Positions 1 through 64,000 of a stretch of DNA of 64,000 nucleotides are shown here, one piece after another. Every line of letters begins with the position of its first letter. Positions within the stretch are counted from its first letter, which is position 1. Below the pieces are notes generated by a model that worked only from the letters and a program-made list of their open reading frames with translations, was not told where the DNA came from and ran no database searches. This stretch comes from Terriglobales bacterium (GTDB lineage Bacteria > Acidobacteriota > Terriglobia > Terriglobales > Acidobacteriaceae). The position numbers and the translations under genes were made by a program. The stretch is from assembly GCA_038229415.1 (NCBI GenBank), contig JBBROM010000004.1:210343-274342 (forward strand). The letters run 5' to 3'.

Positions 1-1
1 C

Positions 2-907
2 GTGTCGCGTGAAATCGCAGCCAGTCTGGTGCATGAGCTCGAGTTACTCGGCGCGCCTTATAATGCATGGGTGCTGGAAGAGGTGGAGCGGCGTCCGCTG
101 ACCCACTTCCCTGCCATCATCGGCGAAGATATGGAGACCAGCCAAGTGAGCATTTTCTGCGCGCGGGCGCAGATGAATGAGTTGAAGTCGCGTATGGAGA
201 TGACGGCGATTGTCAATCGTCGCCGGATGCGGCACGCGCACATGGTCAACATCAACAAGCAGATCATGCTGGAAGGTATGCGCGCCGACTTTGCCAAGGT
301 AGACCGGATCAGTGCGAAGCTGATGAGCATTGTGACGAAGGCGGAGAAGATTCGCGCGACTACGGCGGCTGGCACTGACATTGTTGCCGACATGAACCAT
401 AACTATAAGTGGATCAAGACCAGCGGCCTGATTTCGCCCGAGAAGTGGGGCAACTTACCCGGCGGCGAGATCTTTACCAGCCCAGGTGAAGTGAATGGCA
501 CATTTGTAATTGATGGCGTGGTCGGCGATTATCTTTGTGCTAAGTTTGGCGACCTCAAGGACTATCCGCTAACTGTGCAGGTCAAGGGTAACCGGCTGAC
601 CGAAGCTCATTCTATTAACAAAGCGCTGGAAGAAGATTTCTGGAAGTACACCCACATTGACGAAAACTCCGACCGTGTGGGCGAGTTCGCCATCGGCACA
701 AACATTGGGCTGACTAACATCATCGGCGAGATTTTGCAGGATGAGAAGTTCCCGGGGATTCATATGGCATTTGGGAATCCGTATGGCGAGCATACGGGAG
801 CCGAGTGGTACTCCTCGACGCACATTGATGTGGTAGGCCGCCAGTTTGATATCTGGGCGGATGATGTGCAGTTGATGGAAAAGGGCAAGTTTTTGTTTGA
901 GGCGTGA
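2..907 (+). CDS. M29-family (AmpS/PepS-like) aminopeptidase, 5' end cut by the window edge
   Basis: The ORF is open from the window edge to TGA at 905-907. The translation carries M29-type blocks (GGEIFTSPGEVNGTFVIDG, EFAIGTNIG, STHIDVV). Confidence 0.8.
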   Translation: MSREIAASLVHELELLGAPYNAWVLEEVERRPLTHFPAIIGEDMETSQVSIFCARAQMNELKSRMEMTAIVNRRRMRHAHMVNINKQIMLEGMRADFAKVDRISAKLMSIVTKAEKIRATTAAGTDIVADMNHNYKWIKTSGLISPEKWGNLPGGEIFTSPGEVNGTFVIDGVVGDYLCAKFGDLKDYPLTVQVKGNRLTEAHSINKALEEDFWKYTHIDENSDRVGEFAIGTNIGLTNIIGEILQDEKFPGIHMAFGNPYGEHTGAEWYSSTHIDVVGRQFDIWADDVQLMEKGKFLFEA

Positions 908-935
908 GGGTATGTTGTCTGTTGGAAGCGAAAGA

Positions 936-962
936 CCCCGCCCAAGCGGAGCTTGGACGGGG
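936..962 (-). terminator. Terminator-like hairpin between convergent genes, member of the CCCCGYCC...GGGCGGGG family
   Basis: ccccgcccaagc-gga-gcttggacgggg. On the minus-strand RNA the single non-Watson-Crick position is a G-U wobble and the hairpin is followed by a T-rich tail (tctttcgctt). On the plus strand the same position is a C-A mismatch. Confidence 0.5.
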
Positions 963-1125
963 CACCCGACTGGAATCCTCGCTCTACCGTTCGTGCTGCA
1001 ACCCGGGTACCCCGATGAACGAGCCCTACGGGCTGCAGAATAAAGATCGGCCCGCACCCAGCGCTTTCGCGCTGGGCTAGTTTAGAGCACCGCCGCTTCG
1101 CGGCTAAGATGCAAAGTGGAAGCGA

Positions 1126-2491
1126 CTACTGCGGGGTCACCTTGAATACTGTTCCGAAGCTGCTCGGGGTGCCACCAGCGTATGTCACTCCGTAGTAGTT
1201 GCCAGCCGAGTCCCGAGCGAGCGAATTCTGCGGGTAGCATCCCTCGCTGGCTCCGGTAAACGAGTGCAGAACACTATAAGTCCACGAGCCACCGACGACA
1301 GCGGGCTGCGCCAACTGGTACACCACACCGCAGCCGCTGTTAGTTGTGTTCGAGTGCGTGGTACCGTAGAAATTGCTAGTAACGGGGTCGAGGGCGAGGC
1401 CCGTCGGAAAAGCGCCGTCAGATATTCCAAAAAATATGCTCAAGGTTTGGAATGACCACGTAGTCTGCCCAACTGCGGGAGGAGTGAGACGATAGATTGT
1501 ACCGTTTCCGTTGCCGATGCCTCCCGATCCTGTTGTGCCGAAAAGATTGCCGTTCTTGTCAAGGATTAGTTCACTAGAAGGGTAAGCGCCATTTGGTGAT
1601 ACGAATCGGTAAAGTACGCTCTCCGCCCAAGTTGTCCCGGAAGCTGGAGGTGTAAGTTCGAACGCGATACCACCAAATCCATTGCCCAGACTGTAAAGTG
1701 TGCTGCCATAAATATTGCCCGCAGCATCGACGGTCACCGTAGTATGGGGAATATCCATCACCGGAGCCACCAAAGCTATATAAAACTGTTTCCGAAAAGT
1801 TGCTGCCTAGCGATTGCACCTTAAAGACCGTCCCAGAATTCGATCCTTGAACCGGGTTATAGCTTCCGCCATAAACGGTAGTACCGTAAACCACACCCTT
1901 AGAATCAACCGTCAACTTTGCCGCTGGATAATACCCATCTCTGGTACCACCTTTGAAGGTGTGCATGATGCGATAGCTCCAGGTGCCACCGGACACTGCT
2001 GGCGGCTTCAACTTAAAAACGGTGCCGCATCCGCCACCGCAGGCAGTCGACGCAGCACTCTGCGATGTAGTGCCGTAAAGGTTTCCACCTTTATCAATGG
2101 CAAGCCCGCCCAGCGGAAATTCGCCGTCGGCTCCGCCAGCGAAGCTATGGAGAATGGTTTCCGTCCACGCGCCACCCGATGTCGCTGGTGGGGAAAGCTG
2201 GAATACAGTACCCATCTGACCCGCACCTCCGTTCGAAGTTGCTCCATAGAGGTTGCCGCTGGTATCCATAACAAGCGGCCCAACGGGGGTTCGCCCGTCG
2301 GGGAGCAGGCCGAAGTTGTACAGGTTGGTGAACGTCTGGGCTGCGGCGGGGACGGTTGCCATGCTCATCGCCACGATCGCGGCGAAGAAGATTGCTAAGA
2401 CGGCTCGTCCGGTTAAGCCGGAGTTCTTTTTACTGATCTTCGCGGGCATCGCGGACGAAGCCGGACACAACATCGTATCGGCGGGGTTCAT
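1126..2491 (-). pseudogene. Secreted choice-of-anchor tandem-repeat (GloVer-type) protein, reading frame broken by a 1-nt shift
   Basis: Two overlapping ORFs (1574-2491 and 1126-1773) carry the same ~45-aa repeat (..GG..G.YP...L..D..GNLYGTT..GG..G.GTVF+L.PP). The N-terminus has a signal peptide. The frame changes at a C4 run (minus strand; gggg at 1746-1749 on plus). Confidence 0.75.
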
Positions 2492-2642
2492 AGGGACTCC
2501 TTACAACTTTGGATTGCTTGCACAGCATCCCCGGGGAGGGTATGCAAGAAGCATAGCCCGCGCGGGTCGGACGCGCAATACCGGATCGGCGTCCAAGAAC
2601 TTTACCTCGGGGGCTGAAGCCCGCGCTGCTACGCTGCGAAGT

Positions 2643-2748
2643 GCAGGGCTGGAAGCCCTGCTCCACCCAAAAACAAGAACCGCAGCGGCTGAAGCCGGAT
2701 TTGTTTGGGCCGTCTTGACGCAGGGCTGGAAGCCCTGCTCCACCCAAA
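2643..2748. repeat. Perfect 29-nt direct repeat (2643-2671 and 2720-2748), each copy containing a small hairpin
   Basis: gcagggctggaagccctgctccacccaaa occurs twice, 77 nt apart, with internal stem cagggct/agccctg. A degenerate third copy (gggctggaagcctg) lies near 2877. Confidence 0.9.
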
Positions 2749-2786
2749 TGCCAACCCCTATGCTCGATGCGCGGGAGTTGAGGCGG

Positions 2787-2867
2787 GGTAGGGGTCCTTC
2801 GACTGCGCGGGGGAGATTCGCAATGCGAATCTCCCCCGCTCCGCTCAGGATGACAACGGGGGGGTTG
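2787..2867. repeat. REP-like element, copy A (second copy at 42807-42879)
   Basis: ggtaggggtccttcgact.cgcgg..gag.ttcgc..tgcgaatctc..ccgctccgctcaggatgaca plus a G-run. It contains a 13-bp perfect hairpin, gggggagattcgc/gcgaatctccccc. Confidence 0.85.
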
Positions 2868-3126
2868 CCTGACGTGGGGCTGGAAGCCTGACCCGGCGCT
2901 CACGTGCCGGGCTTTCGTCTGACGTCCCGCTTGGCGGGACTGGGGGGTGGTGGGGTTTGCCCGCCTGTGGAGATCAAGAGGTGTGAATGCCTTCTGGTTC
3001 CTTCCTCCCACCCTAACGGCGCGAAAAGCACGCGCCGCGAGGGTGGGGCACCAGCGGGAAAGGTGATTGGGAAAGCTGACGACGACCTGCGGGTCGGCGC
3101 GCACCATCTCTTCTGTCGTCCTTTTC

Positions 3127-3295
3127 AGGACTCGTACCTCAGGCTCGAACGAACCCGGCGCTAGAAGCGCCGGGCCTAAATCTATGCGTCCCTTGCGGGA
3201 CGCTTGCTGTGCGGGCTTTACTGTCCTTGGAGGACTTTGTACCTCAGGCCCGAGTCGCCCTTGCGGGACGCTTGCTGTTCGAGCTTTAAGCTCCT
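3127..3295. repeat. Degenerate tandem duplication of a hairpin-bearing unit
   Basis: The unit starts aggact(c/tt)gtacctcaggc(t/c)cga at 3127 and 3231. Both units contain cccttgcgggacgcttgctgt (3190-3210 and 3258-3278). The first unit has an extra ~40 nt with hairpin cccggcgct-agaa-gcgccggg. Confidence 0.8.
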
Positions 3296-3326
3296 CACAT
3301 TGCACTACTGTGATTAAATCTTTCAC

Positions 3327-4538
3327 ATGATCCTTAGTTATCGCGCTGCCTTCAACGCTGCCTGGATGCCTGCCAAGTATGCCGAGTTTTTGCACTCCAT
3401 TGGAACGACCTCTGGCGCGCCGGTGGATTTTCGGCTGTCGGAGTCGCCGATCTTTTTGCCGCACTCGTTGACGAATCGTTTTGCGGAGGCGGCGAAGGAT
3501 CTCATCCTGCAACTGATGACGCCGGAGTATCACAAGCTGTCGGACTCGACGATTCCGCCGGAGTTTCTGGTGCCGAACGAGTCGCCGATTCCCATGTTTT
3601 GCCAGGTGGATTTTGGCATTGTGCGCGGTGAGGATGGTTCGCTCCAACCCAAGCTGGTGGAGATGCAGGCCTTCCCTTCTCTGTATGCGTTTCAGCCGTT
3701 TCTGGCGCAGCAATACATCGAAACCTACGAACTTGACCGCAGCCTGGAATACCTGATGAGCGGGCTAAACTTCGCGCAGTATGTGGAGATTCTGCGCAAT
3801 GCGATTGTTGCTGGGCATAATCCGGAGAACGTGGTGCTGCTGGAAATTGATCCGCTGCAACAGAAGACGCTGTGCGACTTTATTTTGACACGGCAGTTAC
3901 TGGGCATACCGGTGGTGAACATTCGTGAGGTGAAGCAGTCGGGCCGCGAGATTTATTATGAGGCGGGGACGCGGCGGATTCCGATTCATCGCATTTACAA
4001 TCGTGCGATTGTGGATGAGCTGCAACGCAAGCAAGTGCCGCTGCAATTCAAAATGACGGGCGATCTCGACGTGGAATGGGCCGGGCATCCTAACTGGTTC
4101 TTCCGCATCAGTAAATTTTCTACGCCCTACCTGAAGCATGACGCCGCACCGCGAACGATCTTTCTCGATCAGGTCGAGAAAGAACTTGGTGGTATTCCCG
4201 ACGAGCGGGAATTACAAAATTATGTGCTTAAGCCGCTGTTCTCGTTTGCCGGACTCGGCGTCGTAGTCGGCCCGAAACCGAGTGACATCACGGCGATTCC
4301 CGAGGACAAGCGCAAGGACTACATTCTGCAAGAGCGGCTCGATTTCGTCCCAGTCATGGAGACGCCGCACGGCCCGACCAAGGCCGAGTTGCGCATGATG
4401 TTCGTGTGGGATCGGACGCCTGAGCCGGTTTGTACCTGCATTATTGTGCGCACGGGGCGCGGCCTGCAAATGGGTGTGGACTTCAACAAGAACATGGAGT
4501 GGGTGGGGGCATCGGCGGCGTTGCACCCGGCGGAGTAG
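3327..4538 (+). CDS. Conserved hypothetical protein with ATP-grasp-like motifs (function uncertain)
   Basis: 403-aa ORF with non-repetitive composition. Blocks KLVEMQAFPS, YVLKPLFSFAGLGVVVG and AELRMMFVW resemble ATP-grasp nucleotide and metal-binding strands. Start choice is uncertain (alternative Met at codon 14). Confidence 0.6.
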   Translation: MILSYRAAFNAAWMPAKYAEFLHSIGTTSGAPVDFRLSESPIFLPHSLTNRFAEAAKDLILQLMTPEYHKLSDSTIPPEFLVPNESPIPMFCQVDFGIVRGEDGSLQPKLVEMQAFPSLYAFQPFLAQQYIETYELDRSLEYLMSGLNFAQYVEILRNAIVAGHNPENVVLLEIDPLQQKTLCDFILTRQLLGIPVVNIREVKQSGREIYYEAGTRRIPIHRIYNRAIVDELQRKQVPLQFKMTGDLDVEWAGHPNWFFRISKFSTPYLKHDAAPRTIFLDQVEKELGGIPDERELQNYVLKPLFSFAGLGVVVGPKPSDITAIPEDKRKDYILQERLDFVPVMETPHGPTKAELRMMFVWDRTPEPVCTCIIVRTGRGLQMGVDFNKNMEWVGASAALHPAE

Positions 4539-4607
4539 GATCGGCGAAGAGGCGAAGTCGGACAGCGAGGCAACCTGCGCCGCAGTTGCGCCATCGCATT
4601 AAAGGAT

Positions 4608-5480
4608 ATGGAAGGTATGCAGCAGCGCATTCTAATTCGCCGCCGTTTCGCCGCAGTGCTGGCTGTAGCGATTTTCTCGCTGGCGCTGCTGCTAACCCAC
4701 GTGCGCGCGCAAGAATCTGCTCCCGAGCGGGGCGCCGGAGTTATGGTGGTAGATTCGCAGGCGGAAGCGGACCTGCTTCGGCTGGTGAATCGCGAGCGCC
4801 AAAGTCGTGGTATCGCGCCACTGCAGTTCGATGCCCGACTTACAGAAGCCGCGCGCATTCATTCGAGAATCATGGCCAGTCACGGCGATATTGCACATCT
4901 TTATCCGGGCGAAGCTGATCTGATGGAGCGATTCAGTGTGCAGGACTTACGGCTTGATGCGGCGGGCGAGAACGTTGCGTTGAACGACTCCGCTGCGGGC
5001 ACGCATGATGCGTTGATGCATTCGCCGCGGCACCGTGAAAATATCCTTAGCCCAACCTACAACGCGCTCGGCATTGGCATTATTCGCGCGGGCAGCAGGA
5101 TTTACGTTACGCAAGACTTCGCTCGCCGCTATGAAGACGTGTCCGTCGAGCGCGCAGAGCAACAAGTCGGCGAGAGTCTGAATCAGTTGCGACGGGCCCA
5201 CGGGTTGACAGCTCTTACCTTGACCGACACCACCGACCTGCTGCGCGATCACTCCTGCCAAATGGCGGCTTCTGGGCGCCTTAGTTCGAAACGTCCATTG
5301 GGGTTAGGATTTTTTCGCTATTTCGTCACGGCAAGTACCTTCCAGCCATCTCAACTTTCCAATGCTGCCATCCAGTCTGCGCTTGATGGCAGGGTGGAGC
5401 GTTACTCGGTGGGAATTTGCGCGTCGGCGCCGAGCCATGCAGCGGGCGGCTCGCTGTGGATGAGTCTCATTCTTTATTAA
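4608..5480 (+). CDS. Secreted CAP (SCP/PR1, YkwD-like) domain protein
   Basis: N-terminal hydrophobic signal sequence. CAP-domain blocks: NRERQSRGIAPLQFDARLTEAARIHSRIMA and HSPRHRENILSPTYNALGIGI. Confidence 0.8.
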   Translation: MEGMQQRILIRRRFAAVLAVAIFSLALLLTHVRAQESAPERGAGVMVVDSQAEADLLRLVNRERQSRGIAPLQFDARLTEAARIHSRIMASHGDIAHLYPGEADLMERFSVQDLRLDAAGENVALNDSAAGTHDALMHSPRHRENILSPTYNALGIGIIRAGSRIYVTQDFARRYEDVSVERAEQQVGESLNQLRRAHGLTALTLTDTTDLLRDHSCQMAASGRLSSKRPLGLGFFRYFVTASTFQPSQLSNAAIQSALDGRVERYSVGICASAPSHAAGGSLWMSLILY

Positions 5481-5664
5481 GTGTCCTACCGTGTTAGTTA
5501 CCAGTTGCAGCCTTAACCCTGCGGGTGTACGCTTCTTGTGAATTGGCCAGCCGTTGCTGGCTTGCCGGTCGCTCCCCTCCCCCGATTGTGAGCTGAACCG
5601 GAGTGTGCTTCGCAGAACCGCTCGCGCAACTTAGCCCGCACGATGCCGCCCAAGGAGGGGTTCC

Positions 5665-8157
5665 ATGTTCACGTCACCGCGTGTCAAATACCTTATTGTT
5701 CTGCTCGCCGCCAGCCTTCTGCCGGTTACATTGCAAGCTCGCGATTCCTACCTCTTCGACAAGCTGGTGCTCGACACCGGCTCTCAGCCTACGGCCATAG
5801 CGGTGGGCGACTTCAATCGCGACGGACGGCTCGATATTGTGACCGCGAATCAGCTCGGCAATAATGTTTCGGTGCTACTCGGCAAGGCCGACGGCACCTT
5901 CGTCACGAAGAAGGATTACGCCGTGGGGGCCGGGCCTTCCTCTGTAACAGTTGGCGACTTCAACGGCGACGGCATTCTCGATATCGCGGTCACGAATGCG
6001 ACCGCAAACACGGTATCTATTTTGCTGGGCAATGGTGCGGGGGGCTTCAAGACTCATGCCGACTTTGCGGTTGGTTCAAGGCCGGAGTCGGTCGCCATCG
6101 CAGACTTGAATGGCGACGGCAAGCTTGATCTGGTCACGTCCAACTCCGCCGCGAACACGATTTCCGTGCTGCTGGGGACTGGCACGGGCAGCTTCGGCGC
6201 GCACACTGATTTCGCCACTGGCACGCAGCCAAAGTCCGTGACACTGGGGGACTTCAATGGCGACCACAAACTCGACGCAGCGGTAGCCAACCGTTCGTCG
6301 AACACGGTGTCGGTACTACTGGGCAACGGCAGCGGCGGCTTTGGCGCGAAGACTGACTTCACTGCGGGCACGCATCCCGTTTCAGTTGCGGTTGGCGATA
6401 TGAATCGTGATGGCAAGCAGGACATTATGGTCGCGCAGGATTATGGAAAGAATCAGATTTCCAATGCCGGCGTATTACTCGGCAAGGATGACGGAACCTT
6501 CCAGCCGATTGTGCAGTACGCGATCGGGTCTTCGCCGAGTCAGGTGATCGTCGCGGACTTGAACGGCGACGGAATTCCTGATGTGGTGACAACGGCCAAG
6601 AACGCCACGTCCACCATCTTTCTTCTCACTGGTGGAGTCTCGGTGCTGCTCGGCAAGGGTGATGGCACCTTCGGAACGCAGCTCCCTTACGCCACTGGCA
6701 CTGGATGTGCCGCAGTGGCGTCTGGTGATATCAACCGCGACGGCCTGATGGATCTCATCGCTGCCAATCCCATGGACAATTCGGCGACGGTATTGCTCGG
6801 CGTGGGCGGCGGCAAGTTCACCAGCACTTCTGTGATTTCAAGCACGGTCTCGTCGGGCATCGGCCATGGCGACTTTAATCACGACACCCTGCCCGACCTG
6901 GTTACTGTGGACGGCCTATCCACATTGAGCGTGTTCACAAATAATGGCGCGGGATCGTTCTTTGGCGGAGTAAATTATGCCGCAGGAGAGACTCCGGCTC
7001 AACTTGCAGTGGGCGATTTTAATGGCGATGGGAACCCTGACGTTGCAGTGCTTGACGCCAACGGAAACAACGTGGGCAGCGTGATGATTTTTCTGGGCAA
7101 TATAGACGGCAGCCTGACCGCTCACGCCACCTACAGCACTGGAGAGGTTCCGGAAGCGATCGTGGCGGCCGACTTCAATCAGGATGGAATTCTCGATCTC
7201 GCCTTTACCAATCTCGACAGCTTTAATCTTGAGGTCATGTTCGGCAACGGAGATGGGACGTTCCAGAATCCGGTGAAGTACCCGGTGAAGAATGGAGTCC
7301 AGCCTGTCGGCCTGGTCGCAGTTGACTTGAACAACGACCATTTTCCCGACCTTGCATTCAGCCTCAACTTCGAGCCTTACATTTCTGTGCTGTTGAACGA
7401 TGGCACCGGACACTTCGGCCCCGAAGTCCACTACACGACGGTTGAGGGGTACTCCATCGCGGCTGGCGACGTGAATCAGGATGGCAACATGGATCTGATG
7501 CTTGGCACTAACGGAGACAGCAAAATTTCGTTGCTTCTTGGCAACGGTGACGGAACCTTTCAACCACAGCAGAAGCTGGACTACGGCGGCCAAGCTAGCG
7601 TCAGCGATATCAAAGTTGCAGACATGGATGGCGATGGCATCCAGGACATCGCCGTCGGTGTAGCCGATTTCTTCACCGTCCTGCGGGGCAACGGCGATGG
7701 CACGTTCAAGACCCACGACGACTTCTTTATGCCGCGACCCAGCGTTGTCGGCATAACCGTCGCTGATCTCACCACCATCGGCGCACTGGACGCTGCGTTG
7801 GGAGGCTCGGATGGCACTATGATCTTGCGCAATCCGCCCGTCATCGCGCTCGATCCGAATCCACTGAGCTTTGCGGCGCAAACCGTGGGCACCACCAGTG
7901 GCGCGAAGACAGTGACTGTTTCCAGTTCCGGCGTGGCTAGTTTGGCGATCCGCAGCATCGCGCTGGGAGGCGTTAATGCAGGTGACTTCACACTCACCAA
8001 CAACTGTGCGGGCGCTACGATCACGGGCGGAGCGGCGTGCGCCATCACTTTGCGGTTCACGCCGCAAGCGACGGGTGCACGAGCTGCGATGGTGCAGATC
8101 AGCACAGCCGCACAGACTGCGCCTTACGTGGTGAGCGTCACCGGCAGCGGCAAGTAG
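5665..8157 (+). CDS. Secreted FG-GAP/VCBS repeat protein with a C-terminal choice-of-anchor-D-like Ig domain
   Basis: RBS aaggagggg upstream of ATG and a signal peptide. More than 10 repeats of GDFNGDGKLD....N.VSVLLGNG.G.F. The C-terminus (PNPLSFAAQTVGTTSGAKTVTV...GDFTLTNNC...GAACAITLRFTP) is typical of choice-of-anchor D. Confidence 0.9.
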   Translation: MFTSPRVKYLIVLLAASLLPVTLQARDSYLFDKLVLDTGSQPTAIAVGDFNRDGRLDIVTANQLGNNVSVLLGKADGTFVTKKDYAVGAGPSSVTVGDFNGDGILDIAVTNATANTVSILLGNGAGGFKTHADFAVGSRPESVAIADLNGDGKLDLVTSNSAANTISVLLGTGTGSFGAHTDFATGTQPKSVTLGDFNGDHKLDAAVANRSSNTVSVLLGNGSGGFGAKTDFTAGTHPVSVAVGDMNRDGKQDIMVAQDYGKNQISNAGVLLGKDDGTFQPIVQYAIGSSPSQVIVADLNGDGIPDVVTTAKNATSTIFLLTGGVSVLLGKGDGTFGTQLPYATGTGCAAVASGDINRDGLMDLIAANPMDNSATVLLGVGGGKFTSTSVISSTVSSGIGHGDFNHDTLPDLVTVDGLSTLSVFTNNGAGSFFGGVNYAAGETPAQLAVGDFNGDGNPDVAVLDANGNNVGSVMIFLGNIDGSLTAHATYSTGEVPEAIVAADFNQDGILDLAFTNLDSFNLEVMFGNGDGTFQNPVKYPVKNGVQPVGLVAVDLNNDHFPDLAFSLNFEPYISVLLNDGTGHFGPEVHYTTVEGYSIAAGDVNQDGNMDLMLGTNGDSKISLLLGNGDGTFQPQQKLDYGGQASVSDIKVADMDGDGIQDIAVGVADFFTVLRGNGDGTFKTHDDFFMPRPSVVGITVADLTTIGALDAALGGSDGTMILRNPPVIALDPNPLSFAAQTVGTTSGAKTVTVSSSGVASLAIRSIALGGVNAGDFTLTNNCAGATITGGAACAITLRFTPQATGARAAMVQISTAAQTAPYVVSVTGSGK

Positions 8158-8359
8158 CAGAAGGGATAAAACCGCGCGGGTGCCTCACTCTTGTCCGCTG
8201 TCCGCGTTCTTTTGCGGATAGGGTGGGGTCTTTGCTTGCTGTAGGCGCAGCCCTCTCGCCAATCCAGGCCTAATCGGACTATCCTGAATGGTTGGCGTAC
8301 GCTGGCTGAAGCCGATGGCCGCTGCATTCTATTTCTGCAATTTCCTGAAGGAGACTTTC

Positions 8360-10450
8360 GTGAAGATCACTCGCTGCTTTTTGCTCGCTATACTCTGTCT
8401 CACGCTCAGCAGTCTTGCCCTTGCCGATGAGGGCATGTGGCTGCTGAATGCTCCGCCGCGCGCCCGCATCAAGGCCAAGTACCACTTTGACGTGACGCCC
8501 GCCTTCCTGGAAAAACTGCAACTCGGCTCGGTGCGCTTTAACAATGGCGGCTCCGGCTCGTTCGTTTCGCCGGACGGCCTCGCCTTCACCAACCATCATG
8601 TGGGCCGCGTTTGCCTGCAGCAGCTTTCGACGGCCGCAAAAGACTTCATCAAGGACGGCTTCTACGCGAAGACGCAAGCCGAGGAAGGCAAGTGTCCTGA
8701 CCTTGAATTGAATGTGCTGCAGAAGATTGAGGACGTGACCGCGCAAGTGCAGGGCGCAGCCAAGCCCGGCATGAGCGACGCCGAAGCCGGACAAGCCCAG
8801 CGCGCCATGCAGACTGAAATCGAAGGCGATTGCAACAAGAAGACCGGGCTGCGTTGCGACGTTGTCACGCTTTATGCTGGCGGTGCTTATCACCTCTATC
8901 AGTACAAGAAGTACACCGACGTGCGCGTGGTATTCGCACCGGAAGCGCAGATGGCGTTCTTCGGCGGCGATCCTGACAATTTTGAGTATCCGCGCTACGA
9001 TCTCGACATCTGTTACTTCCGCGTCTACGAGAACGACAAGCCGGTACATCTGGAACATTATCTGGAATGGGCCAAGCGAGGCGTGAAAGATGGCGACTTG
9101 ATTTTTGTCTCCGGACACCCTGGCCGCACCGAGCGCCTGCTGACCATGGCTGAGCTCAACTTTCTAAAAGATGTACAGACCCCGCTCTTGCTCGACGTTC
9201 TGACCCAGCGCGCGCATATGTTGCACGACTTCGCCAACATGTCGGCGGAAAATGCACGAGTTTCGAGCGATGATTTGTTTGGCATTGAAAATTCGCTCAA
9301 GGCCTTCAAGGGCCGCAATCTTGGCCTGCATGACGCCGAACTGATGGGCGGAAAAGCCGAGGCGGAAGCCAAACTTCGCAAGGCGATTGACGCTGACCCC
9401 AAACTAAAGGCGGCCTATGCGGGCGCATGGGAAGCGACGGCCAAGGCGGTGGAAACAGAACGCCGTATCTATATGCCCTACTACTTTCTCGACCGGGCGT
9501 CGGGCAACCTAGTGGGCGATTTGATGGGCGACGCCAAGGCTCTGGTGCGGGTTACTGCGGAAAAGCAGAAGCCCAGTGCCAAACGTCTGCGCGAGTATGG
9601 TGATGCTCGACTTGCTTCGTTCGAGCAGGGACTGCTCTCCGAAGCGCCTGTCTACAAGTCGCTGGAAGAAGCGTCGCTGAAGAATTGGCTAAGCATGGCG
9701 CAAGCCAAGTTGGGCAATGACAATGCTGTGTTGCAAAAGATTCTGCAGGACCGCACTCCGGAAGCTGTGGCGAAAGATGCGATTGCCAACACCAAGCTCG
9801 ATCAGGTTGCCGTCCGCAAGCAGCTTTACGAGGGTGGGCCGGATGCCATCGCGGCGAGCAATGATCCGCTGATCGTGATTGCGCGGACGATTGATCCTGA
9901 CACGCGCGGGCTGCGCAAGCAGTTTGAGGATGAAGTGGATTCGGTGATCCGCCAGAACTCAACGCAGATTGCCAAGGCGCGCTTTGCGGTGCTGGGCACT
10001 GACACTTATCCCGACGCTACGTTCACTCTGCGACTGAGCTATGGCGTAGTCAAAGGCTACAGCGTGGACGGCAAGACGATTGCGCCGCTGACCAACATGG
10101 GCGGTGCTTTTACTCACGCCGCTGAAAACGGCAACAAAGACCCGTTTGAATTGCCGAAGAGTTGGTTCGACGCGAAGAGCAAACTGGATCTAAAAACGCC
10201 GTTCAACTTCGTCTCCACAGCGGACATTATTGGCGGCAACTCTGGTTCGCCGACGGTGAATCGCAAGGGCGAAGTCGTTGGCATCATCTTTGACGGCAAC
10301 ATTCAGTCGCTGCCGTGGGACTTCGCCTACGAAGACAAGGTGGGTCGTGCCGTCAGCGTAGATTCACGGGCGATTCTGGAATCCATGCGCAAGATTTATC
10401 ACGCCGATGCGTTGGCCAATGAACTGGAAGGCAAGGCCAAATCGAAGTAG
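8360..10450 (+). CDS. S46-family peptidase (dipeptidyl-peptidase 7/11-like)
   Basis: GTG at 8360 lies 8 nt after ggagac. A signal peptide is followed by the hallmark ADEGMWL. His block FTNHHV and Ser block GGNSGSP are present. The tracked ORF start at 8288 is probably an upstream extension. Confidence 0.9.
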   Translation: MKITRCFLLAILCLTLSSLALADEGMWLLNAPPRARIKAKYHFDVTPAFLEKLQLGSVRFNNGGSGSFVSPDGLAFTNHHVGRVCLQQLSTAAKDFIKDGFYAKTQAEEGKCPDLELNVLQKIEDVTAQVQGAAKPGMSDAEAGQAQRAMQTEIEGDCNKKTGLRCDVVTLYAGGAYHLYQYKKYTDVRVVFAPEAQMAFFGGDPDNFEYPRYDLDICYFRVYENDKPVHLEHYLEWAKRGVKDGDLIFVSGHPGRTERLLTMAELNFLKDVQTPLLLDVLTQRAHMLHDFANMSAENARVSSDDLFGIENSLKAFKGRNLGLHDAELMGGKAEAEAKLRKAIDADPKLKAAYAGAWEATAKAVETERRIYMPYYFLDRASGNLVGDLMGDAKALVRVTAEKQKPSAKRLREYGDARLASFEQGLLSEAPVYKSLEEASLKNWLSMAQAKLGNDNAVLQKILQDRTPEAVAKDAIANTKLDQVAVRKQLYEGGPDAIAASNDPLIVIARTIDPDTRGLRKQFEDEVDSVIRQNSTQIAKARFAVLGTDTYPDATFTLRLSYGVVKGYSVDGKTIAPLTNMGGAFTHAAENGNKDPFELPKSWFDAKSKLDLKTPFNFVSTADIIGGNSGSPTVNRKGEVVGIIFDGNIQSLPWDFAYEDKVGRAVSVDSRAILESMRKIYHADALANELEGKAKSK

Positions 10451-10471
10451 ATGTGAGTTGTGGTTTTTGTG

Positions 10472-10505
10472 CCCCGTCCGGGCTGTGCCTGGGCGGGGTT
10501 TTTAT
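10472..10505 (+). terminator. Rho-independent terminator after the S46 peptidase gene (CCCCGTCC...GGGCGGGG family)
   Basis: ccccgtccggg-ctgtg-cctgggcgggg followed by ttttta, 22 nt after the stop codon. Confidence 0.8.
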
Positions 10506-10592
10506 TTGTGGCGATGGCGAAGAATTTCTTGCGAAACTTTTCTGCGCTTCGCGTATAGTACGACTCACAAAAATTTCCCTTCGGGAGCAAGC

Positions 10593-10943
10593 ATGAAAAT
10601 TGTCATCTGGATTCTCCGCGTTCTGTTGTGCGTGGCATTCCTCAATTTCGGCATGAGGAAACTAATCGGCGACCCCATGGCCGTAGAAATGTTCGGCAAG
10701 ATCGGATTCGGCCAGTGGTTCCGCTACCTGACCGGAGTGCTGGAAGTGCTCGGCGCTTTGTGGGTGATCATCCCGCGGTTTTCGGTTGCAGGCTCTACGC
10801 TGCTGGCTTGCGTGATGGCCGGCGCGGTGTGCACGCATCTGTTTATCATTGGGATGAACCCTGTGCCAGCGCTTGTGCTGCTGTGCGTAAGTTTGCTGCT
10901 GACGTACTTGCAGCGGGATGGATTTGGCAGGTTGCTGGGCTAA
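10593..10943 (+). CDS. DoxX-family membrane protein
   Basis: The ATG at 10593 gives a ~116-aa protein with four hydrophobic segments (MKIVIWILRVLLCVAFLNFGMRKL...). The longer tracked ORF overlaps the upstream gene and terminator. Confidence 0.75.
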   Translation: MKIVIWILRVLLCVAFLNFGMRKLIGDPMAVEMFGKIGFGQWFRYLTGVLEVLGALWVIIPRFSVAGSTLLACVMAGAVCTHLFIIGMNPVPALVLLCVSLLLTYLQRDGFGRLLG

Positions 10944-10987
10944 AAGTTAGAGATATAGGATCGCGACCGATAGCCAGATTTTAGGTG

Positions 10988-11018
10988 CCCCGTCCAAGTT
11001 CAGCTTGGGCGGGATTTT
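10988..11018 (+). terminator. Rho-independent terminator after the DoxX gene (same hairpin family)
   Basis: cccgtccaag-ttcag-cttgggcggg followed by attttgg. Confidence 0.7.
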
Positions 11019-11074
11019 GGTATAACCCCGCTACACTTCTTGCTCCTTTTCCCGTCGGGTAGAATCCAAAGAGC

Positions 11075-13933
11075 ATGCAGACCCCGATTCCCCACGCGCC
11101 AGCCCTGCGCCGCAGCCTTGTACGTCTGATTTCGTTGGCGCTTTGCCTCGCGTTAGCCGGGCCGCTTCCGCTGGTGGCGCAAGACAAGCTGCCCCCAACG
11201 TTTCCGCTGCCGCAGGATTCTGGACGGGCCGCGCTCACGCAGGTGTTGCGCAAGTTGCAAAACACTGGGCGGCTGATGCAGGTGGACGCGCATCCTGATG
11301 ACGAGGATGGCGGCATGCTGACGCTGCAAGCGCGCGGACGCGGCACCAGCGTGTTGCTGCTGACCCTGACTCGTGGCGAGGGCGGACAGAACAAAACCGG
11401 CGGCAACCTTTTTGATGCGCTCGGCATTCTACGCACTGCCGAACTAACCGCGTCCAGCAAAACCTATGGTGCGCAACAGCGCTTTAGCCGGGTCGCCGAT
11501 TTCGGCTACTCCAAGACCGAAGCCGAGACGCTGGCGAAGTGGCAGAGCGAAGACGGCACTCCCGGCGGGGTGGCGCTCGAAGACATTGTGCGCGTGATCC
11601 GCACCTTTCGTCCTGACGTGCTGACCGCGCGTTTTTCGGGTACGGAAGGCGATGGCCACGGACATCACCAAGCGAGTGCGCTGCTGACGAAAGAGGCCTT
11701 TCGCGCCGCCGCTGACCCCAAACAATTTCCTGGACAGATCGCACTCGGCCTGATGCCGTGGCAGCCAGCTAAGTTTTACAACGGCGTGCTGCCATGGCTC
11801 GACAAGGCTGACTATACCGTCGCCTACAAGACGACCACGAAGGATTCCGCGTTGGGTACAACTTATGCCGCATTCGGACTCGAAGGCTTGCGTCATCAGC
11901 TTTCGCAGGGTGCCGGAGGATGGAGCCTCGGCGATGAGGATCGCTACTCGAAGTATGTGCTGCACGATACAGTCCTATCTAGACCTGCGCTGGCCGCGGG
12001 CGAACATGAAGCTGACTTATTCGATGGCATAGATATAACCCTGCCAGGTTTAGCGAAGCGCCTTGGCAGCGAGGCAGCGTACGCTCCGTTTCTTGCTCCT
12101 GTGCTGGAAGATATGCAGCGCGCCATCGCCAAAGCTGCGAAGGAGGCTGACTCCGATCCTTCCAAAGCCGTCGCGCCTTTGCTGGAAGCAGCTCAATCGC
12201 TGCAGGCGCTGCTGCCACGTGTGGAATCCGCTGCACTTACTCCTCTCGCGAAGGCCGATCTGCTTGACCGTTTGCGCGAAAAAGACGAGCAACTCAACGA
12301 TGCGATTCGGCTCAGCTTGGGTGTAACCCTAGACGCCGTGGTGCAGACAGCAGCCGCGCCCGGCGCGCCCTCTGCCTTGGATGCGCAAGCCCCGAACGTC
12401 GCAGCGCCCGGACAAGCGCTCACGGTTGTCGCGCACTTCCACAACGGATCACGTTGGAAGGTGCGTGTGGATAGCATCACACTTGATGGCCCGCCCGACG
12501 CGGGCGGAACATCAATGCCACCCGAGTCATTCGTAGAAAAAAGCTATCTCGGCCCTGATCGTGTAATAGAGCCAGGGCAGGACTACTACGCTAACTTCCG
12601 CATACGCATTCCGAAAGATGCAGCGTTCACTCGCCAGTACTGGCATCGTGAAGATCCTGAAACCTCTACGCTGAACACGGTGGACGATGCGCGCTGGCAA
12701 TCGCTGCCATTTCCGCAGCCTCCGTTTCATGCACGCGCTTCGTACTCTGTAGTGGGCCTGGATCACAAGCCGCAAGAGCTGAACTTTATCGGGCATCCGC
12801 TGTCGTTGAGCAAGGGCAAGCAGACTACAGGTGCGGAGATTGCAGCCGTCGTCACGGTGCCGTTTGTAGATGAACATGCTGCGGAGCATTCGCGTCCGCT
12901 GGCCATCGGGCCGGCGTATTCGCTGCTGCTTGATTCGCCCACGCAAGTACTGGCGGCGGGCTCGACCGCGCCGATTCACGTTGGCGTAAGCGTGCGCTCG
13001 AATCAGCCAGGTAACTCGCAAGGCAAGGTGGCGTTGTCGCTGCCGAAGGGCTGGACTAGCGAACCGGATTCGAAGGCAGTATCGTTTGCCGGGCGCGGCG
13101 ACGAAAAACGGGCGGAGTTTCTGGTACACCCCTCCAGTACGTCCGAAGGACGCGCGGAAATTTCGGCTAACTTACTGGCAGGTGGCGCATTGTATGATCT
13201 GGGTTACTCGCTGGTAACTCGCGCGGACTTGGACGCTTTCTATTATTATCAGCCTGCGCTGCAGCGAGTGCGGATTGTAAATGTCAAACTGCCTGAGCAT
13301 CTCGCGATCGGTTATGTCACAGGCGCGGGCGATACCATTCCCACTGCGCTCAAACAGCTTGGCATGGATGTAACTGCGATTACTCCGGATGAGCTTACTC
13401 CGACGAGCGCCAAGCCGCTTGATCTTGGTCGCTTCCAGACGATCGTGCTTGGTATTCGCGCCTATGAAGTGAGCAAAGATTTGTCCGCTGCGAACTCTAA
13501 GCTACTCGAATGGGTCAAGCAAGGCGGCACACTCATCGTGCAATATAATGCCGATGTCGCTGCATTCAACACTGCTAAGGTTACGCCTTACCTACTTACT
13601 CTAAGCCGGACGCGAGTCAGTGTGGAAGAAGCGCCGATGGAAGTGCTGAAGCCGAAAGACTCGCTGTTCCAGACGCCGAATGTGATTACCCAGTCAGACT
13701 TTGACGGCTGGGTGCAGGAACGCGGCCTCTACTTTGCCAGCGAATGGGACAAGGCGTTCGAGCCGCTACTAAGTTGCAACGATCCCGGCGAAAAACCACA
13801 ACAAGGCGGGCTGTTGCGCGCGCGTTACGGCAAAGGCCTGTATATCTACACTGGATACGCTTTCTTCCGCCAGATTCCGGCAGGCGTGCCGGGGGCGGTG
13901 CGGCTGTATGTGAACTTACTGGCCCAGAAGTAG
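11075..13933 (+). CDS. Large PIG-L/LmbE-family deacetylase with additional C-terminal domains
   Basis: Signal-like N-terminus. The PIG-L signature is VDAHPDDEDGGMLT...LTLTRGEGG, followed by a later HGHH block. The C-terminal ~200 aa resemble a class-I glutamine-amidotransferase-like/ThuA-like fold (RFQTIVLGIRAY...GGTLIVQYN). Confidence 0.85.
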   Translation: MQTPIPHAPALRRSLVRLISLALCLALAGPLPLVAQDKLPPTFPLPQDSGRAALTQVLRKLQNTGRLMQVDAHPDDEDGGMLTLQARGRGTSVLLLTLTRGEGGQNKTGGNLFDALGILRTAELTASSKTYGAQQRFSRVADFGYSKTEAETLAKWQSEDGTPGGVALEDIVRVIRTFRPDVLTARFSGTEGDGHGHHQASALLTKEAFRAAADPKQFPGQIALGLMPWQPAKFYNGVLPWLDKADYTVAYKTTTKDSALGTTYAAFGLEGLRHQLSQGAGGWSLGDEDRYSKYVLHDTVLSRPALAAGEHEADLFDGIDITLPGLAKRLGSEAAYAPFLAPVLEDMQRAIAKAAKEADSDPSKAVAPLLEAAQSLQALLPRVESAALTPLAKADLLDRLREKDEQLNDAIRLSLGVTLDAVVQTAAAPGAPSALDAQAPNVAAPGQALTVVAHFHNGSRWKVRVDSITLDGPPDAGGTSMPPESFVEKSYLGPDRVIEPGQDYYANFRIRIPKDAAFTRQYWHREDPETSTLNTVDDARWQSLPFPQPPFHARASYSVVGLDHKPQELNFIGHPLSLSKGKQTTGAEIAAVVTVPFVDEHAAEHSRPLAIGPAYSLLLDSPTQVLAAGSTAPIHVGVSVRSNQPGNSQGKVALSLPKGWTSEPDSKAVSFAGRGDEKRAEFLVHPSSTSEGRAEISANLLAGGALYDLGYSLVTRADLDAFYYYQPALQRVRIVNVKLPEHLAIGYVTGAGDTIPTALKQLGMDVTAITPDELTPTSAKPLDLGRFQTIVLGIRAYEVSKDLSAANSKLLEWVKQGGTLIVQYNADVAAFNTAKVTPYLLTLSRTRVSVEEAPMEVLKPKDSLFQTPNVITQSDFDGWVQERGLYFASEWDKAFEPLLSCNDPGEKPQQGGLLRARYGKGLYIYTGYAFFRQIPAGVPGAVRLYVNLLAQK

Positions 13934-13936
13934 AAC

Positions 13937-14057
13937 ATCTACCACGGAGGCACGGAGACACGGAGGAAAGCAACAAATGATTTCTTCTAAGTGCCCTGAG
14001 ATATTAGCTATTGCATAACTCGAAATCGGAGTTTTTCTCTGTGTCTCCGCGGTAGAT
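13937..14057. repeat. Long imperfect inverted repeat filling the PIG-L / APC permease intergenic gap
   Basis: The left arm atctaccacggag(gcacgg)agacacggag pairs with the right arm ctctgtgtctccgcggtagat. The loop is ~70 nt and AT-rich. The right arm ends 12 nt before the ATG at 14069. Confidence 0.7.
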
Positions 14058-14068
14058 ATTAGCTAGCC

Positions 14069-15541
14069 ATGCCAACACCGCCTCAGCCCGCGCTTGTCCG
14101 TGACCTGACGCTTCGTCAGGCTACTTCGCTTAACATGATTGACATGATCGGCGTGGGCCCGTTTCTTACCATTCCGCTGATGCTCTCGGCGGCGGGTGGA
14201 CCGCAGGCTATGCTGGGGTGGATTCTCGGCGCGCTACTGGCAGTGTGCGACGGACTTATCTGGGCTGAGTTAGGTGCGGCCATGCCGCAGGCGGGCGGAT
14301 CGTATCGCTACATCCGCGAGATCTATGGTGCCCGCAAGCTGGGGCGTTTGCTGTCGTTTCTATTCATCTGGCAGCTTTCTTTTTCCGCTCCGCTTTCCAT
14401 TGCTTCGGGATGTATCGGACTCTCGCAATATGCTTCCTACATCTTTCCGAGCCTTTCGCATGAAATTTTCGCGCACACGCTCTCGCTTAATCTGCCACTG
14501 ATTGGTGTGCTGGACCTGCGCACGGTGGCCACCAGCGGCACGTTCGTCGCGCTCGGCTTGCTCGCCTTCACGGTATTTTTGCTCTATCGCCGCATCAGCG
14601 CGATTGGACGCTTCTCTAGCTTGCTGTGGGCGGGCGTGATGCTCACCATCGCGTGGATTTTGTTTGCTGGCATCACCCACTTCAACCCTGCGCTGGCTTT
14701 TGACTTTCCTCCCGGCGCATTCTCGCTGACGCCTGCATTCTGGCAGGGCTTGGGCGCTTCCATGCTGATCGCCGCCTACGATTATTGGGGCTACTACAAC
14801 GTCTGCTTTCTCGGCGGCGAGGTCCGCGACCCGGTCCGCACGATTCCGCGCGCGCTTCTGCTTTCCATTGTCATCGTCGCGTGTCTATATGTAGTGATGA
14901 ACATCAGCATTCTGGGCGTGGTTCCGTGGCGCGAGGCCGCCACGCTGAATCCCGGCGGCGCTCCGTTCTACATCGTCTCCACGTTTATGCAGCGGATTTA
15001 TGGCGGCTGGGCGGGGCAACTCGTCGCGGTGCTCATTATGTGGACGGCGTTCGCCTCGGTGTATTCCCTGCTGCTGGGCTACTCGCGCGTGCCTTATGCA
15101 GCGGCGCTTGATGGTAACTATTTTTCCGCACTCGCGCGTGTGCATCCCGAACATCGCTTCCCACATATTTCTCTGCTGATGCTGGCGTCGGTGGCTGCGC
15201 TATGCTGTTTCTTGCGGTTAGGTGACGTGATTAAGGCTCTGGTGGTGATTCGTATTCTGTTGCAATTCCTGGTGCAAGGTTTCGGTTTGTTGTGGCTGCG
15301 TTTCCGTAGGCCTGAGTTTCCGCGTCCGTTCCGCATGTGGCTGTACCCGATTCCAGCGCTGGTTGCGATTGCCGGATTCATCTTCATCCTGTTTGGCCGC
15401 CAGAACTTTCAGCGCGAGATAAAATTAGCTTCGGTGATCCTTTTCGCAGGTCTTACGGTGTATTTCGTGCGCGCCTTCCGCAGTGGCGACTGGCCCTTCG
15501 CTCGTGCAACTACCCCCGGCGCAGAAGGCGAGGCCCTGTGA
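14069..15541 (+). CDS. APC-family amino acid/polyamine permease
   Basis: 490-aa polytopic membrane protein. The N-terminal block LSLNMIDMIGVGPFLTIP and an overall 12-TM pattern are typical of the APC superfamily. Confidence 0.85.
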   Translation: MPTPPQPALVRDLTLRQATSLNMIDMIGVGPFLTIPLMLSAAGGPQAMLGWILGALLAVCDGLIWAELGAAMPQAGGSYRYIREIYGARKLGRLLSFLFIWQLSFSAPLSIASGCIGLSQYASYIFPSLSHEIFAHTLSLNLPLIGVLDLRTVATSGTFVALGLLAFTVFLLYRRISAIGRFSSLLWAGVMLTIAWILFAGITHFNPALAFDFPPGAFSLTPAFWQGLGASMLIAAYDYWGYYNVCFLGGEVRDPVRTIPRALLLSIVIVACLYVVMNISILGVVPWREAATLNPGGAPFYIVSTFMQRIYGGWAGQLVAVLIMWTAFASVYSLLLGYSRVPYAAALDGNYFSALARVHPEHRFPHISLLMLASVAALCCFLRLGDVIKALVVIRILLQFLVQGFGLLWLRFRRPEFPRPFRMWLYPIPALVAIAGFIFILFGRQNFQREIKLASVILFAGLTVYFVRAFRSGDWPFARATTPGAEGEAL

Positions 15542-15546
15542 GCGAT

Positions 15547-16818
15547 ATGCCGTTAGTACAACCAGTTTCCGTGCCCGTGCCTAAAACTATCTCTGCATTC
15601 GCGCCGCTGCGCGAGCCGCTGTTCCGCATCCTGTGGATCGCCGCCGTTATCAGTTACATCGGAACGTGGATGCAGCGCATCGGCGCGGCTTGGCTGATGA
15701 CGCAGCTGACGACATCGCCGCTGCTGGTCGGACTTGTGCAAGGGTCGGCGGGGTTGCCTGCATTTTTATTCATGCTTCCGGCGGGCGCGCTGGCGGACAT
15801 GATGGATCGCCGGAAGCTGCTGCTCTATACGCAGTGGTGGATGGTGTTCGCTGCGCTCGGCCTCGGCATTCTTACGGTGATGCATCTGACGACGCCGTTC
15901 CTGCTGATTCTGTTCACGTTCCTGCTGGGCATTGGCGCGGTTCTGAATGATCCCGCGTGGCAAGCTGTTACACCGGAGGTCGCGAGGCCTGAACAGCACG
16001 CCGCGGCCGTCGCGCTCAACTCCGCCGCCTTCAACGTAGCCCGAGCCGTTGGCCCGGCGCTCGCCGGGATCGTTGTCGCCGCCAGCGGCAGCGGCTTGGC
16101 GTTTCTCATCAACGCGGCCTCGTTCTTTGGCGTGATTGTTTTTCTGTATTGCTGGAAGCGCCCGCAAACCGTGCGCGCGGTCCCGGTCAACATCCTCGGC
16201 AACATGGGCAGCTTTATTGCGGATGGCATTCGCCATGCTTCTGGATCACGCCATGTGAAGAGTGTGCTGATTCGCAGTGTTGCCTTCAGCAGTTGCGGAG
16301 TAGCGTTGCTCTCGCTTTTGCCGATCGTCTGCCAGCCTTACGGTGCCACCGGATTCGGGCTATTGTGGGCGTTCTTTGGCATCGGGGCGCTTAGCGGCGC
16401 ATTCGTGCTCGCCCGCCTGCGTCGCCACTTCTCGCTGGATGTTACTGTCGCTGCCGCCATCGCCGTATTCGCGGTTATGACAGGATCGCTTGGCCACGCC
16501 CCCAACTTCTCCGTCCTGTGCGGCATCACCTTTGTATCTGGCATGGCGTGGATCGTGATTCTCGCGAGCCTAAACGTTACTGCGCAAACCATGTGTCCTC
16601 CGGCGATGCGGGCGCGCGCGATTTCACTTTACCTCTTAGTGTTGCAAGGCGGCATGGCGCTTGGCGCGACAGTTTGGGGAGCCATTGCATCGCGCGTTGG
16701 CATTTCCACCGCCTTGGTTGTCGCGGGCGTTGCTCTGGTTGCCGGACTCGCGCTGGTGCCTACACACCGCTTGGTCGCGCAGCCACTCACCGAACCCGCT
16801 GCTCTGGTTCCGGAGTAG
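15547..16818 (+). CDS. MFS transporter (EntS/MFS_3-like)
   Basis: The ATG at 15547 lies 6 nt after the APC stop codon. The 12-TM profile includes blocks FRILWIAAVISYIGTWMQ and LPAGALADMMDRRKLL. The tracked 5' extension overlaps the upstream gene. Confidence 0.85.
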   Translation: MPLVQPVSVPVPKTISAFAPLREPLFRILWIAAVISYIGTWMQRIGAAWLMTQLTTSPLLVGLVQGSAGLPAFLFMLPAGALADMMDRRKLLLYTQWWMVFAALGLGILTVMHLTTPFLLILFTFLLGIGAVLNDPAWQAVTPEVARPEQHAAAVALNSAAFNVARAVGPALAGIVVAASGSGLAFLINAASFFGVIVFLYCWKRPQTVRAVPVNILGNMGSFIADGIRHASGSRHVKSVLIRSVAFSSCGVALLSLLPIVCQPYGATGFGLLWAFFGIGALSGAFVLARLRRHFSLDVTVAAAIAVFAVMTGSLGHAPNFSVLCGITFVSGMAWIVILASLNVTAQTMCPPAMRARAISLYLLVLQGGMALGATVWGAIASRVGISTALVVAGVALVAGLALVPTHRLVAQPLTEPAALVPE

Positions 16819-16856
16819 AATTTTACTGACCCTGCTCGACATCCAAGGAGAACTCA

Positions 16857-17420
16857 ATGCGCCGACTTGCCCTACTCATGCTGCTACTGACTGCGTCCTT
16901 CGCCTTCGCGCAAGATGCCAATTCCAACGCTAAGAAGGAACCGCCGACGGTCGCCTCCGTCCTTGATCGCAGCTATTCCGGCATCGAAGGCGAATTGGTG
17001 CCCGCAGTGGAAGCCATGCCAGAAGAGAAACTCAACTTCGCTCCCACGGCCGGCGAGTTCAAGGGCGTTCGCACCTTTGCGCAACAGGCCAAGCACATCG
17101 CGGCGGTGAACTATCTGATTGGCGCGTCCCTGCTGGGTGAGAAAGCACCGGTGGATACCGGCGGAGAAAGCGGCCCGGACGCGATCAAGACCAAGGCGCA
17201 GGTCGTCCAGTTTCTGAAAGATTCATTCGCCTACGGACACAAGGCAATCGCCACGGTCACCGCGGCGAATCAGCTGGGGAATGTGAAGAGTCCATTTGGC
17301 GAGGGAGAGATGAATCGGCTAAGCCTGGCGGGCATTCTGACTTCGCATGGCTTTGACCATTACGGCCAGATCGTCGTTTACTTGCGGATGAATGGGATTA
17401 TTCCGCCCGCCAGCCGGTAG
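16857..17420 (+). CDS. Secreted DinB-family protein
   Basis: RBS aaggag, a signal peptide (MRRLALLMLLLTASFAFAQ), and a DinB-type C-terminal His block (LTSHGFDHYGQIVVYLRMNGIIPP). Confidence 0.8.
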   Translation: MRRLALLMLLLTASFAFAQDANSNAKKEPPTVASVLDRSYSGIEGELVPAVEAMPEEKLNFAPTAGEFKGVRTFAQQAKHIAAVNYLIGASLLGEKAPVDTGGESGPDAIKTKAQVVQFLKDSFAYGHKAIATVTAANQLGNVKSPFGEGEMNRLSLAGILTSHGFDHYGQIVVYLRMNGIIPPASR

Positions 17421-17535
17421 TAGCTCGTTAACGGAACATAAGAGGCAGGCCACGCGGCCTGCCTTTTTGCTTTCCTTCCCGCTCCGCCTTCGCTATTATG
17501 TGCCGTCTGATACTTCTGCTGGACTGGACGCCCTT

Positions 17536-19194
17536 ATGCCCACACGCCGCAACTTTATCTACACTCTGGGAGCGATCACTGCCTCCTCCGCCTTTGCGAT
17601 TGATCGCACCGAGCCTGAGCTCATCCTTTACAACGGCAACTTTTGGACGGCGAATCCGCGCCTGCCGCGCGCCCAGGCGGTGGCCATTTCTGGCGGACGC
17701 TTCCTCGCCATCGGCAGCAACGATGAGATTCTGGCGCTGGCCGCGGGCAACGTGAAGAAAGTGGACCTCGGCGGCAAGCGCGTGCTGCCGGGATTCATTG
17801 ACGCGCACTCGCATCCCGCCGCAGCTGGCCTATCGCACCTGCGTGAAGTGGATTGCGACCTGCGCTCTGTCGGCGCGATTCTCTCGGCCTTACGCGAGCG
17901 CGCCGCGAAAACGCCCAAGGGCGAATGGGTGCTGGGCTTTAAGTATGACGACACCAAGACTGTAGAAGGCCGCCCCCTTACGCTGGCCGAGCTTGACGCT
18001 GCCGTGCCCGATCATCCGGTTCTCGTCGTGCATCGCGGCGGACACACGGGCTGGGTCAATTCGCTGGCTTACAAAGTTGCCAAGGTGGACGACTCCACTC
18101 CTGACCCTGCGGGCGGACGCTACGACCACGACCCCGCCACCGGCAAACTCGACGGCCACGTGCGTGAAAAGGCTCGCCAGCACATTGAAGAAGCCAACCC
18201 CGTCACCTTCTCGCGCGACGACCACCGCGAGGGCGTCAAGATCATTTCGCGGATGATGTCGCGCACTGGCGTGACCAGTGTGACCGACGCATGGACCACC
18301 CCGGATGATTTGCGGGCGTATCAGGATGCGCGCGAATCGGGCGACCTGTCACTTCGCATCTATTGCATGATCTATCAAGCATTTGTTCCCAAATTGATTG
18401 ATGCTGGCGTTCGCACCGGCTTCGGCGACGATTGGGTTCGCGTCGGCGGACAGAAGATGACCTGCGACGGCTCGATCTCTGAACGCACGGCGCGGCTCTC
18501 GCAAGCCTACATCGGACGCCCTGACGATTTCGGCATTATCGTCACGCCGGAAGCCGAACTCTACGAGCAGGCCAAACGCGCGCACTTGGCGGGATGGCAA
18601 CTTGGCACGCACGCCAACGGCGACGTTGGCATTGACATCACTCTACGTGTGTATGAGCGCCTGCAGCGCGAGTATCCACGCAAGGACGCGCGCTACCGCA
18701 TTGAGCACTGCACCGTCATCAACGATTCGCTCATCCAGCGCATCAAGGTACTGGGTGCGATCCCTACGCCGTTTTCCACCTATGCCTACTATCACGGCGA
18801 AAAGATGAAGGAATACGGTGCCGAGCGGGTGAACCATATGTTTGCGCTGCGCAGCTTTATTGACGCTGGCATCCGCCCGACGCAGGCTTCCGACTATCCT
18901 CCGGGCCCGTTCGAGCCGATGATGGCGTTGCAATCGGAGGTGACACGCACGGATATGCACGGCACGGTCTGGGGCCCCAAGCAGCGCATCACGCTGGAAG
19001 AGGCGATACGCGTGGGCACGATCAATGGCGCTTACGCTTCCTACGAAGAAAACATCAAAGGTTCGATTGAGCCGGGCAAGCTTGCCGATCTGGTCGTGCT
19101 GGGCCGCGACGTGTTTCTGGAAGATCCGATGAACGTCGTGAACATTCCGATTGAGCGCACGATGGTGGGGGGCAGATGGGTCTACGAATCGTAA
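17536..19194 (+). CDS. TAT-exported amidohydrolase (Amidohydro_3 / YtcJ-like metal-dependent hydrolase)
   Basis: The ATG at 17536 gives a twin-arginine signal (MPTRRNFIYTLGAITASSAFA). The metal-binding block is PGFIDAHSHP and a later block is GTHANGD. Confidence 0.85.
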   Translation: MPTRRNFIYTLGAITASSAFAIDRTEPELILYNGNFWTANPRLPRAQAVAISGGRFLAIGSNDEILALAAGNVKKVDLGGKRVLPGFIDAHSHPAAAGLSHLREVDCDLRSVGAILSALRERAAKTPKGEWVLGFKYDDTKTVEGRPLTLAELDAAVPDHPVLVVHRGGHTGWVNSLAYKVAKVDDSTPDPAGGRYDHDPATGKLDGHVREKARQHIEEANPVTFSRDDHREGVKIISRMMSRTGVTSVTDAWTTPDDLRAYQDARESGDLSLRIYCMIYQAFVPKLIDAGVRTGFGDDWVRVGGQKMTCDGSISERTARLSQAYIGRPDDFGIIVTPEAELYEQAKRAHLAGWQLGTHANGDVGIDITLRVYERLQREYPRKDARYRIEHCTVINDSLIQRIKVLGAIPTPFSTYAYYHGEKMKEYGAERVNHMFALRSFIDAGIRPTQASDYPPGPFEPMMALQSEVTRTDMHGTVWGPKQRITLEEAIRVGTINGAYASYEENIKGSIEPGKLADLVVLGRDVFLEDPMNVVNIPIERTMVGGRWVYES

Positions 19195-19536
19195 GACGGA
19201 GTCAGAACACCTCGGACTCGCGAGCTACGGCCCGGTTTTCCACATAGGCACCAAACAGTTCTGGCACCTTGGTGGGGGCGACGGGCGCGCAAGTGCTATT
19301 CCGCCCCCACCACGGTGCAAGTTAACCTCTCGTTAACCTTTACAAACGTGCACCCGTAGCGAGCCACTTCGTCTCGGTCGTTCGGCGCAGGTCTCCTCTG
19401 GCACTCGCCGATCATTTGCGCGTCTCTATCACACGGGGCAATCCGGCCAGGATTGCCCCAAGCATTTTCTGCCCGAATGCAAGGCCGCTAATCCTCTGAC
19501 AGCGGGTCGCTCTGGTAGCATGGATTTCAGATTGCT

Positions 19537-20607
19537 ATGAATTACGACGCATTGCTTGTAGTCTCCTTTGGCGGGCCTGAGAAGCCCGAAGACGTCCTCC
19601 CTTTTCTGGAAAATGTGCTGCGCGGCAAGAACGTGCCCCGCGAACGGATGCTCGAGGTCGCCGAGCACTATTACCACTTTGGCGGCAAGAGCCCCATCAA
19701 CGACCAGAACCGCCAGCTCATCTCTGCCCTTCAAGTAGAACTTGAACAAAATGGTCCCAAGTTGCCAATTTATTGGGGGAATCGCAACTGGCATCCGCTG
19801 CTGACCGACACCCTGCGCCAGATGCAGGCCGACGGTGTGAAGCGCGCCCTTGCCTACGTTACCTCGGCTTTTTCTTCCTATTCCGGCTGCCGTCAGTATC
19901 GCGAGGACATCGCCCGGGCGCAGCAGTCGCTGGTGGAAATCGGCGGCGCAGGCGCGGCTGGAGATTCTGCGATAGAAGTTCCGCAGATAGATAAGCTCCG
20001 TATCTTTTGGAACCATCCCGACTTTTTGGCCTGTGTTGCCGACCGGGTTCGCGATGCGCTTGCCCAGATTCCCGCCGAACGCCGCGAGGCTGCGCAAATC
20101 ATCTTCACCGCCCACAGCATCCCCATGAGTATGGCCGCAGGCTGCGACTACGAGATGCAGCTGAAGATGGCGGCGGGTATTGTCGCGGGTGCGTTGGGCT
20201 TTTCAGAAGGTGCCGGCTGGCGACTCGTCTACCAGAGCCGCAGCGGCCCTCCGACGCAGCCATGGCTTGAGCCTGACATTCTCGACTACCTGAAGCAGGT
20301 GAAAGCCGAGGGCAAGCAGGATGTCGTTGTTATGCCGCTCGGGTTCATCAGTGACCACATGGAGGTGCTGTTCGACCTCGACACGCAGGCGCAGGAGTTG
20401 TGCCACGAGATTGGCTTGAATATGATCCGCGCGGGGACAGTCGGCGTACATCCGAGGTTCATTGGGATGATTCGCGAGTTGATTGTGGAGCGGATGGAGG
20501 GGCAAGTGCCACGGCTGGCGATTGGGGCTGAGGGTACGCGGACGGCGTGCGCTGAAGTGTGCTGCACTCCGCCACCTGCGAGGCCAGCGGTGCGGCCGGG
20601 TGCGTAG
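19537..20607 (+). CDS. hemH: Ferrochelatase
   Basis: The N-terminus LLVVSFGGPEKPEDVLPFLENVLRG and the blocks FTAHSIP and GFISDHMEVLFDLD match the ferrochelatase family. Confidence 0.9.
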   Translation: MNYDALLVVSFGGPEKPEDVLPFLENVLRGKNVPRERMLEVAEHYYHFGGKSPINDQNRQLISALQVELEQNGPKLPIYWGNRNWHPLLTDTLRQMQADGVKRALAYVTSAFSSYSGCRQYREDIARAQQSLVEIGGAGAAGDSAIEVPQIDKLRIFWNHPDFLACVADRVRDALAQIPAERREAAQIIFTAHSIPMSMAAGCDYEMQLKMAAGIVAGALGFSEGAGWRLVYQSRSGPPTQPWLEPDILDYLKQVKAEGKQDVVVMPLGFISDHMEVLFDLDTQAQELCHEIGLNMIRAGTVGVHPRFIGMIRELIVERMEGQVPRLAIGAEGTRTACAEVCCTPPPARPAVRPGA

Positions 20608-20707
20608 GCATAGTCAAAACATCGAGTCTTACCCATGCGCGGGCACCCACCTTTCGCGACCTTCGAAGGTGGAATGCAGAATTTCGCGCCTCCGGTAAAA
20701 TCACTGC

Positions 20708-22012
20708 ATGCCCTCTTCTCCTGATGCGATCATTGTTGGTGCTGGTCTGGCTGGCCTTGCCGCTGCGCGTGAGCTTACAGCGCACGGCAAGAGCTGCCTC
20801 GTTGTCGAAGCTTCGGACGGCATTGGCGGACGAGCCCGCACCGACGAAGTCGAAGGCTTTTTGCTTGACCGTGGCTTTCAGGTGCTACTCACGGCGTATC
20901 CTGAAGCCCGCCGTGTCCTCGACTTCACAACACTGCAGCTGAAAACGTTCGATCCTGGTTCGCTGGTTTATTGGGACGGCGCGACGCATTTGCTGGGCGA
21001 CCCGTGGCGGATGGAAGATCGCATGTTCGACATCATCCTCTCCCCGGTGGTTCCCACAGCGGACAAGCTGCGCATCCGCACTCTGCGCAATCGCCTGAAG
21101 GCGACAACTGTGGATGCGATTCTCGCAGCCCCCGAGCGATCCACCTTTGAATATCTGATTTCACTCGGCTTTTCGCCTGCCATCATCGAGCGTTTCTTCC
21201 AGCCGTTTTATCGTGGCATATTTCTGGAGCCTTACCTCGCCACCTCGAGCCGCATGTTTGAGTTCGTCTTCAAGATGTTTGCCGAAGGCGACGCCGCCCT
21301 GCCCGCGCGCGGCATGGGCGCCATGGCACAGCAACTGGCGACGCAGATCCCGGCGGGCGCCATTCACCTCAACGCTCGCGTGAGTCATATTGCTCCCGGA
21401 GTCGTCACCATGGAAGATGGTGAGACTCGCAAGGCTCCCGCGGTGATCGTGGCAACTGACCAGCCCAATGCTGCGCGGTTACTAGGGAAAGCTGTGCAGC
21501 TCGGTAGCGTGCAACGAGCCACTACTTGTCTGTATTTCGCCGTGGAGAATGGCGACGAGTTGCCGGTTCGTGAACGCATGTTGGTGTTGAACGGCACTGG
21601 CCAAGGGCGAGTAAATAACCTGTGCGTGGTCAGCCGCATTCAGCCGACCTATGCACCTGAGGGCAAGCACCTGATTTCGGTGAGCCTAGTGGGCACGGAA
21701 GGCGAAGATGCAAATACTCCCACGCATTGGATCGCTTCGACCGGCCGCGAGGATGCGGCCCATGCCAACGGCGTCCTCGACGAGCTATTCAGTTGTTTCG
21801 GTGAGGGGGTGCGCCAGTGGCGGCATCTGCGCACCTATCGCGTTCCCTTCAGCTTGCCTGATCAAAGTGTGGAAGCTGGCGGGATAGCCGCGTGGAACCC
21901 TAAGTTAGCCCCAGGTTTATTTGTATGTGGAGATTATTGCGACACAGCTTCGATCAACGGGGCGTTACTAAGTGGCAGACATGCGGCGGAAGCGGTGCTG
22001 GCGGAGTTGTAG
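20708..22012 (+). CDS. NAD(P)/FAD-dependent oxidoreductase (amine-oxidase / protoporphyrinogen-oxidase superfamily)
   Basis: Dinucleotide fold DAIIVGAGLAGLAAARELTAHGKSCLVVEASDGIGGRARTD and a C-terminal GDY...SINGALLSGRHAA block. Confidence 0.8.
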   Translation: MPSSPDAIIVGAGLAGLAAARELTAHGKSCLVVEASDGIGGRARTDEVEGFLLDRGFQVLLTAYPEARRVLDFTTLQLKTFDPGSLVYWDGATHLLGDPWRMEDRMFDIILSPVVPTADKLRIRTLRNRLKATTVDAILAAPERSTFEYLISLGFSPAIIERFFQPFYRGIFLEPYLATSSRMFEFVFKMFAEGDAALPARGMGAMAQQLATQIPAGAIHLNARVSHIAPGVVTMEDGETRKAPAVIVATDQPNAARLLGKAVQLGSVQRATTCLYFAVENGDELPVRERMLVLNGTGQGRVNNLCVVSRIQPTYAPEGKHLISVSLVGTEGEDANTPTHWIASTGREDAAHANGVLDELFSCFGEGVRQWRHLRTYRVPFSLPDQSVEAGGIAAWNPKLAPGLFVCGDYCDTASINGALLSGRHAAEAVLAEL

Positions 22013-22060
22013 GTTGTTGGCGGAAAACTCCGACTAGCGAAGCGACTGAACTGGTCACTC

Positions 22061-23356
22061 CTAAGGTTCTCCCCACAACTTCTGCTCGTTCCCCAGCTTG
22101 GTCAGCGTCAACTGGACGTCGCTGATGTAGCGCTCCTGGAACGCGCCTTCGCAGTAGGCGAGATAGTAGTCCCACATACGGATGAACGGCTCGTCGAAGC
22201 CGAGAGATCGTACTGACTCCAGCCCGGCATGGAAGCGGCGCCGCCACTCGCGCAACGTCAGCACATAGTGCAGGCCGATGTCCTCAATGTTGAACACTTG
22301 CAGTCCGGTCGCACGCCCCAGCGACTTACTAATCTCCGCCAGCGATGCCAGCTCCGAGCCGGGGAAGATATGCTTCTTGATCCAGTCGCTTTGCCAGCGA
22401 TACGCTTCCCAGACTTGTTCCTTGATCGTGATGGTCTGGATCAGTGCCGTGCCTTGCGGCTTGAGCATGCGGTCGCAGACGCCGAAGTAGTCGTCGTAGT
22501 GTTCGCGACCCACGGCCTCGAACATTTCAATGCTCACCAGCTTGTCAAAGCGCTCGGCGGTGTTCTCGGGCAGATGCCGGTAGTCGCTGAACAGAAGCTG
22601 AATCCGCCTGCCAGCTTCGCCCATCGCATCGAATGCAGCCCGTGCAAAGTCGTGTTGTTCGCGGCTGATGGTCGTCGTGGTCACACGGCATCCGTATTCG
22701 CGCGCCGCGTGCGCCGCAAATCCTCCCCAGCCCGTGCCGATTTCCAGTAAATTATCCTGCGGACGAAGTTGCAACTTCTGGCAGATGCGGTCAAACTTCT
22801 GGACTTGCGCCTGCTCCAGCGTGTCGGCTTCGCTGCGGTAAATGCCGCTCGAATACGCCAGCTGCTCATCCAGAAAAATTTTGTAGAAATCGTTGCCCAA
22901 GTCGTAGTGATGCGCGATATTCTTGGCCGAACCCGCCACGGTATTTTTGCGCAGACGATGACGCACATAATCCAGCTTGCGCCCGATCCACGAAAAGACT
23001 GCGTGTTCGGACTCAATCGCTTCCAGGTTCCGCACAAACACGCGGATCACACTCACCAGATCCGGCGTGGACCACAGGCCTTCCATGTAGCCTTCGCCCA
23101 ATCCGATATCGCCACTCACTGCGATGCGCTGGAAGAATGACTCGTCGTGAACGCGAATCACCGCCCTCACATCGGACGCAGCATTGCCGAAACGGTGCGT
23201 CTGCCCAAGCGAGACAACTTCCAGCAGTCCATCGCTGGTGCGCGCCAGCGCCTTCAACACCAACTGCTTGGCGATGCGCAAGGTCATCCCTTGCTCGCCT
23301 GCCCCCGTGGCGCGTGGGAAGGACTCTTCACTTGGTCGTGTTGCCTGCGTGCTCAA
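22061..23356 (-). CDS. Cyclopropane-fatty-acyl-phospholipid synthase family SAM-dependent methyltransferase
   Basis: CMAS-family blocks AHHYDLGNDFYKIFLDEQLAYSSG, SAM motif LLEIGTGWGGFA and SIEMFEAVG. Confidence 0.9.
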   Translation of the reverse strand: MSTQATRPSEESFPRATGAGEQGMTLRIAKQLVLKALARTSDGLLEVVSLGQTHRFGNAASDVRAVIRVHDESFFQRIAVSGDIGLGEGYMEGLWSTPDLVSVIRVFVRNLEAIESEHAVFSWIGRKLDYVRHRLRKNTVAGSAKNIAHHYDLGNDFYKIFLDEQLAYSSGIYRSEADTLEQAQVQKFDRICQKLQLRPQDNLLEIGTGWGGFAAHAAREYGCRVTTTTISREQHDFARAAFDAMGEAGRRIQLLFSDYRHLPENTAERFDKLVSIEMFEAVGREHYDDYFGVCDRMLKPQGTALIQTITIKEQVWEAYRWQSDWIKKHIFPGSELASLAEISKSLGRATGLQVFNIEDIGLHYVLTLREWRRRFHAGLESVRSLGFDEPFIRMWDYYLAYCEGAFQERYISDVQLTLTKLGNEQKLWGEP

Positions 23357-23402
23357 CGGAATCGCTCTCCTTGCGTAACGTCTTGGGCTTACTTATTGCT
23401 GC

Positions 23403-24206
23403 CTACTTGTTACCCCAGCGTGCTGCAAAATTTCTCGTTGGTGCAGCTGCAAACTTGCCCGGCCCGGGATGATGCACCACCGGCACTCGCTTGCCAATCA
23501 ATCGCAGGGCCTGCCAGTGAATGTCGAAGACCACCTTGGCGGTCATCCACGGAAAGCGCAGCAACTCGGCTCGCAGATTTTCCGCCGACCACTCCCGGCG
23601 ATCCAACTTCAAAGTCGAATCGAAAATCGCCTCACCCGCTTCGCTCGAATTCGACTGCACCACTAAATTTTCCGCAGGATCGGTGAACGTCCACTGGTAG
23701 CGCTGTTTCATGGCCATAAACGGAGACACATGGAATGCCTTGTCGAACTCGTACCGCGCGCTATCAGCCCCGCGTTGAACGCACTCTTTGGATGTCAGCC
23801 AGTAGTTGTGCGTCTCCGCAAAAGTGTTGTTCACCTCTGCCATCACGCACGTTAACGCGCCGGAATTGTCATAGCAGTAAAAGAAACTTACAGGATTAAA
23901 GTTGTAGCCCAAATAGCGCAGGTGCGTCAGCAGAAAAATTGGGCCATCGGGTAGTTCAACGCCGTGTGCCCATGCGTCGTTTCTGAGCCGCTCGTGCAGC
24001 GGCAAGTTTGCATCTCCAAAGTGGTCGCGCTCGCAGTAGCTCGCCCAATTCCAGCGATTGTAGCCACTGAAGCGCGAAATTCGCATCAACTCGGGCAGCT
24101 TGTCTACATCCAGAAACGCCATGAAAATGGGATACGCGAACTCATGCTGCGTCGGCCGAAAGCGCCGATGCCGCAACGTCCCGGAATAGATCGCCGATTC
24201 CATCAA
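23403..24206 (-). CDS. DUF1365 domain protein
   Basis: Hallmark N-terminus SAIYSGTLRHRRFRPTQHEFAYPIFMAFLDVDKLPEL. Confidence 0.85.
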   Translation of the reverse strand: MMESAIYSGTLRHRRFRPTQHEFAYPIFMAFLDVDKLPELMRISRFSGYNRWNWASYCERDHFGDANLPLHERLRNDAWAHGVELPDGPIFLLTHLRYLGYNFNPVSFFYCYDNSGALTCVMAEVNNTFAETHNYWLTSKECVQRGADSARYEFDKAFHVSPFMAMKQRYQWTFTDPAENLVVQSNSSEAGEAIFDSTLKLDRREWSAENLRAELLRFPWMTAKVVFDIHWQALRLIGKRVPVVHHPGPGKFAAAPTRNFAARWGNK

Positions 24207-24215
24207 GCTGTTTCT

Positions 24216-25553
24216 CTACCAGTCCACGCCGAGCGACTTCGCCACTCGTACTGCTGACTTCATGCCATCTTCGTGGAATCCGTAAAACCAGTACGCGCCA
24301 CAAAAATGGGTGTGATGCTTGCGGCTTACATCTGCCCACCGCTCCTGCGAATGAACCGCATCCAGCGTATACAACGGATGACCGTAGTCAATCGTGCGCA
24401 GTACCTTCGCCGGATCAATCCACTCCGCCTGGTTCAGCGTTACACAATATTCCTCGCCGGCCGGAACCGGCAAGTTCTGCAAACGGTTCATGGAATACGT
24501 CAGCGTCGCCGCTTTGATGCCCGTGCCCAGCGAATAGTTCCAGCTCGCGCGCGCGATCTTTCGCCTCGGCAAAATGCTGCTATCCGTATGCATTACCGCC
24601 TGGTTGCGGCTGGTGCGGAACCCGCCCAGCACCTCGCGCTCAGTATCCGTCGGCTCTTCCAGCAGCGCCAGCGCCTGCGGCCCGTGACATGCCAACACGA
24701 CTTCGTCAAACACTTCCGGCGCTCTATCCTCATGTACGAGCTGCACCGAGCCTTCGGATTGCGGGGCTGCGGCGAGGTTCCGTCGAATTGCCCGAATCTT
24801 AGCATTCCGCACGATGCGCTCGACATAAGGCGCAGTGATTTGAGGGATATAGCTGCTGCTGCCGCCCTTCAGCACATACCATTGCGGATTCGTGTCCCGA
24901 CCCAGCCAGCCGTGATTCTCAAAAAACTTGATCAGTGTGAACGCCGGGAACTGCTCCACTTGGTCCAGCGAAGTAGACCACACTGAGGCCGTCATCGGGA
25001 ACAGATAATATCGGGCAAACTCCGGCCCAAACTTGGCCGCGCGAAGATAGTCGCCCAGGGTCAGCCGCACATTGGCAGGATCCTTCAGCAACTCCGCGGC
25101 CTCGCGATAAAAGCGCAGCGTGTCGAGCAAAAAGCGATAGTGCGACGGCCGCAACAACGACGATTTCGTGGCAAAGAATCCGGCTAATCCGTGGCTGGAA
25201 TACTCAAAGCCGGTTTGCCGGTCGGTGACGGCGAAGCTCATATCGCTTTTTTCGCGCTCCACCCCGAGCTCGCCGAATAGGCGAATCAGGTTCGGATACG
25301 TCTTGTTATTGTGGACGATGAAGCCGGAATCAATCGGCAGGACGCCGCGGCTGGTTTCAATCTGGTGGGTGTGGGTATGACCGCCAATGCGGTCCTGTTT
25401 TTCGTAAAGCCAAACTTCGTGGCGGCCTCCTGCATGTTTGCTCAGCAGGTAGGCCGCCGCCATGCCCGATATTCCTGAGCCGATGACCGCGATTCGGCTC
25501 AAGCGGCGCGCTGCTCCTGATGCTGATCCTCGCGCGGCGGGCGCAAATCCCAC
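24216..25553 (-). CDS. FAD-dependent oxidoreductase (amine-oxidase type) of the lipid-modification cluster
   Basis: Dinucleotide fold IAVIGSGISGMAAAYLLSK...LYEKQDRIGGHTHT. The start is uncertain. A TTG at about 25502 would overlap the desaturase TGA stop (TTGA) instead of overlapping that gene by 55 nt. Confidence 0.85.
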   Translation of the reverse strand: MGFAPAARGSASGAARRLSRIAVIGSGISGMAAAYLLSKHAGGRHEVWLYEKQDRIGGHTHTHQIETSRGVLPIDSGFIVHNNKTYPNLIRLFGELGVEREKSDMSFAVTDRQTGFEYSSHGLAGFFATKSSLLRPSHYRFLLDTLRFYREAAELLKDPANVRLTLGDYLRAAKFGPEFARYYLFPMTASVWSTSLDQVEQFPAFTLIKFFENHGWLGRDTNPQWYVLKGGSSSYIPQITAPYVERIVRNAKIRAIRRNLAAAPQSEGSVQLVHEDRAPEVFDEVVLACHGPQALALLEEPTDTEREVLGGFRTSRNQAVMHTDSSILPRRKIARASWNYSLGTGIKAATLTYSMNRLQNLPVPAGEEYCVTLNQAEWIDPAKVLRTIDYGHPLYTLDAVHSQERWADVSRKHHTHFCGAYWFYGFHEDGMKSAVRVAKSLGVDW

Positions 25554-26419
25554 GCCAAGCCCACCCAGCTCATCATCTTCAGGAGGTAATAGGTCATGTC
25601 AATCTCATACCAGCGCAGTCCCTGCCGGGTGGCATACATGCGATGGTGATGATTGTTGTGCCAGCCTTCGCCCATGGTGATCAGCGCCAGCACAAAGTTG
25701 TTGCGGCTGTCATCGGAAGTCTCAAAGCGACGCCCGCCCCATACATGTGAGAGTGAGTTGATGGTGTACGTGCCATGCCAACACGCTACCGTGGAGATGA
25801 AAAATCCCCACACCAGAGCGCTCCAGGCGCCGATCCAGCCGCCAAACAGAAATCCACCCGCAAAAGACGCGACACCCAACGTCACCGGCGGCACCAGAAA
25901 GTGCTCGCTGATCCAGCGCAGTTCAGGGAATTTGGAGAAGTCGCGAATCAGATTTTCGTCGTATTCGTTATACTGCCCGCTCAACACCCAGCCCACGTGC
26001 GACCACCAAAAACCCTTTTGCATCGGCGAGTGAATGTCTTCTGGCGTATCCGACGTGGCATGATGTACCCGGTGATGCGACGCCCACCAAAGCACACCTT
26101 TTTGTGCCGAACTCTCGGCCAGGCAGGCCATCAAAAACTGGGTCACACGATGCAGTTTGTACGAGCGGTGCGAAAAATAGCGATGGTACCCAGCCGTCAC
26201 GCCAAACATGCGGAGGTAGTACATCCCCACCGCGAGCGCGACCCAATACCAATGGAACGGCAAAAAGAACGCAGCCAGGCACACCGCGTGAATCAGAAAG
26301 AACGGCACTCTTGAAACCGAGCTATGCACCTTGTGTTCGTCTGCCAGTTCGAGACCGGCGCGCTCTTCCAAATCCAGCGAATCCTGCGGAATGATTTCTT
26401 TTTCAATAAGGGCTTGCAC
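25499..26419 (-). CDS. Membrane acyl-CoA/acyl-lipid (Delta9-type) fatty acid desaturase
   Basis: Three histidine boxes are present (HRYFSH, HHRVHH, HNNHH). I prefer the GTG at 26419, which lies 8 nt after ggagag, over the tracked upstream start at 26530. Confidence 0.85.
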   Translation of the reverse strand: MQALIEKEIIPQDSLDLEERAGLELADEHKVHSSVSRVPFFLIHAVCLAAFFLPFHWYWVALAVGMYYLRMFGVTAGYHRYFSHRSYKLHRVTQFLMACLAESSAQKGVLWWASHHRVHHATSDTPEDIHSPMQKGFWWSHVGWVLSGQYNEYDENLIRDFSKFPELRWISEHFLVPPVTLGVASFAGGFLFGGWIGAWSALVWGFFISTVACWHGTYTINSLSHVWGGRRFETSDDSRNNFVLALITMGEGWHNNHHHRMYATRQGLRWYEIDMTYYLLKMMSWVGLAWDLRPPREDQHQEQRAA

Positions 26420-26601
26420 TGAATATTCTCTCCTGCAGCCGAAAGCGTTTTCTTCACGCAAAATCGGCAACCAAATGTACGATATCACTGCCCTTCGCCC
26501 AGATCGGGTAATACTTGTGTAACGTACCATCCGGTAACGTTGTCAAGATGGCGTCGCAACGGAGTGCAAAAGTCTGCGTCACGTGTCTACGTCGACTCCA
26601 A

Positions 26602-27156
26602 CTATTTCTTCTTAGGAGCTTCCCCGACAATGTGCCGGATGATCTGTCGATATTGGATCCCGACCCATCTCTCTGCTTTTGCTCTTGCTTCACGTTCAGT
26701 TTTTCCTTCTAGCCGCGCCTCCGCAAAGAAATTATTTGTCCCGCCGTATTCATCGCCTTCATCGGCCGTAACCAAAGCCACACTAGCAAAAACTGATGGC
26801 CAAAGTGAGCGACCATCGGCTGTCAACGCAATCCCTACCTCCGGGGCAGGCGTTCCGAACCATGTATCGCTTGGGTAGAAATGACAATAAAAATTGAGGA
26901 TGGGAGAATCGATGCTCTTCTCACCATTAGACTCTTCCTTCCAGTAAATATGGGGTGTTAGCTCCTTCAGTTTGCCTTTGAAAAGAACAAGTGGCACCCC
27001 CGGTGGCTGTCCTGTTCCAGACAACCGCGAATCGCTAGCTTTTCTGACATCAACTGACGGACTCTTCGTCAATTCGACAATCCGACGTTCGCACTCTCGA
27101 ATTCCTGATATCCTTCCGGCCTCAAATGCTTCTTGCAAGTTGCTGAAACCCGTCAT
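26602..27156 (-). CDS. Hypothetical protein (orphan, low-GC)
   Basis: 184-aa ORF with RBS-like gagagg 9 nt upstream. It lies in a visibly AT-richer ~750-bp segment. I recognise no family. Confidence 0.55.
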   Translation of the reverse strand: MTGFSNLQEAFEAGRISGIRECERRIVELTKSPSVDVRKASDSRLSGTGQPPGVPLVLFKGKLKELTPHIYWKEESNGEKSIDSPILNFYCHFYPSDTWFGTPAPEVGIALTADGRSLWPSVFASVALVTADEGDEYGGTNNFFAEARLEGKTEREARAKAERWVGIQYRQIIRHIVGEAPKKK

Positions 27157-27298
27157 GTTTCAAAACCTCTCTTCAGGCTATTTTACTGTCGTGGCTCCCC
27201 TCGGCAACTCTCTTCTTGAATCCAGGGAAAACTGCCGTAGAATGCTGCCATCTGCAATTTTGTTGAAGCTGAGACCGTCCAAGATCGGAGTCCGGCAC

Positions 27299-27634
27299 GT
27301 GAAACTACTGCTCAAGCTCGTCTTTCTCGCCATTTTCACCTACATGGTCACCATGACCATGACCATTCAGGGCTACAAATCTATTACGTTGGCGGGGGGC
27401 GAATTCGATTGGATCACGTCCCCCTGGGCCATCGCCACCCTGTTTGACGCCTACTTCGGCTTCGTCGCCTTCTGGGTGTGGGTCTGCTTCAAAGAACGCT
27501 CTGTGGTTAGCCGGGCCGTGTGGTTCGTTCTCATTATGGCGCTGGGCAACATCGCCATTTCTGGCTATATGCTGATTCAGCTCTTCCGTCTGAAGAAGGA
27601 TGAGCCGGTGGCCACCATCTGGCGCACCACGTAA
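27299..27634 (+). CDS. Small membrane protein, DUF1475-like
   Basis: The GTG at 27299 lies 8 nt after ggag. The protein is ~111 aa with three or four hydrophobic helices (WAIATLFDAYFGFVAFWVWVCFKE). The family assignment is from memory. Confidence 0.6.
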   Translation: MKLLLKLVFLAIFTYMVTMTMTIQGYKSITLAGGEFDWITSPWAIATLFDAYFGFVAFWVWVCFKERSVVSRAVWFVLIMALGNIAISGYMLIQLFRLKKDEPVATIWRTT

Positions 27635-27688
27635 GCCGCAGGCGGTATACATCCGGTCGCCCACTACAATCGTATGTAAGGTACGACC

Positions 27689-28189
27689 ATGCCCTTGCTG
27701 CAACGAATGTTAAAGCCGATCCTCGACCTGCTCACGCAAGGCATCACACCCGAAAAAATTGCGCTCAGCCTCGCCATCGGGATTGCGTTCGGCGTCTTCC
27801 CCATGCTCGGCACCACCACGCTGTTATGCACACTGATTGCGGTGCCTTTGCGGCTGAATCTGCCGGCGATCCAGTTGGTCAATTATTTGATGTACCCGGC
27901 GCAGATTGCTCTGCTGATTCCCTTCATCCGTTTGGGGGAGTGGTTGTGGAGCGCACCCCCGTTGCCGCTTTCGCTGTCGCAGATTCTCGCCATGGTACGC
28001 GCCGACGCCTGGCACGCCATCACCGTACTGTGGCATAGCACCATGCTGGCCGTCTCGGCATGGATTCTGGCCGCGCCCGTTTTTGTCGCGATCTTTTACG
28101 TCTGCGCCGTACCGCTGTTGCGTTACGCTGCCAGCAAGCTGGGCAAGCAGGGTTCTGCGCCCATCCTGAAACCCGAAACCGGAAGCTAG
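27689..28189 (+). CDS. DUF2062 domain membrane protein
   Basis: GITPEKIALSLAIGIAFGVFPMLGTTTLLCTLIAVPLRLNLPAIQ is the characteristic DUF2062 N-terminal block. Confidence 0.75.
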   Translation: MPLLQRMLKPILDLLTQGITPEKIALSLAIGIAFGVFPMLGTTTLLCTLIAVPLRLNLPAIQLVNYLMYPAQIALLIPFIRLGEWLWSAPPLPLSLSQILAMVRADAWHAITVLWHSTMLAVSAWILAAPVFVAIFYVCAVPLLRYAASKLGKQGSAPILKPETGS

Positions 28190-28197
28190 AAACGCTC

Positions 28198-28995
28198 ATG
28201 GACGCCTACACACTCTCGACCGGGCTACATCTGCTGGGCATCGGCGCTGCCAGCGTTATCGCGATGATGTTCATGCTGTGGCTTCTGCACCTCGCGCTGA
28301 AGAACGCCAGCGTGGTGGATCCTGGCTGGGCTTTCGGGCTCGCGCTGCTGGGCTGCCTCTATGCCGCCCTCGGCCCGGGATTCATCCTGCGCCGCAGCCT
28401 GATCGCCGCCATGGCCGCCTTCTGGGGACTGCGCCTCGGCCTACACCTGGTCCGTCGCATCTGGGGTGAGCCGGAAGAGGGTCGCTACCAGCATATGAGG
28501 AACACCTGGGGCGGGAATATCGAGCTGAAGTTCCTCGTCTTTTTTGAAGCGCAGGCGGTACTCGATATTCTGCTCTCTGTCCCCTTTCTGGTCGCCTGCC
28601 TTAACCCCGCGCCGAGGCTACACTGGCTGGAGGTCTTAGGAGTCGGGCTGTGGGCGGTGGCCGTGTTGGGCGAGTCCATTGCCGATGCTCAACTCAACGC
28701 TTTCAAGACGAATCCGGCGAACAAGGGCAAGGTTTGCCAGACCGGATTGTGGCGCTACTCGCGACACCCGAACTACTTCTTTGAGTGGCTGATTTGGGTT
28801 GCTTGGTTTGTGTTTGCTTTAGCCTCGCCATATGGCTGGGTAAGCGTTTACTGCCCGGTGCTGATGCTCTACTTCTTGTTCAAAGTTACGGGCATTCCCG
28901 CGACCGAAGAACAGTCCCTGCGATCGCGCGGCGACGCTTACCGCGAGTACCAACGCACCACCAGCGCGTTCGTGCCCTGGTTCAGGAAGGCCTAG
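28198..28995 (+). CDS. DUF1295 (steroid 5-alpha-reductase / ICMT-like) membrane protein
   Basis: The ATG at 28198 lies 9 nt after the previous stop codon. The hallmark block is GLWRYSRHPNYFFEWLIWVAW. Confidence 0.85.
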   Translation: MDAYTLSTGLHLLGIGAASVIAMMFMLWLLHLALKNASVVDPGWAFGLALLGCLYAALGPGFILRRSLIAAMAAFWGLRLGLHLVRRIWGEPEEGRYQHMRNTWGGNIELKFLVFFEAQAVLDILLSVPFLVACLNPAPRLHWLEVLGVGLWAVAVLGESIADAQLNAFKTNPANKGKVCQTGLWRYSRHPNYFFEWLIWVAWFVFALASPYGWVSVYCPVLMLYFLFKVTGIPATEEQSLRSRGDAYREYQRTTSAFVPWFRKA

Positions 28996-29012
28996 GACCC
29001 AACGACCCTTCC

Positions 29013-30089
29013 ATGCCGACACACTGGACTACCAACCTGATGGAGCGTAAACTGCTCCCCGACTGGCTGATTCGCATCGGCATTCGAAGGATGCTCGCCC
29101 AAACCCTGCGCGAGCAGGACAAAGGCTCACCTGAGGCCCAGCAAGCTTACGTGATGCAGCGTGTGGCCGAACTCAAGGCCAGCCCCATTGCAATTGCGAC
29201 CGACGCCGCCAACCGTCAGCACTACGAACTGCCACCACTATTTTTCGAACTCGCGCTCGGGCCACACCTCAAGTATTCATCAGGGTATTGGCCGCAAAAT
29301 ATTGATTCGCTTGAAGATTCTGAACAGGCAATGCTTGACCTGACCATCGCGAGAGCGAGGCTAGCCGACGGTCAGCGCATTCTGGAACTCGGTTGCGGTT
29401 GGGGCTCACTCACGCTAGAAATGGCGCGCCGCTTTCCACAGAGCCAAATCGTTGGCGTTTCCAACTCCGCGCCGCAGCGCCAATTCATTCTTGCCCGTGC
29501 CGCCCAGCGCGGTTTGACGAATATCCAAATCATTACCGCCAACATGATCGAATTTCAGGCTCCGGGAGTCTTTGATCGGGTTGTGTCTGTGGAAATGTTC
29601 GAGCATATGCGCAACTACGAGACCCTGCTGGGCCGGGTCGCGTCTTGGATGAAGCCTGATGCACTATTTTTTGTGCATATTTTCACCCACGCCCGGCATA
29701 CCTACCCATATGAAGTTCGCGACGCCTCTGACTGGATGGCCGAGCACTTTTTCACCGGCGGCATCATGCCCAGCCACGATCTTCTGCTTTATTTTCAGCA
29801 GGATGTGAGCATTCTTGAACACTGGGCCATGAGCGGCCTGCACTACCATAAGACATCCGAAGCATGGCTACAGCGGATGGACGCCAACCTCGCGGAGATC
29901 TCCGAGCTCTTCCGCCAGACCTATGGTGTAGGAGCAAGTGGTCAGCCCTTGCCGAATGGGCAAAGGGAACAGGAAACTCGCAGATGGATCGTGCGCTGGC
30001 GCGTGTTCTTTATGGCTTGTGCCGAGCTTTGGGGCTTCCGCAACGGAACCGAGTGGATGGTGTCGCATTACCTGTTTGCCCGAAGCTAG
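29013..30089 (+). CDS. Second CFA-synthase-family SAM-dependent methyltransferase
   Basis: HYELPPLFFELALGPHLKYSSGYW, SAM motif ILELGCGWGSL and SVEMFEHM. The ATG at 29013 follows the DUF1295 stop codon by 18 nt. Confidence 0.9.
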   Translation: MPTHWTTNLMERKLLPDWLIRIGIRRMLAQTLREQDKGSPEAQQAYVMQRVAELKASPIAIATDAANRQHYELPPLFFELALGPHLKYSSGYWPQNIDSLEDSEQAMLDLTIARARLADGQRILELGCGWGSLTLEMARRFPQSQIVGVSNSAPQRQFILARAAQRGLTNIQIITANMIEFQAPGVFDRVVSVEMFEHMRNYETLLGRVASWMKPDALFFVHIFTHARHTYPYEVRDASDWMAEHFFTGGIMPSHDLLLYFQQDVSILEHWAMSGLHYHKTSEAWLQRMDANLAEISELFRQTYGVGASGQPLPNGQREQETRRWIVRWRVFFMACAELWGFRNGTEWMVSHYLFARS

Positions 30090-30485
30090 GCCTGTATCCC
30101 CGAAAGTAACCCGGATACCACCTTGTAGTGCCCCACTTCTGCACTGACGTGGTATGGCGAAGCATACGACTGACGAGGCAGAATAGGTCTAGGTTCAGAG
30201 TTAAGTCATCCAGGCAAGAAGGACGTGGTTGGTAAAACTCTTTCCCCGGCAGCTTGATCGCAGCAAAACTGGCAATCGCGCGGCAGTTGTAAATTTTTCG
30301 TAAAACTAGGGACGTAAAGGAGTTACAGGATATCCCCTGAGCTGGTTCTTGCCTCTAATATTCTTGACAGGTCCTGTGGCGAGCCTCAAACTAGAAGTAC
30401 AGCAATTTTTGACGGCTGCCATCCCGAATTTTCGCTCGGAGCCATTCGAGCCACCAGTGTTTGCAACACATAGGAGCAATGATTT

Positions 30486-32831
30486 ATGCGACTCTTCAAT
30501 CGTAACGTTTCGGCAGTTCGCTCTGCCGCATTGACTATTCTCTGCGGCGCGATGCTCGCCTCTGTGGCGTTTGCAGCGAATGCCGTCCCCACGGTCAACT
30601 GGCCGACCTCGCCTTCGCAAGCCAAGGCTGGGGCCGCAGCTGGCATCACCCTTACCGTCAGCGGAACTGGCTTCGTTAGCGGCGCTACTGTCCTGTGGAA
30701 CGGCAGCGCACGGACGACCACCTTTGTGAGCTCATCCAAGGTGACCGCTTCGATCCCCAACACGGATTTTGCGACGGCTAGTACTGCCACCGTTATCGTG
30801 CAGAATCCCACCCCGGGTGGCGGCAACTCCAACCCGGTATTCTTCCAGATCGGCACCCAAGCGCCGCCGAACATGGCACGTCTGGACATTGTGACCGGCA
30901 GCGGCCCTGAAGCCGCTTCGCCGACCGACTTTAACGGCGACGGCAAGCTCGATCTAGTGGTAGCGAATTCGCCCGACAATACCGTCACCTACCTGCAAGG
31001 CAACGGCGACGGCACATACGCGGCGGGCGTGAACTATCCGGTTCCGGGATTTCCTGTCGCAGTCTCCTGCGCAGACTTCAATAAAGACGGCAAGATGGAT
31101 ATGGTGGTTGTGGATCAGCGCCTGAATGCCGTCTCGATTCTGCTGGGCAACGGGGATGGCACCTTCCTTTCTCACGTGGAATATGGCGTCGGTTCGAGCC
31201 CTTACTCGGCGGTATTTGGAGACTTCAACGGCGATGGCATTCTGGATCTAGCGGTAGCCAACCGGGGAAGCAACAATGTTTCCATCCTGCTGGGCAACGG
31301 CGACGGCACCTTCCAAACCCAGGCCACCTACAGCACCAACCTCTCGCCGCAGGCGGTTACTGTCGGCGACTTCAACGGTGACGGCAAGCTCGATTTGGCC
31401 ACGGCCAACAATGGCGCGGACGACGTCTCCATCCTGCTGGGCAACGGCAACGGCACCTTCCAGGCGAAAGTAGACTATGCCACTGCGGCTGGGCCTACCT
31501 ATATCGTCACCGGCGACTACAACAATGACGGCAAGCTCGACCTCGTCGTTTCCACTGTGTCGAATTTTGCTTCGATCCTGCTGGGGAACGGCACCGGCAC
31601 CTTTGGCGCCTTCACCAAGGCAGCCAGCGGTGCCAACAGCCAGATCATCAACCTGGGTGACTTTAACGACGACGGCAAGCTGGACATGGTCACCGCCGAT
31701 TTCAATGACAACACGCTGTCCATCCTGACCGGCAACGCGAACGGCACGTTCGGAGGCCGCGTGGTAATCCCCGTAGGTCTGAGCCCTGACTGGATCGGCG
31801 TTGGCGACCTGAACAACGACGGCAAGCTTGATCTGGTTACTGCCAACTCCAGCATCAACACGATATCAGTGCTGACTGGCACGGCCGTGACCGTATCGCC
31901 CACCGTGCTTAGCTTTGGCACACTAACCGCAGGCACCAGCAGTGCGCCGAAGGTCATCACCATCAAGAACAACGGGACCACGACGGCCACTCTGGGTACG
32001 GTGAGCATTACCGGTGCCAACGCTGGCCAGTGGACTGCCACCTCCAGCTGTCCCGGGACTCTGGCTGCTGGCGCATCGTGCAGCATTAACGCAACGTTCT
32101 CACCCACATTGTCTGGCAACTTCGTTGCCGCGATCAACATCGGCCTCGGTACGGGCGGCCAGATCATCGGTGCATTTGTGAAGGGGACGGGCAACATTCC
32201 GATTATCCTGACGCCGCGCACCTTTACTTTCGCCAATACTCTGGTGGGCGCGACATCTGCTGCGGGCGTGTTCAACTTCACCAACAACAGTGGCGTGCCG
32301 ATTACGTTCTCCAGCATCGTGTTGAGCGGCATCAATCAGGCGGACTTTGCCCAGACCACGGATTGCCCGGTCGGTTCCGGTTCGCTGGGTGCCTTCACTA
32401 CCTGCCATGTCAACGTAACCTTTACGCCTTCCGCCACCGGCAATCGCACGGTGACGCTGATCTTTACCGGCAGCTTCACTCTGGTGGTTCAGGGTTCCTT
32501 GCTGAACGGCGTAGGCACAGCGCTCAGCTTCTCGGCCTCTTCGCTGAACTTTGGCACCGTGGCCGTTGGCAGCACAACCCCCTTACCGCTGGTTATCACC
32601 AACACCAGCTCCAGCGCAGTTACGTTTAACAACGTCTCAAAGTCGGGCACCAATGCCTCTGAGTACGGCCAGAGCAACAACTGTTCGCCAAGCATTCCAG
32701 CGAATGGAAGCTGCACCATCACGGTAACCTTCAAGCCCCTCGCCGCCGGTACCCGGACAGCGACGCTGAAAGTTAGCGACTCTGACCCGACCTCGCCGCA
32801 GAGCTTTACCATGACGGGTGTTGCGCACTAG
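30486..32831 (+). CDS. Secreted IPT/TIG + FG-GAP repeat + triple choice-of-anchor-D-like domain protein
   Basis: RBS aggag and a signal peptide. An IPT-like N-domain is followed by ~7 GDFNGDGKLD...VSILLGNGDGTF repeats. Three C-terminal Ig-like modules are of the type LSFGT...G.......NNG......S..G.NA..........C.......C.....F.P. Confidence 0.9.
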   Translation: MRLFNRNVSAVRSAALTILCGAMLASVAFAANAVPTVNWPTSPSQAKAGAAAGITLTVSGTGFVSGATVLWNGSARTTTFVSSSKVTASIPNTDFATASTATVIVQNPTPGGGNSNPVFFQIGTQAPPNMARLDIVTGSGPEAASPTDFNGDGKLDLVVANSPDNTVTYLQGNGDGTYAAGVNYPVPGFPVAVSCADFNKDGKMDMVVVDQRLNAVSILLGNGDGTFLSHVEYGVGSSPYSAVFGDFNGDGILDLAVANRGSNNVSILLGNGDGTFQTQATYSTNLSPQAVTVGDFNGDGKLDLATANNGADDVSILLGNGNGTFQAKVDYATAAGPTYIVTGDYNNDGKLDLVVSTVSNFASILLGNGTGTFGAFTKAASGANSQIINLGDFNDDGKLDMVTADFNDNTLSILTGNANGTFGGRVVIPVGLSPDWIGVGDLNNDGKLDLVTANSSINTISVLTGTAVTVSPTVLSFGTLTAGTSSAPKVITIKNNGTTTATLGTVSITGANAGQWTATSSCPGTLAAGASCSINATFSPTLSGNFVAAINIGLGTGGQIIGAFVKGTGNIPIILTPRTFTFANTLVGATSAAGVFNFTNNSGVPITFSSIVLSGINQADFAQTTDCPVGSGSLGAFTTCHVNVTFTPSATGNRTVTLIFTGSFTLVVQGSLLNGVGTALSFSASSLNFGTVAVGSTTPLPLVITNTSSSAVTFNNVSKSGTNASEYGQSNNCSPSIPANGSCTITVTFKPLAAGTRTATLKVSDSDPTSPQSFTMTGVAH

Positions 32832-32857
32832 AGTCGGGTAGCTCGTAAGCACCACTC

Positions 32858-32891
32858 GGGGGAGGCATCGTATGATGCCTCCCCCTTTTTC
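32858..32891 (+). terminator. Rho-independent terminator of the 30486-32831 gene
   Basis: gggggaggcatc-gtat-gatgcctccccc followed by tttttc. Confidence 0.85.
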
Positions 32892-32990
32892 TTTGCTTGC
32901 ATTTGGAGCCGGTGCGTTTCGAGCGAACGCGACGTATGCGCGGCGCGACACTATCCTGGTTGAAACGCGCTGCACAACAACACAACAAGA

Positions 32991-33014
32991 AGCCGACCCG
33001 CGTGCGGGTCGGCT
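32991..33014 (-). terminator. Terminator-like hairpin after the YceI gene
   Basis: agccgacccg-cgtg-cgggtcggct. On the minus strand it is followed by ttcttgttgtgttg. Confidence 0.55.
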
Positions 33015-33039
33015 CAAGTGGAACGAACTCGAATCAGGC

Positions 33040-33621
33040 TTACTTCGCGGCGGGCCGCGTGGCAGCCAACTCAAGGGTGATGGCGACTTCATCCGCGACA
33101 ACGGCTCCGCCACCATCCAGTGACTTGCTCCAGCTCACGCCGAAGTCCTGGCGGTTGACTTTGGTCGTCGCCGTCGCACCAATGTTAATGCTGCCCATTG
33201 CCGAAACCTCGGGTGTCGGGCCATCCACATTCAAGACCACTTCCTTCGTCGTCCCGTGCATCGTCAGGTCGCCTTTGACCTTGAGCGCGCCACCATCCAT
33301 GTAAAACTGCTTGCTCTTGAAGGTGATGGTCGGGTACTTGGCGGCATCGAAAAAGTCCGGGCTCTTCAGGTGGCCATCGCGTTGCGGTTGACCGGTGTTC
33401 ACGGTGGAGACGTCCATGGAAGCTTCCACTTTGCTGGCGGCCAGGTTCTTGGGGTCGTAGGTGATAGTGCCGGTTACGTTCCCAAACGTTCCCTTCACGT
33501 TGGACACCATCAAGTGGCGGACGGAAAACTCCGCCGACGAGTGGGCCGTGTCAATCTTGTAGTCAGCCGCCAGCGCCATGCTGGGGATCAGGAACAGCAG
33601 TGCAGCAAGTCTCAAACGCAT
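33040..33621 (-). CDS. YceI-family periplasmic (polyisoprenoid-binding-like) protein
   Basis: A signal peptide is followed by YKIDTAHSSAEFSVRHLMVSNVKGTF and LTMHGTTKEVVL blocks typical of YceI. Confidence 0.85.
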   Translation of the reverse strand: MRLRLAALLFLIPSMALAADYKIDTAHSSAEFSVRHLMVSNVKGTFGNVTGTITYDPKNLAASKVEASMDVSTVNTGQPQRDGHLKSPDFFDAAKYPTITFKSKQFYMDGGALKVKGDLTMHGTTKEVVLNVDGPTPEVSAMGSINIGATATTKVNRQDFGVSWSKSLDGGGAVVADEVAITLELAATRPAAK

Positions 33622-33684
33622 AGTGTTTCTCCTTATGATTCAAACATCCTTGGTCAGACAAACAGTTGTTGTTGTGGACTGGAA

Positions 33685-34275
33685 TCAGGCTCCAGCCCCG
33701 TCAAGGTCTGCACTGGCTGCCGATTTATCTTCGGCAGGACAAGCATCTCGTGTTTCCCACGCCCCTCGTGCTTTGGTGAGCAAGCCAATGAGCTGCGTCA
33801 CCTCACACTCCGTCAGACGTGCCATTACCGAAACGTCCGCATCATCCATGCGAGAATCCAGTTGGGCCAGGACGCTCGATCCGTGGCAGGTGAGTGAACA
33901 GTTCACCTGCCGCCGATCCAGCGACTCGCGTTCGCGAGAAATCAGGCCCTTGGCGGCCATTTTGTCGAGCAGCCGAGTCATGGCTGGCACTCGCGTCGTC
34001 ATGCGCTCACGAATCTGACAAACCGCAGCCCCGCGGGGCCCTGCTCCTCGCAGAATTCTCAGAATGTTGTATTGCTCGGGAGTCAGGTCAAAGGGAGCTA
34101 AGGTCCGGCTTAGCGCATCCCGCAATTCGGTCGCGCTTCGGAGTACGGTATAGATCGCTTCATGTTGCGGGGAACGGAATCTGGGTCCGTGGCATGGTCC
34201 TGGCGGAGCACCTTCCGGGACAGCCGTGGCAATTGCTGCTGCACTCTGCCCGCTATCTGCCAAATCTGCCTGCAT
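33685..34275 (-). CDS. MarR-family transcriptional regulator
   Basis: Winged-helix blocks LTPEQYNILRILRGAG...ICQIRERMTTRVPAMTRLLDKMAAKGLISRERESLDRRQV. It lies 63 nt upstream of the YceI gene on the same strand. Confidence 0.85.
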   Translation of the reverse strand: MQADLADSGQSAAAIATAVPEGAPPGPCHGPRFRSPQHEAIYTVLRSATELRDALSRTLAPFDLTPEQYNILRILRGAGPRGAAVCQIRERMTTRVPAMTRLLDKMAAKGLISRERESLDRRQVNCSLTCHGSSVLAQLDSRMDDADVSVMARLTECEVTQLIGLLTKARGAWETRDACPAEDKSAASADLDGAGA

Positions 34276-34439
34276 ATCGGAATAGATGACCGGTCATACA
34301 ATTTGATGCAGAAAATTGCACCTCAGGCAAAGAATTTTGTAACTCTTTACCCTTTAAATGGTAATAGACGGCCTAGCAAGGCAGCCGGCTGCTTTTTGGG
34401 GGCCTCTGGGAACGTACGCACATATGACTTCTCCCAACG

Positions 34440-34471
34440 AAAAAGCCCTTGAGGATTGCTCCTCAAGGGCT
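34440..34471 (-). terminator. Rho-independent terminator closing the 42.6-34.5 kb minus-strand gene array
   Basis: Perfect 12-bp stem agcccttgagga / tcctcaagggct with a 4-nt loop. On the minus strand it is followed by TTTTT. It lies 22 nt after the stop codon at 34493. Confidence 0.85.
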
Positions 34472-34492
34472 CCGATTCCAAGTTGGAATGGC

Positions 34493-36220
34493 TTACTGTA
34501 GCGCATCCTGCGTAACCTTGATCGCGCAGTAGTTGTTGGACCCGCACTGGGCAGCGGTGCTGGTGGAACGCGTTCCGAAGTAGACGCCGTTGGTGCCCGG
34601 GGCGCCGCCCTTCAGGTAGTCCAGCACAAAGGCGCTGGTGCCGCCCAGCATTCCGGTTGCGGAAGCCGTCGGAGTTGCGCTGGTCGAGGTGATGGGTGTG
34701 TTGATGGACCACGAGGTCAGCAGGTTGCTGCCCGTGGTGTTGGTGCCTGTGCCCGTACCCACATAGAGACGGTCATTCGTTCCATCGGACAAGGTGACGA
34801 TGGGTGAACAGTGCCCGGCAGGCTGAGCGGAAGTGTTGACGTTCGCGTTGCCCATTAATGTCGCTGTGGTGTTCAACACGCCGCTGCCGTTGAAGTTGCC
34901 CGCGTACAGCGCTGGAACCCCCGATGTGCTGCCCGAAAGACCGCAAGCGTACAAGGAGCCGCCAGCGGGGCCGGTGGACAGGTAGTTGTTATCGAAGTTT
35001 GCGCCGAGAACATAGCCAGCAGCCGGAACGCTGCCGATCGCCAAATCCACGTGCGAGCTAAGATCGAGCGGCATCTGCGAGATGATCGGGTGAGCATTGG
35101 CCACATCCGCTGCGGACGCGATGTAAACCCAACCGTTGAACGGATCCACAGCGACCGAATCCACGATCGAGGGATTGGTGTAGCCCTTGTTTGCACCCAC
35201 CTGGATTGAGGAGGAAAGTGCAAAACCAGTGCTGCTGCTAAACGTATACGAGAAGACCTTGGCCCCATCAGAAATGTAGATTTTGCCGTGTTGGGCGTCA
35301 TATACCGGCGAAGTCAGCTGCGAATTGGTGGTCACAATCGTGCAGAAGTCTACCGTCGGCGTTCCGTTAAAAACGCCGCTGACGTGATACAGGCGACCAT
35401 TGTTGGCACCCATGAATGCTCCATCGCTGGTGTAATCAATGTAAGGGGAAGAACCGAAGTTGTCCGCCTTGAGCAGCCCCGTGCAGCCTGGGACCCTGGC
35501 ATTCGTATAGTCCAGCGAAACCAGTGCGCCCGCCGAAGGGGCAACCGAGCCCGTGGTGGCATTGGTGCCTTGGCCAGTGGTCAAGGTGAGTACCTCGAAG
35601 AGTGCGCGATGGCGGCTCACTGACGACACCACAAACGCCGCCTTCTTTCCATCCAGCGACAATTCCGGAGAAAGGAAGATGCCACCGTCATCCACGGCAT
35701 AGGAGAACGCGAAATTCGGAGCCGTGCCGGTGCAGGAGGAGCCGTTCGCTCCGGCATACAGATTGTTGAGACCAACAAGATTGGCCTGCACGCCAGCTGC
35801 CGGTGAAACCGTCCCCGGAGTAGAGATTGCAAATAAGATAAAGTCACTGGTGCAGGCACCAGGGAAGCTCGGCGTCGTGTTCGCGGTGTACTTGGCCGGG
35901 AACTCGCCTTCGGGCAAACCGCGGCTGGTTGCTTTTGGTCCTAGTGAGATGGACCATTCCACTGGCGTCGCAGGGGCTGGAGCATTGGGGCGGACTGCGC
36001 CTGACTTCAAATCGCGCAACGCCAAGGCTTGCTGCAAGCGCGGGTCCTTATTCGCTGCGACCACTGCGGCATGGCCGGAAATTGCGGGGAGTACACGATT
36101 CGTGCTCCAGCTTTGCACTGAACTGGTGGAGCGGGAGGCGGATTGTGCCGATGCACACACCGCGCTCAACAACAGCCCACAGCCAGCAAAAGCCACTAAA
36201 ACTTTTCGGGGGTTCAGCAT
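34493..36220 (-). CDS. Secreted hypothetical protein (Thr/Ser/Gly-rich, probably beta-rich)
   Basis: Strong RBS ggagga 8 nt upstream and a signal peptide (VLVAFAGCGLLLSAVCASAQ). I recognise no family. Confidence 0.75.
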   Translation of the reverse strand: MLNPRKVLVAFAGCGLLLSAVCASAQSASRSTSSVQSWSTNRVLPAISGHAAVVAANKDPRLQQALALRDLKSGAVRPNAPAPATPVEWSISLGPKATSRGLPEGEFPAKYTANTTPSFPGACTSDFILFAISTPGTVSPAAGVQANLVGLNNLYAGANGSSCTGTAPNFAFSYAVDDGGIFLSPELSLDGKKAAFVVSSVSRHRALFEVLTLTTGQGTNATTGSVAPSAGALVSLDYTNARVPGCTGLLKADNFGSSPYIDYTSDGAFMGANNGRLYHVSGVFNGTPTVDFCTIVTTNSQLTSPVYDAQHGKIYISDGAKVFSYTFSSSTGFALSSSIQVGANKGYTNPSIVDSVAVDPFNGWVYIASAADVANAHPIISQMPLDLSSHVDLAIGSVPAAGYVLGANFDNNYLSTGPAGGSLYACGLSGSTSGVPALYAGNFNGSGVLNTTATLMGNANVNTSAQPAGHCSPIVTLSDGTNDRLYVGTGTGTNTTGSNLLTSWSINTPITSTSATPTASATGMLGGTSAFVLDYLKGGAPGTNGVYFGTRSTSTAAQCGSNNYCAIKVTQDALQ

Positions 36221-36300
36221 ATTATTTTTCCTCCACGGAATTTCTGCATTCGATCAGTAATCTGATTCTCGCGCCGACAGCCAGAACATCTTAAGAACGT

Positions 36301-37437
36301 CTACGCGCTCACGCCGGATTGTGCCGCCGGCATAGATGGGATACGAATTTGCACCAACGGCACGGAAAGGCCTCCGCTGACGCCTAAAGACTGCAAGCGA
36401 AGCATATTGGCCGAAGGAATCGCGGTTCGCTGGTAGGACTTTTCACAGTCTGCCACCGAGGGGCCCCGCATATTGCCTTCCATGTACGCCAAACCTGGGC
36501 ACCGCGTGCAGGTGCCTACATGAGAACAGCCGGAACAAACCGTCAAGTCGCGCGCGCGAATTGAGCGCACTTCGTTCAGTTGGTCCGAGTGCTGCCAGAT
36601 ATCGAGAAAGCGCTGTTGGCGAACGTTGCCACTGGGTAGCGGAAACTGCACACACGGATAAACGTCACCGTACGGCGAAACATAGCAAGCCGAATGTCCG
36701 GCGCTGCACGGGATGCCATCCAAGACGTCATCATCAGGCGCGGGCGGCGGGGCGCAAAACTCCACCGAATTCCCTACTACTTCATCGTCGCGAAAAATCT
36801 TGTGCAGTTGGTCGCCAGACGCGCGCAGCGCCAGCAGGGAGCGGTCCCCATCCATCTTGGGCGTAATCGTTGGGTCGAGCTGATAGCCGACGCCGAGCTC
36901 TTCTGCAAGTTTTTTCGCGCCCAGATAGTCGTCGGCGTTGTGCGTCATCAGCACATTGGCGATGGTGACTTTGAGGCCCTGTTCCTTCAGGAATTTGATC
37001 GCCCGTACGGTGCGTTCCCACGAACCCTTCACCAGGGTGATGGCATCATGTACTTCGGCGCGGTGGGAGTAGACGCTGATGTTGATCTGTTCCACACCCA
37101 GTTCGCGCAACTGCTGCGCCTGTTTTTCCTTGATCAGCACCGCATTCGTCTTGACCTTGACGTTGAACAGCAGCTTGCGGGCATAGGCGACCAGCTCAAG
37201 GAAATCCTTGCGCAGAAAAACTTCGCCGCCGCTAAAGGTGAGGAAGAATGTACCTGCCGCCGCCAGCTCGTCCAGCAAATGCTTGATCTCGTCGGTGGTC
37301 ATCTCGCCGTGGTCATCATGGTCGAGATAGCAGTGGACGCAACGCTCATTGCAGCGGTAGGTCACATCCACATGGACATTGATCGGGACACCGTATCCGA
37401 TGGCCTTCTGCGACATTTCTCCGATCAGTTGACCCAT
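36301..37437 (-). CDS. Radical SAM / SPASM-domain peptide maturase
   Basis: The CxxxCxxC cluster is in VTYRCNERCVHCY. The C-terminal SPASM-type Cys-rich region is CSAGHSACYVSPYGDVYPC...CSGCSHVGTCTRCPG. Confidence 0.9.
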   Translation of the reverse strand: MGQLIGEMSQKAIGYGVPINVHVDVTYRCNERCVHCYLDHDDHGEMTTDEIKHLLDELAAAGTFFLTFSGGEVFLRKDFLELVAYARKLLFNVKVKTNAVLIKEKQAQQLRELGVEQINISVYSHRAEVHDAITLVKGSWERTVRAIKFLKEQGLKVTIANVLMTHNADDYLGAKKLAEELGVGYQLDPTITPKMDGDRSLLALRASGDQLHKIFRDDEVVGNSVEFCAPPPAPDDDVLDGIPCSAGHSACYVSPYGDVYPCVQFPLPSGNVRQQRFLDIWQHSDQLNEVRSIRARDLTVCSGCSHVGTCTRCPGLAYMEGNMRGPSVADCEKSYQRTAIPSANMLRLQSLGVSGGLSVPLVQIRIPSMPAAQSGVSA

Positions 37438-37443
37438 GTTTTT

Positions 37444-37755
37444 CTACTCCACGTAGCCGGCCGCGTTGGTCGCGATCGGCTGGTCCGACACCAGCAAAAT
37501 TCCATGCTCCGAAAGGTCGCTGACAAATGCCTCAGCATCGCGCAACGCCTCTTCCGGCGAAACCTCAAACTCCTGGCAAACCCGGCCCGTCACAATTTCA
37601 TGCAGCGGCGTCTTGCCATCTGCTGCCAGCCAAACCGTGACTGCAACAGGATTCAGCGTGAAAAACTTGGAGTCTACCGCCGACATAATCATCATCTCGT
37701 CGCCCAGTTGACGGGCGGCGATGCGGGCACTGCGCGCGATGTAAGTCTGCGTCAT
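37444..37755 (-). CDS. PqqD-family peptide chaperone (RRE domain)
   Basis: 103 aa. LGDEMMIMSAVDSKFFTLNPVAVTVWLAADGKTPLHEIV...FEVSPEEALRDAEAFVSDLSEHGIL matches the PqqD fold pattern. Its stop codon lies 6 nt before the rSAM start. Confidence 0.85.
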   Translation of the reverse strand: MTQTYIARSARIAARQLGDEMMIMSAVDSKFFTLNPVAVTVWLAADGKTPLHEIVTGRVCQEFEVSPEEALRDAEAFVSDLSEHGILLVSDQPIATNAAGYVE

Positions 37756-37855
37756 CCATTCATCCTAACGACCGTTCCAAACTGGGAACAGCCCACAACC
37801 GGGCTATTCGTATCCCCAACCGAGCCACCATTGCCCACGAAAGTGGGACAAGCGA

Positions 37856-38668
37856 CTAGCCAATCAAATCCCACACCCGTTCGTCGGGATAAAAGTTCAG
37901 CCGACGCACCGGCACCCGCTCTAAAAACGCACACGCCCCGGCGAAGACCCGGTTTACCAGTTCCTCGTCCCGTGCGAAGAACAAAATATTTCTCATCAGC
38001 ATGCGCAGTGCTTCAGCCCGAGGAATCTCCTCAAAGTGGTTCGAGTCACCCTTGCCGAGAAAATACAGCGCCTCGATTGGCCCGGATGTATTCACACCCG
38101 GCGTACCCATCTCTCCGGCGAATGGCGTCCCGTAGGCCACGTATCCGTTTCCGTCGCCCATCCTGCGGATATACGACGCTTCATCCGTAAGCACCGAAGC
38201 GTCGGGAGGGGCTAGCCGCGAAATCGTGGTCTTGCCTGCAGTTGAGACACCCGAAAATAGAAATGCCTTGCCGTTTCGTACCACGCTCGCCGCATGCAGA
38301 AGAAAGCCGCCCTCTTGTGCCAGTGCCAGCGAATGCACGATGCGCAGCACAGAATCAATGGCATAGGGCGTCAGGGTCTGCGTGATGCGGCCTTGGCGAG
38401 TACGCGAGTCCCATTCCGCGCGAAAGTCGCCACGCTCCATGCGCCAGAGGCTTCCCTCCGCAGTTACGCTAACGTCGGCATCCGGATCGGCTAGCGCGGC
38501 GCCGTCAATTACTGTGATCTCAAACTCATAACCGGGCTCCCGGCCACTGCCAGCAAAGGTGCCGAAACGGGACTCCAGCAGTGGAATCAGCCGCGCATCC
38601 TCTGAGCGGAGCAGAACGGCAATGCCCCCGATCTCGACGACGACTTCGGCTGCCATGGTGGAATTCAC
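37856..38668 (-). CDS. HPr-kinase-related (HprK-like) serine kinase
   Basis: LHAASVVRNGKAFLFSGVSTAGKTT is the HprK C-domain P-loop context. The GTG start overlaps the upstream stop codon (GTGA). An alternative ATG lies four codons downstream. Confidence 0.8.
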   Translation of the reverse strand: MNSTMAAEVVVEIGGIAVLLRSEDARLIPLLESRFGTFAGSGREPGYEFEITVIDGAALADPDADVSVTAEGSLWRMERGDFRAEWDSRTRQGRITQTLTPYAIDSVLRIVHSLALAQEGGFLLHAASVVRNGKAFLFSGVSTAGKTTISRLAPPDASVLTDEASYIRRMGDGNGYVAYGTPFAGEMGTPGVNTSGPIEALYFLGKGDSNHFEEIPRAEALRMLMRNILFFARDEELVNRVFAGACAFLERVPVRRLNFYPDERVWDLIG

Positions 38669-39237
38669 GAATTCTCCGTGCGGTGCAAGCCGCTCACAAC
38701 GACGTGCGACGATGCGTTGTGCTTACTGTATGACTGCTTAGCCTGATACCGCTTATCCCAAAAACATTGAAGGCGGAGGGCAATCGTTCTTACCATGAGC
38801 GATCGGCGGAGGCACTCGGCTAGCCAGGAACGTTTGCGGATCGCGTAAGAAAGTGCCTGCACAGCACCGCGCCGCTCCCTGTGTGTCACCAGCCCCAGCA
38901 GACCTTCCGGGGGCAATGCCGGATCATCCCATTCCAGAAAGTCTCCCCGGCAGACCACCGTACGCATTCCGTCTTCGCCCAACCGCACGATTCTGTGGAC
39001 AACCAACCGCCCACGCTGACGGCTTAGCCACACCTGACCCACCAGCGCTTCGCGCGAGGGAATCGCCTTCACGCGCAGCACGTCGCTTGGCCAAATCGCT
39101 GGCAGCATGCTGGTGCCGTGTGCTCGGAAGCGCAACTCACCGAAGCTGCGCAGCGCTTCTTCGGCCAGGGCGCACCCCGCCAAATCGTGCTCTTCCGGGA
39201 AAGCTATGACTACGAATTCTTTCGGTTGAAGTTGCAC
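38665..39237 (-). CDS. S26-family signal-peptidase-like protease, SipW/archaeal (Ser/His) type
   Basis: The nucleophile block is GTSMLPAIWPSDVL. LVVHRIV stands where bacterial P-type enzymes have the catalytic Lys box (His instead of Lys). The GTG start overlaps the last 28 nt of the precursor ORF. Confidence 0.7.
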   Translation of the reverse strand: MQLQPKEFVVIAFPEEHDLAGCALAEEALRSFGELRFRAHGTSMLPAIWPSDVLRVKAIPSREALVGQVWLSRQRGRLVVHRIVRLGEDGMRTVVCRGDFLEWDDPALPPEGLLGLVTHRERRGAVQALSYAIRKRSWLAECLRRSLMVRTIALRLQCFWDKRYQAKQSYSKHNASSHVVVSGLHRTENS

Positions 39238-39380
39238 TGCGAACCGCCAGCTGGCGTCTTACCGCAGGCCAACGCCATGGTTTCAAACACTTCTTCGTAG
39301 CGATATTCAGGCTTGGCGTATTGCTTTTTTTCGGTCGGAACTGCGACCGTCGTTCCTGAGGTGGCGTTGAGCTTTTCCAT
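39210..39380 (-). CDS. Candidate RiPP precursor peptide, 56 aa (not in the supplied ORF track)
   Basis: Hand translation gives MEKLNATSGTTVAVPTEKKQYAKPEYRYEEVFETMALACGKTPAGGSQCNFNRKNS followed by a stop. aaggag lies 11 nt upstream of the ATG and an in-frame TAA lies 6 codons upstream. It sits at the head of the maturase operon. Confidence 0.7.
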   Translation of the reverse strand: MEKLNATSGTTVAVPTEKKQYAKPEYRYEEVFETMALACGKTPAGGSQCNFNRKNS

Positions 39381-39448
39381 GATCCGAGGATCTCCTTAGT
39401 CTTGGGTTTGCCTCATTGCGGGCAGAGACGAGACCCGTTTTGAAACTG

Positions 39449-39481
39449 ATTATATCTATTTCGGGAAAAATTCCTTATCAA
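39449..39481 (-). promoter_or_regulatory. Candidate promoter hexamers in the AT-rich gap upstream of the precursor ORF
   Basis: On the minus strand there is a TTGATA (39481-39476) and a perfect TATAAT (39454-39449), but they are 21 nt apart. A TAGATA lies at the canonical 17-nt spacing. The assignment is tentative. Confidence 0.3.
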
Positions 39482-39584
39482 ATTTTACAATTCCTGTGAA
39501 TCGTATGGACTTTAGGCTCAGAGAGGGTGGAATCAGTAAATACAGGCTAGAAGAAAGGGGCGGGATTCCAGGATAGGGATAACT

Positions 39585-40409
39585 CTAGTAATAAGCCAGC
39601 GATCCCCGGCGTCTAGCGGAACGCAGCGCCAGATCGAAGGCAAACCATCCTAAGGGAAGCAGAAGACAGCCGGAGGCAAGCTGTGCCAATTCAGGAAATA
39701 GCTGACCAGGACTGCTCCCCGAGAGCAGGGCTGCCCTCATACACGTCAGCGCTTGGGTCAACGGAAACGCTCGTGCCCACCACTGCAAGGGGCCGGGCAA
39801 CGCACTCACCGGGAACAGCGTTCCCGTCATCATCCACGTAGCGGTGCCGATGGCCCACAGAATGGCGCTGCCGCGCTGGATTGCCAGCTGCACGGCCGCT
39901 GCGATCAGGCCCAAGCCCACCACGATCACCAGCGAGAGAAGCAATACAATCAACACGCTCCAAGGATTCGCCGCCCCGAGGGACGCTCCGAAGAAGATCG
40001 CTCCGCCAAGCAGATAGAGAAACATCCCAAACGCGCTGCTCAAGAAAGAGGCGAACGCACTTAGCAGCACCAGCACCGTAGGCGAAGTAGAGGTGGTCAT
40101 CAGGACTTCCAGCATTCCCGTAGTTTGGGCTTCTTGAATCAGATTTAGAAACGCGCTGATGCCGTTTAGCAGGAAGCTGTAAAAGCCGGTGCCAACCAGT
40201 AAAAAGAGGAAGTAGTCATGCCCTTCGGGCCGATAACCTGCACCAATCGAACGCGCAAGAAAAAAGAAAACGGCCAGCTCCGCTAGATGCGTGAGCGCCG
40301 AAAGGGCGAATCCAGCGGGATAACGCAGAGCGGTGAGTATGGCTCGGCGTAACACCGCCACCATCTTGTCGGCTAGTAGCGCGACCGAGCGACTCAGGCG
40401 AGGAATCAT
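39585..40409 (-). CDS. ABC-2-type transporter permease
   Basis: 274-aa protein with six hydrophobic segments. Its ATG overlaps the stop codon of the upstream ATPase gene (ATGA). Confidence 0.8.
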   Translation of the reverse strand: MIPRLSRSVALLADKMVAVLRRAILTALRYPAGFALSALTHLAELAVFFFLARSIGAGYRPEGHDYFLFLLVGTGFYSFLLNGISAFLNLIQEAQTTGMLEVLMTTSTSPTVLVLLSAFASFLSSAFGMFLYLLGGAIFFGASLGAANPWSVLIVLLLSLVIVVGLGLIAAAVQLAIQRGSAILWAIGTATWMMTGTLFPVSALPGPLQWWARAFPLTQALTCMRAALLSGSSPGQLFPELAQLASGCLLLPLGWFAFDLALRSARRRGSLAYY

Positions 40410-41293
40410 GCCGGGCCTCCCGTTGGTGCTGAATTAGAGGAAGAGGCAGCAGGCGGCTCAGGCGGCCCGTCCACTCCATCGCCAATTGCTAGATCGAGTT
40501 CATCGAGCAATGGGTTCCCTATCCGGCCACAGGCCCGAAAATAGGTCTCGCGAAGCGAGGACGAGTTGCGGCCCGAGGGACGGTCGTCATGATGAACCAT
40601 GCGGCCTTGTTGCAGGATTGCGACCTCGTCGGCTACCGCGGCAGCTTCTGTAAAGCTGTGGGTCGCCAGCAGGATGGTTGTTCCCTGCTGCGCCAGCGCG
40701 CGCACCAAGTGCCAGAACTGCTCGGCCGAGCCGGGGTCGAGACTGCGTGTAGGTTCATCGAGCAGCAAAATCGGAGGGCGCTTGAGCAAGGCGCGAGCGA
40801 GGCCCAGACGCTGCGTCATGCCGCTGGAAAACTTCATGACCAGCTTGCCGGAAGCATCGTTCAGGCCAGCGAGCGCGAGCGATTCCGCAACGCGGCGCGT
40901 GCGGGTCGCGCGGGGCACTTCTTCCAGCGCGGCGAAGAACTCGAGATTCTCTTCCGCCGTAAGCCGGGGGAAGAACGACCGCTCGTGAACCAGCACGAAA
41001 CCGACCCGTTGGCGCACGGCCTGATCTTCGTGAACCGTGTCATGGCCCTGCACCAGAATGCTACCCTCGTCAGGAAACAGAATGGAGGACACCATTTTCA
41101 GGGTTGTGGTTTTGCCGCTGCCGTTCGGGCCAAGTAGGACGAGGATACGTCCCGGAGCAAGGCGGAAGCTCAGGTCGCGAACTGCCCATTCTGGCTCCGT
41201 GAGAGCTAGCTCACGGTGCGGCCAAGGCAGCCAACTGCCGCCGCGCCGGTAGCGCTTGCTCACCGCGTTCAGGATGATCGCTTCAAATGCCAT
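40406..41293 (-). CDS. ABC transporter ATP-binding protein
   Basis: Walker A GPNGSGKTT, signature FSSGMTQRL and Walker B ILLLDEPT. I prefer the Met at 41293 (MAFEAIILNAV) to the tracked start at 41311. The C-terminal tail is Pro/Ala/Ser-rich. Confidence 0.9.
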   Translation of the reverse strand: MAFEAIILNAVSKRYRRGGSWLPWPHRELALTEPEWAVRDLSFRLAPGRILVLLGPNGSGKTTTLKMVSSILFPDEGSILVQGHDTVHEDQAVRQRVGFVLVHERSFFPRLTAEENLEFFAALEEVPRATRTRRVAESLALAGLNDASGKLVMKFSSGMTQRLGLARALLKRPPILLLDEPTRSLDPGSAEQFWHLVRALAQQGTTILLATHSFTEAAAVADEVAILQQGRMVHHDDRPSGRNSSSLRETYFRACGRIGNPLLDELDLAIGDGVDGPPEPPAASSSNSAPTGGPA

Positions 41294-41404
41294 GGGGAGG
41301 AAAGGCCGCACTGCTTCGCGCCAGCGCGAGCACGTGCGAACGACCTATTATAGGTCTGGCTCGCAGGCGCAGCGGCTAGAAGGGTACGGTTCTAGTAAGG
41401 AAAT

Positions 41405-42583
41405 ATGAAATCTGATTCCAAAACAGAATCGCGGTCCAAGCTAACTCCCGAGTTTGCTTTATTGCTGCGGGCGGTGTCGCTAGACGCGTGTGAGGGCGAA
41501 TCAAAGCTCGCTGCGAACAACGACTGGCCTCGCCTGGCTGATCTGGCCGATGCTCATGGCCTTTCCGTGCGGCTGGGTGGATTGCTGCAACGGTATCAGG
41601 ATCAGGTTCCGGCGGAACTGCTTGAGGCATTGGCCCGCGAAACCGCGGCCAATGCTCGGCGCAATCTCGAATTCACGCAGCGTTTGCTGAGAATTGTGAA
41701 TGCACTGGCGGAAGTGGGCGTCCCTGCGCTGGCCTATAAAGGCCCGGTGCTGGCAGAGATGCTCTATGGCAGTCAACCGCTGCGCGAGTTCCGCGATGTG
41801 GATGTACTCATCCGGCCTGAAGACTGGCCAAGCGCCAAGCAGCGCATGATCGCGCTTGGGCTCACGCCGAACCAGAGCTTTACCGTTGGGCAAGAAGCGG
41901 CTTACGTCCGCTCGAACAACGAGATGGCGTTTGACGGTTGGGGTGCCCGCAACTGGCTGGAGATTGAATGGGCCATTGTGCCGCGCTACTTTAGTGTGGA
42001 GATGCGGGTGGAGGATTTACTGGCGCGATCGGTAGAATTTTCGCTGGCGGGCGCGATGGTGCGAACGCTCTGCGCGGAAGACACGCTGCTGGCGCTGGCG
42101 GTGCATGGCAGCAAGCATGGCTGGTCACGACTGTGCTGGGTGGCCGACATCGCCGACCTGTTGCGAGTTCGCGAGTTGGATTGGGATGTGGTGTTAAGAG
42201 AAGCGGAACGATTAGGAGTGATGCGTATGGTGCGCGTGGCGTTGCGCTTGGCGGCGCAGGTGAATCCGGGCATGCGTGCAGATTTGCCTTTGAACACTAT
42301 TGCGGAACAGCAAGCTGTGGATGGATTGGCGGGGGAATTTTGGCGCGCGTTGCAATATGAGCCGCAGCGCTATACGCAGGAGTCGTGGCGATACTTTCTG
42401 ATGATGCCGCGCTTGCGCGAACGCGGCGGTGATCGTTTGCGATTTGTGTGGCGTCTGCTGGCGACGCCGGAAACTGGGGAGTGGAAGTTGGTGAGTCTGC
42501 CGGATTCGCTTTACGGGCTTTACTATCCGTTGCGGGGATTACGGCTGGCGATGAAGCTGTTGCGGAGGCTGTTGCGGTTCTAG
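41405..42583 (+). CDS. Nucleotidyltransferase-family protein (NTP_transf_5 type)
   Basis: The blocks ALAYKGPVLAEMLYGSQPLREFRDVDVLIRPEDW and LALAVHGSKHGW are characteristic of the uncharacterised nucleotidyltransferases found beside PqqD/HprK-like pairs. It is divergent from the ABC genes. Confidence 0.75.
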   Translation: MKSDSKTESRSKLTPEFALLLRAVSLDACEGESKLAANNDWPRLADLADAHGLSVRLGGLLQRYQDQVPAELLEALARETAANARRNLEFTQRLLRIVNALAEVGVPALAYKGPVLAEMLYGSQPLREFRDVDVLIRPEDWPSAKQRMIALGLTPNQSFTVGQEAAYVRSNNEMAFDGWGARNWLEIEWAIVPRYFSVEMRVEDLLARSVEFSLAGAMVRTLCAEDTLLALAVHGSKHGWSRLCWVADIADLLRVRELDWDVVLREAERLGVMRMVRVALRLAAQVNPGMRADLPLNTIAEQQAVDGLAGEFWRALQYEPQRYTQESWRYFLMMPRLRERGGDRLRFVWRLLATPETGEWKLVSLPDSLYGLYYPLRGLRLAMKLLRRLLRF

Positions 42584-42589
42584 CACTGG

Positions 42590-42935
42590 GCGGTTTGGTT
42601 GGCGCAGATCCCGTGCCGCCCCTACGGGGCTCGACTTTTGCGCCGTGCCTACCCAGGGCTTACGCCCTGGGCTAAATGCAAGTTCGCCCCTGACGGGGCT
42701 GCGGCAGGGGTGGAGCGAACGTCGCAAGCATAGACCAAAGTACGCGGCTAATGAGCTGCGGGTTATTTTCGAGCGGCGGTCGCAGCACTGCCTGGAGGCG
42801 TGGCACGGTAGGGGTCCTTCGACTACGCGGAGAGACTCGCGTTGCGAATCTCTCCGCTCCGCTCAGGATGACAGGGGGGATGAGTCTGAAACTGACCACT
42901 GCCCAGTGATCGCGCTTCTCGCGCCGGGTCTGGGG
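42590..42935. repeat. Cluster of REP-like hairpin elements, including copy B (42807-42879) of the element at 2787-2867
   Basis: Small GC hairpins are present: gcccc-tac-ggggc, cccagggc-ttac-gccctggg and gcccc-tgac-ggggc. Then comes ggtaggggtccttcgactacgcggagagactcgcgttgcgaatctctccgctccgctcaggatgaca plus a G-run. Confidence 0.8.
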
Positions 42936-42975
42936 TTTGCGCTATCCTCAAGAGTTCTCTGGGAGGGCCTTTTTC

Positions 42976-45900
42976 ATGAAGCAATTTCGCGGACTTGTCG
43001 AATCCGTCACTGCGTTTTCTGCCGTTATTCTTGCCACGCTTTCTCTGGTCGCATTCTTCCCTGCAAGCAGTGCGGCGCAGGATGTGACCTCGCTCTACAG
43101 CGACATGCACTGGCGCATGATTGGACCGTTCCGCGCCGGGCGGACGGTTGCGGGTGCGGGCATTCCCACCCAGCCCTGCGTATTTTATGTGGGCCCAAAT
43201 AACGGCGGCGTGTGGAAGACGGACGACTGCGGCAACACTTGGCAGTCGGTGTTTGAGGGCAACACGCAATCGGTGGGGGCGCTGGCGATTGCGCCGTCGA
43301 ATCCTGACATTATCTATGTCGGCAGCGGTGAGGGATTGCGCCGCCCTGATCTTTCCATCGGCGACGGCATGTACAAGACGACCGATGCAGGCAAAACGTG
43401 GACGCATCTCGGCCTGCGCGACGGCCAGCAGATTGGCGCGATCATCGTGGATCCGAAGAATCCTGACCGGCTATTCGTTGCGGTGCTGGGGCATCCTTAT
43501 GGCCCTAATGTGGAGCGTGGAATTTTCCGCTCGCTCGATGGAGGGCAGACGTTCACCAAAGTGCTTTACAAGAACGACATTCTTGGCGGCATTGATCTCG
43601 CCTTCGATCCGCGCGACAGCAGGAAGATTTATGCGTCGCTTTGGGCTTCGATGCGCACGCCGTGGTGGTGGGGAAATAATCTTGAAGGTCCGGGCAGTGC
43701 GCTCTATAAGTCTGACGATGGCGGCGAAACTTGGCGCGAGTTGAACAAGGGCTTTCCGGAAAAGCATAACCGGATCAGTATCACGATTGCGCCGTCGAAC
43801 CCCGACCGCATGTACGCGACTGTGGATGTAAGCGACGCCGGCGGCGTCTATCGCTCGGACGATGCCGGCGAGAGCTGGACGCTGGTTAACTCCGAGGAAC
43901 GCGTGGTTGGGCGCAACTCGGACTTTGCGTGGATTCGCGTTCATCCGAAAGATGCTGACACGATTTACATCAGCAATACTTCGACGTATAAATCCACGGA
44001 CGGTGGCAAGACGGTGACCGCGATCAAGGGTGCTCCGGGCGGCGACGACTATCATGCGACGTGGATCAATCCGCTGAATCCCGACATCATGCTGCTGACG
44101 GTGGATCAGGGCGCAGTCGTTACTGTGAATGGTGGCAAAACGTGGAGCAGTTGGTACAACCAGCCCACGGCGCAGATTTATCATGTGGCGACGGACAATC
44201 AGTTTCCGTATTGGGTCTATGGTTCGCAGCAGGATAGCGGCTCGGTTGGCACGACGAGTCGCAGTGACTACGGGGGCATCACGTTCCGCGACTGGCATCC
44301 CATTGGCATTGAAGAGTACGGCTACGTGGCACCCGATCCGCTGCATCCTGATATTTTGTATGGCGGCAAGTTTACCAAGTTTGATCGCCGCACGGGACAG
44401 GTGCAGGATGTGAGTCCGTGGGTGATTCGTACGGGCAAGTATCGGCTGAATCGTTCGCAACCGGTGATGTTCAATCCGGTGGATCCGCACATTCTCTACT
44501 TCGGTTCGCAGGTGCTGTTTGAAACGCGCGATGGCGGGCACAGTTGGAAAGAAATTTCTCCGGATCTGAGTCGCCCGGAGCCGGTGACGCCCGCGACGGT
44601 CGGCCCTGAGTTTGTAAACAACGATCCGCTCAAAGGCATTCATCATGGAGTGATTTATTCCATCGCACCTTCACCGAAGGATGTGAACCTGATTTGGGCT
44701 GGCACCGATGATGGCCTGGTACACGTGACCCGCGACGGCGGCAAAAAGTGGGAGAACGTTACGCCGCCCGAGATGACGGCGTGGAGCAAAGTGACGCAGA
44801 TGGATGCGGGACATTTCGATGCAAAAACTGCATACATTTCGGTGAGCCGCTTCCGGCTGGATGATCTGCACGCCTATATTTATCGCACGCACGACGGCGG
44901 CAAGACCTGGCAGAAGATCACCAATGGAATTTCGGATGACGCAGCGGTGGATGCGGTGCGCGAAGATCCGGAGAAGCCTGGGCTGTTGTTTGCGGGCACC
45001 GAGCGTGCCATGTGGGCCAGCTTCGACGATGGCGACCATTGGCATTCCCTGCAAATGAACCTGCCGCTCACCGCAATGCGCGATTTCGTGATCCACGGCG
45101 ACGACATTGTGGTGGGCACGCATGGGCGATCCTTCTGGATTCTCGACGACATCACACCACTGCGCCAGATCAAGGAAAGCGACTTCAGCAAGACTCGACT
45201 GTTTGCGCCGCAACTAGCGACGCGGATTCGTCGGAGTACGTATCCTGACACGCCGCTACCACCCGAGACGCCGATGGGGCAGAATCCGCCGGATGGCGCG
45301 GTGATTGACTACTTTCTGAAAGATGGGGCGAAGCAGGTGACGATTCAGATCGTAGATTCGGAAGGCAATGTGGCGAGGACGTATTCCAGCGATGACAAGC
45401 CGGAGCCGGTGAACGAGAAGGAACTCAACGTCCCGCTGTATTGGGTGCGGTACGAGAAGACGCTGCCCAACACGGTTGGCATGCATCGCTGGCATTGGGA
45501 TTTGAGCTATGCGCGTCCGAAGGGGCTGGACACGGAGTATCCCATCAGCGCGATTCCGCACGATACGCCCAACGAACCGCTGGGGCCGAGTGCGCTGCCT
45601 GGTCAATATCTAGTGCGGCTTATTGTAGACCACGCTGTGATGCAACAGCCACTCAAGGTGCGAATGGATCCGCGAGTGCTGGCTACAGCGTCTGATCTGA
45701 AGGCCATGTTTGATGCACAGCAAGAAGCGGCCACGCAGATCGCCAAGAACAACGACACTTTGGCCGAGGTTCGTAATTGGAAGAAGCAACTGCGTGAACT
45801 GGCTGGTGTGCCTGAACCGCTTCGCGACAAGGCACATGACCTTGCCGACAAGCTGGAGAAATTAGAGAAAGGCAACGGAACCCGTGAGCCGGGCATTCTT

Positions 45901-46176
45901 GCTTCGAAGGGCATGGCGACAATGCACGGCTGGCTGAACCAGGTGTATGGCTCGCTGGGCAGCGCTGATACCGCGCCCACTGCGCAAGCGCTGGCAATGC
46001 TGCAGGAGCTGGAGAAAGTTTCTGCCGAGCAGATCGCGCAACTTGATCCACTACGCGGCACACTTAAGGAAGTGAACGAACAGTTGCGTAGTGCGGGAAA
46101 GCCAGAGATTGCGCTGATGCGCGGCGGCGAATCGGGTGCAACACAAATTCACGGAGCGGAAAAGGCAGAGGAGTAG
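42976..46176 (+). CDS. Secreted BNR/Asp-box repeat protein (sortilin/VPS10- or GH74-like double beta-propeller)
   Basis: RBS gggaggg 8 nt upstream and a signal peptide. Asp-boxes recur: TTDAGKTW, SLDGGQTF, SDDGGETW, SDDAGESW, STDGGKTV, VNGGKTW, TRDGGHSW, TRDGGKKW, THDGGKTW. Confidence 0.85.
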   Translation: MKQFRGLVESVTAFSAVILATLSLVAFFPASSAAQDVTSLYSDMHWRMIGPFRAGRTVAGAGIPTQPCVFYVGPNNGGVWKTDDCGNTWQSVFEGNTQSVGALAIAPSNPDIIYVGSGEGLRRPDLSIGDGMYKTTDAGKTWTHLGLRDGQQIGAIIVDPKNPDRLFVAVLGHPYGPNVERGIFRSLDGGQTFTKVLYKNDILGGIDLAFDPRDSRKIYASLWASMRTPWWWGNNLEGPGSALYKSDDGGETWRELNKGFPEKHNRISITIAPSNPDRMYATVDVSDAGGVYRSDDAGESWTLVNSEERVVGRNSDFAWIRVHPKDADTIYISNTSTYKSTDGGKTVTAIKGAPGGDDYHATWINPLNPDIMLLTVDQGAVVTVNGGKTWSSWYNQPTAQIYHVATDNQFPYWVYGSQQDSGSVGTTSRSDYGGITFRDWHPIGIEEYGYVAPDPLHPDILYGGKFTKFDRRTGQVQDVSPWVIRTGKYRLNRSQPVMFNPVDPHILYFGSQVLFETRDGGHSWKEISPDLSRPEPVTPATVGPEFVNNDPLKGIHHGVIYSIAPSPKDVNLIWAGTDDGLVHVTRDGGKKWENVTPPEMTAWSKVTQMDAGHFDAKTAYISVSRFRLDDLHAYIYRTHDGGKTWQKITNGISDDAAVDAVREDPEKPGLLFAGTERAMWASFDDGDHWHSLQMNLPLTAMRDFVIHGDDIVVGTHGRSFWILDDITPLRQIKESDFSKTRLFAPQLATRIRRSTYPDTPLPPETPMGQNPPDGAVIDYFLKDGAKQVTIQIVDSEGNVARTYSSDDKPEPVNEKELNVPLYWVRYEKTLPNTVGMHRWHWDLSYARPKGLDTEYPISAIPHDTPNEPLGPSALPGQYLVRLIVDHAVMQQPLKVRMDPRVLATASDLKAMFDAQQEAATQIAKNNDTLAEVRNWKKQLRELAGVPEPLRDKAHDLADKLEKLEKGNGTREPGILASKGMATMHGWLNQVYGSLGSADTAPTAQALAMLQELEKVSAEQIAQLDPLRGTLKEVNEQLRSAGKPEIALMRGGESGATQIHGAEKAEE

Positions 46177-46181
46177 TTCGC

Positions 46182-47288
46182 ATGAAGGCTATCGCAATCA
46201 TTCCCGGCACGCAGAAACTTGAGCTGATTGATCGTCCTGAACCGAGCTTGACGCAGGACGACCACGTGAAGATGAAGGTGCTGCGCGTAGGCATCTGCGG
46301 CACCGATCGCGAAGAGGCTGCGGGCGGTCGGGCGAAGGCTCCAGACGGCGTGGAAACCCTGGTGCTGGGCCACGAAATGTTTGGGCAGGTCGTGGAAGTC
46401 GGCAAGAGCGTTACGCGGGTAAAGCCCGGCGACTTCGCCGTCTTCACCGTGCGTCGCGGTTGCCACACCTGCGTTCCTTGCGGCATGCATCGCAACGATA
46501 TGTGCACCACCGGCAATTATCACGAGCGCGGCATTTGGGGACTCGACGGCTATCAGTCAGAGTTCGCCGTGGATCAGGAGCGGTATGTGATTCCGGTGCC
46601 TACGGAACTTGCGGCGATTGGCGTGCTCGCCGAGCCGATGTCAGTTTCACAGAAGGCGATTGATGCGGCGCTCGGAACGCAACGTGGGCGTCTACCCGAT
46701 GCGGTGGCGAATCCGGATTGGCTCAACGGCAAGCGCTGCCTGGTGGCGGGGCTGGGGCCCATCGGGCTGCTGGCGGCGATTGCGCTGCGCCTGCGCGGGG
46801 CGCAGGTCTGGGGACTTGATGTGGTGGACGAAGCGACGACGCGTCCGCAGTGGCTCAAAACGATAGGCGGAGAGTACATCAACGGCATGCAGGTGAAGAC
46901 GACCGACATTGACGACACCGTCGGCGATTTCGACTTGATCTTCGAAGCGACTGGCGTGGCGTCGGTGGAGTTCAACCTGATTGACGCACTGGCGGTGAAC
47001 GGCGTGTATGTGCTCACCGGGATTCCGGGAGGCGACCGTCCGATTGAGATTGCAGGCGCGGAGCTAATGCGGCAACTGGTGCTGAAGAATCAGGCGATTG
47101 TGGGCAGCGTGAATGCGGCACCCGGACACTTCCGCATCGGCGTGGACGACTTGGGCCGCGCACAAAATAAGTGGGGCGGCGACCATGTTGCCAAGCTCAT
47201 CTCGCATCATCATCCCTACACCGATTTTCAAACCGCGTTGACAACGCACGCAGATGATGAGATCAAGGTGGTGGTGGAGTGGAGCTAG
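46182..47288 (+). CDS. Zn-dependent medium-chain dehydrogenase (glucose/threonine dehydrogenase-like)
   Basis: RBS aggag. The catalytic Zn block is GICGTD, the structural Zn cysteines are C..C..C.......C, and the NAD fold is LVAGLGPIGLLA. Confidence 0.8.
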   Translation: MKAIAIIPGTQKLELIDRPEPSLTQDDHVKMKVLRVGICGTDREEAAGGRAKAPDGVETLVLGHEMFGQVVEVGKSVTRVKPGDFAVFTVRRGCHTCVPCGMHRNDMCTTGNYHERGIWGLDGYQSEFAVDQERYVIPVPTELAAIGVLAEPMSVSQKAIDAALGTQRGRLPDAVANPDWLNGKRCLVAGLGPIGLLAAIALRLRGAQVWGLDVVDEATTRPQWLKTIGGEYINGMQVKTTDIDDTVGDFDLIFEATGVASVEFNLIDALAVNGVYVLTGIPGGDRPIEIAGAELMRQLVLKNQAIVGSVNAAPGHFRIGVDDLGRAQNKWGGDHVAKLISHHHPYTDFQTALTTHADDEIKVVVEWS

Positions 47289-47289
47289 C

Positions 47290-48417
47290 GTGAAACGACA
47301 ACACATCGAAACCATTGCTGTCCACGCTGGCGCAGAGGTGGATTTAGCCACTGGAGCCGTTGCTCCGCCGATTCATCTTTCCACCACGTTTGAGCATGGC
47401 CCGGCGTGCGAGGACCTGCATGGCTTCGCCTACATTCGCGAAAGCAATCCGACACAGACGCGACTGGAAGAAGCGATGGCGCAGCTGGAAGGCGGGGCTG
47501 CTGCCTTCGTGTTTGGATCTGGCATGGGTGCAGGAGCGTGCGTGTTGCAGGCGCTGGAGCCGGGTTCGCACGTCATCTTCCCGGACGATATGTATGTGGA
47601 CTTTCGCAATCTTAGGCAGGGGTATTTGGCGAAGTGGCGGATTGAGAGCAGCGTGGTGGATATGACGGACATAGCGAGTGTCCAAGCGGCTGTGCGTCCG
47701 AATACGGGGCTGGTGTGGACTGAGACACCCTCGAACCCACTGCTGAAAGTTACTGACCTGGGTGCGGTGTGCGACATTGCCAAGCAGGCGAGGGCGCGGG
47801 TGCTGACTGACAACACATTCGCGACGCCGATCTTGCAGCGGCCGCTCGATCTGGGCGGCGACATTGTGATGCACTCCACCACGAAGTACTGCGGCGGACA
47901 CAGCGACGTGCAAGGCGGCTGCCTTATTTTCCGCGAGAATGATTCTTTTGCGGAGCATGTGCTGCAAACGCGAAAGATTCTGGGTGCGGTGGCGTCGCCA
48001 TTCAACTCGTGGCTGGTGTTACGCGGCTTGCGCTCGTTGGCTTGCCGTGTGGAAAAGCACTCGGCGAACGCAGCGGCAGTGGCAGCGGCGCTCTCGCAAC
48101 ACAGCGCGGTAGAAGCCGTAAACTATCCCGGATTGGCATCGCATGCTGGACACGAAATTGCGGCTCGACAAATGAAGGCGTTTGGCGGAATGCTATCGTT
48201 CCTGGTGAAGGGTGGCTGGGACGAGGCCGTGGAAGTTGCCTCGCGGGTCAAGTTGTTCATCAACGCCACCAGCCTTGGCGGGCCAGAGAGCCTGATCGAG
48301 CATCGCGCTTCGAGCGAGGGCAAGGACTCCATCACGCCGAAGAATCTGCTGCGGCTTTCGGTTGGGCTGGAACACGCCGATGATCTGATCGAAGACTTGC
48401 TGCAGGCGCTGGCGTAG
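47290..48417 (+). CDS. Cys/Met-metabolism PLP-dependent enzyme (cystathionine gamma-synthase / beta-lyase family)
   Basis: The GTG at 47290 lies 2 nt after the ADH stop codon. IETIAVHAG and the PLP-lysine block MHSTTKYCGGHSDV are present. Confidence 0.85.
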   Translation: MKRQHIETIAVHAGAEVDLATGAVAPPIHLSTTFEHGPACEDLHGFAYIRESNPTQTRLEEAMAQLEGGAAAFVFGSGMGAGACVLQALEPGSHVIFPDDMYVDFRNLRQGYLAKWRIESSVVDMTDIASVQAAVRPNTGLVWTETPSNPLLKVTDLGAVCDIAKQARARVLTDNTFATPILQRPLDLGGDIVMHSTTKYCGGHSDVQGGCLIFRENDSFAEHVLQTRKILGAVASPFNSWLVLRGLRSLACRVEKHSANAAAVAAALSQHSAVEAVNYPGLASHAGHEIAARQMKAFGGMLSFLVKGGWDEAVEVASRVKLFINATSLGGPESLIEHRASSEGKDSITPKNLLRLSVGLEHADDLIEDLLQALA

Positions 48418-48450
48418 ACCAGTCGCCTGCTGAATCAAGTAATCTATTTC

Positions 48451-49671
48451 TTATTCGTAGCGCAAAGCCTCAATCGGGTCCAGCCTCGCTGCTTTCTGCG
48501 CCGGGTAGAAGCCGAAGAAGATTCCGACTGCGGCGGAAAACACCACCGCCACCACAATCGCAAGCGGTGAAATCAAAATCGCCCAGCCGAGAGTTTGTGT
48601 AATTAGGCGTGACGCACCTACCCCGAGCAAGATGCCGATGATTCCGCCTGTCAGACTGATCACGACCGCTTCAATCAAAAACTGCTTCTGCACGTCGGCC
48701 TCGGTCGCGCCCAACGCCATGCGAATGCCGATCTCGCGCGTGCGCTCCGTAACTGACACCAGCATGATATTCATGATGCCGATGCCGCCCACCAGAAGAG
48801 AAACACTGGCTACAGCCGCCAGTAGCGTGGTCATGATGCTGCCAGCCTGATCGGCGAGCGCAGCCATGTCGGCCAGGTTGCGTACCTGAAAGTCATCGTC
48901 CGAGCCGACGCGTATACGGTGACGATCGCGTAGTAAGCCCTCGATCTGCTTCTGCGCCGCATAGCTGGTGTCTTTCGAAGTAGCAGACACCACGATGAAT
49001 CGCAGCCAACTCTCGCCCGTGATCTTCTTCAGCAAGGTTGAAATTGGGATCATCACGACATCGTCCTGATCATCGCCCATAGCAGCCGACTGGCCCTTGG
49101 CATCCAGTACGCCTGTCACCTTAAAGGGCAGATTCTTAAAGCGAATGGTCTGGCCCACGGGATCGGTTGCGCCGAACAGATTTTTGCGCACAGTTTCGCC
49201 GATCACGGCCACGTTCGAGGAGGTGTCCACGTCATTTTGCGTGAACATGGCACCGCTCGCCATAGGCCACGAACGCACGTCAAGATACTGCGGCTCGGTG
49301 CCGATCACTTGTGTGGACCAGTTGTCATTGCCAAAGATGACGCTGCCGGTGCTGCGACTGCCCGGCGCGGCGGCGGCTACGCTGGGACACTCGCGCAGAA
49401 TGGCCGTCATGTCTTCATACACCAGCGTCTTGGTGGCGCCGAAGCCCATTCGCATGCCGCCCCTGGTCACCGAACCTGCGCTGACAAACAGCATGTTCGA
49501 ACCCATGGCGGCAATTTGCGACTGCACCTGCTGTTGCGCGCCCTGGCCCACGCCCACCATGGCGATGACCGCTGCGACGCCGATGATAATGCCCAGCATG
49601 GTCAGAATGGATCGCATCTTATTGCGAGCCAGAGCCCGCAATGCAACTCGGATTGTTGGCAGAGTACCCAT
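48451..49671 (-). CDS. MacB-type ABC transporter permease (FtsX-like)
   Basis: N-terminal TM helix, large periplasmic domain, and a C-terminal FtsX-type 3-TM bundle ending PIEALRYE. Confidence 0.9.
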
Positions 49672-49694
49672 GCTGTTGCTCCTTCTGGCAGCGC

Positions 49695-50483
49695 TTAGTC
49701 TTCTTGTTCCGGCATATCGCGCAACACTTCCCCCGCACTGGGCGGATTAGGAAACGCCTCATCGTGGCGGATGCGACCGTCTTTGAATGTGATCTTGCGT
49801 TTGGCAAAAGAAGCCACATCTGATTCATGCGTCACCAGCACAATCGTCAAACCCTGCTCGTTGAGTTGCTGGATGATGCCCATGATCTCCACCGAGGTGC
49901 GACTGTCCAGATTGCCTGTCGGCTCATCCGCCAACAGAATCGCTGGCTTGTTCACCAGAGCGCGGGCAATGGCCACGCGCTGCTGCTGTCCGCCGGAGAG
50001 CTGCGAAGGCATATGGTCGGTGCGGTCGCCCAATCCGACCAAGGTCAGGCACTCCAGCGCACGTGCCGCGGCTTGCTTGGGTTCCATGCGCGCATAGACC
50101 GTCGGCAGTTCTACATTTTCTTGTGCGGTGGTGCGGGCCAGCAGGTTGAATCCCTGAAAGACAAACCCGATGCGGCGATTGCGAATGCCCGCCAGCTCTT
50201 TCTTGGAATAGCTGCTGACTTCGATGTCGTCGAGCCGATAGGTGCCGCTGCTGGGTTTGTCCAGGCAACCAAGGATGTTCATGAACGTAGATTTGCCGCT
50301 GCCGCTCGCGCCCATGATGGCAACGAAGTCGCCGCGCTCGATCACTACGGAGACACCACGCAAAGCATGCACGCGGGTTTCGCCGAGTTCGTAGTACTTG
50401 TGTACGTCGGTGATCTGAATCAGCCGTTGGAGGTTCGTTTCGGCGGATGGCGATTGGGCCTGCGCGTTTGACATGGTAGCCAT
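49695..50483 (-). CDS. MacB/LolD-type ABC transporter ATP-binding protein
   Basis: Walker [10 protein letters not shown], signature [15 protein letters not shown] and Walker [13 protein letters not shown]. Confidence 0.9.
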
Positions 50484-51934
50484 TACCGTCGCGGCCCGGT
50501 CGCGCCTACGGGGTTCACGGCTCCCTTGGCCGCGGCAATTGAACCGGTCACCAAGTCATCACCTTCATTCAACTCGCCCCCGAGCACTGCCTTTACCTCA
50601 GTCAGCGTGTGATCGGTAATTCCGATGCGCAGCCGGACTGGAATCAACTCCTGTTTGGGACCGAGCTTCCAGACGATAGCTTCATCCAACTTGGGAGTTG
50701 TAGATGTGTTGCTACCTGCGGCGGCGGGTGCGCCAGCCATGCCCATATGGGCACCGTGCCTCTCGGCACCGGCAGCCGATGGAGTGCCCGATGCTGCACC
50801 CTGAACTTTGCTGGCCTGGCCCGCCGCTTGCTCCGTAGATGCTTGCGTCGTTGCCCCGTTGCCGTTTGCGTTACCGTTTCCGCTGCGCGCCACACCATAC
50901 TTGGCATACAGCGCTCGAATTTCTTCCGGCTTCATGTCTGGCTTGTAGCGCAGCGCACCATTTGGAACCCGCAGCACGTTAAGCGCATCTGCGGCTGGAA
51001 TGGAAACGTATGCCGTCATGCCAGGAAACAGACGGCCCTCTGGATTGTCGAAGTCACCGATGGTAGTGTAGGTGACCACATTCTGGACCGTCGTCGCATT
51101 CATGCGCACTTGCGAGACTTTGCCATTGAACGTCTGCTTGGGGAAGGCGTCCACATGGAACGTCGCTGCCTGACCAATCTGAATCGAACCGACATCGGAT
51201 TCGTCAGTGCTCACCCAGACTTGCATCTTGGTGAGATCTTGCGCCACCGTGAACAACGTGGGCGCCTGTAGAGACGCAGCCACCGTCTGGCCCACATCCA
51301 CATTGCGGTTGATTACGGTGCCGTCAATCGGCGTATGGATGGTGGTGTAGTTCAAGTTGGTCTGGGTCAGCGCGACGGCGGCATCTTTCTGCTGCACCTG
51401 CGCCACTGCTTGCGTAACCTGCGCCTCAGCAGCGGTTACCGAAGCGGTCGCGGAATCCGCATTCGCCTTGGCCAAGTCGAGTTGTTGCTGGCTGAACACG
51501 CCTTCCTTCGCCAAGCTGACGTTGCGGGTGTAGTCGGCTTGCGACTGCACGTTGGCGGCTTGGGCCTTTACCAGATTTGCCTTGGCAGACGCCAGATTCG
51601 CCTTCGCGTTCGCGAGATCCGCTTGTGACTGCAGCAAGTTCGCGCGGAAGAGCGCCGGGTCAATCTGCGCTACCACCTGCCCCTTGTGAACCTTGGTGTT
51701 GAAGTCGGCAAAAAGCTGGGAGATGGTGCCTGAGACCTGCGAACCGACCTGCACCGTTGTCACCGCGTTGATCTGGCCGGTTGCTTCGACGGTCTGGTGA
51801 ACATCGCCGCGCGTGAGCTTGGTGCTGAAATACTTGGCTTTGGGCGCAGAAGAAGAGAAAAAGAAGAAGTACCACACAGCCGCAGCAACCAGTGCTGCCA
51901 GGCCCAGCCACCACACAATTTTAGGAATTCGCAT
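50483..51934 (-). CDS. Efflux periplasmic adaptor subunit (MacA/HlyD family)
   Basis: N-terminal TM anchor, coiled-coil hairpin region (LLQSQADLANAKANLASAKANL...) and barrel domains. A ~70-aa Gly/Ala/Asn-rich insert lies near the C-terminus. Its stop codon overlaps the ATPase start. Confidence 0.85.
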   Translation of the reverse strand: MRIPKIVWWLGLAALVAAAVWYFFFFSSSAPKAKYFSTKLTRGDVHQTVEATGQINAVTTVQVGSQVSGTISQLFADFNTKVHKGQVVAQIDPALFRANLLQSQADLANAKANLASAKANLVKAQAANVQSQADYTRNVSLAKEGVFSQQQLDLAKANADSATASVTAAEAQVTQAVAQVQQKDAAVALTQTNLNYTTIHTPIDGTVINRNVDVGQTVAASLQAPTLFTVAQDLTKMQVWVSTDESDVGSIQIGQAATFHVDAFPKQTFNGKVSQVRMNATTVQNVVTYTTIGDFDNPEGRLFPGMTAYVSIPAADALNVLRVPNGALRYKPDMKPEEIRALYAKYGVARSGNGNANGNGATTQASTEQAAGQASKVQGAASGTPSAAGAERHGAHMGMAGAPAAAGSNTSTTPKLDEAIVWKLGPKQELIPVRLRIGITDHTLTEVKAVLGGELNEGDDLVTGSIAAAKGAVNPVGATGPRR

Positions 51935-52007
51935 GAATCATTACCCACAAGAAGTCTAACTCAGTAGGACGAAGTCAGACCTCTTACGGATGACATGTGC
52001 GAACACC

Positions 52008-54275
52008 CTAGCGATGGCGGAAGTGATAGGTGAACGACGCGCTCACATAAGACTTGAGAGGAAACCCGGTAATTCGTTCAAAGGGCTCGCCTTCTCCAGG
52101 CAAAGCAATCGTCTCCAGAGTTTGGCCGCCATAGCCGCTGACAACGAATACGTTCATTCCTAAATCAAAGCTGGCAAAGGGACGAACCAAGGCTCCCCGG
52201 AACTCGCGCACCGGCACGGCGGTGAAACCGTTACCCAGCGGCTTGCGACCCACCTCTTCATACTGGCCGCGGGCATGCAAATGAAATGGCAGCTTGTCCA
52301 CGGTTGCCAATATGTCCCAAATCTGGCGGGGCGCCTCGGGCGTGGCCTCGCCGGTAAGGCGATCCCGCGCATCGGCTTTTGAGAATAGACCTTGCACAAA
52401 TCCAAACTTGAAGTTGCGGCGGGCGGTGAAGGTCAGGGACTTGATGAGGCCCGGCCCCTCATCTTGTTGCAAACCTGTGTCATTGGAAATGCGCGCCAAC
52501 TGCTGATCTGTAGTGACATGCACCAAGGTCAGCCTTAGTTCCGTCTTCGCGATCGTCTTGGAAGCCACCAACTGATACGAGCGCGCCTTTGCGACAATCG
52601 TTCCGCCTTGAATCGCGGTCGTCCCGATACGAGGGTCATCAATGTGGAAGGCCTGTCCGTAGCTGATGGAGACACGCGGCAGAAATGACACCGCACTTGG
52701 TGGCACGAACGTGACCGTTGCCTTGGGGGAACTGATGTTGGCGGAGCGGTTGAATGAGAAGCTGGGCCGCAGCAGATCCTGGTTATCCAGATTCACCCGG
52801 TCGAACCGGTAGCCCGCGTTGTAGTGGAACACATGGCCAAGCGTGCCATCCACCGCCGCAAACGGACTGTAAAAATTGATGGTCACGTTGTTGGACGTGT
52901 CTGGAATGAAGGTGTTGAGATTCGGGTCTCCAGGAATGTTATTGGGCAATAGCGCTTTGTCCAGATTCAGCGCCCGGGGTGCTTCGCGCCGAAAGTCCAC
53001 GCCTCCCAACAGTGCAAAGGCATTGCTGATGCGATTGGTGTAAAGAGCATTCTCTGAGTTCACGTTGCGGTGTTCACTCTGGCGAATCAAGCCATCGCCA
53101 AAGTTGGGGCGGACGTCCAGCGTGTAGTAGCGGTAGAAGCCGGAAAACTGGAACTGTTGGCGGTCGTTCAAGCGCCAGATGTCGTTAGCGATGACAGCCC
53201 CGTTTGCAGTTTCCTCATGCTGGCGGACATCATAGGTGTCGTCAGGCGTAGGCCGGTCAATCGGAATCAGTCCCGGCTGAAATGCGGTGCCGTAGTAGCC
53301 GATGCCGTACACCGAAAGCTCGTGTTTGCCGAAGTCGAACACCTTCGAGATGTTGCCCTTGTACTGCTTGCGATGTTCGAGCCGTTGCAAGTATCCGTTG
53401 CCGAAAGAAATCTCTCCGCCAAGCCACGACTTGTTCGCGGGATTGGCTGGACTCCATCCGCCTACCAGATTCAGGTCGCGATAATCGCCGGTTAGGCGAA
53501 GCTGCGGCTCGATGCGGTCCCGCATGCCAAACGTGATGGCCTGATTCACCGAGTTGTTCCCTTCCCGCACGTTGAACGCCGCGCCATCGGTCTGCACGCT
53601 TTCAATCGCAATCGGAATGATGACGTTGGGGTCGGCATAGCCGTTGCCGTGCGCGTTGGCGGGCAGATTGTTGGGGAAGAGGTAGCCACCCACTTGGAAG
53701 AACATGGCAATCGGCTCGCCGTGGTCGCCAGCCACGCCGGGCGCAAAGTATTGTGGAGGCTTTACGCCGCCAGCCGGAGATTCCACGGGCAGGCCTGGAA
53801 TGGAAATAGGGATGCCCGGCCGGCCCGGATTGGCGTCAAGTGTCTCGTCGCGGATCATGACGCGCTGCGCCGGATCAGGGTCGAAAACACCTACGTCATT
53901 CACGGAAGCGGCGACATCCACCGACTCGGCTTGTGCAGTCAATCCAGCAAATTGCAGGGGTTGGCTTTGGGGGCCGGTGCCAGCCACCACAATCGTGCGG
54001 CTCAACTGCGCGAATCCCGGAGCCTCTGCCGTCAGGCGATACTCGCCGGCATCGAGCGCGGGGAACGAGTAGCCTCCGACGGCGTCCGAAACAGCCTGGC
54101 GCCGCGAGTTGTCGGCGCGGCGCAGCAGGCTCACGGTAGCACCGGGCACCGTGGCACCCTGCGGATCGGTCACAGTGCCCGCAAGCCCGGTCGCTGATGG
54201 ATCCGCAAAAACTGTCAGCGTTCCGGCGAACAGAACTGCTATGAGCCACACTCGACTTGTAAAACTTTGCCCCAT
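52008..54275 (-). CDS. Outer-membrane beta-barrel protein with an N-terminal carboxypeptidase-regulatory-like domain (TonB-dependent-receptor-like)
   Basis: A signal peptide starts at the Met at 54275. The CarboxypepD_reg block is GTVTDPQGATVPGATVSLL...GGYSFPALDAGEYRLTAEAPGF. A long region of alternating beta-strand pattern follows. Confidence 0.75.
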   Translation of the reverse strand: MGQSFTSRVWLIAVLFAGTLTVFADPSATGLAGTVTDPQGATVPGATVSLLRRADNSRRQAVSDAVGGYSFPALDAGEYRLTAEAPGFAQLSRTIVVAGTGPQSQPLQFAGLTAQAESVDVAASVNDVGVFDPDPAQRVMIRDETLDANPGRPGIPISIPGLPVESPAGGVKPPQYFAPGVAGDHGEPIAMFFQVGGYLFPNNLPANAHGNGYADPNVIIPIAIESVQTDGAAFNVREGNNSVNQAITFGMRDRIEPQLRLTGDYRDLNLVGGWSPANPANKSWLGGEISFGNGYLQRLEHRKQYKGNISKVFDFGKHELSVYGIGYYGTAFQPGLIPIDRPTPDDTYDVRQHEETANGAVIANDIWRLNDRQQFQFSGFYRYYTLDVRPNFGDGLIRQSEHRNVNSENALYTNRISNAFALLGGVDFRREAPRALNLDKALLPNNIPGDPNLNTFIPDTSNNVTINFYSPFAAVDGTLGHVFHYNAGYRFDRVNLDNQDLLRPSFSFNRSANISSPKATVTFVPPSAVSFLPRVSISYGQAFHIDDPRIGTTAIQGGTIVAKARSYQLVASKTIAKTELRLTLVHVTTDQQLARISNDTGLQQDEGPGLIKSLTFTARRNFKFGFVQGLFSKADARDRLTGEATPEAPRQIWDILATVDKLPFHLHARGQYEEVGRKPLGNGFTAVPVREFRGALVRPFASFDLGMNVFVVSGYGGQTLETIALPGEGEPFERITGFPLKSYVSASFTYHFRHR

Positions 54276-54409
54276 GATGGTAACGCGAAGGATCAAGCTA
54301 ATAATCGGATTGTAACGCCGAGGTTGGGCTCAGCAAGAGACAGCGACGGCAGTATGCGGAATTTACGTGGTCGCTGCACTGCTGCAGGTGCAGCGACCTT
54401 ACCAACAGA

Positions 54410-55663
54410 CTAGGATTGGCCGCCCACCGCTAGCTTCGCTTGCCCGTTTGTGTTGACGTCGGCTTTGGCATCGCCGAGCTTGGCACCCATTTCGGCGGCA
54501 TGCGCCAGGACGCCCGGATCCTTGCTGCCAAACTGCAGCGCCGCATCCAACTGTTTGCGCGCTTCGTCTTTGCGGCCGTTGCGGTAGAGTGCCCAGGCGT
54601 AAGCGTCGAGAGTCGTAACGTCATGCCGGATTGCCATCTCCCGCTGCGCCAGAGCGAGTGCTTCCTTGGGACGGGCCGCGTAGTCTGCATAATAAGCGAT
54701 CAGTTCGCGGTTATAGTTGAGCGGATCGTGCGTCGCGGCTAGGGCTTGCTTCTCAAAATCTGCGAACGACTTTTGACTCTCGTCTTTGAGGCCGGCGGAC
54801 TTCAGTGCAACGGCGAGCTGGTAGAGGTTACCCGCATTGGGAACCTGGAGATTTAACTGCCTCAGCAACGCGACGGCTTCTTGCGGATGTGCTTGCTGGA
54901 GTCGAGTCTGGGCCAGCTCCGCGAGAGCGAGGTGATAGTTGGGGAACGACTTGAGCGCGGCCTCAGCCAGCTGCGAGGCTTCCGGCAGCTTACCTTGCTC
55001 GCGATTCAAGCGTGCGAGCTGCGTGAGCAACCAGGCGCGCTCTTCCGTCTCGGCGAGCGGGGTTCCCTGCACCGTCGTCGTTAGCAGATCCACCGCGCCG
55101 GGCAACAGGCCAAACGTCTCGCGCAAAGCTGCGGCGCGAATTAGCGCCGGTGTATTGCCGGGACGCAGTCGGAACATCCAGTTTGCAGCCTTTTCGGCTT
55201 CCTCATAGTTGCCCAATGCGGAGTTGCCCTCCACCAGATAGCCATAGACCGAGACATCATCGGGCACGCGTTTGTTAAGGGCGTTGGCTGCCGCTACTGC
55301 GCCAGCATACTCATGGCGTGCCAGCAGGATCGCTACCGCTGCCTTGTTCGAGCTGAAATTCGTAGGTGTCTGCGCAAGCGCCTGCTTCACCGTTTCATCC
55401 GCTGCTGCGACAAACATGGGGTCGCCAGTTTCGCGAGCTCGACGCAACTGCGCCAGAGCGAGCCGGGCGCGCTCATCCGCAAGGGTTGGGTTCGCATCTA
55501 CACCGGTTTGCGCGTGTTCCATCGCCAACTGCGCGGGGGTTTTTGCATTGGGGGCGGCGACGATCGCCAAACTACTGGCCGTCTGCGCAAAGGCGCAACA
55601 CCCTGCAAGCACTAGAGTGGAGAGTACCGTTGTGAACTGCTTGATCGCGATTGTCATCATCAT
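54410..55663 (-). CDS. Secreted tetratricopeptide-repeat protein
   Basis: The MMM start cluster near 55663 gives a signal peptide (TIAIKQFTTVLSTLVLAGCCAFAQ). The rest is repeated Ala/Leu-rich TPR-like helices. Confidence 0.75.
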   Translation of the reverse strand: MMMTIAIKQFTTVLSTLVLAGCCAFAQTASSLAIVAAPNAKTPAQLAMEHAQTGVDANPTLADERARLALAQLRRARETGDPMFVAAADETVKQALAQTPTNFSSNKAAVAILLARHEYAGAVAAANALNKRVPDDVSVYGYLVEGNSALGNYEEAEKAANWMFRLRPGNTPALIRAAALRETFGLLPGAVDLLTTTVQGTPLAETEERAWLLTQLARLNREQGKLPEASQLAEAALKSFPNYHLALAELAQTRLQQAHPQEAVALLRQLNLQVPNAGNLYQLAVALKSAGLKDESQKSFADFEKQALAATHDPLNYNRELIAYYADYAARPKEALALAQREMAIRHDVTTLDAYAWALYRNGRKDEARKQLDAALQFGSKDPGVLAHAAEMGAKLGDAKADVNTNGQAKLAVGGQS

Positions 55664-55768
55664 CCCCTTACCACATGGTTCATTGAAGTGAATTTCAGCA
55701 GACTGAAGCGAAGTGGAAAAAGCACCCGTGCCGTCCCGCAAAAATAGCGAGACGGCACGAGTGGAAAA

Positions 55769-57289
55769 TTACAGCGTTGGGCACAGACCGCCGGCTAAGC
55801 CGGTGCAACCTTGCTGACCTGGGCCAACGTGGTGTGAGTTGCGTCCACTGTTGGCGGGCTGCTCGAAGGGGAAGGTGTTGCGAACGCCTTCCGGGTTAAC
55901 GTTGACGCCATCACCCAGTGGGGTTCCGTATTTCACCGGATCCACCAGGATGCCAGCCACTACGCGAGCTGCGATGTCGGTGACATCATCCACCGGACGA
56001 CGGCCGTTGGGGAAGCCAGCGCTGTCGCCGTAAAGGAAGCCAAGGCGCTTCTGTGCGGTCGGCGCAGTCGGGCCAATGCCGGTGTTCAAGCGCAGCAGAT
56101 CTGCAATCGCGCCTGCATCGCCAGGGCCGCAACCCGGGCAAATCGGCGGCTGATACTGCACCAGGTTCAGCAGATCAGTACGCGGCGCCGGCGGAACCGG
56201 AACTCCGAGTGCACTGAAAGCTGCGGCCAGGAATGGATCGAGAACGAACGATGCAAACTGACCGTCGTTTTCCGGAGCATCCATGCTGAAGCGATCCTTG
56301 GAACCGTTGCCAATGATTAGTTCATTGATCAGCGGATTGCCGAGGCGCTGCACTTGCTGGAAGCTGCCGCTATAGGCGATCGGGTTGGGCGAGCTGCGCA
56401 CGGTCGTCGCAGGTCGAGAGGTTGAACCGTACGTGCCGATGACAGCCTGCTTGTCGGTGGAAGGATGAACCTTGCCATCCACGGTCAGCATGGTGATGGG
56501 CACCTGCAGCACGATGGTGTTGACGTTATAGCCACCGACGGTGTCGGCAGCATAGTTGTGCTTGTCGTCGGCATCAATGCCCGGCTTCAGGATGTCGCCA
56601 CCGGTGACGGCGCGCCAGTTGATGGAGTCAAATGCTCCGCCGAGGTCAATAAAGAACGGGTCATCTACCGTACCCGCGAAAACCGTGACCTTGCCCAGAG
56701 TATGAATGCCCTGCTGAAAGAGACCCGGGTTGGTGGGGTCAGTATTGTAGTAGTTGGGCATGGTGCGCGGTCCGACGTTCGAGGGAACGGCATACAATCC
56801 CGAACCAAGCACGGTGGAAACCCCACCCTTGACCATGGTCACGGTGTAGGTCTGGCTGAGCGCCTGGCCAGCTGCGCCGGGGCCACTCAATGAAGTGATT
56901 TGCGGAATGCCTGCAATGCCGCCCACGGCGGACGTGAACAGGCCCGGGGAGATGCTGGCGGTGTTGTCAATGGTCTGGAACTGGAACTGAAAGACCACAT
57001 CATTGGCGATGCCGTCGTTGTTGTTGTCCACATTCATCTGATAGACAATGTTGGGATCAAAGGGGAAATAGTTAGGGCCATTGGCCGGCTCGAGCAGCGG
57101 GTCAACGTTCAGGATCATGGTCACGGTGCTCGGCTTGTCATAGCTGACAAACGCGTACCAGTCGGTGATGTCAGCAGTGCGATCGAGCGCGGTGATTGGA
57201 GCTTCGCGATGGCTGGCGGCAAATACGTTCGCCGGTAACGCCATCACCAGGATCAAAGCAGCCGCGGCAAAGGACTTGAACTGTTTCAT
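55769..57289 (-). CDS. DUF4331 domain secreted protein
   Basis: The Met at 57289 (RBS aaggaaa) gives a signal peptide that ends directly at the DUF4331 hallmark ASHREAPITALDRTADITDWYAF. Confidence 0.8.
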   Translation of the reverse strand: MKQFKSFAAAALILVMALPANVFAASHREAPITALDRTADITDWYAFVSYDKPSTVTMILNVDPLLEPANGPNYFPFDPNIVYQMNVDNNNDGIANDVVFQFQFQTIDNTASISPGLFTSAVGGIAGIPQITSLSGPGAAGQALSQTYTVTMVKGGVSTVLGSGLYAVPSNVGPRTMPNYYNTDPTNPGLFQQGIHTLGKVTVFAGTVDDPFFIDLGGAFDSINWRAVTGGDILKPGIDADDKHNYAADTVGGYNVNTIVLQVPITMLTVDGKVHPSTDKQAVIGTYGSTSRPATTVRSSPNPIAYSGSFQQVQRLGNPLINELIIGNGSKDRFSMDAPENDGQFASFVLDPFLAAAFSALGVPVPPAPRTDLLNLVQYQPPICPGCGPGDAGAIADLLRLNTGIGPTAPTAQKRLGFLYGDSAGFPNGRRPVDDVTDIAARVVAGILVDPVKYGTPLGDGVNVNPEGVRNTFPFEQPANSGRNSHHVGPGQQGCTGLAGGLCPTL

Positions 57290-57514
57290 AGGCTCGTTTT
57301 CCTTGAGTAGGGTCTTGGAGTCAGAAGAGCGCACTGCTCCGCAGTGGGCGCGAGACTTCACCCCTCCGGTTCGGTGCTGCTCTCTGTACTTGAGCTACGC
57401 GACCAGGGACTCAATCGGATTGGCCGGATGAGGCCGAAATGCCATTTTCTTTAAAAAGATGCGGGCGATCAATCATTGCGTCCGCCAAGATGAGAGATGC
57501 AGGCAAAACAATGA

Positions 57515-57535
57515 CGGGAGAGGGGTTCTCTCCCG
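57515..57535 (-). terminator. Terminator-like hairpin after the second DinB gene
   Basis: cgggagag-gggtt-ctctcccg. On the minus strand it is followed by tcattgtttt. Confidence 0.5.
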
Positions 57536-57584
57536 CCATTCTCTTAATCAAGCTGCGCCGAAAAATGTCGGGCTGAAGGCTGCG

Positions 57585-58091
57585 CTATGCGAAGGGATTT
57601 TCATCGGCGCTGGGACCGTAGATCGAGGGCAGTTTTACGTCCAGCATGCGCAAGTAGGTGGAGAGCTGGCCGCGATGGTGATACCAGTGATTCAGCAGAA
57701 TCGAACGATACAGCGCCGTGCGCGGCATCGTCACAATGGTGCGATCCCCTTGCATCAGCGACCAACTTCCCATTGCCTTCGCATCGTCCACCCGGCCTAG
57801 CGAGGCGACCGCACTCTCTACCGCAGCGTCAAGCGTGGCCACGGCAGCGGCAGAGCTCACGGCAAGAGCCGGCGGATGGAAGTCCGACATATCCAGGCTA
57901 TCTTGTTCCATCATCAGCGTCATGCTGGGAATTTCAGCGACATGCTGCACCAGTTGCCCCAACGCCATGGCCCGGGGATGCGGCTGCCAGTCCATCTTGC
58001 CCTCCGGCACGCACGCCAGCAAACGCCGGGTCGTGGCCGCTTCCATCTGCAATTCTGAGATAAACGAATCCGTAATGCTCATGTTGTGCAT
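57585..58091 (-). CDS. DinB-family (DinB_2-like) protein
   Basis: 168 aa. The N-terminal block is ELQMEAATTRRLLACVPEGKMDWQPHPRAMALGQLVQHV and the C-terminal His block is LLNHWYHHRGQLSTYLR. Confidence 0.8.
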   Translation of the reverse strand: MHNMSITDSFISELQMEAATTRRLLACVPEGKMDWQPHPRAMALGQLVQHVAEIPSMTLMMEQDSLDMSDFHPPALAVSSAAAVATLDAAVESAVASLGRVDDAKAMGSWSLMQGDRTIVTMPRTALYRSILLNHWYHHRGQLSTYLRMLDVKLPSIYGPSADENPFA

Positions 58092-58216
58092 TCTCCAAAA
58101 TCAAGGTTGAATAACCTGAGGGGCTACATTCGCCAGCTTGATAACCCTAGACCACTTTGAATAGAGCAAGCAAATCGAAGACATCGAGAGATCGTGAATA
58201 CGGGCTTATGATGTCA

Positions 58217-58261
58217 AAACAAAAAGAAGTGGGGGAGCCAAATGGCTCCCCCACTTCTTTT
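58217..58261 (-). terminator. Strong bidirectional rho-independent terminator after the 1129-aa receptor gene
   Basis: Perfect 14-bp stem gaagtgggggagcc / ggctcccccacttc with a 4-nt loop. An A-run lies on one side and a T-run on the other. Confidence 0.9.
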
Positions 58262-58274
58262 ACAAAATGCAAGT

Positions 58275-61200
58275 TTAGAAGATCACCTTCAGAGACAGCT
58301 GGCCCGTACGGGAGCTGTTACCGAAAGTTGCCCTCGTGTTGTTGAAGTTCGGCTGGCCCGGCCGCAGGTATGCAGTTGCCAGGGCTCCGGTGTTGCCAAC
58401 CGACAGAACGTCGTTCGGCGAACCAGGAATGTACTGCGAGTGATTGATCGCGTTCAGGAACTGCGCACCGAACTCGAGCTTGAAACGCTCGGTGATGTTG
58501 ATGCGCTTGTACGCGGCCAAGTCCAGGTTATTGATCGGATCGCCAAGCAGGTTGCCACGGCCGGAGTTGGCCAGTGCGCCGCCTTTCAAGCGGAAGTACT
58601 GCGCGGTGGGATCGTTGGCAAAGTACGCAACGACATCACCCGATACGCCGCGGATTGCGGTCGTATCTGTGCCGTGTCCCTTGACTCCGCCCGGATTGAC
58701 TTGTACGCGGTCGCCCGCGGCGTCACCGTTCAGATTCACATCGCGACCGCTCTGCACGGTACCAAAGCCGCCCGTCTCGTAGGTGTAGCTGGGCGAAATT
58801 TCCCAGTTGCCCAGGATGTTCTTCTCGAGCCAGTTGCCGTTCTTGAAGAAAGGCAACTCGTAGATGCCAGCGATCGTCAAGCGTTGACGATGATCCAGAG
58901 CGGAATTGCCACGCTCGCCCTGCAGGTTACGGAAGTCCTGCGGACGGCGGGGAGCAACAACGGTCGAGAAGAAATCGGCAGTGCTGTTGTCGATGTTATG
59001 GCTGTAGGTATAGGCAAGCAGTCCTTGCAAACCCTTGGTAAGACGACGGTTCACCTGTGCGGTCAAGCCGTGGTAGGTGGAAGCGCCCCAAGGTTCGAAG
59101 GCAACGATGTTGCTTCCAAAGCCTTGGCTCGAGTAGGCAGGATCAAAACGTCCTGCCGCCCCGAGGGTACCCAGCGTCAGAGCGTTCGGGTTGGATGCAG
59201 CGGAAGCGCAGGCTGCATCGCTCGCACTCAGACACACCGGGAGATTAGCGGTCGGTGTAACGTCAGCGACAACGTTGATGCGGTTCTGTACATTCAGGTG
59301 GACACCGCGGGTACCAACGTAACGAACTTCCACAGTGTACGGCCCAACCGTGTGCTGCACGCCGAGGTTCCATTGGTAAGCCTGCGGATACTTGACTTTG
59401 TTAGGCAAGAAGGCTGAGGTGTTGGCGCGAGCCGTCGCCTGATCCAGGACGCTGATGCCAGTCTGGCCAGTGTTTACAATACCGCCATTGGACAGGAAAG
59501 CACCAGTGGAAAGCGGGCAACCCGGGTTGGTGTCGTCCGGGCAATCGGTTGTGGAACCGATCTGCGGCGGACGGGAAAGTACGCCGATGTTGTCGTATAA
59601 CACGTCGTAGCCGATGCCAAAGCCACCACGAATTGACCAGTCACCCTTGGTGCCGGGGGAGTAGGCGAAACCGATGCGCGGAGCAAAGTCCTTCTTCGGA
59701 GCTTGCGGCGCACCAAAGGTGATAAGACCAGGAACACTCGCAATCGCATTCAGGGACTGTTGAGTCCAGCCGAAAGGTGTACCCGTGTATTCATAGCGAA
59801 GACCGAGGTTCACGCTCAAGTGCTGGGTGACGCGCCAGTTGTCATTCACGAACCAGTAAATTGCTTTCTGGTCGCCACTGTATCCCACGTTGCCAAAGCT
59901 ACGCTCAGCAAAGACCAAGCCGTTTCCGTCATCCTGTGGTTGAGCGATGTCACGGAAAAAGGTGTCGTACGCATTCCATTGATAGTCACCACGCGAACGC
60001 TGAATGAATTTCTGTGGCGAGATGTATTTACGGCCTTCCACGCCGAATTTCAGGGAATGGTTGCCCTTGGTCACGCTGAAGTTGTCGGTGGCGCTGTAAT
60101 AGTTCTGGAAGGCAAACTGCGGTGCGTTGCCGTCTGGCCCGAAGCCCAGATTGCCTTCAAACACGGTTAGGTTCGGGAATGAATCCAGCCCTGGGTAAGA
60201 GACATTCGGCACGGTGAAGTTTTGTCCCGTGCGGTGGAAGCCGACCCGCAGCTCATTGGCAGCGCTCGGGCTAAAGGTGTGGAACTCACTGGCGGTAAAC
60301 GTATAAAACGGAACGGTGAGCGAGGTGAAGAATGCTTGCGGGAAGCCGGCAACATCTTGGGTCGCCGACTGGTTGTAGATCCAGCGGGCGCGCACCTGAT
60401 CCTTGTCCGAGATGTTGAAGTCCATTGAAGCGACCCATGCCTTGTTGTTGGTAAAGGCGGGTGCCACAATGCTGTACGAACCCAGTTCCACGTTCGTGAA
60501 GGCCGTGGGGGTTCCTTCCCCGTCAAATGCACTGGCTACCTGAGTATTCAACTCGGTACAGAGTTGATTGTCCACGTCGGCCTGCGTACATGGCTTCGAT
60601 GCGGTAATGTACTTCTGCAACTGCGAAACCGTGGTCTGGTTCACCAGAGGATTGCTCGCGAGTGAGGCAAAGCCAGCGGCAGTCGGCACGGTAGCCGCAT
60701 TAGAGGCTGCGACCTGACCCACAGGGTTGTACTCGTAGTTCACGAAGAAGAACAGCTTGTTCTTGTAGATCGGTCCGCCGAGCTGTCCGCCAAAGCGGTT
60801 ATTGTCAAAGCGCGGTTTTGGGGTGCCAACAGGATTGGCGCGGGCAAAGGCTGCATTGATGGCATCCAGATTGCGGTTCTGGAAGTATTCGTAGCCCACA
60901 CCGTGGAAGGAGTTGGTGCCGCTCTTCACTGCTACGTTGAACTGTCCTCCCGTAGAGTGACCGAACTCGGGGCTGAACTGATTCTGCAGAATCGAGAATT
61001 CCTGCACAGCATCGTTGGGGATGTAGGTCGAGGGACCGGTGACACCCTTATCGTTGTTGTCAACACCTTCAATGGTGAAGTTGTTGTTACGGGGACGCTG
61101 TCCACCGACCGAAGGGCCGGAACCGGCGCCGACTGCGCCCGAGCTGGCTACGCCGCCCTGCTGCAATGCCAAGTTCAGTACGCCCGAACCAGAAGAAGAG

Positions 61201-61664
61201 GTCGGAGCATCCGAAAGTTCCTTGGTCTCGTAGGTGGTCGAGATCTGCGCCGTGGTGGTGTCAATTGGGGATGCTTCGCTGGTGACTTCGATGGTTTCCG
61301 TCACCTTGCCTGGTTCGAGATGGAACGTCACCGTACCCGTGTGGTTCAACTGAACCAGGAAATGGGCCACGGTGGACGTGCGGAAATTCGGCGAGCTCGC
61401 CGTAACGGAATAGCTTCCGGGCAACAGGTTGGCAGCACGAAATTCTCCGCCACCATTGGCTGTGACCGTTGTCTTAATGCCCGTGGATTCATTCAGCACC
61501 ACGATCGAAGCGCCCGGTACGACGGCATCCGACTTATCAAAAACCGTGCCGACGATGTCGCCGCTGGTGGCCTGGCCAAAAGCCAACACCGAAGCCAGCG
61601 CGAACAGGGCGAGCAGCGCTACCGAATGAGCCACAAACGCTGACCCTCGAAAGATTCGCCTCAT
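58275..61664 (-). CDS. TonB-dependent-receptor-like outer-membrane protein with a carboxypeptidase-regulatory-like N-domain
   Basis: A signal peptide is followed by GDIVGTVFDKSDAVVPGASIVVLNESTGIKTTVTANGGGEFRAANLLPGSYSV, a plug-like region, and a >900-aa barrel ending in an aromatic residue (LKVIF). Confidence 0.85.
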   Translation of the reverse strand: MRRIFRGSAFVAHSVALLALFALASVLAFGQATSGDIVGTVFDKSDAVVPGASIVVLNESTGIKTTVTANGGGEFRAANLLPGSYSVTASSPNFRTSTVAHFLVQLNHTGTVTFHLEPGKVTETIEVTSEASPIDTTTAQISTTYETKELSDAPTSSSGSGVLNLALQQGGVASSGAVGAGSGPSVGGQRPRNNNFTIEGVDNNDKGVTGPSTYIPNDAVQEFSILQNQFSPEFGHSTGGQFNVAVKSGTNSFHGVGYEYFQNRNLDAINAAFARANPVGTPKPRFDNNRFGGQLGGPIYKNKLFFFVNYEYNPVGQVAASNAATVPTAAGFASLASNPLVNQTTVSQLQKYITASKPCTQADVDNQLCTELNTQVASAFDGEGTPTAFTNVELGSYSIVAPAFTNNKAWVASMDFNISDKDQVRARWIYNQSATQDVAGFPQAFFTSLTVPFYTFTASEFHTFSPSAANELRVGFHRTGQNFTVPNVSYPGLDSFPNLTVFEGNLGFGPDGNAPQFAFQNYYSATDNFSVTKGNHSLKFGVEGRKYISPQKFIQRSRGDYQWNAYDTFFRDIAQPQDDGNGLVFAERSFGNVGYSGDQKAIYWFVNDNWRVTQHLSVNLGLRYEYTGTPFGWTQQSLNAIASVPGLITFGAPQAPKKDFAPRIGFAYSPGTKGDWSIRGGFGIGYDVLYDNIGVLSRPPQIGSTTDCPDDTNPGCPLSTGAFLSNGGIVNTGQTGISVLDQATARANTSAFLPNKVKYPQAYQWNLGVQHTVGPYTVEVRYVGTRGVHLNVQNRINVVADVTPTANLPVCLSASDAACASAASNPNALTLGTLGAAGRFDPAYSSQGFGSNIVAFEPWGASTYHGLTAQVNRRLTKGLQGLLAYTYSHNIDNSTADFFSTVVAPRRPQDFRNLQGERGNSALDHRQRLTIAGIYELPFFKNGNWLEKNILGNWEISPSYTYETGGFGTVQSGRDVNLNGDAAGDRVQVNPGGVKGHGTDTTAIRGVSGDVVAYFANDPTAQYFRLKGGALANSGRGNLLGDPINNLDLAAYKRINITERFKLEFGAQFLNAINHSQYIPGSPNDVLSVGNTGALATAYLRPGQPNFNNTRATFGNSSRTGQLSLKVIF

Positions 61665-61991
61665 AATTTCTCTTCTCCTGACAAAGTGGAATCACAAAAT
61701 TTCGTCTGAGTTAACCAAACCCCGCCGGGTTGACCGTGGTCTTGCAAGACCGGGACAGACCCAAACGTACATCTACCATGACTCAGTACAACACTATATA
61801 GCAATTGTTGAGCCAATTGGCAAGAGATGTAAGATTTTGAAAAGAATGGGCTTGCGAGGTCAACCTCGGGGCTGCGAGGCAAAAATTTATGCGAAATCGG
61901 AAGGGAAATATGTTTTTTGGGATTTACTAAGAAAACAACACCGAATCACGCCCTCGATTGTCCGCCAATTTCGGTCTTTTTGCCGTGCCTA

Positions 61992-63413
61992 TCAGGCAAG
62001 CGGGGGCGGATTTTGCAGGTAGCCATGCACTGCGGCCGCAGCCTTACGGCCTTCGGCAATTGCCCACACTACGAGCGACTGTCCGCGCCGCATGTCGCCA
62101 GCGGCGAAAACACCGGGTAATGAAGTGTGGAAGCTGGCATCTGCGGCAATATTGCCCCGCGGGTCGAGCGCCAGACCTGAATCGGTGAGCATTCCCTGCT
62201 TAACCGGCCCTGCAAATCCCATCGCGAGCAACACCAGATCCGCCTCGACGACAAACTCGCTCCCACCAATGGCCGCGAAGCTCGGTGGCGGGCCAACCCG
62301 GGACACATGCAACTGCTGCACGTTGCCGTTTGCATCGCCGGTAAGGTGTGTAGTCGCCAATCCCCACTGGCGGACTCCGCCTTCTTCATGCGCACCTTCG
62401 ATGCGAAGCTGCATCGGCCATAGCGGCCACGGAGTCTGCGGCGAGCGTTCGTCGGGTGGCTGTGGCATGATCTCAAACTGCTGAACTGACGCTGCCTTCT
62501 GACGATGGCAGGTGCCCAGGCAATCGGCACCGGTGTCGCCGCCGCCGATGATGACTACGCGCTTGCCGGTGGCGAGAATCGCTTCCGCGTCGGGAACGGT
62601 GTCGTGCATGTTGCGGCGATTCTGCTGAGGCAGAAAGTCCATCGCGAAATGTATGCCCTTGAGTTCCCTGCCCGGCACATTCAAATCGCGCGGATGTTCG
62701 GCTCCGCCCGCGAGCACGATGGCATCAAATTGCATACGCAGTTCGGCGAGCGTTATGTTCTTACCGATATGAACCCCGGTAAGAAACTCCACGCCCTCGG
62801 CACGCATCTGCGCCAGGCGGCGATCCACAATCTGCTTTTCCAGCTTGAAATGCGGAATGCCGTAACGCAAAAGGCCTCCGATGCGGTCGGCTTTTTCGTA
62901 AACCGTGACGCTGTGTCCGGCGCGACGAAGTTGCTGGGCTGCTGCCAGACCTGCAGGCCCGGAGCCGACAATTGCTACTTTCTTGCCGGTCTGGTGCAAC
63001 GGCGGCTCGGGCAGAATCCAGCCCTCTTCAAAGCCGCGTTCGATGATGCTTTTCTCTATCTGCTTGATGCTCACGGGTGGCTGCGTGATGCCGAGCACAC
63101 ACGACGCCTCGCAGGGCGCGGGGCAAATGCGTCCCGTGAACTCTGGAAAATTATTTGTGGCATGCAACTGGCGCACTGCCTCTTTCCAGCGTCCGCGATA
63201 GACGAGGTCATTCCAGTCGGGGATGAGGTTGTTGACCGGACAACCGGAGTTGCAGAAGGGCACGCCGCAATCCATGCAACGCGCGCCTTGATCCTTCAAC
63301 TTTTCTTCGGGGAATTCGTAGTAAATCTCAAACCAGTCGTTGACCCGCTGCGTGACTGGGCGACGCGCCGGAAGCTCACGTGCGAATTCGAGAAAGCCAG
63401 TGGTCTTACCCAT
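61992..63413 (-). CDS. gltD: Glutamate synthase (NADPH) small subunit
   Basis: The Met at 63413 gives [20 protein letters not shown]...[25 protein letters not shown], followed by FAD/NAD folds [14 protein letters not shown] and [13 protein letters not shown]. Confidence 0.9.
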
Positions 63414-64000
63414 GTTGCACCGCCAGCAATTCCGTGCCAGCCACGGGCGCAGCAGCAATCGGCGTTGTCTGTGCAGCTTTGGCTTCCAGTGCAGCTTGGG
63501 TCGTGCGCTCGGCCAGCACTCGCTTGAATTCACGCGGAAATACCTTCACGAATGCGGTCTGCGCTTCCTCCCAATGCTGCAGGAGCCATGTGGCGCGTTG
63601 GCTGCCGGTTAGTTCCGCATGGCGCCGAATCAGTGATTGCACCAGCTCGATATCGTCAGTAAGTACGATTCGCTCCAAGTCCACCGAAGCGGGATTACAA
63701 CGTTTCAACGCGAAATCTTTGCGCCCATCAAAAACGTAGGCGAGACCACCACTCATGCCTGCCGCAAAGTTGCGTCCGCAATCGCCGAGCACCAGCACTG
63801 TGCCGCCGGTCATGTACTCGCAACCGTGGTCGCCGACGCCTTCCACCACGGCGGTCGCGCCGGAGTTACGCACGGCGAAGCGCTCACCCGCTACGCCGTT
63901 CAGGAATGCCTCGCCCGACGTGGCACCATATAGTGCGACATTGCCTACGAGAATGTTCTCTTCTGCGGCAAAGCGCGACTCGCGTGACGGATAGACGATG
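63406..64000 (-). CDS. gltB: Glutamate synthase large subunit, C-terminal domain only (runs off the window)
   Basis: The frame is open to the window edge. The hallmark is [29 protein letters not shown]. Its stop codon overlaps the gltD start by 8 nt. Confidence 0.85.

Follow-up and report, generated by a model that had tools for sequence, protein, structure and literature searches.

The linear polyphosphorylated peptide (LPP) family of Bacillota was described by Popov et al. (Nat Commun 2026, PMC13381572). Its clusters combine a lasso-type tailoring set with an archaeal-type signal-peptidase-like leader peptidase and contain no lasso enzymes, and the leader reads YxxPxVLxHQxIxFETxxS; experiments showed that cleavage falls after T(-1) and depends on the RRE as well as on F(-3), E(-2) and T(-1) (PMC13381572). 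TIGR04249 (ScmC) was the best model for 67 of the 152 'HprK kinases' in that study, the text of which nowhere mentions radical SAM (rSAM) or SPASM (PMC13381572). In the lasso peptides paeninodin and pseudomycoidin, PadeK/PsmK phosphorylate the C-terminal Ser, and pseudomycoidin requires PsmN for the hexose on that phosphate. The SynChlorMet (SCM) cassette, represented by models TIGR04248–TIGR04251 with its kinase family as Pfam PF27840 (ScmC), is not known to have been characterised, and no precursor is known for it. Here we describe a locus, known from its genes, that is likely to be an operon for RiPP biosynthesis, belonging in kind with LPP and SynChlorMet, with an rSAM/SPASM maturase as an extra, class-defining enzyme. 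The operon is conserved widely in soil Acidobacteria and would yield a small modified peptide.

The window analysed is a 64,000-nt stretch of a Terriglobales bacterium (GCA_038229415.1, JBBROM010000004.1, positions 210,343–274,342, forward strand). All nine ORFs of the locus were confirmed at the coordinates and on the strands given by a first-pass annotation (Table 1), and the junctions it had described, including an AT-rich gap upstream of the precursor gene, were borne out: the ABC ATPase and permease genes overlap by ATGA at 40406–40409, the peptidase and kinase genes overlap by GTGA at 38665–38668, PqqD and rSAM are separated by 6 nt, and the precursor and peptidase genes overlap by 28 nt, provided that the GTG at 39237 is the peptidase start. 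All six proteins that were looked up, among them the precursor (56 aa) and the peptidase (190 aa, GTG start), matched exactly in a public collection. Pfam models for Radical_SAM, SPASM, PqqD, ABC2_membrane, ABC_tran and NTP_transf_5 all matched. The labels 'HprK-like' and 'S26-type' hold at the family or superfamily level, but the Pfam search returned nothing significant for either the kinase or the peptidase.

Table 1. Features of the locus, in window coordinates.
Feature	Position	Strand	Evidence
Intrinsic terminator	34435..34471	-	12-bp perfect stem, 4-nt loop, T-run
Secreted 575-aa beta-propeller protein	34493..36220	-	signal-peptide-like N-terminus, AF2
Radical SAM/SPASM peptide maturase	36301..37437	-	Radical_SAM 1.5e-27, SPASM 1.3e-11
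PqqD-type RRE, discrete	37444..37755	-	PqqD Pfam 5e-14
ScmC-family P-loop kinase, PEPCK/HprK superfamily	37856..38668	-	PF27840 precomputed, AF2/Foldseek
Soluble S26B (archaeal/ER-type, Ser-His-Asp) signal-peptidase-like leader peptidase	38665..39237	-	profile, hhalign
Precursor peptide, 56 aa	39210..39380	-	tblastn, alignment
Low-GC gap, 204 bp	39381..39584	-	43.6% GC versus 58% for the window
ABC-2 type permease	39585..40409	-	ABC2_membrane 3.8e-11
ABC transporter ATPase (DrrA-like)	40406..41293 (ORF to 41311)	-	ABC_tran 8e-33
NTP_transf_5 nucleotidyltransferase-like (LppN/PsmN type)	41405..42583	+	PF14907, 2e-56
Acido-Lenti-1-like hairpin	42652..42700	+	Rfam RF01687, 35.3 bits (gathering 37)

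Conservation was surveyed in the best 80 of at least 570 rSAM relatives in GTDB species genomes (66–72% identity). In these related loci, all from Acidobacteriota, the rSAM gene was present in 80, PqqD in 77, the kinase in 76, the peptidase in 75 and the precursor in 61. The precursor, S26-like peptidase, ScmC-type kinase, PqqD and rSAM/SPASM enzyme form a five-gene core, a unit far from chance. The same four enzymes are encoded in a different order on a Ca. Schekmanbacteria contig, a rearrangement that favours a functional link over gene order that was simply inherited. The neighbourhood is kept across related loci, no lasso cyclase adjoins it, and the small ORF that had been proposed as the precursor is real and co-conserved with the enzymes in the tblastn survey and alignment.

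The precursor, encoded once per locus, was matched by tblastn at 45–72% identity; a sub-lineage of 14 loci contains the enzymes and no recognisable linked precursor. Its variable N-terminus is followed by the leader motif Y(-14)xxP(-11)...F(-3)E(-2)T(-1) and a predicted 22-aa core, MALACGKTPAGGSQCNFNRKNS, with Cys5, Cys15 and a C-terminal Ser. Across 40 aligned precursors (one a residue shorter), the Y, P, E, VFET, AL, CGK, second Cys and terminal Ser are invariant or nearly so; the C-x9-C spacing occurs in 37, a tail of seven residues in 38, and Ser is the last residue in all 40. Secreted antimicrobial RiPPs usually show much weaker conservation than this core. Because the YxxP...FET leader is common with LPP, cleavage to the 22-residue core is predicted; by analogy with LppA, it would occur after FET. 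An AAGGAG ribosome-binding site precedes the gene inside the low-GC gap, which probably holds an internal promoter or regulatory region; a sigma-70 consensus scan of these 204 bp gave no match.

The motifs GxSMLP, HR and RGD are invariant among orthologues of the peptidase, and Ser43, His81 and Asp99/Asp105 are the predicted catalytic candidates. A profile of 39 orthologues matched human SEC11C/A (E 2e-7) with the Ser, His and Asp aligned, and hhalign matched the peptidase to LppS (probability 98.2%, E 3e-14). Judged by these alignments, it is a homologue of the experimentally characterised LppS; a transmembrane segment was sought in it and none was found, and LppS likewise has none. The peptidase, by profile scores, and the RRE are both nearer to SSN cluster 3 of Popov et al., which was unstudied there, than to LPP cluster 1, and the RRE is closest to the RREs accompanying the cluster 3 peptidases. 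Among PDB structures it is most closely related to the lasso RREs TbiB1, TfuB1 and PbaB1.

The kinase motifs GVSxAGKTT (P-loop), LHAAS and TDExSY are conserved, leaving the P-loop and metal-site motifs intact. TIGR04249 is its best NCBIfam model (6e-10), alongside HprK_rel_B (9e-5); both matches are below cutoff, and no NCBIfam model comes near its curated cutoff with this protein (ScmC gives 38.9 where 125 is required). Foldseek matched its AF2 model (pLDDT 89) to ATP-PEPCK (E 1e-8) and to the HprK/P catalytic domain (E 1e-4), and with a fold nearer to PEPCK than to HprK, another phosphotransfer chemistry is possible. The C-terminus of LppK (...FWELIS, deduced from published primers) resembles that of the window kinase (...VWDLIG). 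Leu occupies the position of core Ser3, the residue phosphorylated in LPP (FETxxS), which makes the kinase target a guess. The NTP_transf_5 gene diverges from the operon (the gene caller favours a 373-aa start) and adjoins the cassette in 25 of the best 80 loci, as an accessory part. The ABC ATPase, called as 295 aa from an ATG at 41293, matches the drrA subfamily at 3e-60, below its cutoff; adjacent in about 9 of the best 80 loci, it is an accessory export or immunity component. Both exporter and nucleotidyltransferase are absent from most of these loci.

At the other end of the unit, the 575-aa protein matched no family in the Pfam search, and its AF2 model (pLDDT 89) is a beta-propeller. 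In 48 of the best 80 loci a homologue is encoded no more than 10 kb away, in 24 directly downstream of the rSAM gene, and in the window the gene is probably co-transcribed with the cassette; we regard the secreted protein as the cassette's linked partner. The strong terminator claimed beyond it is real, a perfect 12-nt inverted repeat (34444–34455/34460–34471) followed by a T-run, although a terminator consensus scan did not pick it up. The 'REP clusters' said to bracket the unit are confirmed only in part: past the nucleotidyltransferase gene there is one Acido-Lenti-1-like hairpin (E 4e-5 in a sub-region search), which borders the unit and is not part of the system, and another inverted repeat at 42827–42857.

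The propeller bears on an alternative that we consider unlikely, in which the peptide is a matured cofactor, ligand or small subunit working with this co-encoded protein instead of a natural product released on its own. Precedents may be seen in quinohemoprotein amine dehydrogenase, with its rSAM-crosslinked gamma subunit, in the methylamine dehydrogenase light chain, and in PQQ and mycofactocin. The core is almost invariant over 40 species in which the enzymes are only 50–70% identical, each locus has just one precursor copy, the propeller linkage survives rearrangements, and the window propeller probably shares the transcription unit, before the only strong terminator. In addition, the heavy chain of methylamine dehydrogenase ranks with the propeller's top Foldseek matches (E 5e-8), and the best models for the rSAM enzyme include mycofactocin MftC and PqqE. 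However, the Foldseek TM-scores are only 0.3–0.4, and any propeller matches. The propeller is missing from ABC/NTase-type and precursor-less loci, most propeller-bearing loci have no linked exporter to deliver the peptide, and all the loci belong to one class, so the linkage may be partly inherited.

The rSAM enzyme contains CX3CX2C and eight further invariant Cys, enough, by their number, for two putative auxiliary Fe-S clusters. Its NCBIfam matches are all far below cutoff, the best being heme and mycofactocin enzymes. That AhbD (154 bits) and NirJ2 (150 bits) lead the list would fit an enzyme with a non-peptide role, either of the AhbD/NirJ heme type or a sulfatase maturase, among unrelated neighbours. 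This is very improbable: neither score reaches a third of its 500-bit cutoff, the gene lies next to the PqqD RRE in 77 of the best 80 loci and in another phylum, and a conserved Cys-containing precursor is co-encoded. Even less credible is an ordinary phosphorylated lasso-peptide locus with its cyclase and B2 protease elsewhere, for although the RRE resembles lasso B1 proteins, the leader has YxxP, and the kinase and NTP_transf_5 form the paeninodin/pseudomycoidin tailoring set, no Asn_synthase or Transglut_core3 protein is encoded by the ten large ORFs of the window (483–830 aa), as the first-pass annotation had stated of Asn-synthetase-like cyclases and transglutaminase-like proteases, or listed in five neighbourhood gene tables from this contig and related ones, the dedicated leader peptidase is a non-lasso one homologous to LppS, and the predicted core, which begins with Met, lacks an Asp/Glu at positions 7–9 that could close a lasso ring.

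We return to the probable RiPP operon. The analysis shows which genes and gene families are present, that the peptidase and LppS are homologous, what fold the kinase has, that the precursor bears the leader motif and that the cassette is conserved; we infer every chemical step, including crosslink and phosphorylation site. By homology, the discrete RRE would bind the precursor through the YxxP motif and hand it to the rSAM/SPASM enzyme, which would modify the core, most probably by a Cys-dependent crosslink at Cys5 and/or Cys15. The kinase would phosphorylate a Ser, the invariant C-terminal Ser being the likeliest site by analogy with PadeK/PsmK and LppK, and NTP_transf_5, where present, may extend the phosphate with another group, as happens in pseudomycoidin. 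The SpI-like peptidase, soluble and of the Ser-His-Asp type, is predicted to cut off the leader after F-E-T, as LppS does with LppA, and the ABC-2 pump would export the product.

The first-pass annotation was right to see a RiPP-type operon in which a lasso-like accessory set is joined by an rSAM/SPASM enzyme and an S26-type peptidase. Its view that the combination is undescribed holds only in part, as the LPP family was published in 2026 (PMC13381572) and ScmC, PqqD and rSAM/SPASM are catalogued together as SynChlorMet; the tailoring set and peptidase without lasso enzymes are known, and what stands as unreported in the literature searched is rSAM/SPASM in an LPP-type cluster. Both LPP clusters and the window cluster encode a soluble archaeal-type SpI-like Ser-His-Asp peptidase, a discrete PqqD RRE, an HprK-superfamily kinase with TIGR04249 as best model, NTP_transf_5, an ABC exporter and a YxxP...FET leader, and neither has a lasso cyclase or B2 protease. 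By contrast, the window cluster has an rSAM/SPASM enzyme, of which Popov et al. make no mention for LPP; its two-Cys core is short and nearly invariant, unlike the long, variable cores of LPP, which have Ser3 in place of Leu; its Y-to-FET spacing is two residues shorter; its exporter is a two-gene ABC-2 type, not MsbA-like; and its host belongs to Acidobacteriota, not Bacillota.

An ScmC-family protein, a PqqD homologue and rSAM/SPASM are likewise encoded together in SCM cassettes, but the window proteins score far below the equivalog cutoffs (ScmD 34.3/100 and ScmE 91.9/400, besides ScmC), there is one rSAM where NCBIfam models two (ScmE and ScmF), and the window cluster further encodes an evident precursor and an SpI-like peptidase. 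With paeninodin and pseudomycoidin it has in common a B1-like RRE, a YxxP leader, an HprK-superfamily kinase, a Ser-ending precursor and NTP_transf_5; it differs in having no macrolactam cyclase or B2 protease, another leader peptidase, an rSAM enzyme and a core unable to form a lasso ring. Sactipeptides and ranthipeptides resemble it in that the rSAM/SPASM enzyme carries two sets of auxiliary-cluster Cys, recognition depends on an RRE and the core has invariant Cys, but their maturase models are not reached (AlbA 86/850, StsB 112/625, SkfB 68/300), and neither phosphorylation nor an SpI-type leader peptidase is known from these classes. Against this background, and in the literature searched, three aspects appear to be new: an LPP-type cluster with a defined precursor includes an rSAM/SPASM enzyme, its two-Cys core is almost invariant and ends in Ser, and it is frequently linked to a secreted beta-propeller protein.

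The locus is organized as a RiPP operon without lasso machinery, as the first-pass annotation had proposed; its further claim, that the combination of enzymes is undescribed, does not hold in that form. All nine annotated ORFs lie at their proposed coordinates, and an exact-sequence look-up found six ORFs, including the 56-aa ORF, in a public collection. The junctions (an ATGA overlap, a GTGA overlap and a 6-nt gap) and the terminator that ends the unit were also as described, and the AT-rich gap measures 204 bp, with 43.6% GC against 58% for the window. A ribosome-binding site, AAGGAG, precedes the precursor. A promoter scan returned no sigma-70-like site; the same scan also missed the terminator. 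Because the MarR- and YceI-family genes beyond the terminator have no homologue in any of 80 related loci (the best relatives retrieved with the window rSAM), we place them outside the unit.

The 'REP clusters' of the annotation reduce to two elements, one Acido-Lenti-1-like hairpin and one inverted repeat. The three Acido-Lenti-1 copies in the window behave like dispersed hairpin repeats, which is what had been called REP, and they are consistent with an acidobacterial origin of the window. The inverted repeat lies inside a stretch that resembles another dispersed repeat (…CTTCGACTACGCGGAGAGACTCGC…GCTCAGGATGAC…). For the large protein adjoining the cluster, the homologue on the related contig L085 gives Pfam matches to Sortilin-Vps10/BNR.

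Features of the locus and of its relatives. Coordinates refer to the window unless an L-number (related locus or contig) is given; the last column gives presence among the 80 loci retrieved with the rSAM as query, scored by tblastn.
Feature	Position	Strand	Detail	Loci
Acido-Lenti-1 (Rfam RF01687)	1057-1105, 2892-2941	+	40.5 and 38.6 bits, above gathering threshold	
Two large FG-GAP repeat proteins, peptidase S46, DUF4331 protein	5665-8157, 30486-32831, 8288-10450, 55769-57361		unrelated to cluster	
YceI-family protein	33040-33621	-	beyond terminator	
MarR-family protein	33685-34275	-	beyond terminator	
Terminator	34435-34471		perfect 12-bp hairpin and T-run	
575-aa protein	34493-36220	-		48/80
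rSAM/SPASM	36301-37437	-	Radical_SAM + SPASM (Pfam)	80/80
RRE	37444-37755	-	PqqD (Pfam, 5e-14)	77/80, beside rSAM
Kinase		-		76/80
Peptidase		-		75/80
Precursor/peptidase overlap	39210-39237	-	28 nt	
Precursor		-		61/80
ABC permease	39585-40409		ABC2_membrane (Pfam)	9/80
ABC ATPase	40406-41293		ABC_tran (Pfam)	15/80
NTase	41405-42583	+	NTP_transf_5 (Pfam)	25/80
Acido-Lenti-1-like hairpin (Rfam RF01687)	42652-42700	+	35.3 bits, just under gathering threshold	
Inverted repeat	42827-42857	+	14 nt, 93% complementary, 3-nt loop; between NTase and next gene	
~1050-1080-aa protein	42937-46176	+	adjoins cluster	
Homologues of the 42937-46176 protein	L001 13105-16269, L063 13351-16398, L085 13157-16324		directly after 575-aa gene	
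Precursor-less loci	L010, L030, L031, L034, L039, L040, L049, L050, L052, L054, L065, L067, L073, L080, region about 7900-8330; also L086 8021-8319		NTP_transf_5 divergent from peptidase-kinase-PqqD-rSAM	
Ca. Schekmanbacteria contig (JGI Ga0156233_133)	L087 5574-8486		four enzymes in a row	

The S26-type protein had no match in the local Pfam copy and a sub-threshold NCBIfam match (sigpep_I_arch, 2e-3), and single-sequence searches of the PDB with it and with the kinase returned noise only. Across 39 aligned orthologues, however, the GxSMLP, HR and RGD...D boxes are invariant (S43, H81, D99 and D105), and a profile of these sequences matches human SEC11C/A (E 2e-7) with Ser/His/Asp aligned; LexA and UmuD reach only E about 0.05-0.2. 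We detected no hydrophobic segment or membrane anchor in the protein, its top 19-residue Kyte-Doolittle mean being 0.87, compared with 2.66 for a SipW-type enzyme. The invariant boxes, the SEC11 match and the lack of a hydrophobic segment therefore identify a soluble ER/archaeal-type (S26B) peptidase, which bears out the original label. It shares the GxSMxP/HR/GD catalytic boxes of S26B signal peptidases but lacks their membrane anchor for secretory signal peptides.

A comparable gene set has been described for the linear polyphosphorylated peptides (LPPs) of Bacillota, the clusters of which encode an archaeal-type SpI-like peptidase (LppS), a discrete RRE (LppB), an HprK-like kinase (LppK), an NTP_transf_5 protein (LppN) and an MsbA-like exporter, without lasso enzymes (Popov et al., Nat Commun 2026;17:6633, PMC13381572). 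LPP precursors carry the leader motif YxxPxVLxHQxIxFETxxS; to cut after T(-1), LppS (S29/H68/D93) relies on the RRE as well as on F(-3), E(-2) and T(-1), and core Ser3 takes several phosphates from LppK (PMC13381572). In hhalign, the 39 orthologues matched LppS with a probability of 98.2% (E 3e-14), and the catalytic Ser, His and Asp were aligned.

Forty aligned precursors consist of ~20 variable N-terminal residues followed by KKxYxxPxFRxExVFETMALxCGK, about seven variable residues, a Cys, six residues and a terminal Ser; no signal peptide was found. The Y(-14), P(-11) and F(-3)E(-2)T(-1) residues are invariant. Given the homology of the peptidase to LppS and the Y/P/FET residues of the precursor, cleavage is predicted, by homology, between VFET and the core MALACGKTPAGGSQCNFNRKNS. 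Calculated monoisotopic masses are 2254.0405 Da for the core alone and 6172.9755 Da for the entire precursor. This core holds two invariant Cys, with a C-x9-C spacing in 37/40 precursors and a 7-residue tail in 38/40. The last residue is Ser in 40/40 and is the only conserved Ser of the core; Leu occupies position 3 throughout, and position 4, which is Ala in the window, is Ser in some family members only. The unusual conservation of the core gives a hint that the peptide has a physiological role and is not a variable weapon. Towards its 3′ end, the precursor gene overlaps the peptidase gene only if the latter starts at the GTG at 39237. The 'MPLQxxEF' N-terminal extension of several peptidase orthologues simply arises when the conserved tail of the precursor is read in another frame, and the true peptidase start may therefore lie downstream, possibly at the TTG at Leu of ...HDLAG.

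The closest solved relatives of the RRE are lasso B1 proteins. In agreement with the annotation, neither the ten large window ORFs, to which the Transglut_core3 check of the window extended, nor the source contig's gene table contained an Asn-synthase- or transglutaminase-type protein, and gene tables reaching up to +/-10 kb on five contigs list no lasso cyclase or B2 protease. The predicted core has neither a small N-terminal residue nor Asp/Glu at positions 7-9. We reject a lasso reading, as the cyclase and B2 protease were not found in the ORFs and gene tables covered and the core lacks ring residues.

The HprK-like protein, which had no match in the local Pfam copy, gave sub-threshold NCBIfam matches (ScmC 6e-10, HprK_rel_B 9e-5); its best NCBIfam model is TIGR04249 (ScmC) and its precomputed Pfam family is PF27840 'ScmC'. 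A profile search of the PDB found PEPCK only, at E 0.07. Fold searches with the AlphaFold model (pLDDT 89) matched ATP-dependent PEPCK (E 1e-8, across both domains) and, along 100-170 residues, the HprK/P catalytic domain (E 1e-4). Invariant motifs comprise a P-loop, GVSxAGKTT, together with LHAAS and TDExSY. The Pfam ScmC assignment and the modelled PEPCK/HprK fold show that the label 'HprK-like' is right at the superfamily level. TIGR04249 is also the best model for 67/152 'HprK kinases' in the LPP supplement (PMC13381572), and the C terminus of LppK (...FWELIS), compared through the termini that can be derived from cloning primers, resembles the ...VWDLIG of the window kinase.

The window has a single rSAM gene, and so do the related loci for which gene tables were read. 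Its product carries CX3CX2C and eight further invariant Cys (eleven in total). The best curated models (AhbD, NirJ2, MftC and WgkB) each scored below about half their cutoffs, and none of the curated NCBIfam models for sacti-/ranthipeptide maturases was reached. The rival reading of the rSAM as a non-peptide enzyme was rejected, given these low scores, the PqqD gene that stays beside it and the conserved Cys-containing precursor encoded with it.

With each GTDB species represented by one genome, a scan yielded at least 570 rSAM relatives, of which the best 80 share 66-72% identity and come almost entirely from Acidobacteriota/Terriglobia MAGs. Three architectures recur among their loci. In the first, the cassette is accompanied by the gene for the 575-aa protein (adjacent in 24 loci and within 10 kb in 20 more); the second is NTase-ABC-ABC-cassette (8 loci and 1 truncated locus); and the third, confined to a closely related sub-lineage, combines NTase and enzymes with no recognisable linked precursor (14 loci). 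In the window, the second of these arrangements is joined by the gene for the 575-aa protein. Neither a listing of small ORFs nor two motif regexes nor a six-frame precursor HMM (positive controls, 1e-23 to 1e-31) revealed a precursor within +/-10 kb in the precursor-less loci. When 12 of these loci were aligned, an intergenic stretch of ~300 nt showed invariant blocks (…CGGTCAC…GGGTAYCCAGCCACGCAATAG…GTGCGGTGGGTTATCGT…) and had no Rfam match; its RNAalifold support is weak (-8.5 kcal/mol, covariation -0.49), and we do not call it an RNA.

The LPP supplement includes an 'SSN cluster 3' of unstudied SpI-like peptidases from Acidobacteriota, Deltaproteobacteria, Chloroflexi and candidate phyla, with non-LPP RREs (PMC13381572). 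A peptidase profile built from Acidobacteriota orthologues of the window protein scored 72-100 bits on this cluster, 52-72 on LPP cluster 1 and 22-29 on SipW housekeeping enzymes, and an RRE profile built likewise scored 34-53 bits on cluster-3 RREs against 9-28 on LPP and lasso RREs. This cluster, left unstudied in the LPP work, probably consists of the SpI-like peptidases that are linked to an rSAM gene. In a metagenome scan with a single SSN-cluster-3 peptidase sequence as the query, a Ca. Schekmanbacteria contig was seen to encode PqqD, rSAM/SPASM, HprK-related kinase and SpI-like peptidase in a row. Its peptidase, a member of SSN cluster 3, matches sigpep_I_arch above cutoff, and no YxxP...FET ORF was found near the enzymes. 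As the gene order differs from that of the window, the four-enzyme core is not an accident of acidobacterial synteny.

While the families, folds, leader motif and conservation are established here, the pathway is inferred. In it, the RRE would bind the YxxP leader and the rSAM/SPASM enzyme would modify the core, most simply by a crosslink in which one of the invariant Cys, or both, take part. A Ser would be phosphorylated by the kinase. We propose the C-terminal one, LPP position 3 being Leu here, by analogy with PadeK and PsmK, which phosphorylate the C-terminal Ser of paeninodin and pseudomycoidin; in pseudomycoidin, addition of a hexose to the phosphate requires the NTP_transf_5 protein PsmN. 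The SpI-like peptidase would then remove the leader after FET, and the ABC-2 pump may export the product.

The 575-aa protein begins with a signal-peptide-like N terminus and belongs to no Pfam family; just 83 homologues could be detected. Its model (pLDDT 89) is a beta-propeller, for which Foldseek returned generic propellers, including the methylamine dehydrogenase heavy chain (TM 0.3-0.4), and the linkage of its gene to the cassette survives rearrangements. It is conceivable, although we consider it unlikely, that the product is a conserved, rSAM-crosslinked and phosphorylated 22-residue peptide and not an antibiotic but a physiological Terriglobia factor, serving as a cofactor, ligand or small subunit of the secreted propeller. 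We keep this reading in view because of the propeller linkage, the near-invariant core and the absence of the exporter from most loci. If this is correct, a soil phylum that ranks among the most abundant would have a peptide-derived cofactor or partner system that is new, and the ScmC/SynChlorMet type of cassette would gain its first function.

Among known systems, the likeness to sacti-/ranthipeptides consists of the rSAM/SPASM maturase and a Cys-containing core. The SynChlorMet models of NCBIfam (TIGR04248-04251) cover ScmC, the PqqD-like ScmD and the rSAM/SPASM proteins ScmE and ScmF, so the trio of kinase, PqqD and rSAM, presented in the annotation as part of a new combination, was already catalogued as an orphan cassette. 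By sequence, the window proteins are relatives, not members, of these families: they score 38.9/125 bits for ScmC, 34.3/100 for ScmD, and 91.9/400 and 73.9/400 for ScmE and ScmF, missing the equivalog cutoffs and matching only the broader Pfam ScmC. The SynChlorMet cassette carries both rSAM/SPASM paralogues, whereas the window cassette has one. To our knowledge, SynChlorMet lacks a clearly defined precursor; the present cluster supplies one with a predictable leader/core boundary. The literature searched yielded nothing relevant on SynChlorMet or on a FETMAL peptide motif, and only antiSMASH-level surveys on Acidobacteria, rSAM and RiPPs.

With LPP clusters, the window family shares an LppS-homologous SpI-like peptidase, a discrete PqqD-type RRE, an HprK-like kinase and a leader that carries [Y/W]xxP and ends in FET, although the spacing from Y to FET is two residues shorter. 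The accessory set with an S26-type peptidase is that of LPPs, now a described family; the interpretation given in the annotation is supported in part. LPPs are linear, with no other core-modifying enzyme and with phosphorylation at Ser3 (FETxxS), whereas the window family adds an rSAM/SPASM enzyme and replaces this Ser with an invariant Leu. Radical SAM, SPASM and Acidobacteria are absent from the text of the LPP paper, and we found no radical-SAM/SPASM domain names in its supplementary tables (PMC13381572). A 22-residue substrate now makes both the reaction of the rSAM and the site of the kinase accessible to experiment. The cluster is a hybrid of the LPP family, published in 2026, and the orphan SynChlorMet cassette, and an rSAM/SPASM enzyme within an LPP-type cluster, with a two-Cys core ending in Ser and a wide distribution in Terriglobia, appears to be unreported.

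Follow-up and report, generated by a model that had tools for sequence, protein, structure and literature searches.

A 64,000-nucleotide stretch of DNA from a Terriglobales bacterium (the window) contains a gene for a 56-residue candidate precursor peptide followed by a gene for an S26-like protein, which raises the question of whether the second protein removes the leader of the first and, if so, where it cuts. An earlier note on this sequence had applied the signal peptidase rule and placed the cut at Ala-Leu-Ala|Cys. Our explanation as a whole, which builds on homology with a characterised system and which we consider reasonably probable, is that a soluble S26B-type peptidase resembling LppS removes the leader at T34|M35 in a pathway that also employs a RiPP recognition element (RRE), a kinase, and a radical SAM enzyme.

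The precursor and its junction with the peptidase gene

The precursor gene (39210..39380, minus strand; translation of the called ORF, MEKLNATSGTTVAVPTEKKQYAKPEYRYEEVFETMALACGKTPAGGSQCNFNRKNS) has a strong AGGAG Shine-Dalgarno sequence ahead of its start. Small ORFs homologous to it adjoin the peptidase gene or the propeller gene (discussed below) in more than 40 loci, and from Acidobacteriota to Binataceae and deltaproteobacterial MAGs the peptide shows an unusual degree of conservation. In six loci (L024, L032, L036, L050, L053, and L055), a pattern search found no recognisable precursor directly upstream of the peptidase. A promoter and terminator scan of positions 33500-41700 gave nothing above shuffles.

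Two motifs stand out in the leader. The first is a YxxP-type RRE-binding motif, Y21-A-K-P24 (39309..39320, minus strand), assigned from its conservation and motif class; among 31 distinct homologous precursors, the Tyr and Pro are present in all (31/31 each) and the Lys in 30/31. The YxxP class is the motif bound by LppB and by lasso RREs (PMC13381572). The second is F32-E33-T34 (39279..39287, minus strand), the predicted P3-P2-P1 residues of the leader peptidase, judging from conservation and the LppS precedent. Here Phe and Glu are each found in 31/31 precursors and Thr in 28/31, with Arg replacing Thr at the predicted P1 in the other three. Just beyond lies A36-L37-A38-C39 (39264..39275, minus strand), the site proposed in the earlier note, in which A36, L37, and C39 are invariant. 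The predicted 22-residue core, MALACGKTPAGGSQCNFNRKNS (39213..39278, minus strand), has a boundary that we infer from homology with LppA, and it contains C39-x9-C49 and the terminal Ser56. The C-x9-C spacing is kept in 30/31 precursors and the C-terminal Ser in 31/31.

The ORF of the 190-residue peptidase (38665..39237, minus strand) starts with GTG, and exactly 28 nt (39210-39237) are common to it and the precursor ORF. Apart from this GTG, only two TTG codons (19 and 35) could serve as starts, and each of them would cut into the predicted N-terminal helix of the peptidase. Unlike the precursor, the peptidase has no Shine-Dalgarno sequence at its start, which fits translational coupling to the precursor; this and the 28-nt overlap are consistent with the coupled translation that the earlier note had suggested. 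Across loci, the junction is either a 28-nt overlap or a gap of 5-27 nt, and the two genes are tightly coupled in every locus with enough flank and an identifiable precursor. The sequence facts reported in that note (the 56-aa precursor, A36-L37-A38|C39, GTSMLP, LVVHRIV, and the 28-nt overlap) were all correct, and its 18-mer was confirmed on the minus-strand ORF as precursor residues 39-56, CGKTPAGGSQCNFNRKNS.

The N-terminus MQLQP is conserved in the closest homologs of the peptidase. These residues arise when the codons of the conserved precursor tail QCNFNRK are read in the +1 frame, and so they give the start codon no independent support.

Assignment of the peptidase

We assign the 190-residue protein, from its sequence, to the S26B-type Ser/His/Asp peptidases, with Ser43, His81, and Asp105, together with Asp99, as the catalytic residues (codons 39109-39111, 38995-38997, 38923-38925, and 38941-38943, respectively, minus strand). 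The two boxes of the protein are G41-T-S43-M-L-P46 and L78-V-V-H81-R-I-V84. In an alignment of 17 diverse members, the whole of the first box is invariant, as are H81-R82, G98-D99, and D105, and the catalytic residues are all invariant across hundreds of relatives. A profile built from the family matches human SEC11C (E 4e-7) and SEC11A (E 2e-6), and in the alignment the Ser, His-Arg ("IVHRV"), and Gly-Asp(x5)Asp boxes coincide. These boxes are the features that the peptidase shares with S26B enzymes such as Sec11 (SEC11A/C), Bacillus subtilis SipW, and archaeal SPase I. TIGR02228 is matched by all 17 members (best E 8.6e-15), the SipW model by 9, and TIGR02754 weakly by 10; the peptidase of the window itself scores 17.7 bits against TIGR02228, below the cutoff of 51.85. 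The Ser/His arrangement of the ER, archaeal, and SipW type that had been read from the sequence is thus borne out, with an Asp in addition.

The protein is not a LexA/S24 autopeptidase, the alternative named in the earlier note. The LexA model is matched by 1 of the 17 members, LexA is absent from the matches of the family profile that recovered SEC11A/C, and His stands in place of Lys. An AF2 model of the peptidase, built from an 8-sequence alignment and moderately confident (pLDDT 69.6), confirmed the clan SF beta-fold, which is common to LexA, UmuD, and lambda cI. Unlike those S24 proteins, the peptidase has no DNA-binding domain, with no HTH family matched in the domain searches, and no Ala-Gly or Cys-Gly self-cleavage loop. 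N-terminal to its Ser box are about 40 residues that form one helix and hold no conserved AG or CG.

Foldseek on the same model gave S24 autopeptidases (LexA, UmuD, and lambda cI) as its top matches, with a LexA C-domain first (E 4e-4), above the signal peptidases, and SipA also among the top matches. A LexA-type enzyme was rejected despite this rank because an invariant His occupies the position of the catalytic Lys and the sequence profiles favour S26B. Foldseek on this model cannot separate S24 from S26.

No transmembrane segment was found in the peptidase. Its highest Kyte-Doolittle 19-residue window is 0.87, where the usual threshold is 1.6, and its N-terminal helix is polar; with no transmembrane anchor, the enzyme is expected to be cytoplasmic. 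It differs in this from the S26B signal peptidases, and differs also in that its proposed substrate is a RiPP leader and not a Sec signal peptide. Like SodX, the nickel superoxide dismutase maturation protease (TIGR02754), it would be an S26-family enzyme dedicated to trimming the N-terminal propeptide of one substrate. However, SodX is of the Ser/Lys type and occurs without an RRE, kinase, or radical SAM context, and the TIGR02754 matches of the family are much weaker than those to TIGR02228.

The peptidase gave no Pfam match at E <= 0.01, and a single-sequence phmmer search against PDB sequences returned noise only, so that a family profile was required. A word-indexed search found only 8 relatives, badly understating a family for which an exhaustive search found thousands; at E <= 1e-30, these form 376 clusters at 50% identity.

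Position of the leader cleavage site

The dedicated leader peptidase role proposed in the earlier note now has the backing of a homolog characterised by experiment. This homolog, LppS, is SipW-like and removes the leaders of a group of RiPPs from Bacillota, the linear polyphosphorylated peptides (LPPs; Popov et al., Nat Commun 2026, PMC13381572). By mass spectrometry and mutagenesis, the LppS cut was placed directly after F(-3)-E(-2)-T(-1), and the enzyme requires an RRE partner. The LppS mutants S29A, H68A, and D93A are dead; mutation of F, E, or T lowers cleavage, whereas core mutations do not; and deletion of lppS causes unprocessed, modified precursor to accumulate (PMC13381572). The peptidase of the window is 30% identical to LppS over 109 aa by BLASTP (E 5e-10), and hhalign gives a probability of 98.7% (E 2e-16). 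Its S43, H81, and D105 correspond to S29, H68, and D93 of LppS. In both systems the actual or predicted leader peptidase is a soluble, SipW-like Ser/His/Asp enzyme with an N-terminal helix, and in both the leader carries YxxP followed by F-E-T.

Given an LppS-homologous peptidase, a homologous kinase, RRE, and NTP transferase, and YxKP...F-E-T in the precursor, the cut probably falls at T34|M35, four residues upstream of Ala-Leu-Ala|Cys, and would release the 22-mer. By homology, then, this peptidase is likely to be specific for F-E-T, unlike S26B enzymes that follow the small-x-small rule. Among shuffled sequences, Y..P with FET 6-12 residues further on occurred at a frequency of 4e-4.

The correspondence with the LPP leaders has its limits. 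The LPP precursor motif is YxxPxVLxHQxIxFETxxS, in which the phospho-acceptor Ser is core position 3 (PMC13381572). An HMM of 15 LPP leaders, run against the precursors of this family and 11,400 shuffles, did not place the real sequences above the shuffles, and we therefore claim leader homology only at the level of motifs. The spacer from YxxP to FET is two residues shorter in this precursor family than in LPP leaders, and core position 3 is Leu (M-A-L), so that the LPP phospho-acceptor Ser is absent from that position. F-E-T could also be conserved for the sake of the RRE or of the radical SAM enzyme, and not for the protease. The residues that follow the predicted cut (A, L, C, G, and K) are invariant in the precursor family and could be read as protease recognition further downstream.

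The classical (-3,-1) signal peptidase rule would put the cut downstream, at A36-L37-A38|C39, releasing the 18-mer with an N-terminal Cys. The enzyme is a true S26B-type homolog, the site borders the invariant C-G-K, and the small-x-small pattern is partly conserved in homologous precursors. Ala at -3 is invariant (31/31), but the residue at -1 is Ala or Ser in only 21/31, the remaining ten having Thr, Val, Ile, or Gln (S13, A8, T5, V3, I1, and Q1). The earlier note had named homologous precursors without a small-x-small motif as counting against its site, and part of the family fits that description. Position 38 is in fact the sole variable position within an otherwise invariant 10-residue block. 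It switches among A, V, and I and between S and Q in loci with peptidases that hardly differ around the active site, and no compensating change in the peptidase that matches this variation was found. Nor is the AxA motif above chance, since it is present in 44% of composition-preserving shuffles of the peptide ([AGS]x[AGS] is present in 97%). The characterised homolog LppS, moreover, ignores small-x-small. The cut after Ala-Leu-Ala is not supported by these results; we regard it as quite unlikely, and the attractive AxA prediction, corrected here, as probably wrong.

Less likely again is a cut at C39|G40, for which the invariant P1 Cys and P3 Leu and the variable P2 resemble the (-3,-1) geometry. 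An invariant L, a variable residue, and an invariant C before an invariant G would suit a strand with P3 and P1 buried and P2 exposed. UmuD, which is in the same clan as the S26 enzymes, cleaves itself at Cys24-Gly25, and the clan SF fold of the peptidase is confirmed. However, the enzyme carries His and not the Lys of S24 enzymes, its nearest characterised homolog cuts after F-E-T, and one of the two invariant Cys residues would be lost with the leader. The conservation pattern had also suggested an A|L site, which was set aside after the LppS precedent.

The least likely of these readings gives the S26-like protein a role other than leader removal, as a catalytically idle scaffold like Streptococcus pyogenes SipA (among the top structural matches), a processor of another protein such as the co-conserved propeller, or a transpeptidase/cyclase like the S26-type TraF of IncP plasmids, a precedent for that activity; none of the catalytic residues varies among hundreds of relatives, an enzyme with no membrane anchor or signal peptide cannot reach Sec-exported substrates, and LppS is a proven leader peptidase in a homologous cassette.

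The surrounding cassette and a possible pathway

Cleavage at T34|M35 by an LppS-like peptidase, the reading that we prefer, also draws on the neighbouring genes. The gene order peptidase-kinase-RRE-radical SAM is kept in every locus with enough flank. At the level of sequence, the homology of the four enzymes, their catalytic residues, the conservation of the motifs, and the linkage of the genes are demonstrated.

Directly after the peptidase gene is that of an HprK-like kinase of the ScmC family (270 aa; 37856..38668, minus strand), with weak matches to ScmC/HprK-related models; PF27840 was matched on its homologs. It aligns end to end with LppK (E 5e-26), the sequence of which was rebuilt from an OCR'd supplementary figure and may be wrong at a few residues. 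With the lasso kinases PbaK and BsfK, the P-loop alone aligns. The next gene encodes a discrete PqqD-type RRE (103 aa; 37444..37755, minus strand; PF05402, E 5e-14), which matches lasso-type PqqD chaperone models and has weak similarity to LppB (E 7e-5). A divergently transcribed gene (41405..42583, plus strand; PF14907, E 2e-56) encodes an NTP_transf_5 nucleotidyltransferase of the family of LppN and PsmN. Its pairwise similarity to LppN is weak (E 3e-4), and the gene is present in a subset of related loci and absent near others. The same family is counted as a "putative NTP transferase" in the co-occurrence table of LPP clusters (PMC13381572). A discrete PqqD RRE, an LppK-type HprK-like kinase, an NTP_transf_5 enzyme, and an exporter are thus common to the two systems.

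The radical SAM/SPASM peptide maturase (378 aa; 36301..37437, minus strand; Radical_SAM 1.5e-27, SPASM 1.3e-11) is always encoded after the RRE in related loci. All of its NCBIfam matches, including those to named sactisynthase models, are below cutoff, so that we place it in no named family. Among proteins of solved structure, its nearest relative is SkfB, a thioether synthase (E 3e-17). The combination of a SPASM enzyme with two invariant Cys residues in the core recalls the sactipeptides and ranthipeptides, for which S-C crosslinks are the class trait. The co-occurrence tables of the LPP study include no radical SAM domain (PMC13381572), whereas the cassette here invariably includes the gene.

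Other features also set this cluster apart from the described LPPs. It comes from Acidobacteriota and related soil lineages, although LPPs have been called restricted to Bacillota (PMC13381572). Two genes encode an exporter of the ABC-2 type (DrrAB-like), in place of an MsbA-like one. Short and conserved, the core contains Cys residues in its C-x9-C pattern and ends in an invariant Ser, whereas the LPP core is long, variable, and Gly/Asn-rich, with a phospho-Ser at position 3. A secreted propeller is co-conserved with the precursor. As annotated, the radical SAM/SPASM enzyme, this core, the propeller, and the Acidobacteriota host are new relative to described LPPs.

Two further systems share parts of the cassette. 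The paeninodin and pseudomycoidin clusters (PadeK/PsmK, PsmN) likewise have an HprK-like kinase and an NTP_transf_5 enzyme and a precursor with a C-terminal Ser, which in pseudomycoidin is polyphosphorylated and then hexosylated. We rejected a lasso peptide here because there is no cyclase, no B2 cysteine protease, and no Asp or Glu in the core. SynChlorMet (ScmC, ScmD, ScmE/F; TIGR04248-04251) also combines a ScmC-like HprK-related protein, a PqqD homolog, and radical SAM/SPASM enzymes. It has two radical SAM genes, whereas this cluster has one, plus the peptidase and an identified precursor, and the equivalog scores are far below their cutoffs (ScmC 38.9/125, ScmD 34.3/100, and ScmE/F 91.9/400 bits). 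A literature search under the names SynChlorMet and ScmC found nothing relevant.

We infer the following pathway by extension from these systems, and with it the cleavage position, the succession of the steps, the site of phosphorylation, and the chemistry of the radical SAM enzyme. The PqqD-type RRE would bind the YxKP motif of the precursor and offer F32-E33-T34 to the peptidase, which may dock through its N-terminal helix and would cut at T34|M35 rather than after A36-L37-A38, giving the 22-mer. Before or around cleavage, the LppK-like kinase would phosphorylate a Ser, for which the invariant Ser56 is the best candidate, and the NTP_transf_5 enzyme may go on to decorate this phosphate. The radical SAM/SPASM enzyme would modify the C-x9-C core, with a thioether as the leading guess, and the ABC-2 pump would export the product. 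This exporter (39585..41311, minus strand; ATPase 40406-41311, permease 39585-40409; ABC_tran and ABC2_membrane matches) is conserved in the close relatives L001-L004 and L010 and in L056.

The statement in the earlier note that a signal-peptidase-type leader protease is unusual for RiPPs held until May 2026, but such an enzyme has since been published for Bacillota. Leader peptidases of this type became known to the RiPP field only in 2026, in a report that placed them solely in Bacillota and associated them with linear peptides modified by phosphorylation alone. As the cluster described here shows, Acidobacteriota and further soil lineages have the same peptidase-RRE-kinase cassette joined to a radical SAM/SPASM maturase. 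For heterologous production, the cluster supplies a rule that can be tested, namely cleavage after F-E-T. It also directs attention to a hybrid class of RiPPs that is still unexplored and to a secreted propeller that may be linked in function to the peptide.

The propeller protein (575 aa; 34493..36220, minus strand) is predicted to be secreted from its signal-like N-terminal helix. Its AF2 model (pLDDT 84, pTM 0.86) gave generic propeller matches with Foldseek. Almost every locus with sufficient flank contains the gene, and the precursor-propeller pair is kept in three different gene arrangements. In L057-L059, the pair persists and the maturation enzymes are absent within 7-8 kb. The mature peptide might be a dedicated partner of the propeller (subunit, cofactor carrier, or ligand) and not a free antibiotic, being made in the cytoplasm by radical SAM crosslinking, phosphorylation, and removal of the leader by the signal-peptidase-type enzyme, exported by the ABC-2 system, and assembled outside with its Sec-exported partner. 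We consider this unlikely on present evidence; it would parallel the QhpC/QhpD/QhpE/QhpF route by which quinohemoprotein amine dehydrogenase is built.

The operon ends with a gene for a MarR-family regulator (33685..34275, minus strand; MarR match 1.2e-11), which is syntenic only in the close relatives L001-L005 and L010.

Organization of the operon

The precursor and peptidase genes belong to one minus-strand operon. It runs from an ABC ATPase (40406-41311) through an ABC-2 permease (39585-40409), the 56-residue precursor MEKLNATSGTTVAVPTEKKQYAKPEYRYEEVFETMALACGKTPAGGSQCNFNRKNS (39210-39380), the 190-residue peptidase with a GTG start (38665-39237), an HprK-like protein of the ScmC family (37856-38668), a PqqD-type RiPP recognition element (RRE; 37444-37755), a radical SAM/SPASM enzyme (36301-37437) and a 575-residue protein (34493-36220) to a MarR regulator (33685-34275). 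An NTP_transf_5 gene (41405-42583, plus strand) is divergent from the operon. Beyond it lies a gene for a 1079-residue BNR/sortilin-Vps10-type repeat protein (42937-46176, plus strand), syntenic in the closest relative, locus L001. The 5' end of the peptidase ORF overlaps the final 28 nt of the precursor ORF; a strong AGGAG ribosome-binding site precedes the precursor and none precedes the peptidase GTG, which fits translational coupling of the two. The Acido-Lenti-1 small RNA motif (RF01687) occurs twice (1057-1105 and 2892-2941, plus strand), with scores of 40.5 and 38.6 bits, both above the gathering score; this fits an acidobacterial origin of the window.

The peptidase and its relationship to LppS

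The earlier note proposed that an S26-like Ser/His protease cuts the adjacent precursor at an Ala-X-Ala motif. The sequence features it cited are all found on the minus strand: A36-L37-A38-C39 in the precursor, G41-T-S43-M-L-P and L78-V-V-H81-R-I-V in the peptidase, and the ORF overlap. An alignment of 17 diverse family members has G-T-S43-M-L-P-A-I-W-P, H81-R82, G98-D99 and D105 as invariant. Searched against all PDB sequences, the family profile matched human SEC11C (E 4e-7) and SEC11A (2e-6), with the Ser, "vaHRv" and "trGD....D" boxes aligned; LexA, UmuD and bacterial Ser/Lys signal peptidases were absent from the matches. The Ser/His assignment, with Asp added, is therefore correct. The archaeal-type signal peptidase I model TIGR02228 was matched by all 17 members (best E 8.6e-15), SipW by 9, the NiSOD maturation protease by 10 (weakly) and LexA by 1, so the kinship with SipW and archaeal enzymes, rather than LexA, is also upheld. 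In the AF2 model (pLDDT 69.6), a beta core is flanked by one helix at the N-terminus and two at the C-terminus. Foldseek confirmed a LexA/signal-peptidase fold, with LexA C-domains as top matches and SEC11C 30th; structure alone thus does not discriminate between the two. A hydrophobicity scan detected no segment near transmembrane level, and the enzyme is a soluble cytoplasmic relative, not a membrane signal peptidase.

Exhaustive searching returned 376 representatives at E <= 1e-30 and 5,229 at <= 1e-10, with the Ser, His-Arg and Gly-Asp boxes retained in all members sampled. In some homologs (L043, 463 onward; protein P0007), the His-Arg and Arg-Gly-Asp boxes are separated by a long insertion of low complexity that is rich in Ser, Glu, Val and Arg.

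A dedicated signal-peptidase-type leader protease is no longer a new idea for RiPPs. Popov et al. (Nat Commun 2026, PMC13381572) described "linear polyphosphorylated peptides" (LPPs) in Bacillota, whose core genes encode, besides an MsbA-like exporter, the SipW-homologous peptidase LppS, the discrete RRE LppB, the HprK-like kinase LppK and the NTP_transf_5 enzyme LppN; the authors state that such peptidases were previously undescribed in RiPP pathways. LppS cleavage is RRE-dependent and is abolished by S29A, H68A and D93A (PMC13381572). With query sequences from that paper's supplement, the window peptidase matched LppS by BLASTP (E 5e-10) and hhalign (probability 98.7%), pairing S43 with S29, H81 with H68 and D105 with D93. 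The ScmC-like protein aligned end to end with LppK (E 5e-26), and to the lasso kinases PbaK and BsfK at the P-loop only. The RRE matched LppB weakly, and the NTP-transferase shares a Pfam family with LppN.

The site of leader cleavage

The earlier note identified the type of enzyme and its likely role correctly, but the cleavage site it proposed is probably wrong. Among 31 distinct precursor C-terminal halves recovered, Y, P, E, F-E, A(-3), L(-2), C(0), G, K and the C-terminal Ser are invariant. The proposed P1, just before the first Cys, alone varies freely (S in 13, A in 8, T in 5, V in 3, I and Q in 1 each) within a block that is otherwise fixed. About two thirds of these precursors conform to the small-X-small rule and the others break it. 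P1 changes among A, V and I in loci L045, L006 and L033, and between S and Q in L023 and L047, with peptidases near-identical around the active site in both sets; such variation is not what one would expect the S1 pocket of a signal peptidase to accept. The motif itself is unremarkable, since 44% of composition-preserving shuffles of the 56-residue peptide contain one.

LPP precursors share the motif YxxPxVLxHQxIxFETxxS, and mass spectrometry placed the LppS cut after F(-3)-E(-2)-T(-1); substitutions of F, E or T lower cleavage and core substitutions have no effect (PMC13381572). The window precursor reads Y21-A-K-P24...V-F32-E33-T34|M35-A-L-A-C, with F-E-T essentially invariant across the family and a YxxP-FET spacer two residues shorter than in LPPs. 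Arg occupies the predicted P1 (the T34 position) in three precursors. Among shuffles, Y..P followed by FET 6-12 residues on turns up at a frequency of 4e-4, and FET at that distance after a fixed YAKP at 4e-3. The likeness is at the level of the motif, since window-family precursors score no higher than shuffles against an HMM from 15 LPP leaders. By homology, the 190-residue protein is probably an LppS-type, RRE-dependent leader peptidase that cuts at T34|M35; the released peptide would then be the 22-mer MALACGKTPAGGSQCNFNRKNS rather than the 18-mer that starts at Cys39. Directly upstream of the peptidases of L024, L032, L036, L050, L053 and L055, no FET...CGK-type pattern was found despite sufficient flank; their precursors may be divergent or encoded elsewhere.

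Core modification, the propeller and distribution

In LPPs, core Ser3 is polyphosphorylated by the kinase (PMC13381572), whereas the window precursor has Leu at that position. Its only invariant Ser is the final residue (31 of 31 distinct precursors, mostly in N-R-K-x-S; Ser56 codon, 39213-39215), reminiscent of paeninodin and pseudomycoidin, in which HprK-like kinases polyphosphorylate the C-terminal Ser. In pseudomycoidin, once this residue carries phosphate, it is hexosylated by way of an NTP_transf_5 enzyme. Because the same residue is modified there and no other Ser is invariant here, Ser56 would be the kinase target.

An invariant member of the cassette found here, the radical SAM/SPASM gene corresponds to nothing in the LPP domain tables. 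Its product reached no cutoff against curated families, and among proteins of solved structure the thioether synthase SkfB is its nearest relative. A second Cys lies ten residues past the first (C-x9-C) in 30 of 31 precursors; given the two invariant Cys, a thioether is our leading guess for what the enzyme makes.

The 575-residue protein had no match in the family search. It is modeled as a beta-propeller (pLDDT 84, pTM 0.86) with a signal-like N-terminus and has only generic structural matches, including methylamine dehydrogenase heavy chain at low TM-score; none of its 83 homologs is named. It accompanies the cassette in almost all loci with sufficient flank, in three different gene arrangements. 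At three recR-linked loci it lies beside a single precursor gene or a pair of them, and the peptidase, kinase, RRE and radical SAM genes are all missing within 7-8 kb: L057 (propeller 8001-9878, precursor 10006-10179), L058 (7001-8905, 8975-9154) and L059 (7001-9427, with precursor paralogs at 9491-9658 and 9818-10009). This co-conservation and pairing suggest that the peptide and the secreted propeller work together.

The locus is new as a variant: in soil Acidobacteriota, it combines an LPP-type cassette with a radical SAM maturase and a partner propeller. Its exporter is of the ABC-2 type rather than MsbA-like, and its lineages are Acidobacteriota and neighbours, whereas LPPs were called Bacillota-restricted (PMC13381572). 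In that paper's similarity network, peptidases from Acidobacteriota, Myxococcota and Chloroflexota that lie beside RREs form an uncharacterised cluster, with precursors marked "ND"; the TSMLPA motif of the window family is absent from all of them. The cassette also occurs in one Acidobacteriaceae MAG and several metagenome contigs, and peptidase-alignment scans of genomes and metagenomes added 46 loci from Acidobacteriota/Terriglobia, Ca. Acidiferrales, Binataceae, deltaproteobacterial MAGs, and soil and peat metagenomes. The order peptidase-kinase-RRE-radical SAM is constant in all loci with sufficient flank. A Terriglobales MAG (L056; 1-4325 and 4910-13184), missed by the pattern scan because its peptidase reads GTSMLPAVWP, has a rearranged cassette, with these four genes on one strand and the propeller, precursor, ABC-2 and NTP_transf_5 genes beyond. 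This cassette adjoins glycosyltransferase, PIG-L and NTP-transferase genes, neighbours that echo the polysaccharide-locus setting reported for Bacillota LPP clusters.

Follow-up and report, generated by a model that had tools for sequence, protein, structure and literature searches.

A conserved 56-codon gene of soil Acidobacteria encodes a candidate RiPP precursor beside a peptidase, kinase, PqqD and radical SAM operon

Terriglobia rank among the commonest bacteria in soil. Their peptide natural products have hardly been explored. A stretch of 64,000 nucleotides from a Terriglobales genome (the window) contains a 56-codon open reading frame (ORF) upstream of several putative peptide-modifying enzymes, and it raises two questions: is this ORF a gene, and if so, is its product the substrate of those enzymes? 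A sequence-only reading had taken it for the precursor of a peptide that is made on the ribosome and modified after translation (a RiPP). The features at issue are as follows.

39210..39380, minus strand: candidate precursor peptide gene, ATG, 56 codons plus stop (family conservation, codon-level selection)
39381..39584, minus strand: AT-rich intergenic gap, putative promoter region (GC content, TATAAT, AAGGAG)
39585..40409, minus strand: ABC-2 type permease, accessory putative exporter (PF01061)

The ORF translates as MEKLNATSGTTVAVPTEKKQYAKPEYRYEEVFETMALACGKTPAGGSQCNFNRKNS. Its start signals are as the sequence-only reading described them: an ATG opening 56 codons, a Shine-Dalgarno sequence (AAGGAG at 39397..39392) 11 nt before it, and an in-frame stop 6 codons upstream. 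The AT-rich upstream gap that it claimed is also present; it spans 204 nt between the peptide gene and the stop of the ABC permease gene (39585), and its GC content drops to 0.35–0.39 versus ~0.6 in the flanks. A perfect TATAAT lies within the gap at 39454..39449 on the minus strand. A sigma-70 consensus scan of 39381..39584 found no promoter, and an Rfam search of the gap found no RNA family.

As 129 ORFs with a length of 30 aa or more overlap the 33–44 kb region, and many ORFs of this size arise there by chance, length alone is no proof for the peptide ORF, and the proof has to come from conservation. A short ORF behind an AT-rich gap could be spurious, with any conserved signal arising from an RNA element or a promoter-proximal motif. 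We found 284 homologs in a word-indexed search and 695 representative clusters at 50% identity (E ≤ 1e-3), and homologs occur at 230 loci in 230 species genomes, nearly all of them Terriglobia. Entropy at codon positions 1, 2, and 3 is 0.47, 0.44, and 1.29, so that third-position variation is about three-fold that of the other two, and pN/pS is 0.16/0.75 (a ratio of ~0.2). Among 75 distinct sequences tested, none has a disrupted reading frame, and the stop codon varies between TAG, TGA, and TAA; gene callers also predict the same peptide gene, of 55–57 aa, in more distant Sulfotelmatobacter-type loci. Conservation is thus at the level of codons and not of nucleotides. This signature refutes the RNA-element or spurious reading, which the missing Rfam match also disfavors and to which we attach next to no credence. 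We conclude that the ORF is a real, strongly conserved, protein-coding gene of soil Acidobacteria under strong purifying selection. Searches of Pfam and NCBIfam returned no model for the peptide, in the case of NCBIfam even at E ≤ 10.

Alignment of the family divides the peptide into two parts.

39267..39380, minus strand: predicted leader, residues 1–38 (alignment, family statistics)
39303-39320, minus strand: leader recognition block Y21-x-K23-P24-x-Y/F26 (alignment)
39267-39275, minus strand: A36-L37-A38, a putative cleavage motif at the end of V31-F-E-T-M-A-L-A38 (alignment)
39213..39266, minus strand: predicted core, residues 39–56, CGKTPAGGSQCNFNRKNS (family statistics)

The layout is that of a bipartite precursor, with a conserved leader block, a defined putative cleavage site, and a core that varies between clades. 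The N terminus of the leader (residues 1–17) is variable. Across ~250 diverse members, two motifs are near-invariant: Y-x-K-P-x-F, and F-E-T-x-A-L-[A/S] followed directly by C-G-K. The YxKPxF motif is kept in >97% of members (Y at −18 in 267/270, P at −15 in 268/270), an A occupies position −3 in 245/247, and position −1 is A, S, or T in 239/247. The proposed boundary between residues 38 and 39 coincides with this invariant A-x-[A/S]↓C site. Cys39, Cys49, and the C-terminal Ser56, which the sequence-only reading had singled out, are all present in the translation and are essentially invariant across the family: GK follows the first Cys in 246/247 members, the second Cys stands nine residues from the first in 238/247 (96%), and 247/247 end in Ser. 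The core in the window contains no Asp, Glu, or Trp and ends in ...NRKNS, and no acidic residue is conserved at core positions 7–9 across the family. In more distant clades the core tail varies considerably; divergent cores retain the leader motifs, AL[AS]↓CGK, the second Cys, and the terminal Ser, and the remainder diverges. Two precursors with different cores occur in one locus. Conservation of the core is higher than one would normally see in a secreted RiPP of the antibiotic type. We also considered a lipoprotein or Sec signal in the leader and rejected it, as the leader has no hydrophobic segment.

Downstream of the peptide gene, family searches identified the four genes that the sequence-only reading had named there.

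38665..39237, minus strand: soluble S26B (Sec11/SipW-type) serine peptidase homolog, predicted leader peptidase (motifs, profile)
37856..38668, minus strand: HprK-like P-loop kinase of the ScmC family; its predicted target is the precursor's C-terminal Ser (family matches)
37444..37755, minus strand: PqqD-family RiPP recognition element (RRE) (PF05402 5e-14; ScmD and lasso_PqqD NCBIfam matches)
36301..37437, minus strand: radical SAM (rSAM)/SPASM maturase (PF04055 1.5e-27, PF13186 1.3e-11)

The GxSMxP, PGD, HR, RGD, and D motifs of the peptidase are invariant in an alignment of its homologs, and its profile matches human SEC11C (E = 1.7e-8) and SEC11A (E = 2.1e-8) with these motifs aligned; the single sequence matches TIGR02228 weakly (17.7, below the cut-off of 51.85). 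The peptidase sequences have no hydrophobic N-terminal segment, and the leader of the predicted substrate has no hydrophobic core. By sequence, the enzyme is a soluble offshoot of the S26B family, and the A-x-[A/S]↓C boundary in the precursor fits such a Sec11-type peptidase encoded next to it. At its longest, the peptidase ORF reaches into the end of the peptide gene; the true start is probably near 39183. Many peptidase ORFs begin with "MPLQxEEF"; we discarded this as a peptidase motif, because it is the conserved C terminus of the peptide read in another frame.

The kinase matches TIGR04249 ScmC (6e-10), HprK_rel_B (9e-5), and the PEPCK_ATP P-loop, and H125, GVSxxGKTT148, and D162-E163 are invariant among its homologs. 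Homologs ~50% identical to the kinase carry the precomputed annotation PF27840:ScmC. An AF2 model built with 38 homologs had a pLDDT of 59.8 (<50 in the P-loop region), and a profile search of the PDB matched the P-loop only, so that the kinase fold is confirmed by neither; single-sequence PDB searches with the kinase-like and peptidase-like proteins, and with the propeller protein described below, gave nothing significant. The best solved relatives of the PqqD protein are the lasso RREs TbiB1 and TfuB1. In the rSAM protein, CxxxCxxC and nine C-terminal Cys (a full SPASM complement) are conserved. It reaches the cut-off of none of the named NCBIfam rSAM families, and its closest solved structure by sequence is SkfB (3e-17).

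Of 80 peptide-anchored loci, 43 have the peptide gene directly upstream of genes for the S26B peptidase, the ScmC kinase, PqqD, and the rSAM/SPASM enzyme, with all five on one strand at near-constant spacing; the peptidase itself is present in 45/80. Seen from the other side, among kinase-anchored metagenome loci that extend far enough upstream, 52/59 (88%) have the peptide gene as the immediate upstream neighbor of the operon. The rSAM gene is downstream in 47/49. The remaining 7/59 were scanned again with looser motifs and read in all frames upstream of the peptidase, and they truly lack a peptide gene next to the operon. The sequence-only reading had raised the question of whether homologs always sit beside a maturase: this holds for the two sets just given, and it does not hold for 37/80 peptide loci (46%), which lack a maturase within 10 kb. 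The peptide gene stands by itself in about 21 loci, and one whole clade keeps it between an epoxide hydrolase gene and an HbpS-like gene. Maturation in trans would explain both peptide loci without a maturase and maturase loci without a peptide; when the lengths of contigs bearing ScmC homologs were set against those of orphan-peptide contigs, none agreed.

Loci of this kind, including the epoxide hydrolase clade, could also mean that the product is an unmodified small protein (e.g., a regulator or an envelope factor) whose proximity to a maturase is incidental. This is hard to reconcile with the reverse co-occurrence of 88% or with the placement of the peptide gene, which always directly precedes a maturase operon in the same orientation and in many cases shares sequence with the peptidase ORF. 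Moreover, the conserved motifs of the peptide match the known recognition preferences of RREs and peptidases of the types encoded next to it. We regard an unmodified protein as quite improbable. The RiPP-precursor interpretation, which homologs, codon-level conservation, invariant Cys and Ser residues, and operon linkage all support, is the one that we pursue, although the chemistry itself we infer.

Which known system does the cassette resemble? As in the paeninodin (pade), pseudomycoidin (psm), and Bradymonas bsf clusters, it combines a stand-alone PqqD-type RRE, an HprK-family kinase, a nucleotidyltransferase, and an ABC exporter. Leaders of phosphorylated lasso clusters carry Y-x-x-P-x-(L/F) ~13–18 residues before the cleavage site, and YxKPxF is a near copy of the lasso Y-x-x-P-x-L at almost the same distance. 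The precursor ends in Ser, as do those of paeninodin and pseudomycoidin, in which this residue is the phosphorylation site and is modified by PadeK and PsmK, respectively (PMC6993621; PMC10368454). BsfK has been assayed together with the RRE BsfB1, and the YxxPxL motif was tested in the same paper (PMC10368454). In pseudomycoidin, a lasso peptide, the phospho-Ser receives a hexose from PsmN, an uncharacterized nucleotidyltransferase (PMC6993621). On these grounds (leader motif, lasso-like RRE, HprK-like kinase, NTP_transf_5 enzyme, ABC exporter, and C-terminal Ser), the peptide might be taken for a phosphorylated, paeninodin-like lasso precursor. In lasso clusters, however, a cyclase and a B2 protease stand where the cassette has an rSAM/SPASM protein and a Sec11-type serine peptidase: neither an asparagine-synthetase-like cyclase nor a B2 transglutaminase-type protease was found in the window cluster or among the recurrent neighbor families. 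The core, with its two invariant Cys, also offers no conserved acidic acceptor, as the window core has neither Asp nor Glu and none is conserved at positions 7–9. Without a cyclase or an acceptor, a lasso precursor is very improbable, and we reject it.

A second comparison is with the SynChlorMet cassette (SCM, Haft; TIGR04248-04251), with which the acidobacterial cassette shares a ScmC-family kinase, a PqqD protein whose best NCBIfam match is ScmD, and an rSAM protein that matches ScmE and ScmF. All of these scores fall far short of the equivalog cut-offs (ScmC 38.9 versus 125, ScmD 34.3 versus 100, ScmE and ScmF 91.9 and 73.9 versus 400), and the acidobacterial cassette has a recognizable precursor, an S26B peptidase, and a single rSAM gene in place of two. 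Judged by these matches, it is a relative of the SynChlorMet cassette and not a member. To our knowledge, the description of the SCM family identifies no precursor. The ScmC-like kinase family has >7,500 members at E ≤ 1e-20, and the peptide provides a concrete candidate substrate for this very large ScmC-like kinase/PqqD/rSAM cassette.

A Cys-containing core, an RRE-dependent rSAM enzyme, and a full SPASM domain are also found in sactipeptide and ranthipeptide systems (SkfA/SkfB, subtilosin/AlbA, freyrasin/PapB). In those systems the RRE is fused to the rSAM protein, and here it is a separate protein; the acidobacterial core has only two Cys, and the known systems include neither a kinase nor an S26B peptidase. 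The rSAM protein scores far below the thioether-family cut-offs (AlbA 86 bits versus 850, SkfB 68.5 versus 300, StsB 111.8 versus 625). Its best NCBIfam scores are with the decarboxylase-type families AhbD, NirJ2, and MftC and not with sactisynthases, and thioether chemistry is therefore a guess.

The match to MftC (6.8e-42, among the best full-length NCBIfam matches) and a further match to PqqE bear on another reading, in which the peptide is the precursor of a small-molecule cofactor, as PqqA and MftA are for PQQ and mycofactocin. Those pathways (PqqA/PqqD/PqqE; MftA/MftB/MftC) likewise place a short, highly conserved precursor beside a PqqD-family chaperone and an rSAM/SPASM enzyme. The very high conservation of the core and C terminus, the stand-alone PqqD, the dedicated peptidase, and orphan precursor copies in housekeeping contexts would all suit such a role. 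The rSAM scores are nevertheless far under the cut-offs (143.8 versus 265 for MftC, 97.2 versus 381 for PqqE), the C terminus has neither the Glu/Tyr pair of PQQ nor the Val-Tyr of mycofactocin, the other pqq and mft genes are absent, and the variation of the core tail in distant clades is unexpected for a fixed cofactor. We consider a cofactor precursor improbable.

Two further accessory genes lie beyond the permease.

40406..41311, minus strand: ABC transporter ATPase, DrrA type, accessory (PF00005, TIGR01188)
41405..42583, plus strand: NTP_transf_5 nucleotidyltransferase, divergently transcribed (PF14907 2e-56)

The nucleotidyltransferase is a frequent accessory (9/20 wide-view maturase loci); the ABC permease was found in only 5/80 peptide-anchored and 3/20 kinase-anchored wide-view loci.

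We think it probable that the ORF encodes a RiPP precursor and that the downstream operon matures its product, and from the genes and motifs alone we infer every enzymatic step as follows. The PqqD RRE would bind Y(−18)-x-K-P(−15)-x-F(−13) in the leader, and the rSAM/SPASM enzyme would modify the core of the leader-held peptide, most likely at the two invariant Cys (e.g., with thioether cross-links). The ScmC kinase would phosphorylate the invariant C-terminal Ser, by analogy with the HprK-family kinases of paeninodin and pseudomycoidin biosynthesis, and the NTP_transf_5 enzyme, where present, may add to the Ser phosphate. In three loci (L041, L065, and L077) the kinase is absent and the terminal Ser is kept, so the Ser may serve another purpose. 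The soluble Sec11-like peptidase would cut after the invariant A-x-[A/S] (A-L-A↓C), releasing an 18-residue CGK...S product. Export of this product would follow, through the ABC pump in loci that encode one, and the product would probably act together with a co-encoded secreted β-propeller. Such a pathway would unite lasso-type leader recognition and C-terminal tailoring with the chemistry of a radical SAM enzyme and leader removal by a cytoplasmic peptidase of Sec11 type, a union that would be unreported: full-text literature searches (for the peptide motifs, for SynChlorMet/ScmC/PF27840, and for HPr kinase with rSAM and PqqD) turned up no account of the system, either of the peptide family or of the S26B/ScmC/PqqD/rSAM enzyme combination. 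Its defined motifs (YxKPxF, AL[AS]↓CGK, and the terminal Ser) ease the design of annotation models and biochemical tests.

The propeller gene follows the rSAM gene.

34493..36220, minus strand: secreted β-propeller, here called sec575, an uncharacterized Terriglobia-specific family (AF2 model, co-occurrence)

No Pfam or NCBIfam model matches sec575, and its 83 homologs are all hypothetical proteins. It has a signal peptide and 8 conserved Cys, and its AF2 model is a confident propeller (pLDDT 86.5, pTM 0.88). Structural matches are to generic propellers, with a best target-normalized TM-score of 0.70 (BamB). Unexpectedly, sec575 is the most frequent neighbor of the peptide gene (55/80 loci). 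In 17 loci it lies directly upstream of the peptide gene, in 13 it lies directly downstream and a maturase is missing, and in 17 it comes next after the rSAM gene. The peptide–sec575 pair is also seen in unrelated settings (dnaX-recR, IMPDH) where no maturase is close by. The conserved core and the tight link to sec575 point to a physiological rather than an antibiotic role.

This association suggests that the mature peptide could be a dedicated ligand or small subunit of sec575 and not a diffusible natural product, which is compatible with a RiPP precursor and refines the function of the product. After its modification in the cytoplasm and the loss of its leader, the peptide would be exported and would join the propeller in the extracytoplasmic space, in parallel to the γ subunit of quinohemoprotein amine dehydrogenase (QHNDH). 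The QHNDH γ subunit associates with the periplasmic β-propeller subunit QhpB. In its maturation (QhpC/D/E/F), a small Cys-containing polypeptide that bears a leader of 28 residues receives thioether cross-links from the cytoplasmic rSAM/SPASM enzyme QhpD, loses its leader to the dedicated serine protease QhpE, and is exported by the ABC transporter QhpF (PMC7876137). The parallel is a functional analogy only, as no sequence relationship is established, the acidobacterial peptidase is S26B-type and not subtilisin-type, and the cluster has no heme subunit, no flavoprotein gene, and no Trp in the core. A QHNDH-type quinone cofactor is excluded by the absence of Trp.

In favor of the sec575-bound product are the constancy of sec575 as a neighbor, the pairing in settings without a maturase, the signal peptide, 8 conserved Cys, and confident propeller model of sec575, and a core far more conserved than is usual in antibiotic RiPPs. 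Against it, none of the ~21 orphan peptide loci has sec575 within 10 kb and ~40% of wide-view maturase loci also lack it, its propeller matches are generic (TM 0.3–0.4 to the methylamine dehydrogenase heavy chain), redox partner genes are missing, and the interaction of propeller and peptide is hypothetical. A ligand or subunit of sec575 is accordingly a possibility that we hold with some doubt. More speculative, and rather unlikely as a whole, is a two-component extracytoplasmic module of peptide and sec575 across Terriglobia, in which one maturase locus serves several pairs in trans and each peptide, cross-linked by the rSAM enzyme, phosphorylated at its C terminus, cut by the Sec11-like peptidase, and exported, becomes a small subunit permanently bound to the propeller or its specific ligand. 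If it exists, the module would add a new class of protein subunits derived from RiPPs, for which QHNDH is essentially the one precedent, and would hint at the kind of substrate used by the larger ScmC/PqqD/rSAM cassette superfamily.

The 56-residue ORF that the sequence-only reading had taken for a RiPP precursor lies where it was placed, at window positions 39210–39380 on the minus strand, and it encodes MEKLNATSGTTVAVPTEKKQYAKPEYRYEEVFETMALACGKTPAGGSQCNFNRKNS from an ATG start. A Shine-Dalgarno-like AAGGAG (39397–39392) stands 11 nt ahead of the ATG, and an in-frame stop is found six codons 5' of it. The gap between the peptide gene and the preceding ABC permease gene is 204 nt long, its GC content drops to 35–39%, and it contains a perfect TATAAT at 39454–39449. 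A sigma-70 consensus scan of the gap detected no promoter, and an Rfam search of it detected no RNA family. The 33–44 kb region is overlapped by 129 ORFs of 30 aa or longer, so a length of 56 aa is by itself unremarkable, and the case for a peptide gene rests wholly on comparative evidence.

Genes around the probable precursor peptide in the window
40406–41311, minus strand: ABC ATPase
39585–40409, minus strand: ABC-2 permease
39210–39380, minus strand: precursor peptide
38665–39237, minus strand: 190-aa protein, peptidase-like
37856–38668, minus strand: 270-aa protein, kinase-like
37444–37755, minus strand: PqqD
36301–37437, minus strand: rSAM/SPASM enzyme
34493–36220, minus strand: 575-aa secreted protein (sec575)
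41405–42583, transcribed divergently from the minus-strand string: NTP_transf_5

The peptide has 284 homologues in a word-indexed protein search, all of 54–66 aa, all hypothetical and none with a Pfam domain; the longer ones look like start-codon miscalls. When 1.84 billion cluster representatives were searched with a peptide HMM, 695 clusters matched at E ≤ 1e-3 and 282 at E ≤ 1e-10, and the matches listed nearly always reach the C-terminus of the matched protein. Neither Pfam nor NCBIfam has a model that matches the peptide. In the species-representative genomes scanned, a relative is encoded at 230 loci, and 80 of these (L001–L080), nearly all from Acidobacteriota/Terriglobia metagenome-assembled genomes, were retained for analysis. 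Two family members carry other labels (L064, Betaproteobacteria; P0113, Candidatus Dormibacteraeota), and because the distribution is otherwise exclusive to Acidobacteriota, these may be mis-binned contigs.

The sequence-only reading had named a signal conserved at the nucleotide level only as grounds for rejecting the peptide; this is not what the comparison shows. Over the final 36 codons of the family's DNA sequences (75 distinct ones), entropy averaged 0.47 at codon position 1, 0.44 at position 2, and 1.29 at position 3, pN/pS was 0.16/0.75, and the frame was intact in 75 of 75 sequences, with TAG, TGA, or TAA as the stop codon. What is selected is thus the encoded peptide and not a motif in RNA or DNA; the gene is real, widespread, and protein-coding.

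The N-terminal 15–25 residues of the peptide are freely variable, and the fixed remainder reads KKPYxKPxFRxExVFETMALACGKxxxxxxxC[R/N/H]FNRKNS.

Conserved features of the peptide, numbered from the Cys that starts CGK, in 247–270 diverse members
Position −18: Tyr, 267 of 270
Position −16: Lys, 248 of 270
Position −15: Pro, 268 of 270
Position −13: Phe, Tyr, or Val, 263 of 270
Position −3: Ala, 245 of 247
Position −1: Ala (168), Ser (57), or Thr (14), 239 of 247
Positions +2 and +3: Gly-Lys, 246 of 247
Spacing of the two Cys: nine residues, 238 of 247
Last residue: Ser, 247 of 247

Distant members keep these anchors while other core residues change, as in those ending ALSCGKTGTLGTCGTNQKVS and ALSCGKMVDGTQGACMRSSSAS. 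Locus L014 has two precursor genes (10001–10162 and 12280–12447) whose cores differ (CGKTPATPLLCKGHKKNS and CAKAGSQSHCQIIKKRS), with a propeller gene reversed between them. A constant putative recognition leader joined to a core that drifts among clades is, on these alignments, the pattern expected of a RiPP precursor.

The peptide gene had been read as adjoining a set of maturase genes, and this holds for part of the family. Peptidase, kinase, PqqD, and rSAM genes lie immediately downstream on the same strand in 43 of the 80 peptide-anchored loci, three of which are without the kinase; the other peptide loci have no adjacent maturase. Conversely, we assembled 80 kinase-anchored metagenome loci, of which 59 had at least 900 bp upstream and 49 had enough downstream sequence. 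The peptide gene was directly upstream of the peptidase in 52 of the 59, and rSAM was present in 47 of the 49. In the seven exceptions (L083, L100, L103, L133, L138, L156, and L157), an adjacent peptide gene is truly absent, which would fit precursors encoded at another site in the genome; L133 and L138 retain the ABC and NTP_transf_5 genes. Among 20 kinase-anchored loci viewed more widely, PqqD and rSAM each occurred in 20, the peptidase in 19, the peptide in 17, sec575 in 12, NTP_transf_5 in 9, and the ABC genes in 3–4. These counts define a core module of peptide, S26B peptidase, ScmC, PqqD, and rSAM, to which the propeller, nucleotidyltransferase, and ABC pump are accessories of falling frequency in that order. 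A variant order was seen in Candidatus Sulfotelmatobacter-type contigs (L161 and L167–L172): CysK, a 55–57-aa precursor with a more divergent core, S26B, ScmC, PqqD, rSAM, then a glycosyltransferase or M48 peptidase and a SET-domain protein, with the propeller absent.

As a single sequence, the 190-aa protein weakly matched an archaeal signal peptidase (E = 0.0024). GxSMxP, PGD, HR, RGD, and D are invariant in an alignment of 31 orthologues, and the profile built from these matched human SEC11C (E = 1.7e-8) and SEC11A (E = 2.1e-8) with the motifs aligned; we therefore assign the protein to S26B, as a Ser/His/Asp-type signal-peptidase homologue without a membrane anchor. In substrates of S26B-family enzymes, the residues at −3 and −1 before the cut are small, a preference that A-x-[A/S/T], invariant just ahead of the first Cys, fits exactly; this site also reproduces the leader/core boundary drawn from the sequence alone. 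Many peptidase ORFs (window 39183–39237, minus strand, and L001–L080) seem to open with a conserved MPLQxEEF, which is the peptide C-terminus (QCRFNRKNS) in another frame and not a real start motif. The annotated peptidase starts and their apparent overlap with the peptide gene are probably wrong, and the true start probably lies some 50 nt further downstream.

The 270-aa protein matches NCBIfam ScmC (6e-10), HprK-related kinases A and B, and the PEPCK P-loop. Homologues that share about 50% identity with it are annotated, by precomputed Pfam assignment, as PF27840 "ScmC". H125, GVSxxGKTT148, and D162-E163 are invariant. The family is very large (7,525 proteins at E ≤ 1e-20). Among solved structures, the PqqD protein is closest to TbiB1 and TfuB1, both lasso-peptide RREs. 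The rSAM enzyme has CxxxCxxC and, in its C-terminal part, nine conserved Cys, the complement of a full SPASM domain; it reaches the cut-off of no named rSAM family, and its closest solved structure is SkfB. A 498-codon ORF (36694–38190, plus strand) runs antisense to the rSAM, PqqD, and kinase genes. Together with comparable ORFs in related loci (clustering families F4, F8, F16, and F27), it looks like an artefact of GC-rich coding DNA that can mislead longest-ORF gene calling.

The most constant neighbour of the peptide is sec575, present in 55 of the 80 loci versus 43 for the maturase. In 17 loci it immediately follows rSAM; in 17 it immediately precedes the peptide gene; and in 13 it immediately follows the peptide gene and a maturase is missing within 10 kb. 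Such maturase-free pairs occur in unrelated genomic settings, one being dnaX-recR-peptide-propeller and another, in an abundant lineage, IMPDH, peptide, propeller, and Ser/Thr kinase. Sec575 carries a signal peptide, conserves eight Cys, matches nothing in Pfam or NCBIfam, and is predicted with high confidence to fold as a beta-propeller (pLDDT 86.5, pTM 0.88). Structure comparison matched it to propellers of a generic kind (BamB, 6-phosphogluconolactonases, and methylamine dehydrogenase heavy chain). Each of its 83 detectable homologues is a hypothetical protein, and the family was seen in Terriglobia-type sequences only; a further homologue lies at L163:8261–10045. The apparent link of the peptide to an uncharacterised secreted propeller was unexpected and is possibly of greater interest.

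The family also extends beyond the maturase-linked set. About 21 loci (including L002, L004, L008, L018, L023, L026, L035, L037, and L053, with the peptide around position 10000) form a distinct clade, AFETMALACGK...LCRFNRKNS, with no maturase or propeller within 10 kb. The gene stands alone between epoxide-hydrolase-like and HbpS-like genes, and the housekeeping neighbourhood around it is conserved (photolyase, XRE-cupin regulator, pseudouridine synthase, epoxide hydrolase, peptide, HbpS-like, LiaF-like). These orphan peptides keep every recognition feature, and together with the seven peptide-less maturase loci they suggest maturation in trans.

Linkage and the leader and core motifs support the earlier proposal that the peptide is the likely substrate of an RRE-dependent rSAM/SPASM maturase, and the system would appear to work like an RRE-dependent rSAM RiPP pathway. 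Phosphorylated lasso peptides resemble it in their tailoring set; it is not a lasso system, as it has no cyclase, B2 protease, or acidic acceptor residue. Haft's SynChlorMet cassette is related, and membership was rejected because all scores fall far under the cut-offs and there is one rSAM only. No family threshold was reached for a sactipeptide, ranthipeptide, mycofactocin, or PQQ system. In the literature searched we found no description of the peptide motifs or of this gene combination. The peptide is a new precursor family, and the enzyme combination is new within a known kind of system.

The analysis establishes that the gene is coding, its linkage, the architecture of its motifs, and the families of the enzymes; the steps that follow are inferred. 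PqqD would bind Y(−18)xKP(−15)xF(−13) of the leader, numbered one residue apart from lasso Y(−17)xxP(−14)xL(−12); the lasso YxxPxL motif and kinase-RRE pairing were studied in the bsf system (PMC10368454). The rSAM/SPASM enzyme would modify the core, probably via the two invariant Cys. Thioether chemistry is a guess, because in NCBIfam the enzyme scores best against AhbD, NirJ2, and MftC, not against sactisynthases. The ScmC kinase would phosphorylate the terminal Ser, as PadeK and PsmK do in lasso systems (PMC6993621); a weak point is that the three kinase-less loci retain this Ser. NTP_transf_5 may then extend the phosphate, as PsmN does in a lasso system (PMC6993621). The soluble Sec11-like enzyme would cut at ALA/C to give an 18-mer, which would be exported and probably act together with the propeller. 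For this last idea the closest functional analogy is QHNDH gamma-subunit maturation (PMC7876137), an analogy only, with homology not established.

The cluster is flanked by two large secreted repeat proteins (30486–32831 and 42937–46176, both plus strand), one a 781-aa FG-GAP/VCBS protein with Ig-like domains and the other a 1079-aa Sortilin-Vps10/BNR protein; neither is conserved beside the peptide in other loci. A short way 3' of the NTP_transf_5 gene is a near-threshold match to the Rfam sRNA family Acido-Lenti-1 (42652–42700, plus strand; 35.3 bits against a gathering score of 37, E = 4e-5).
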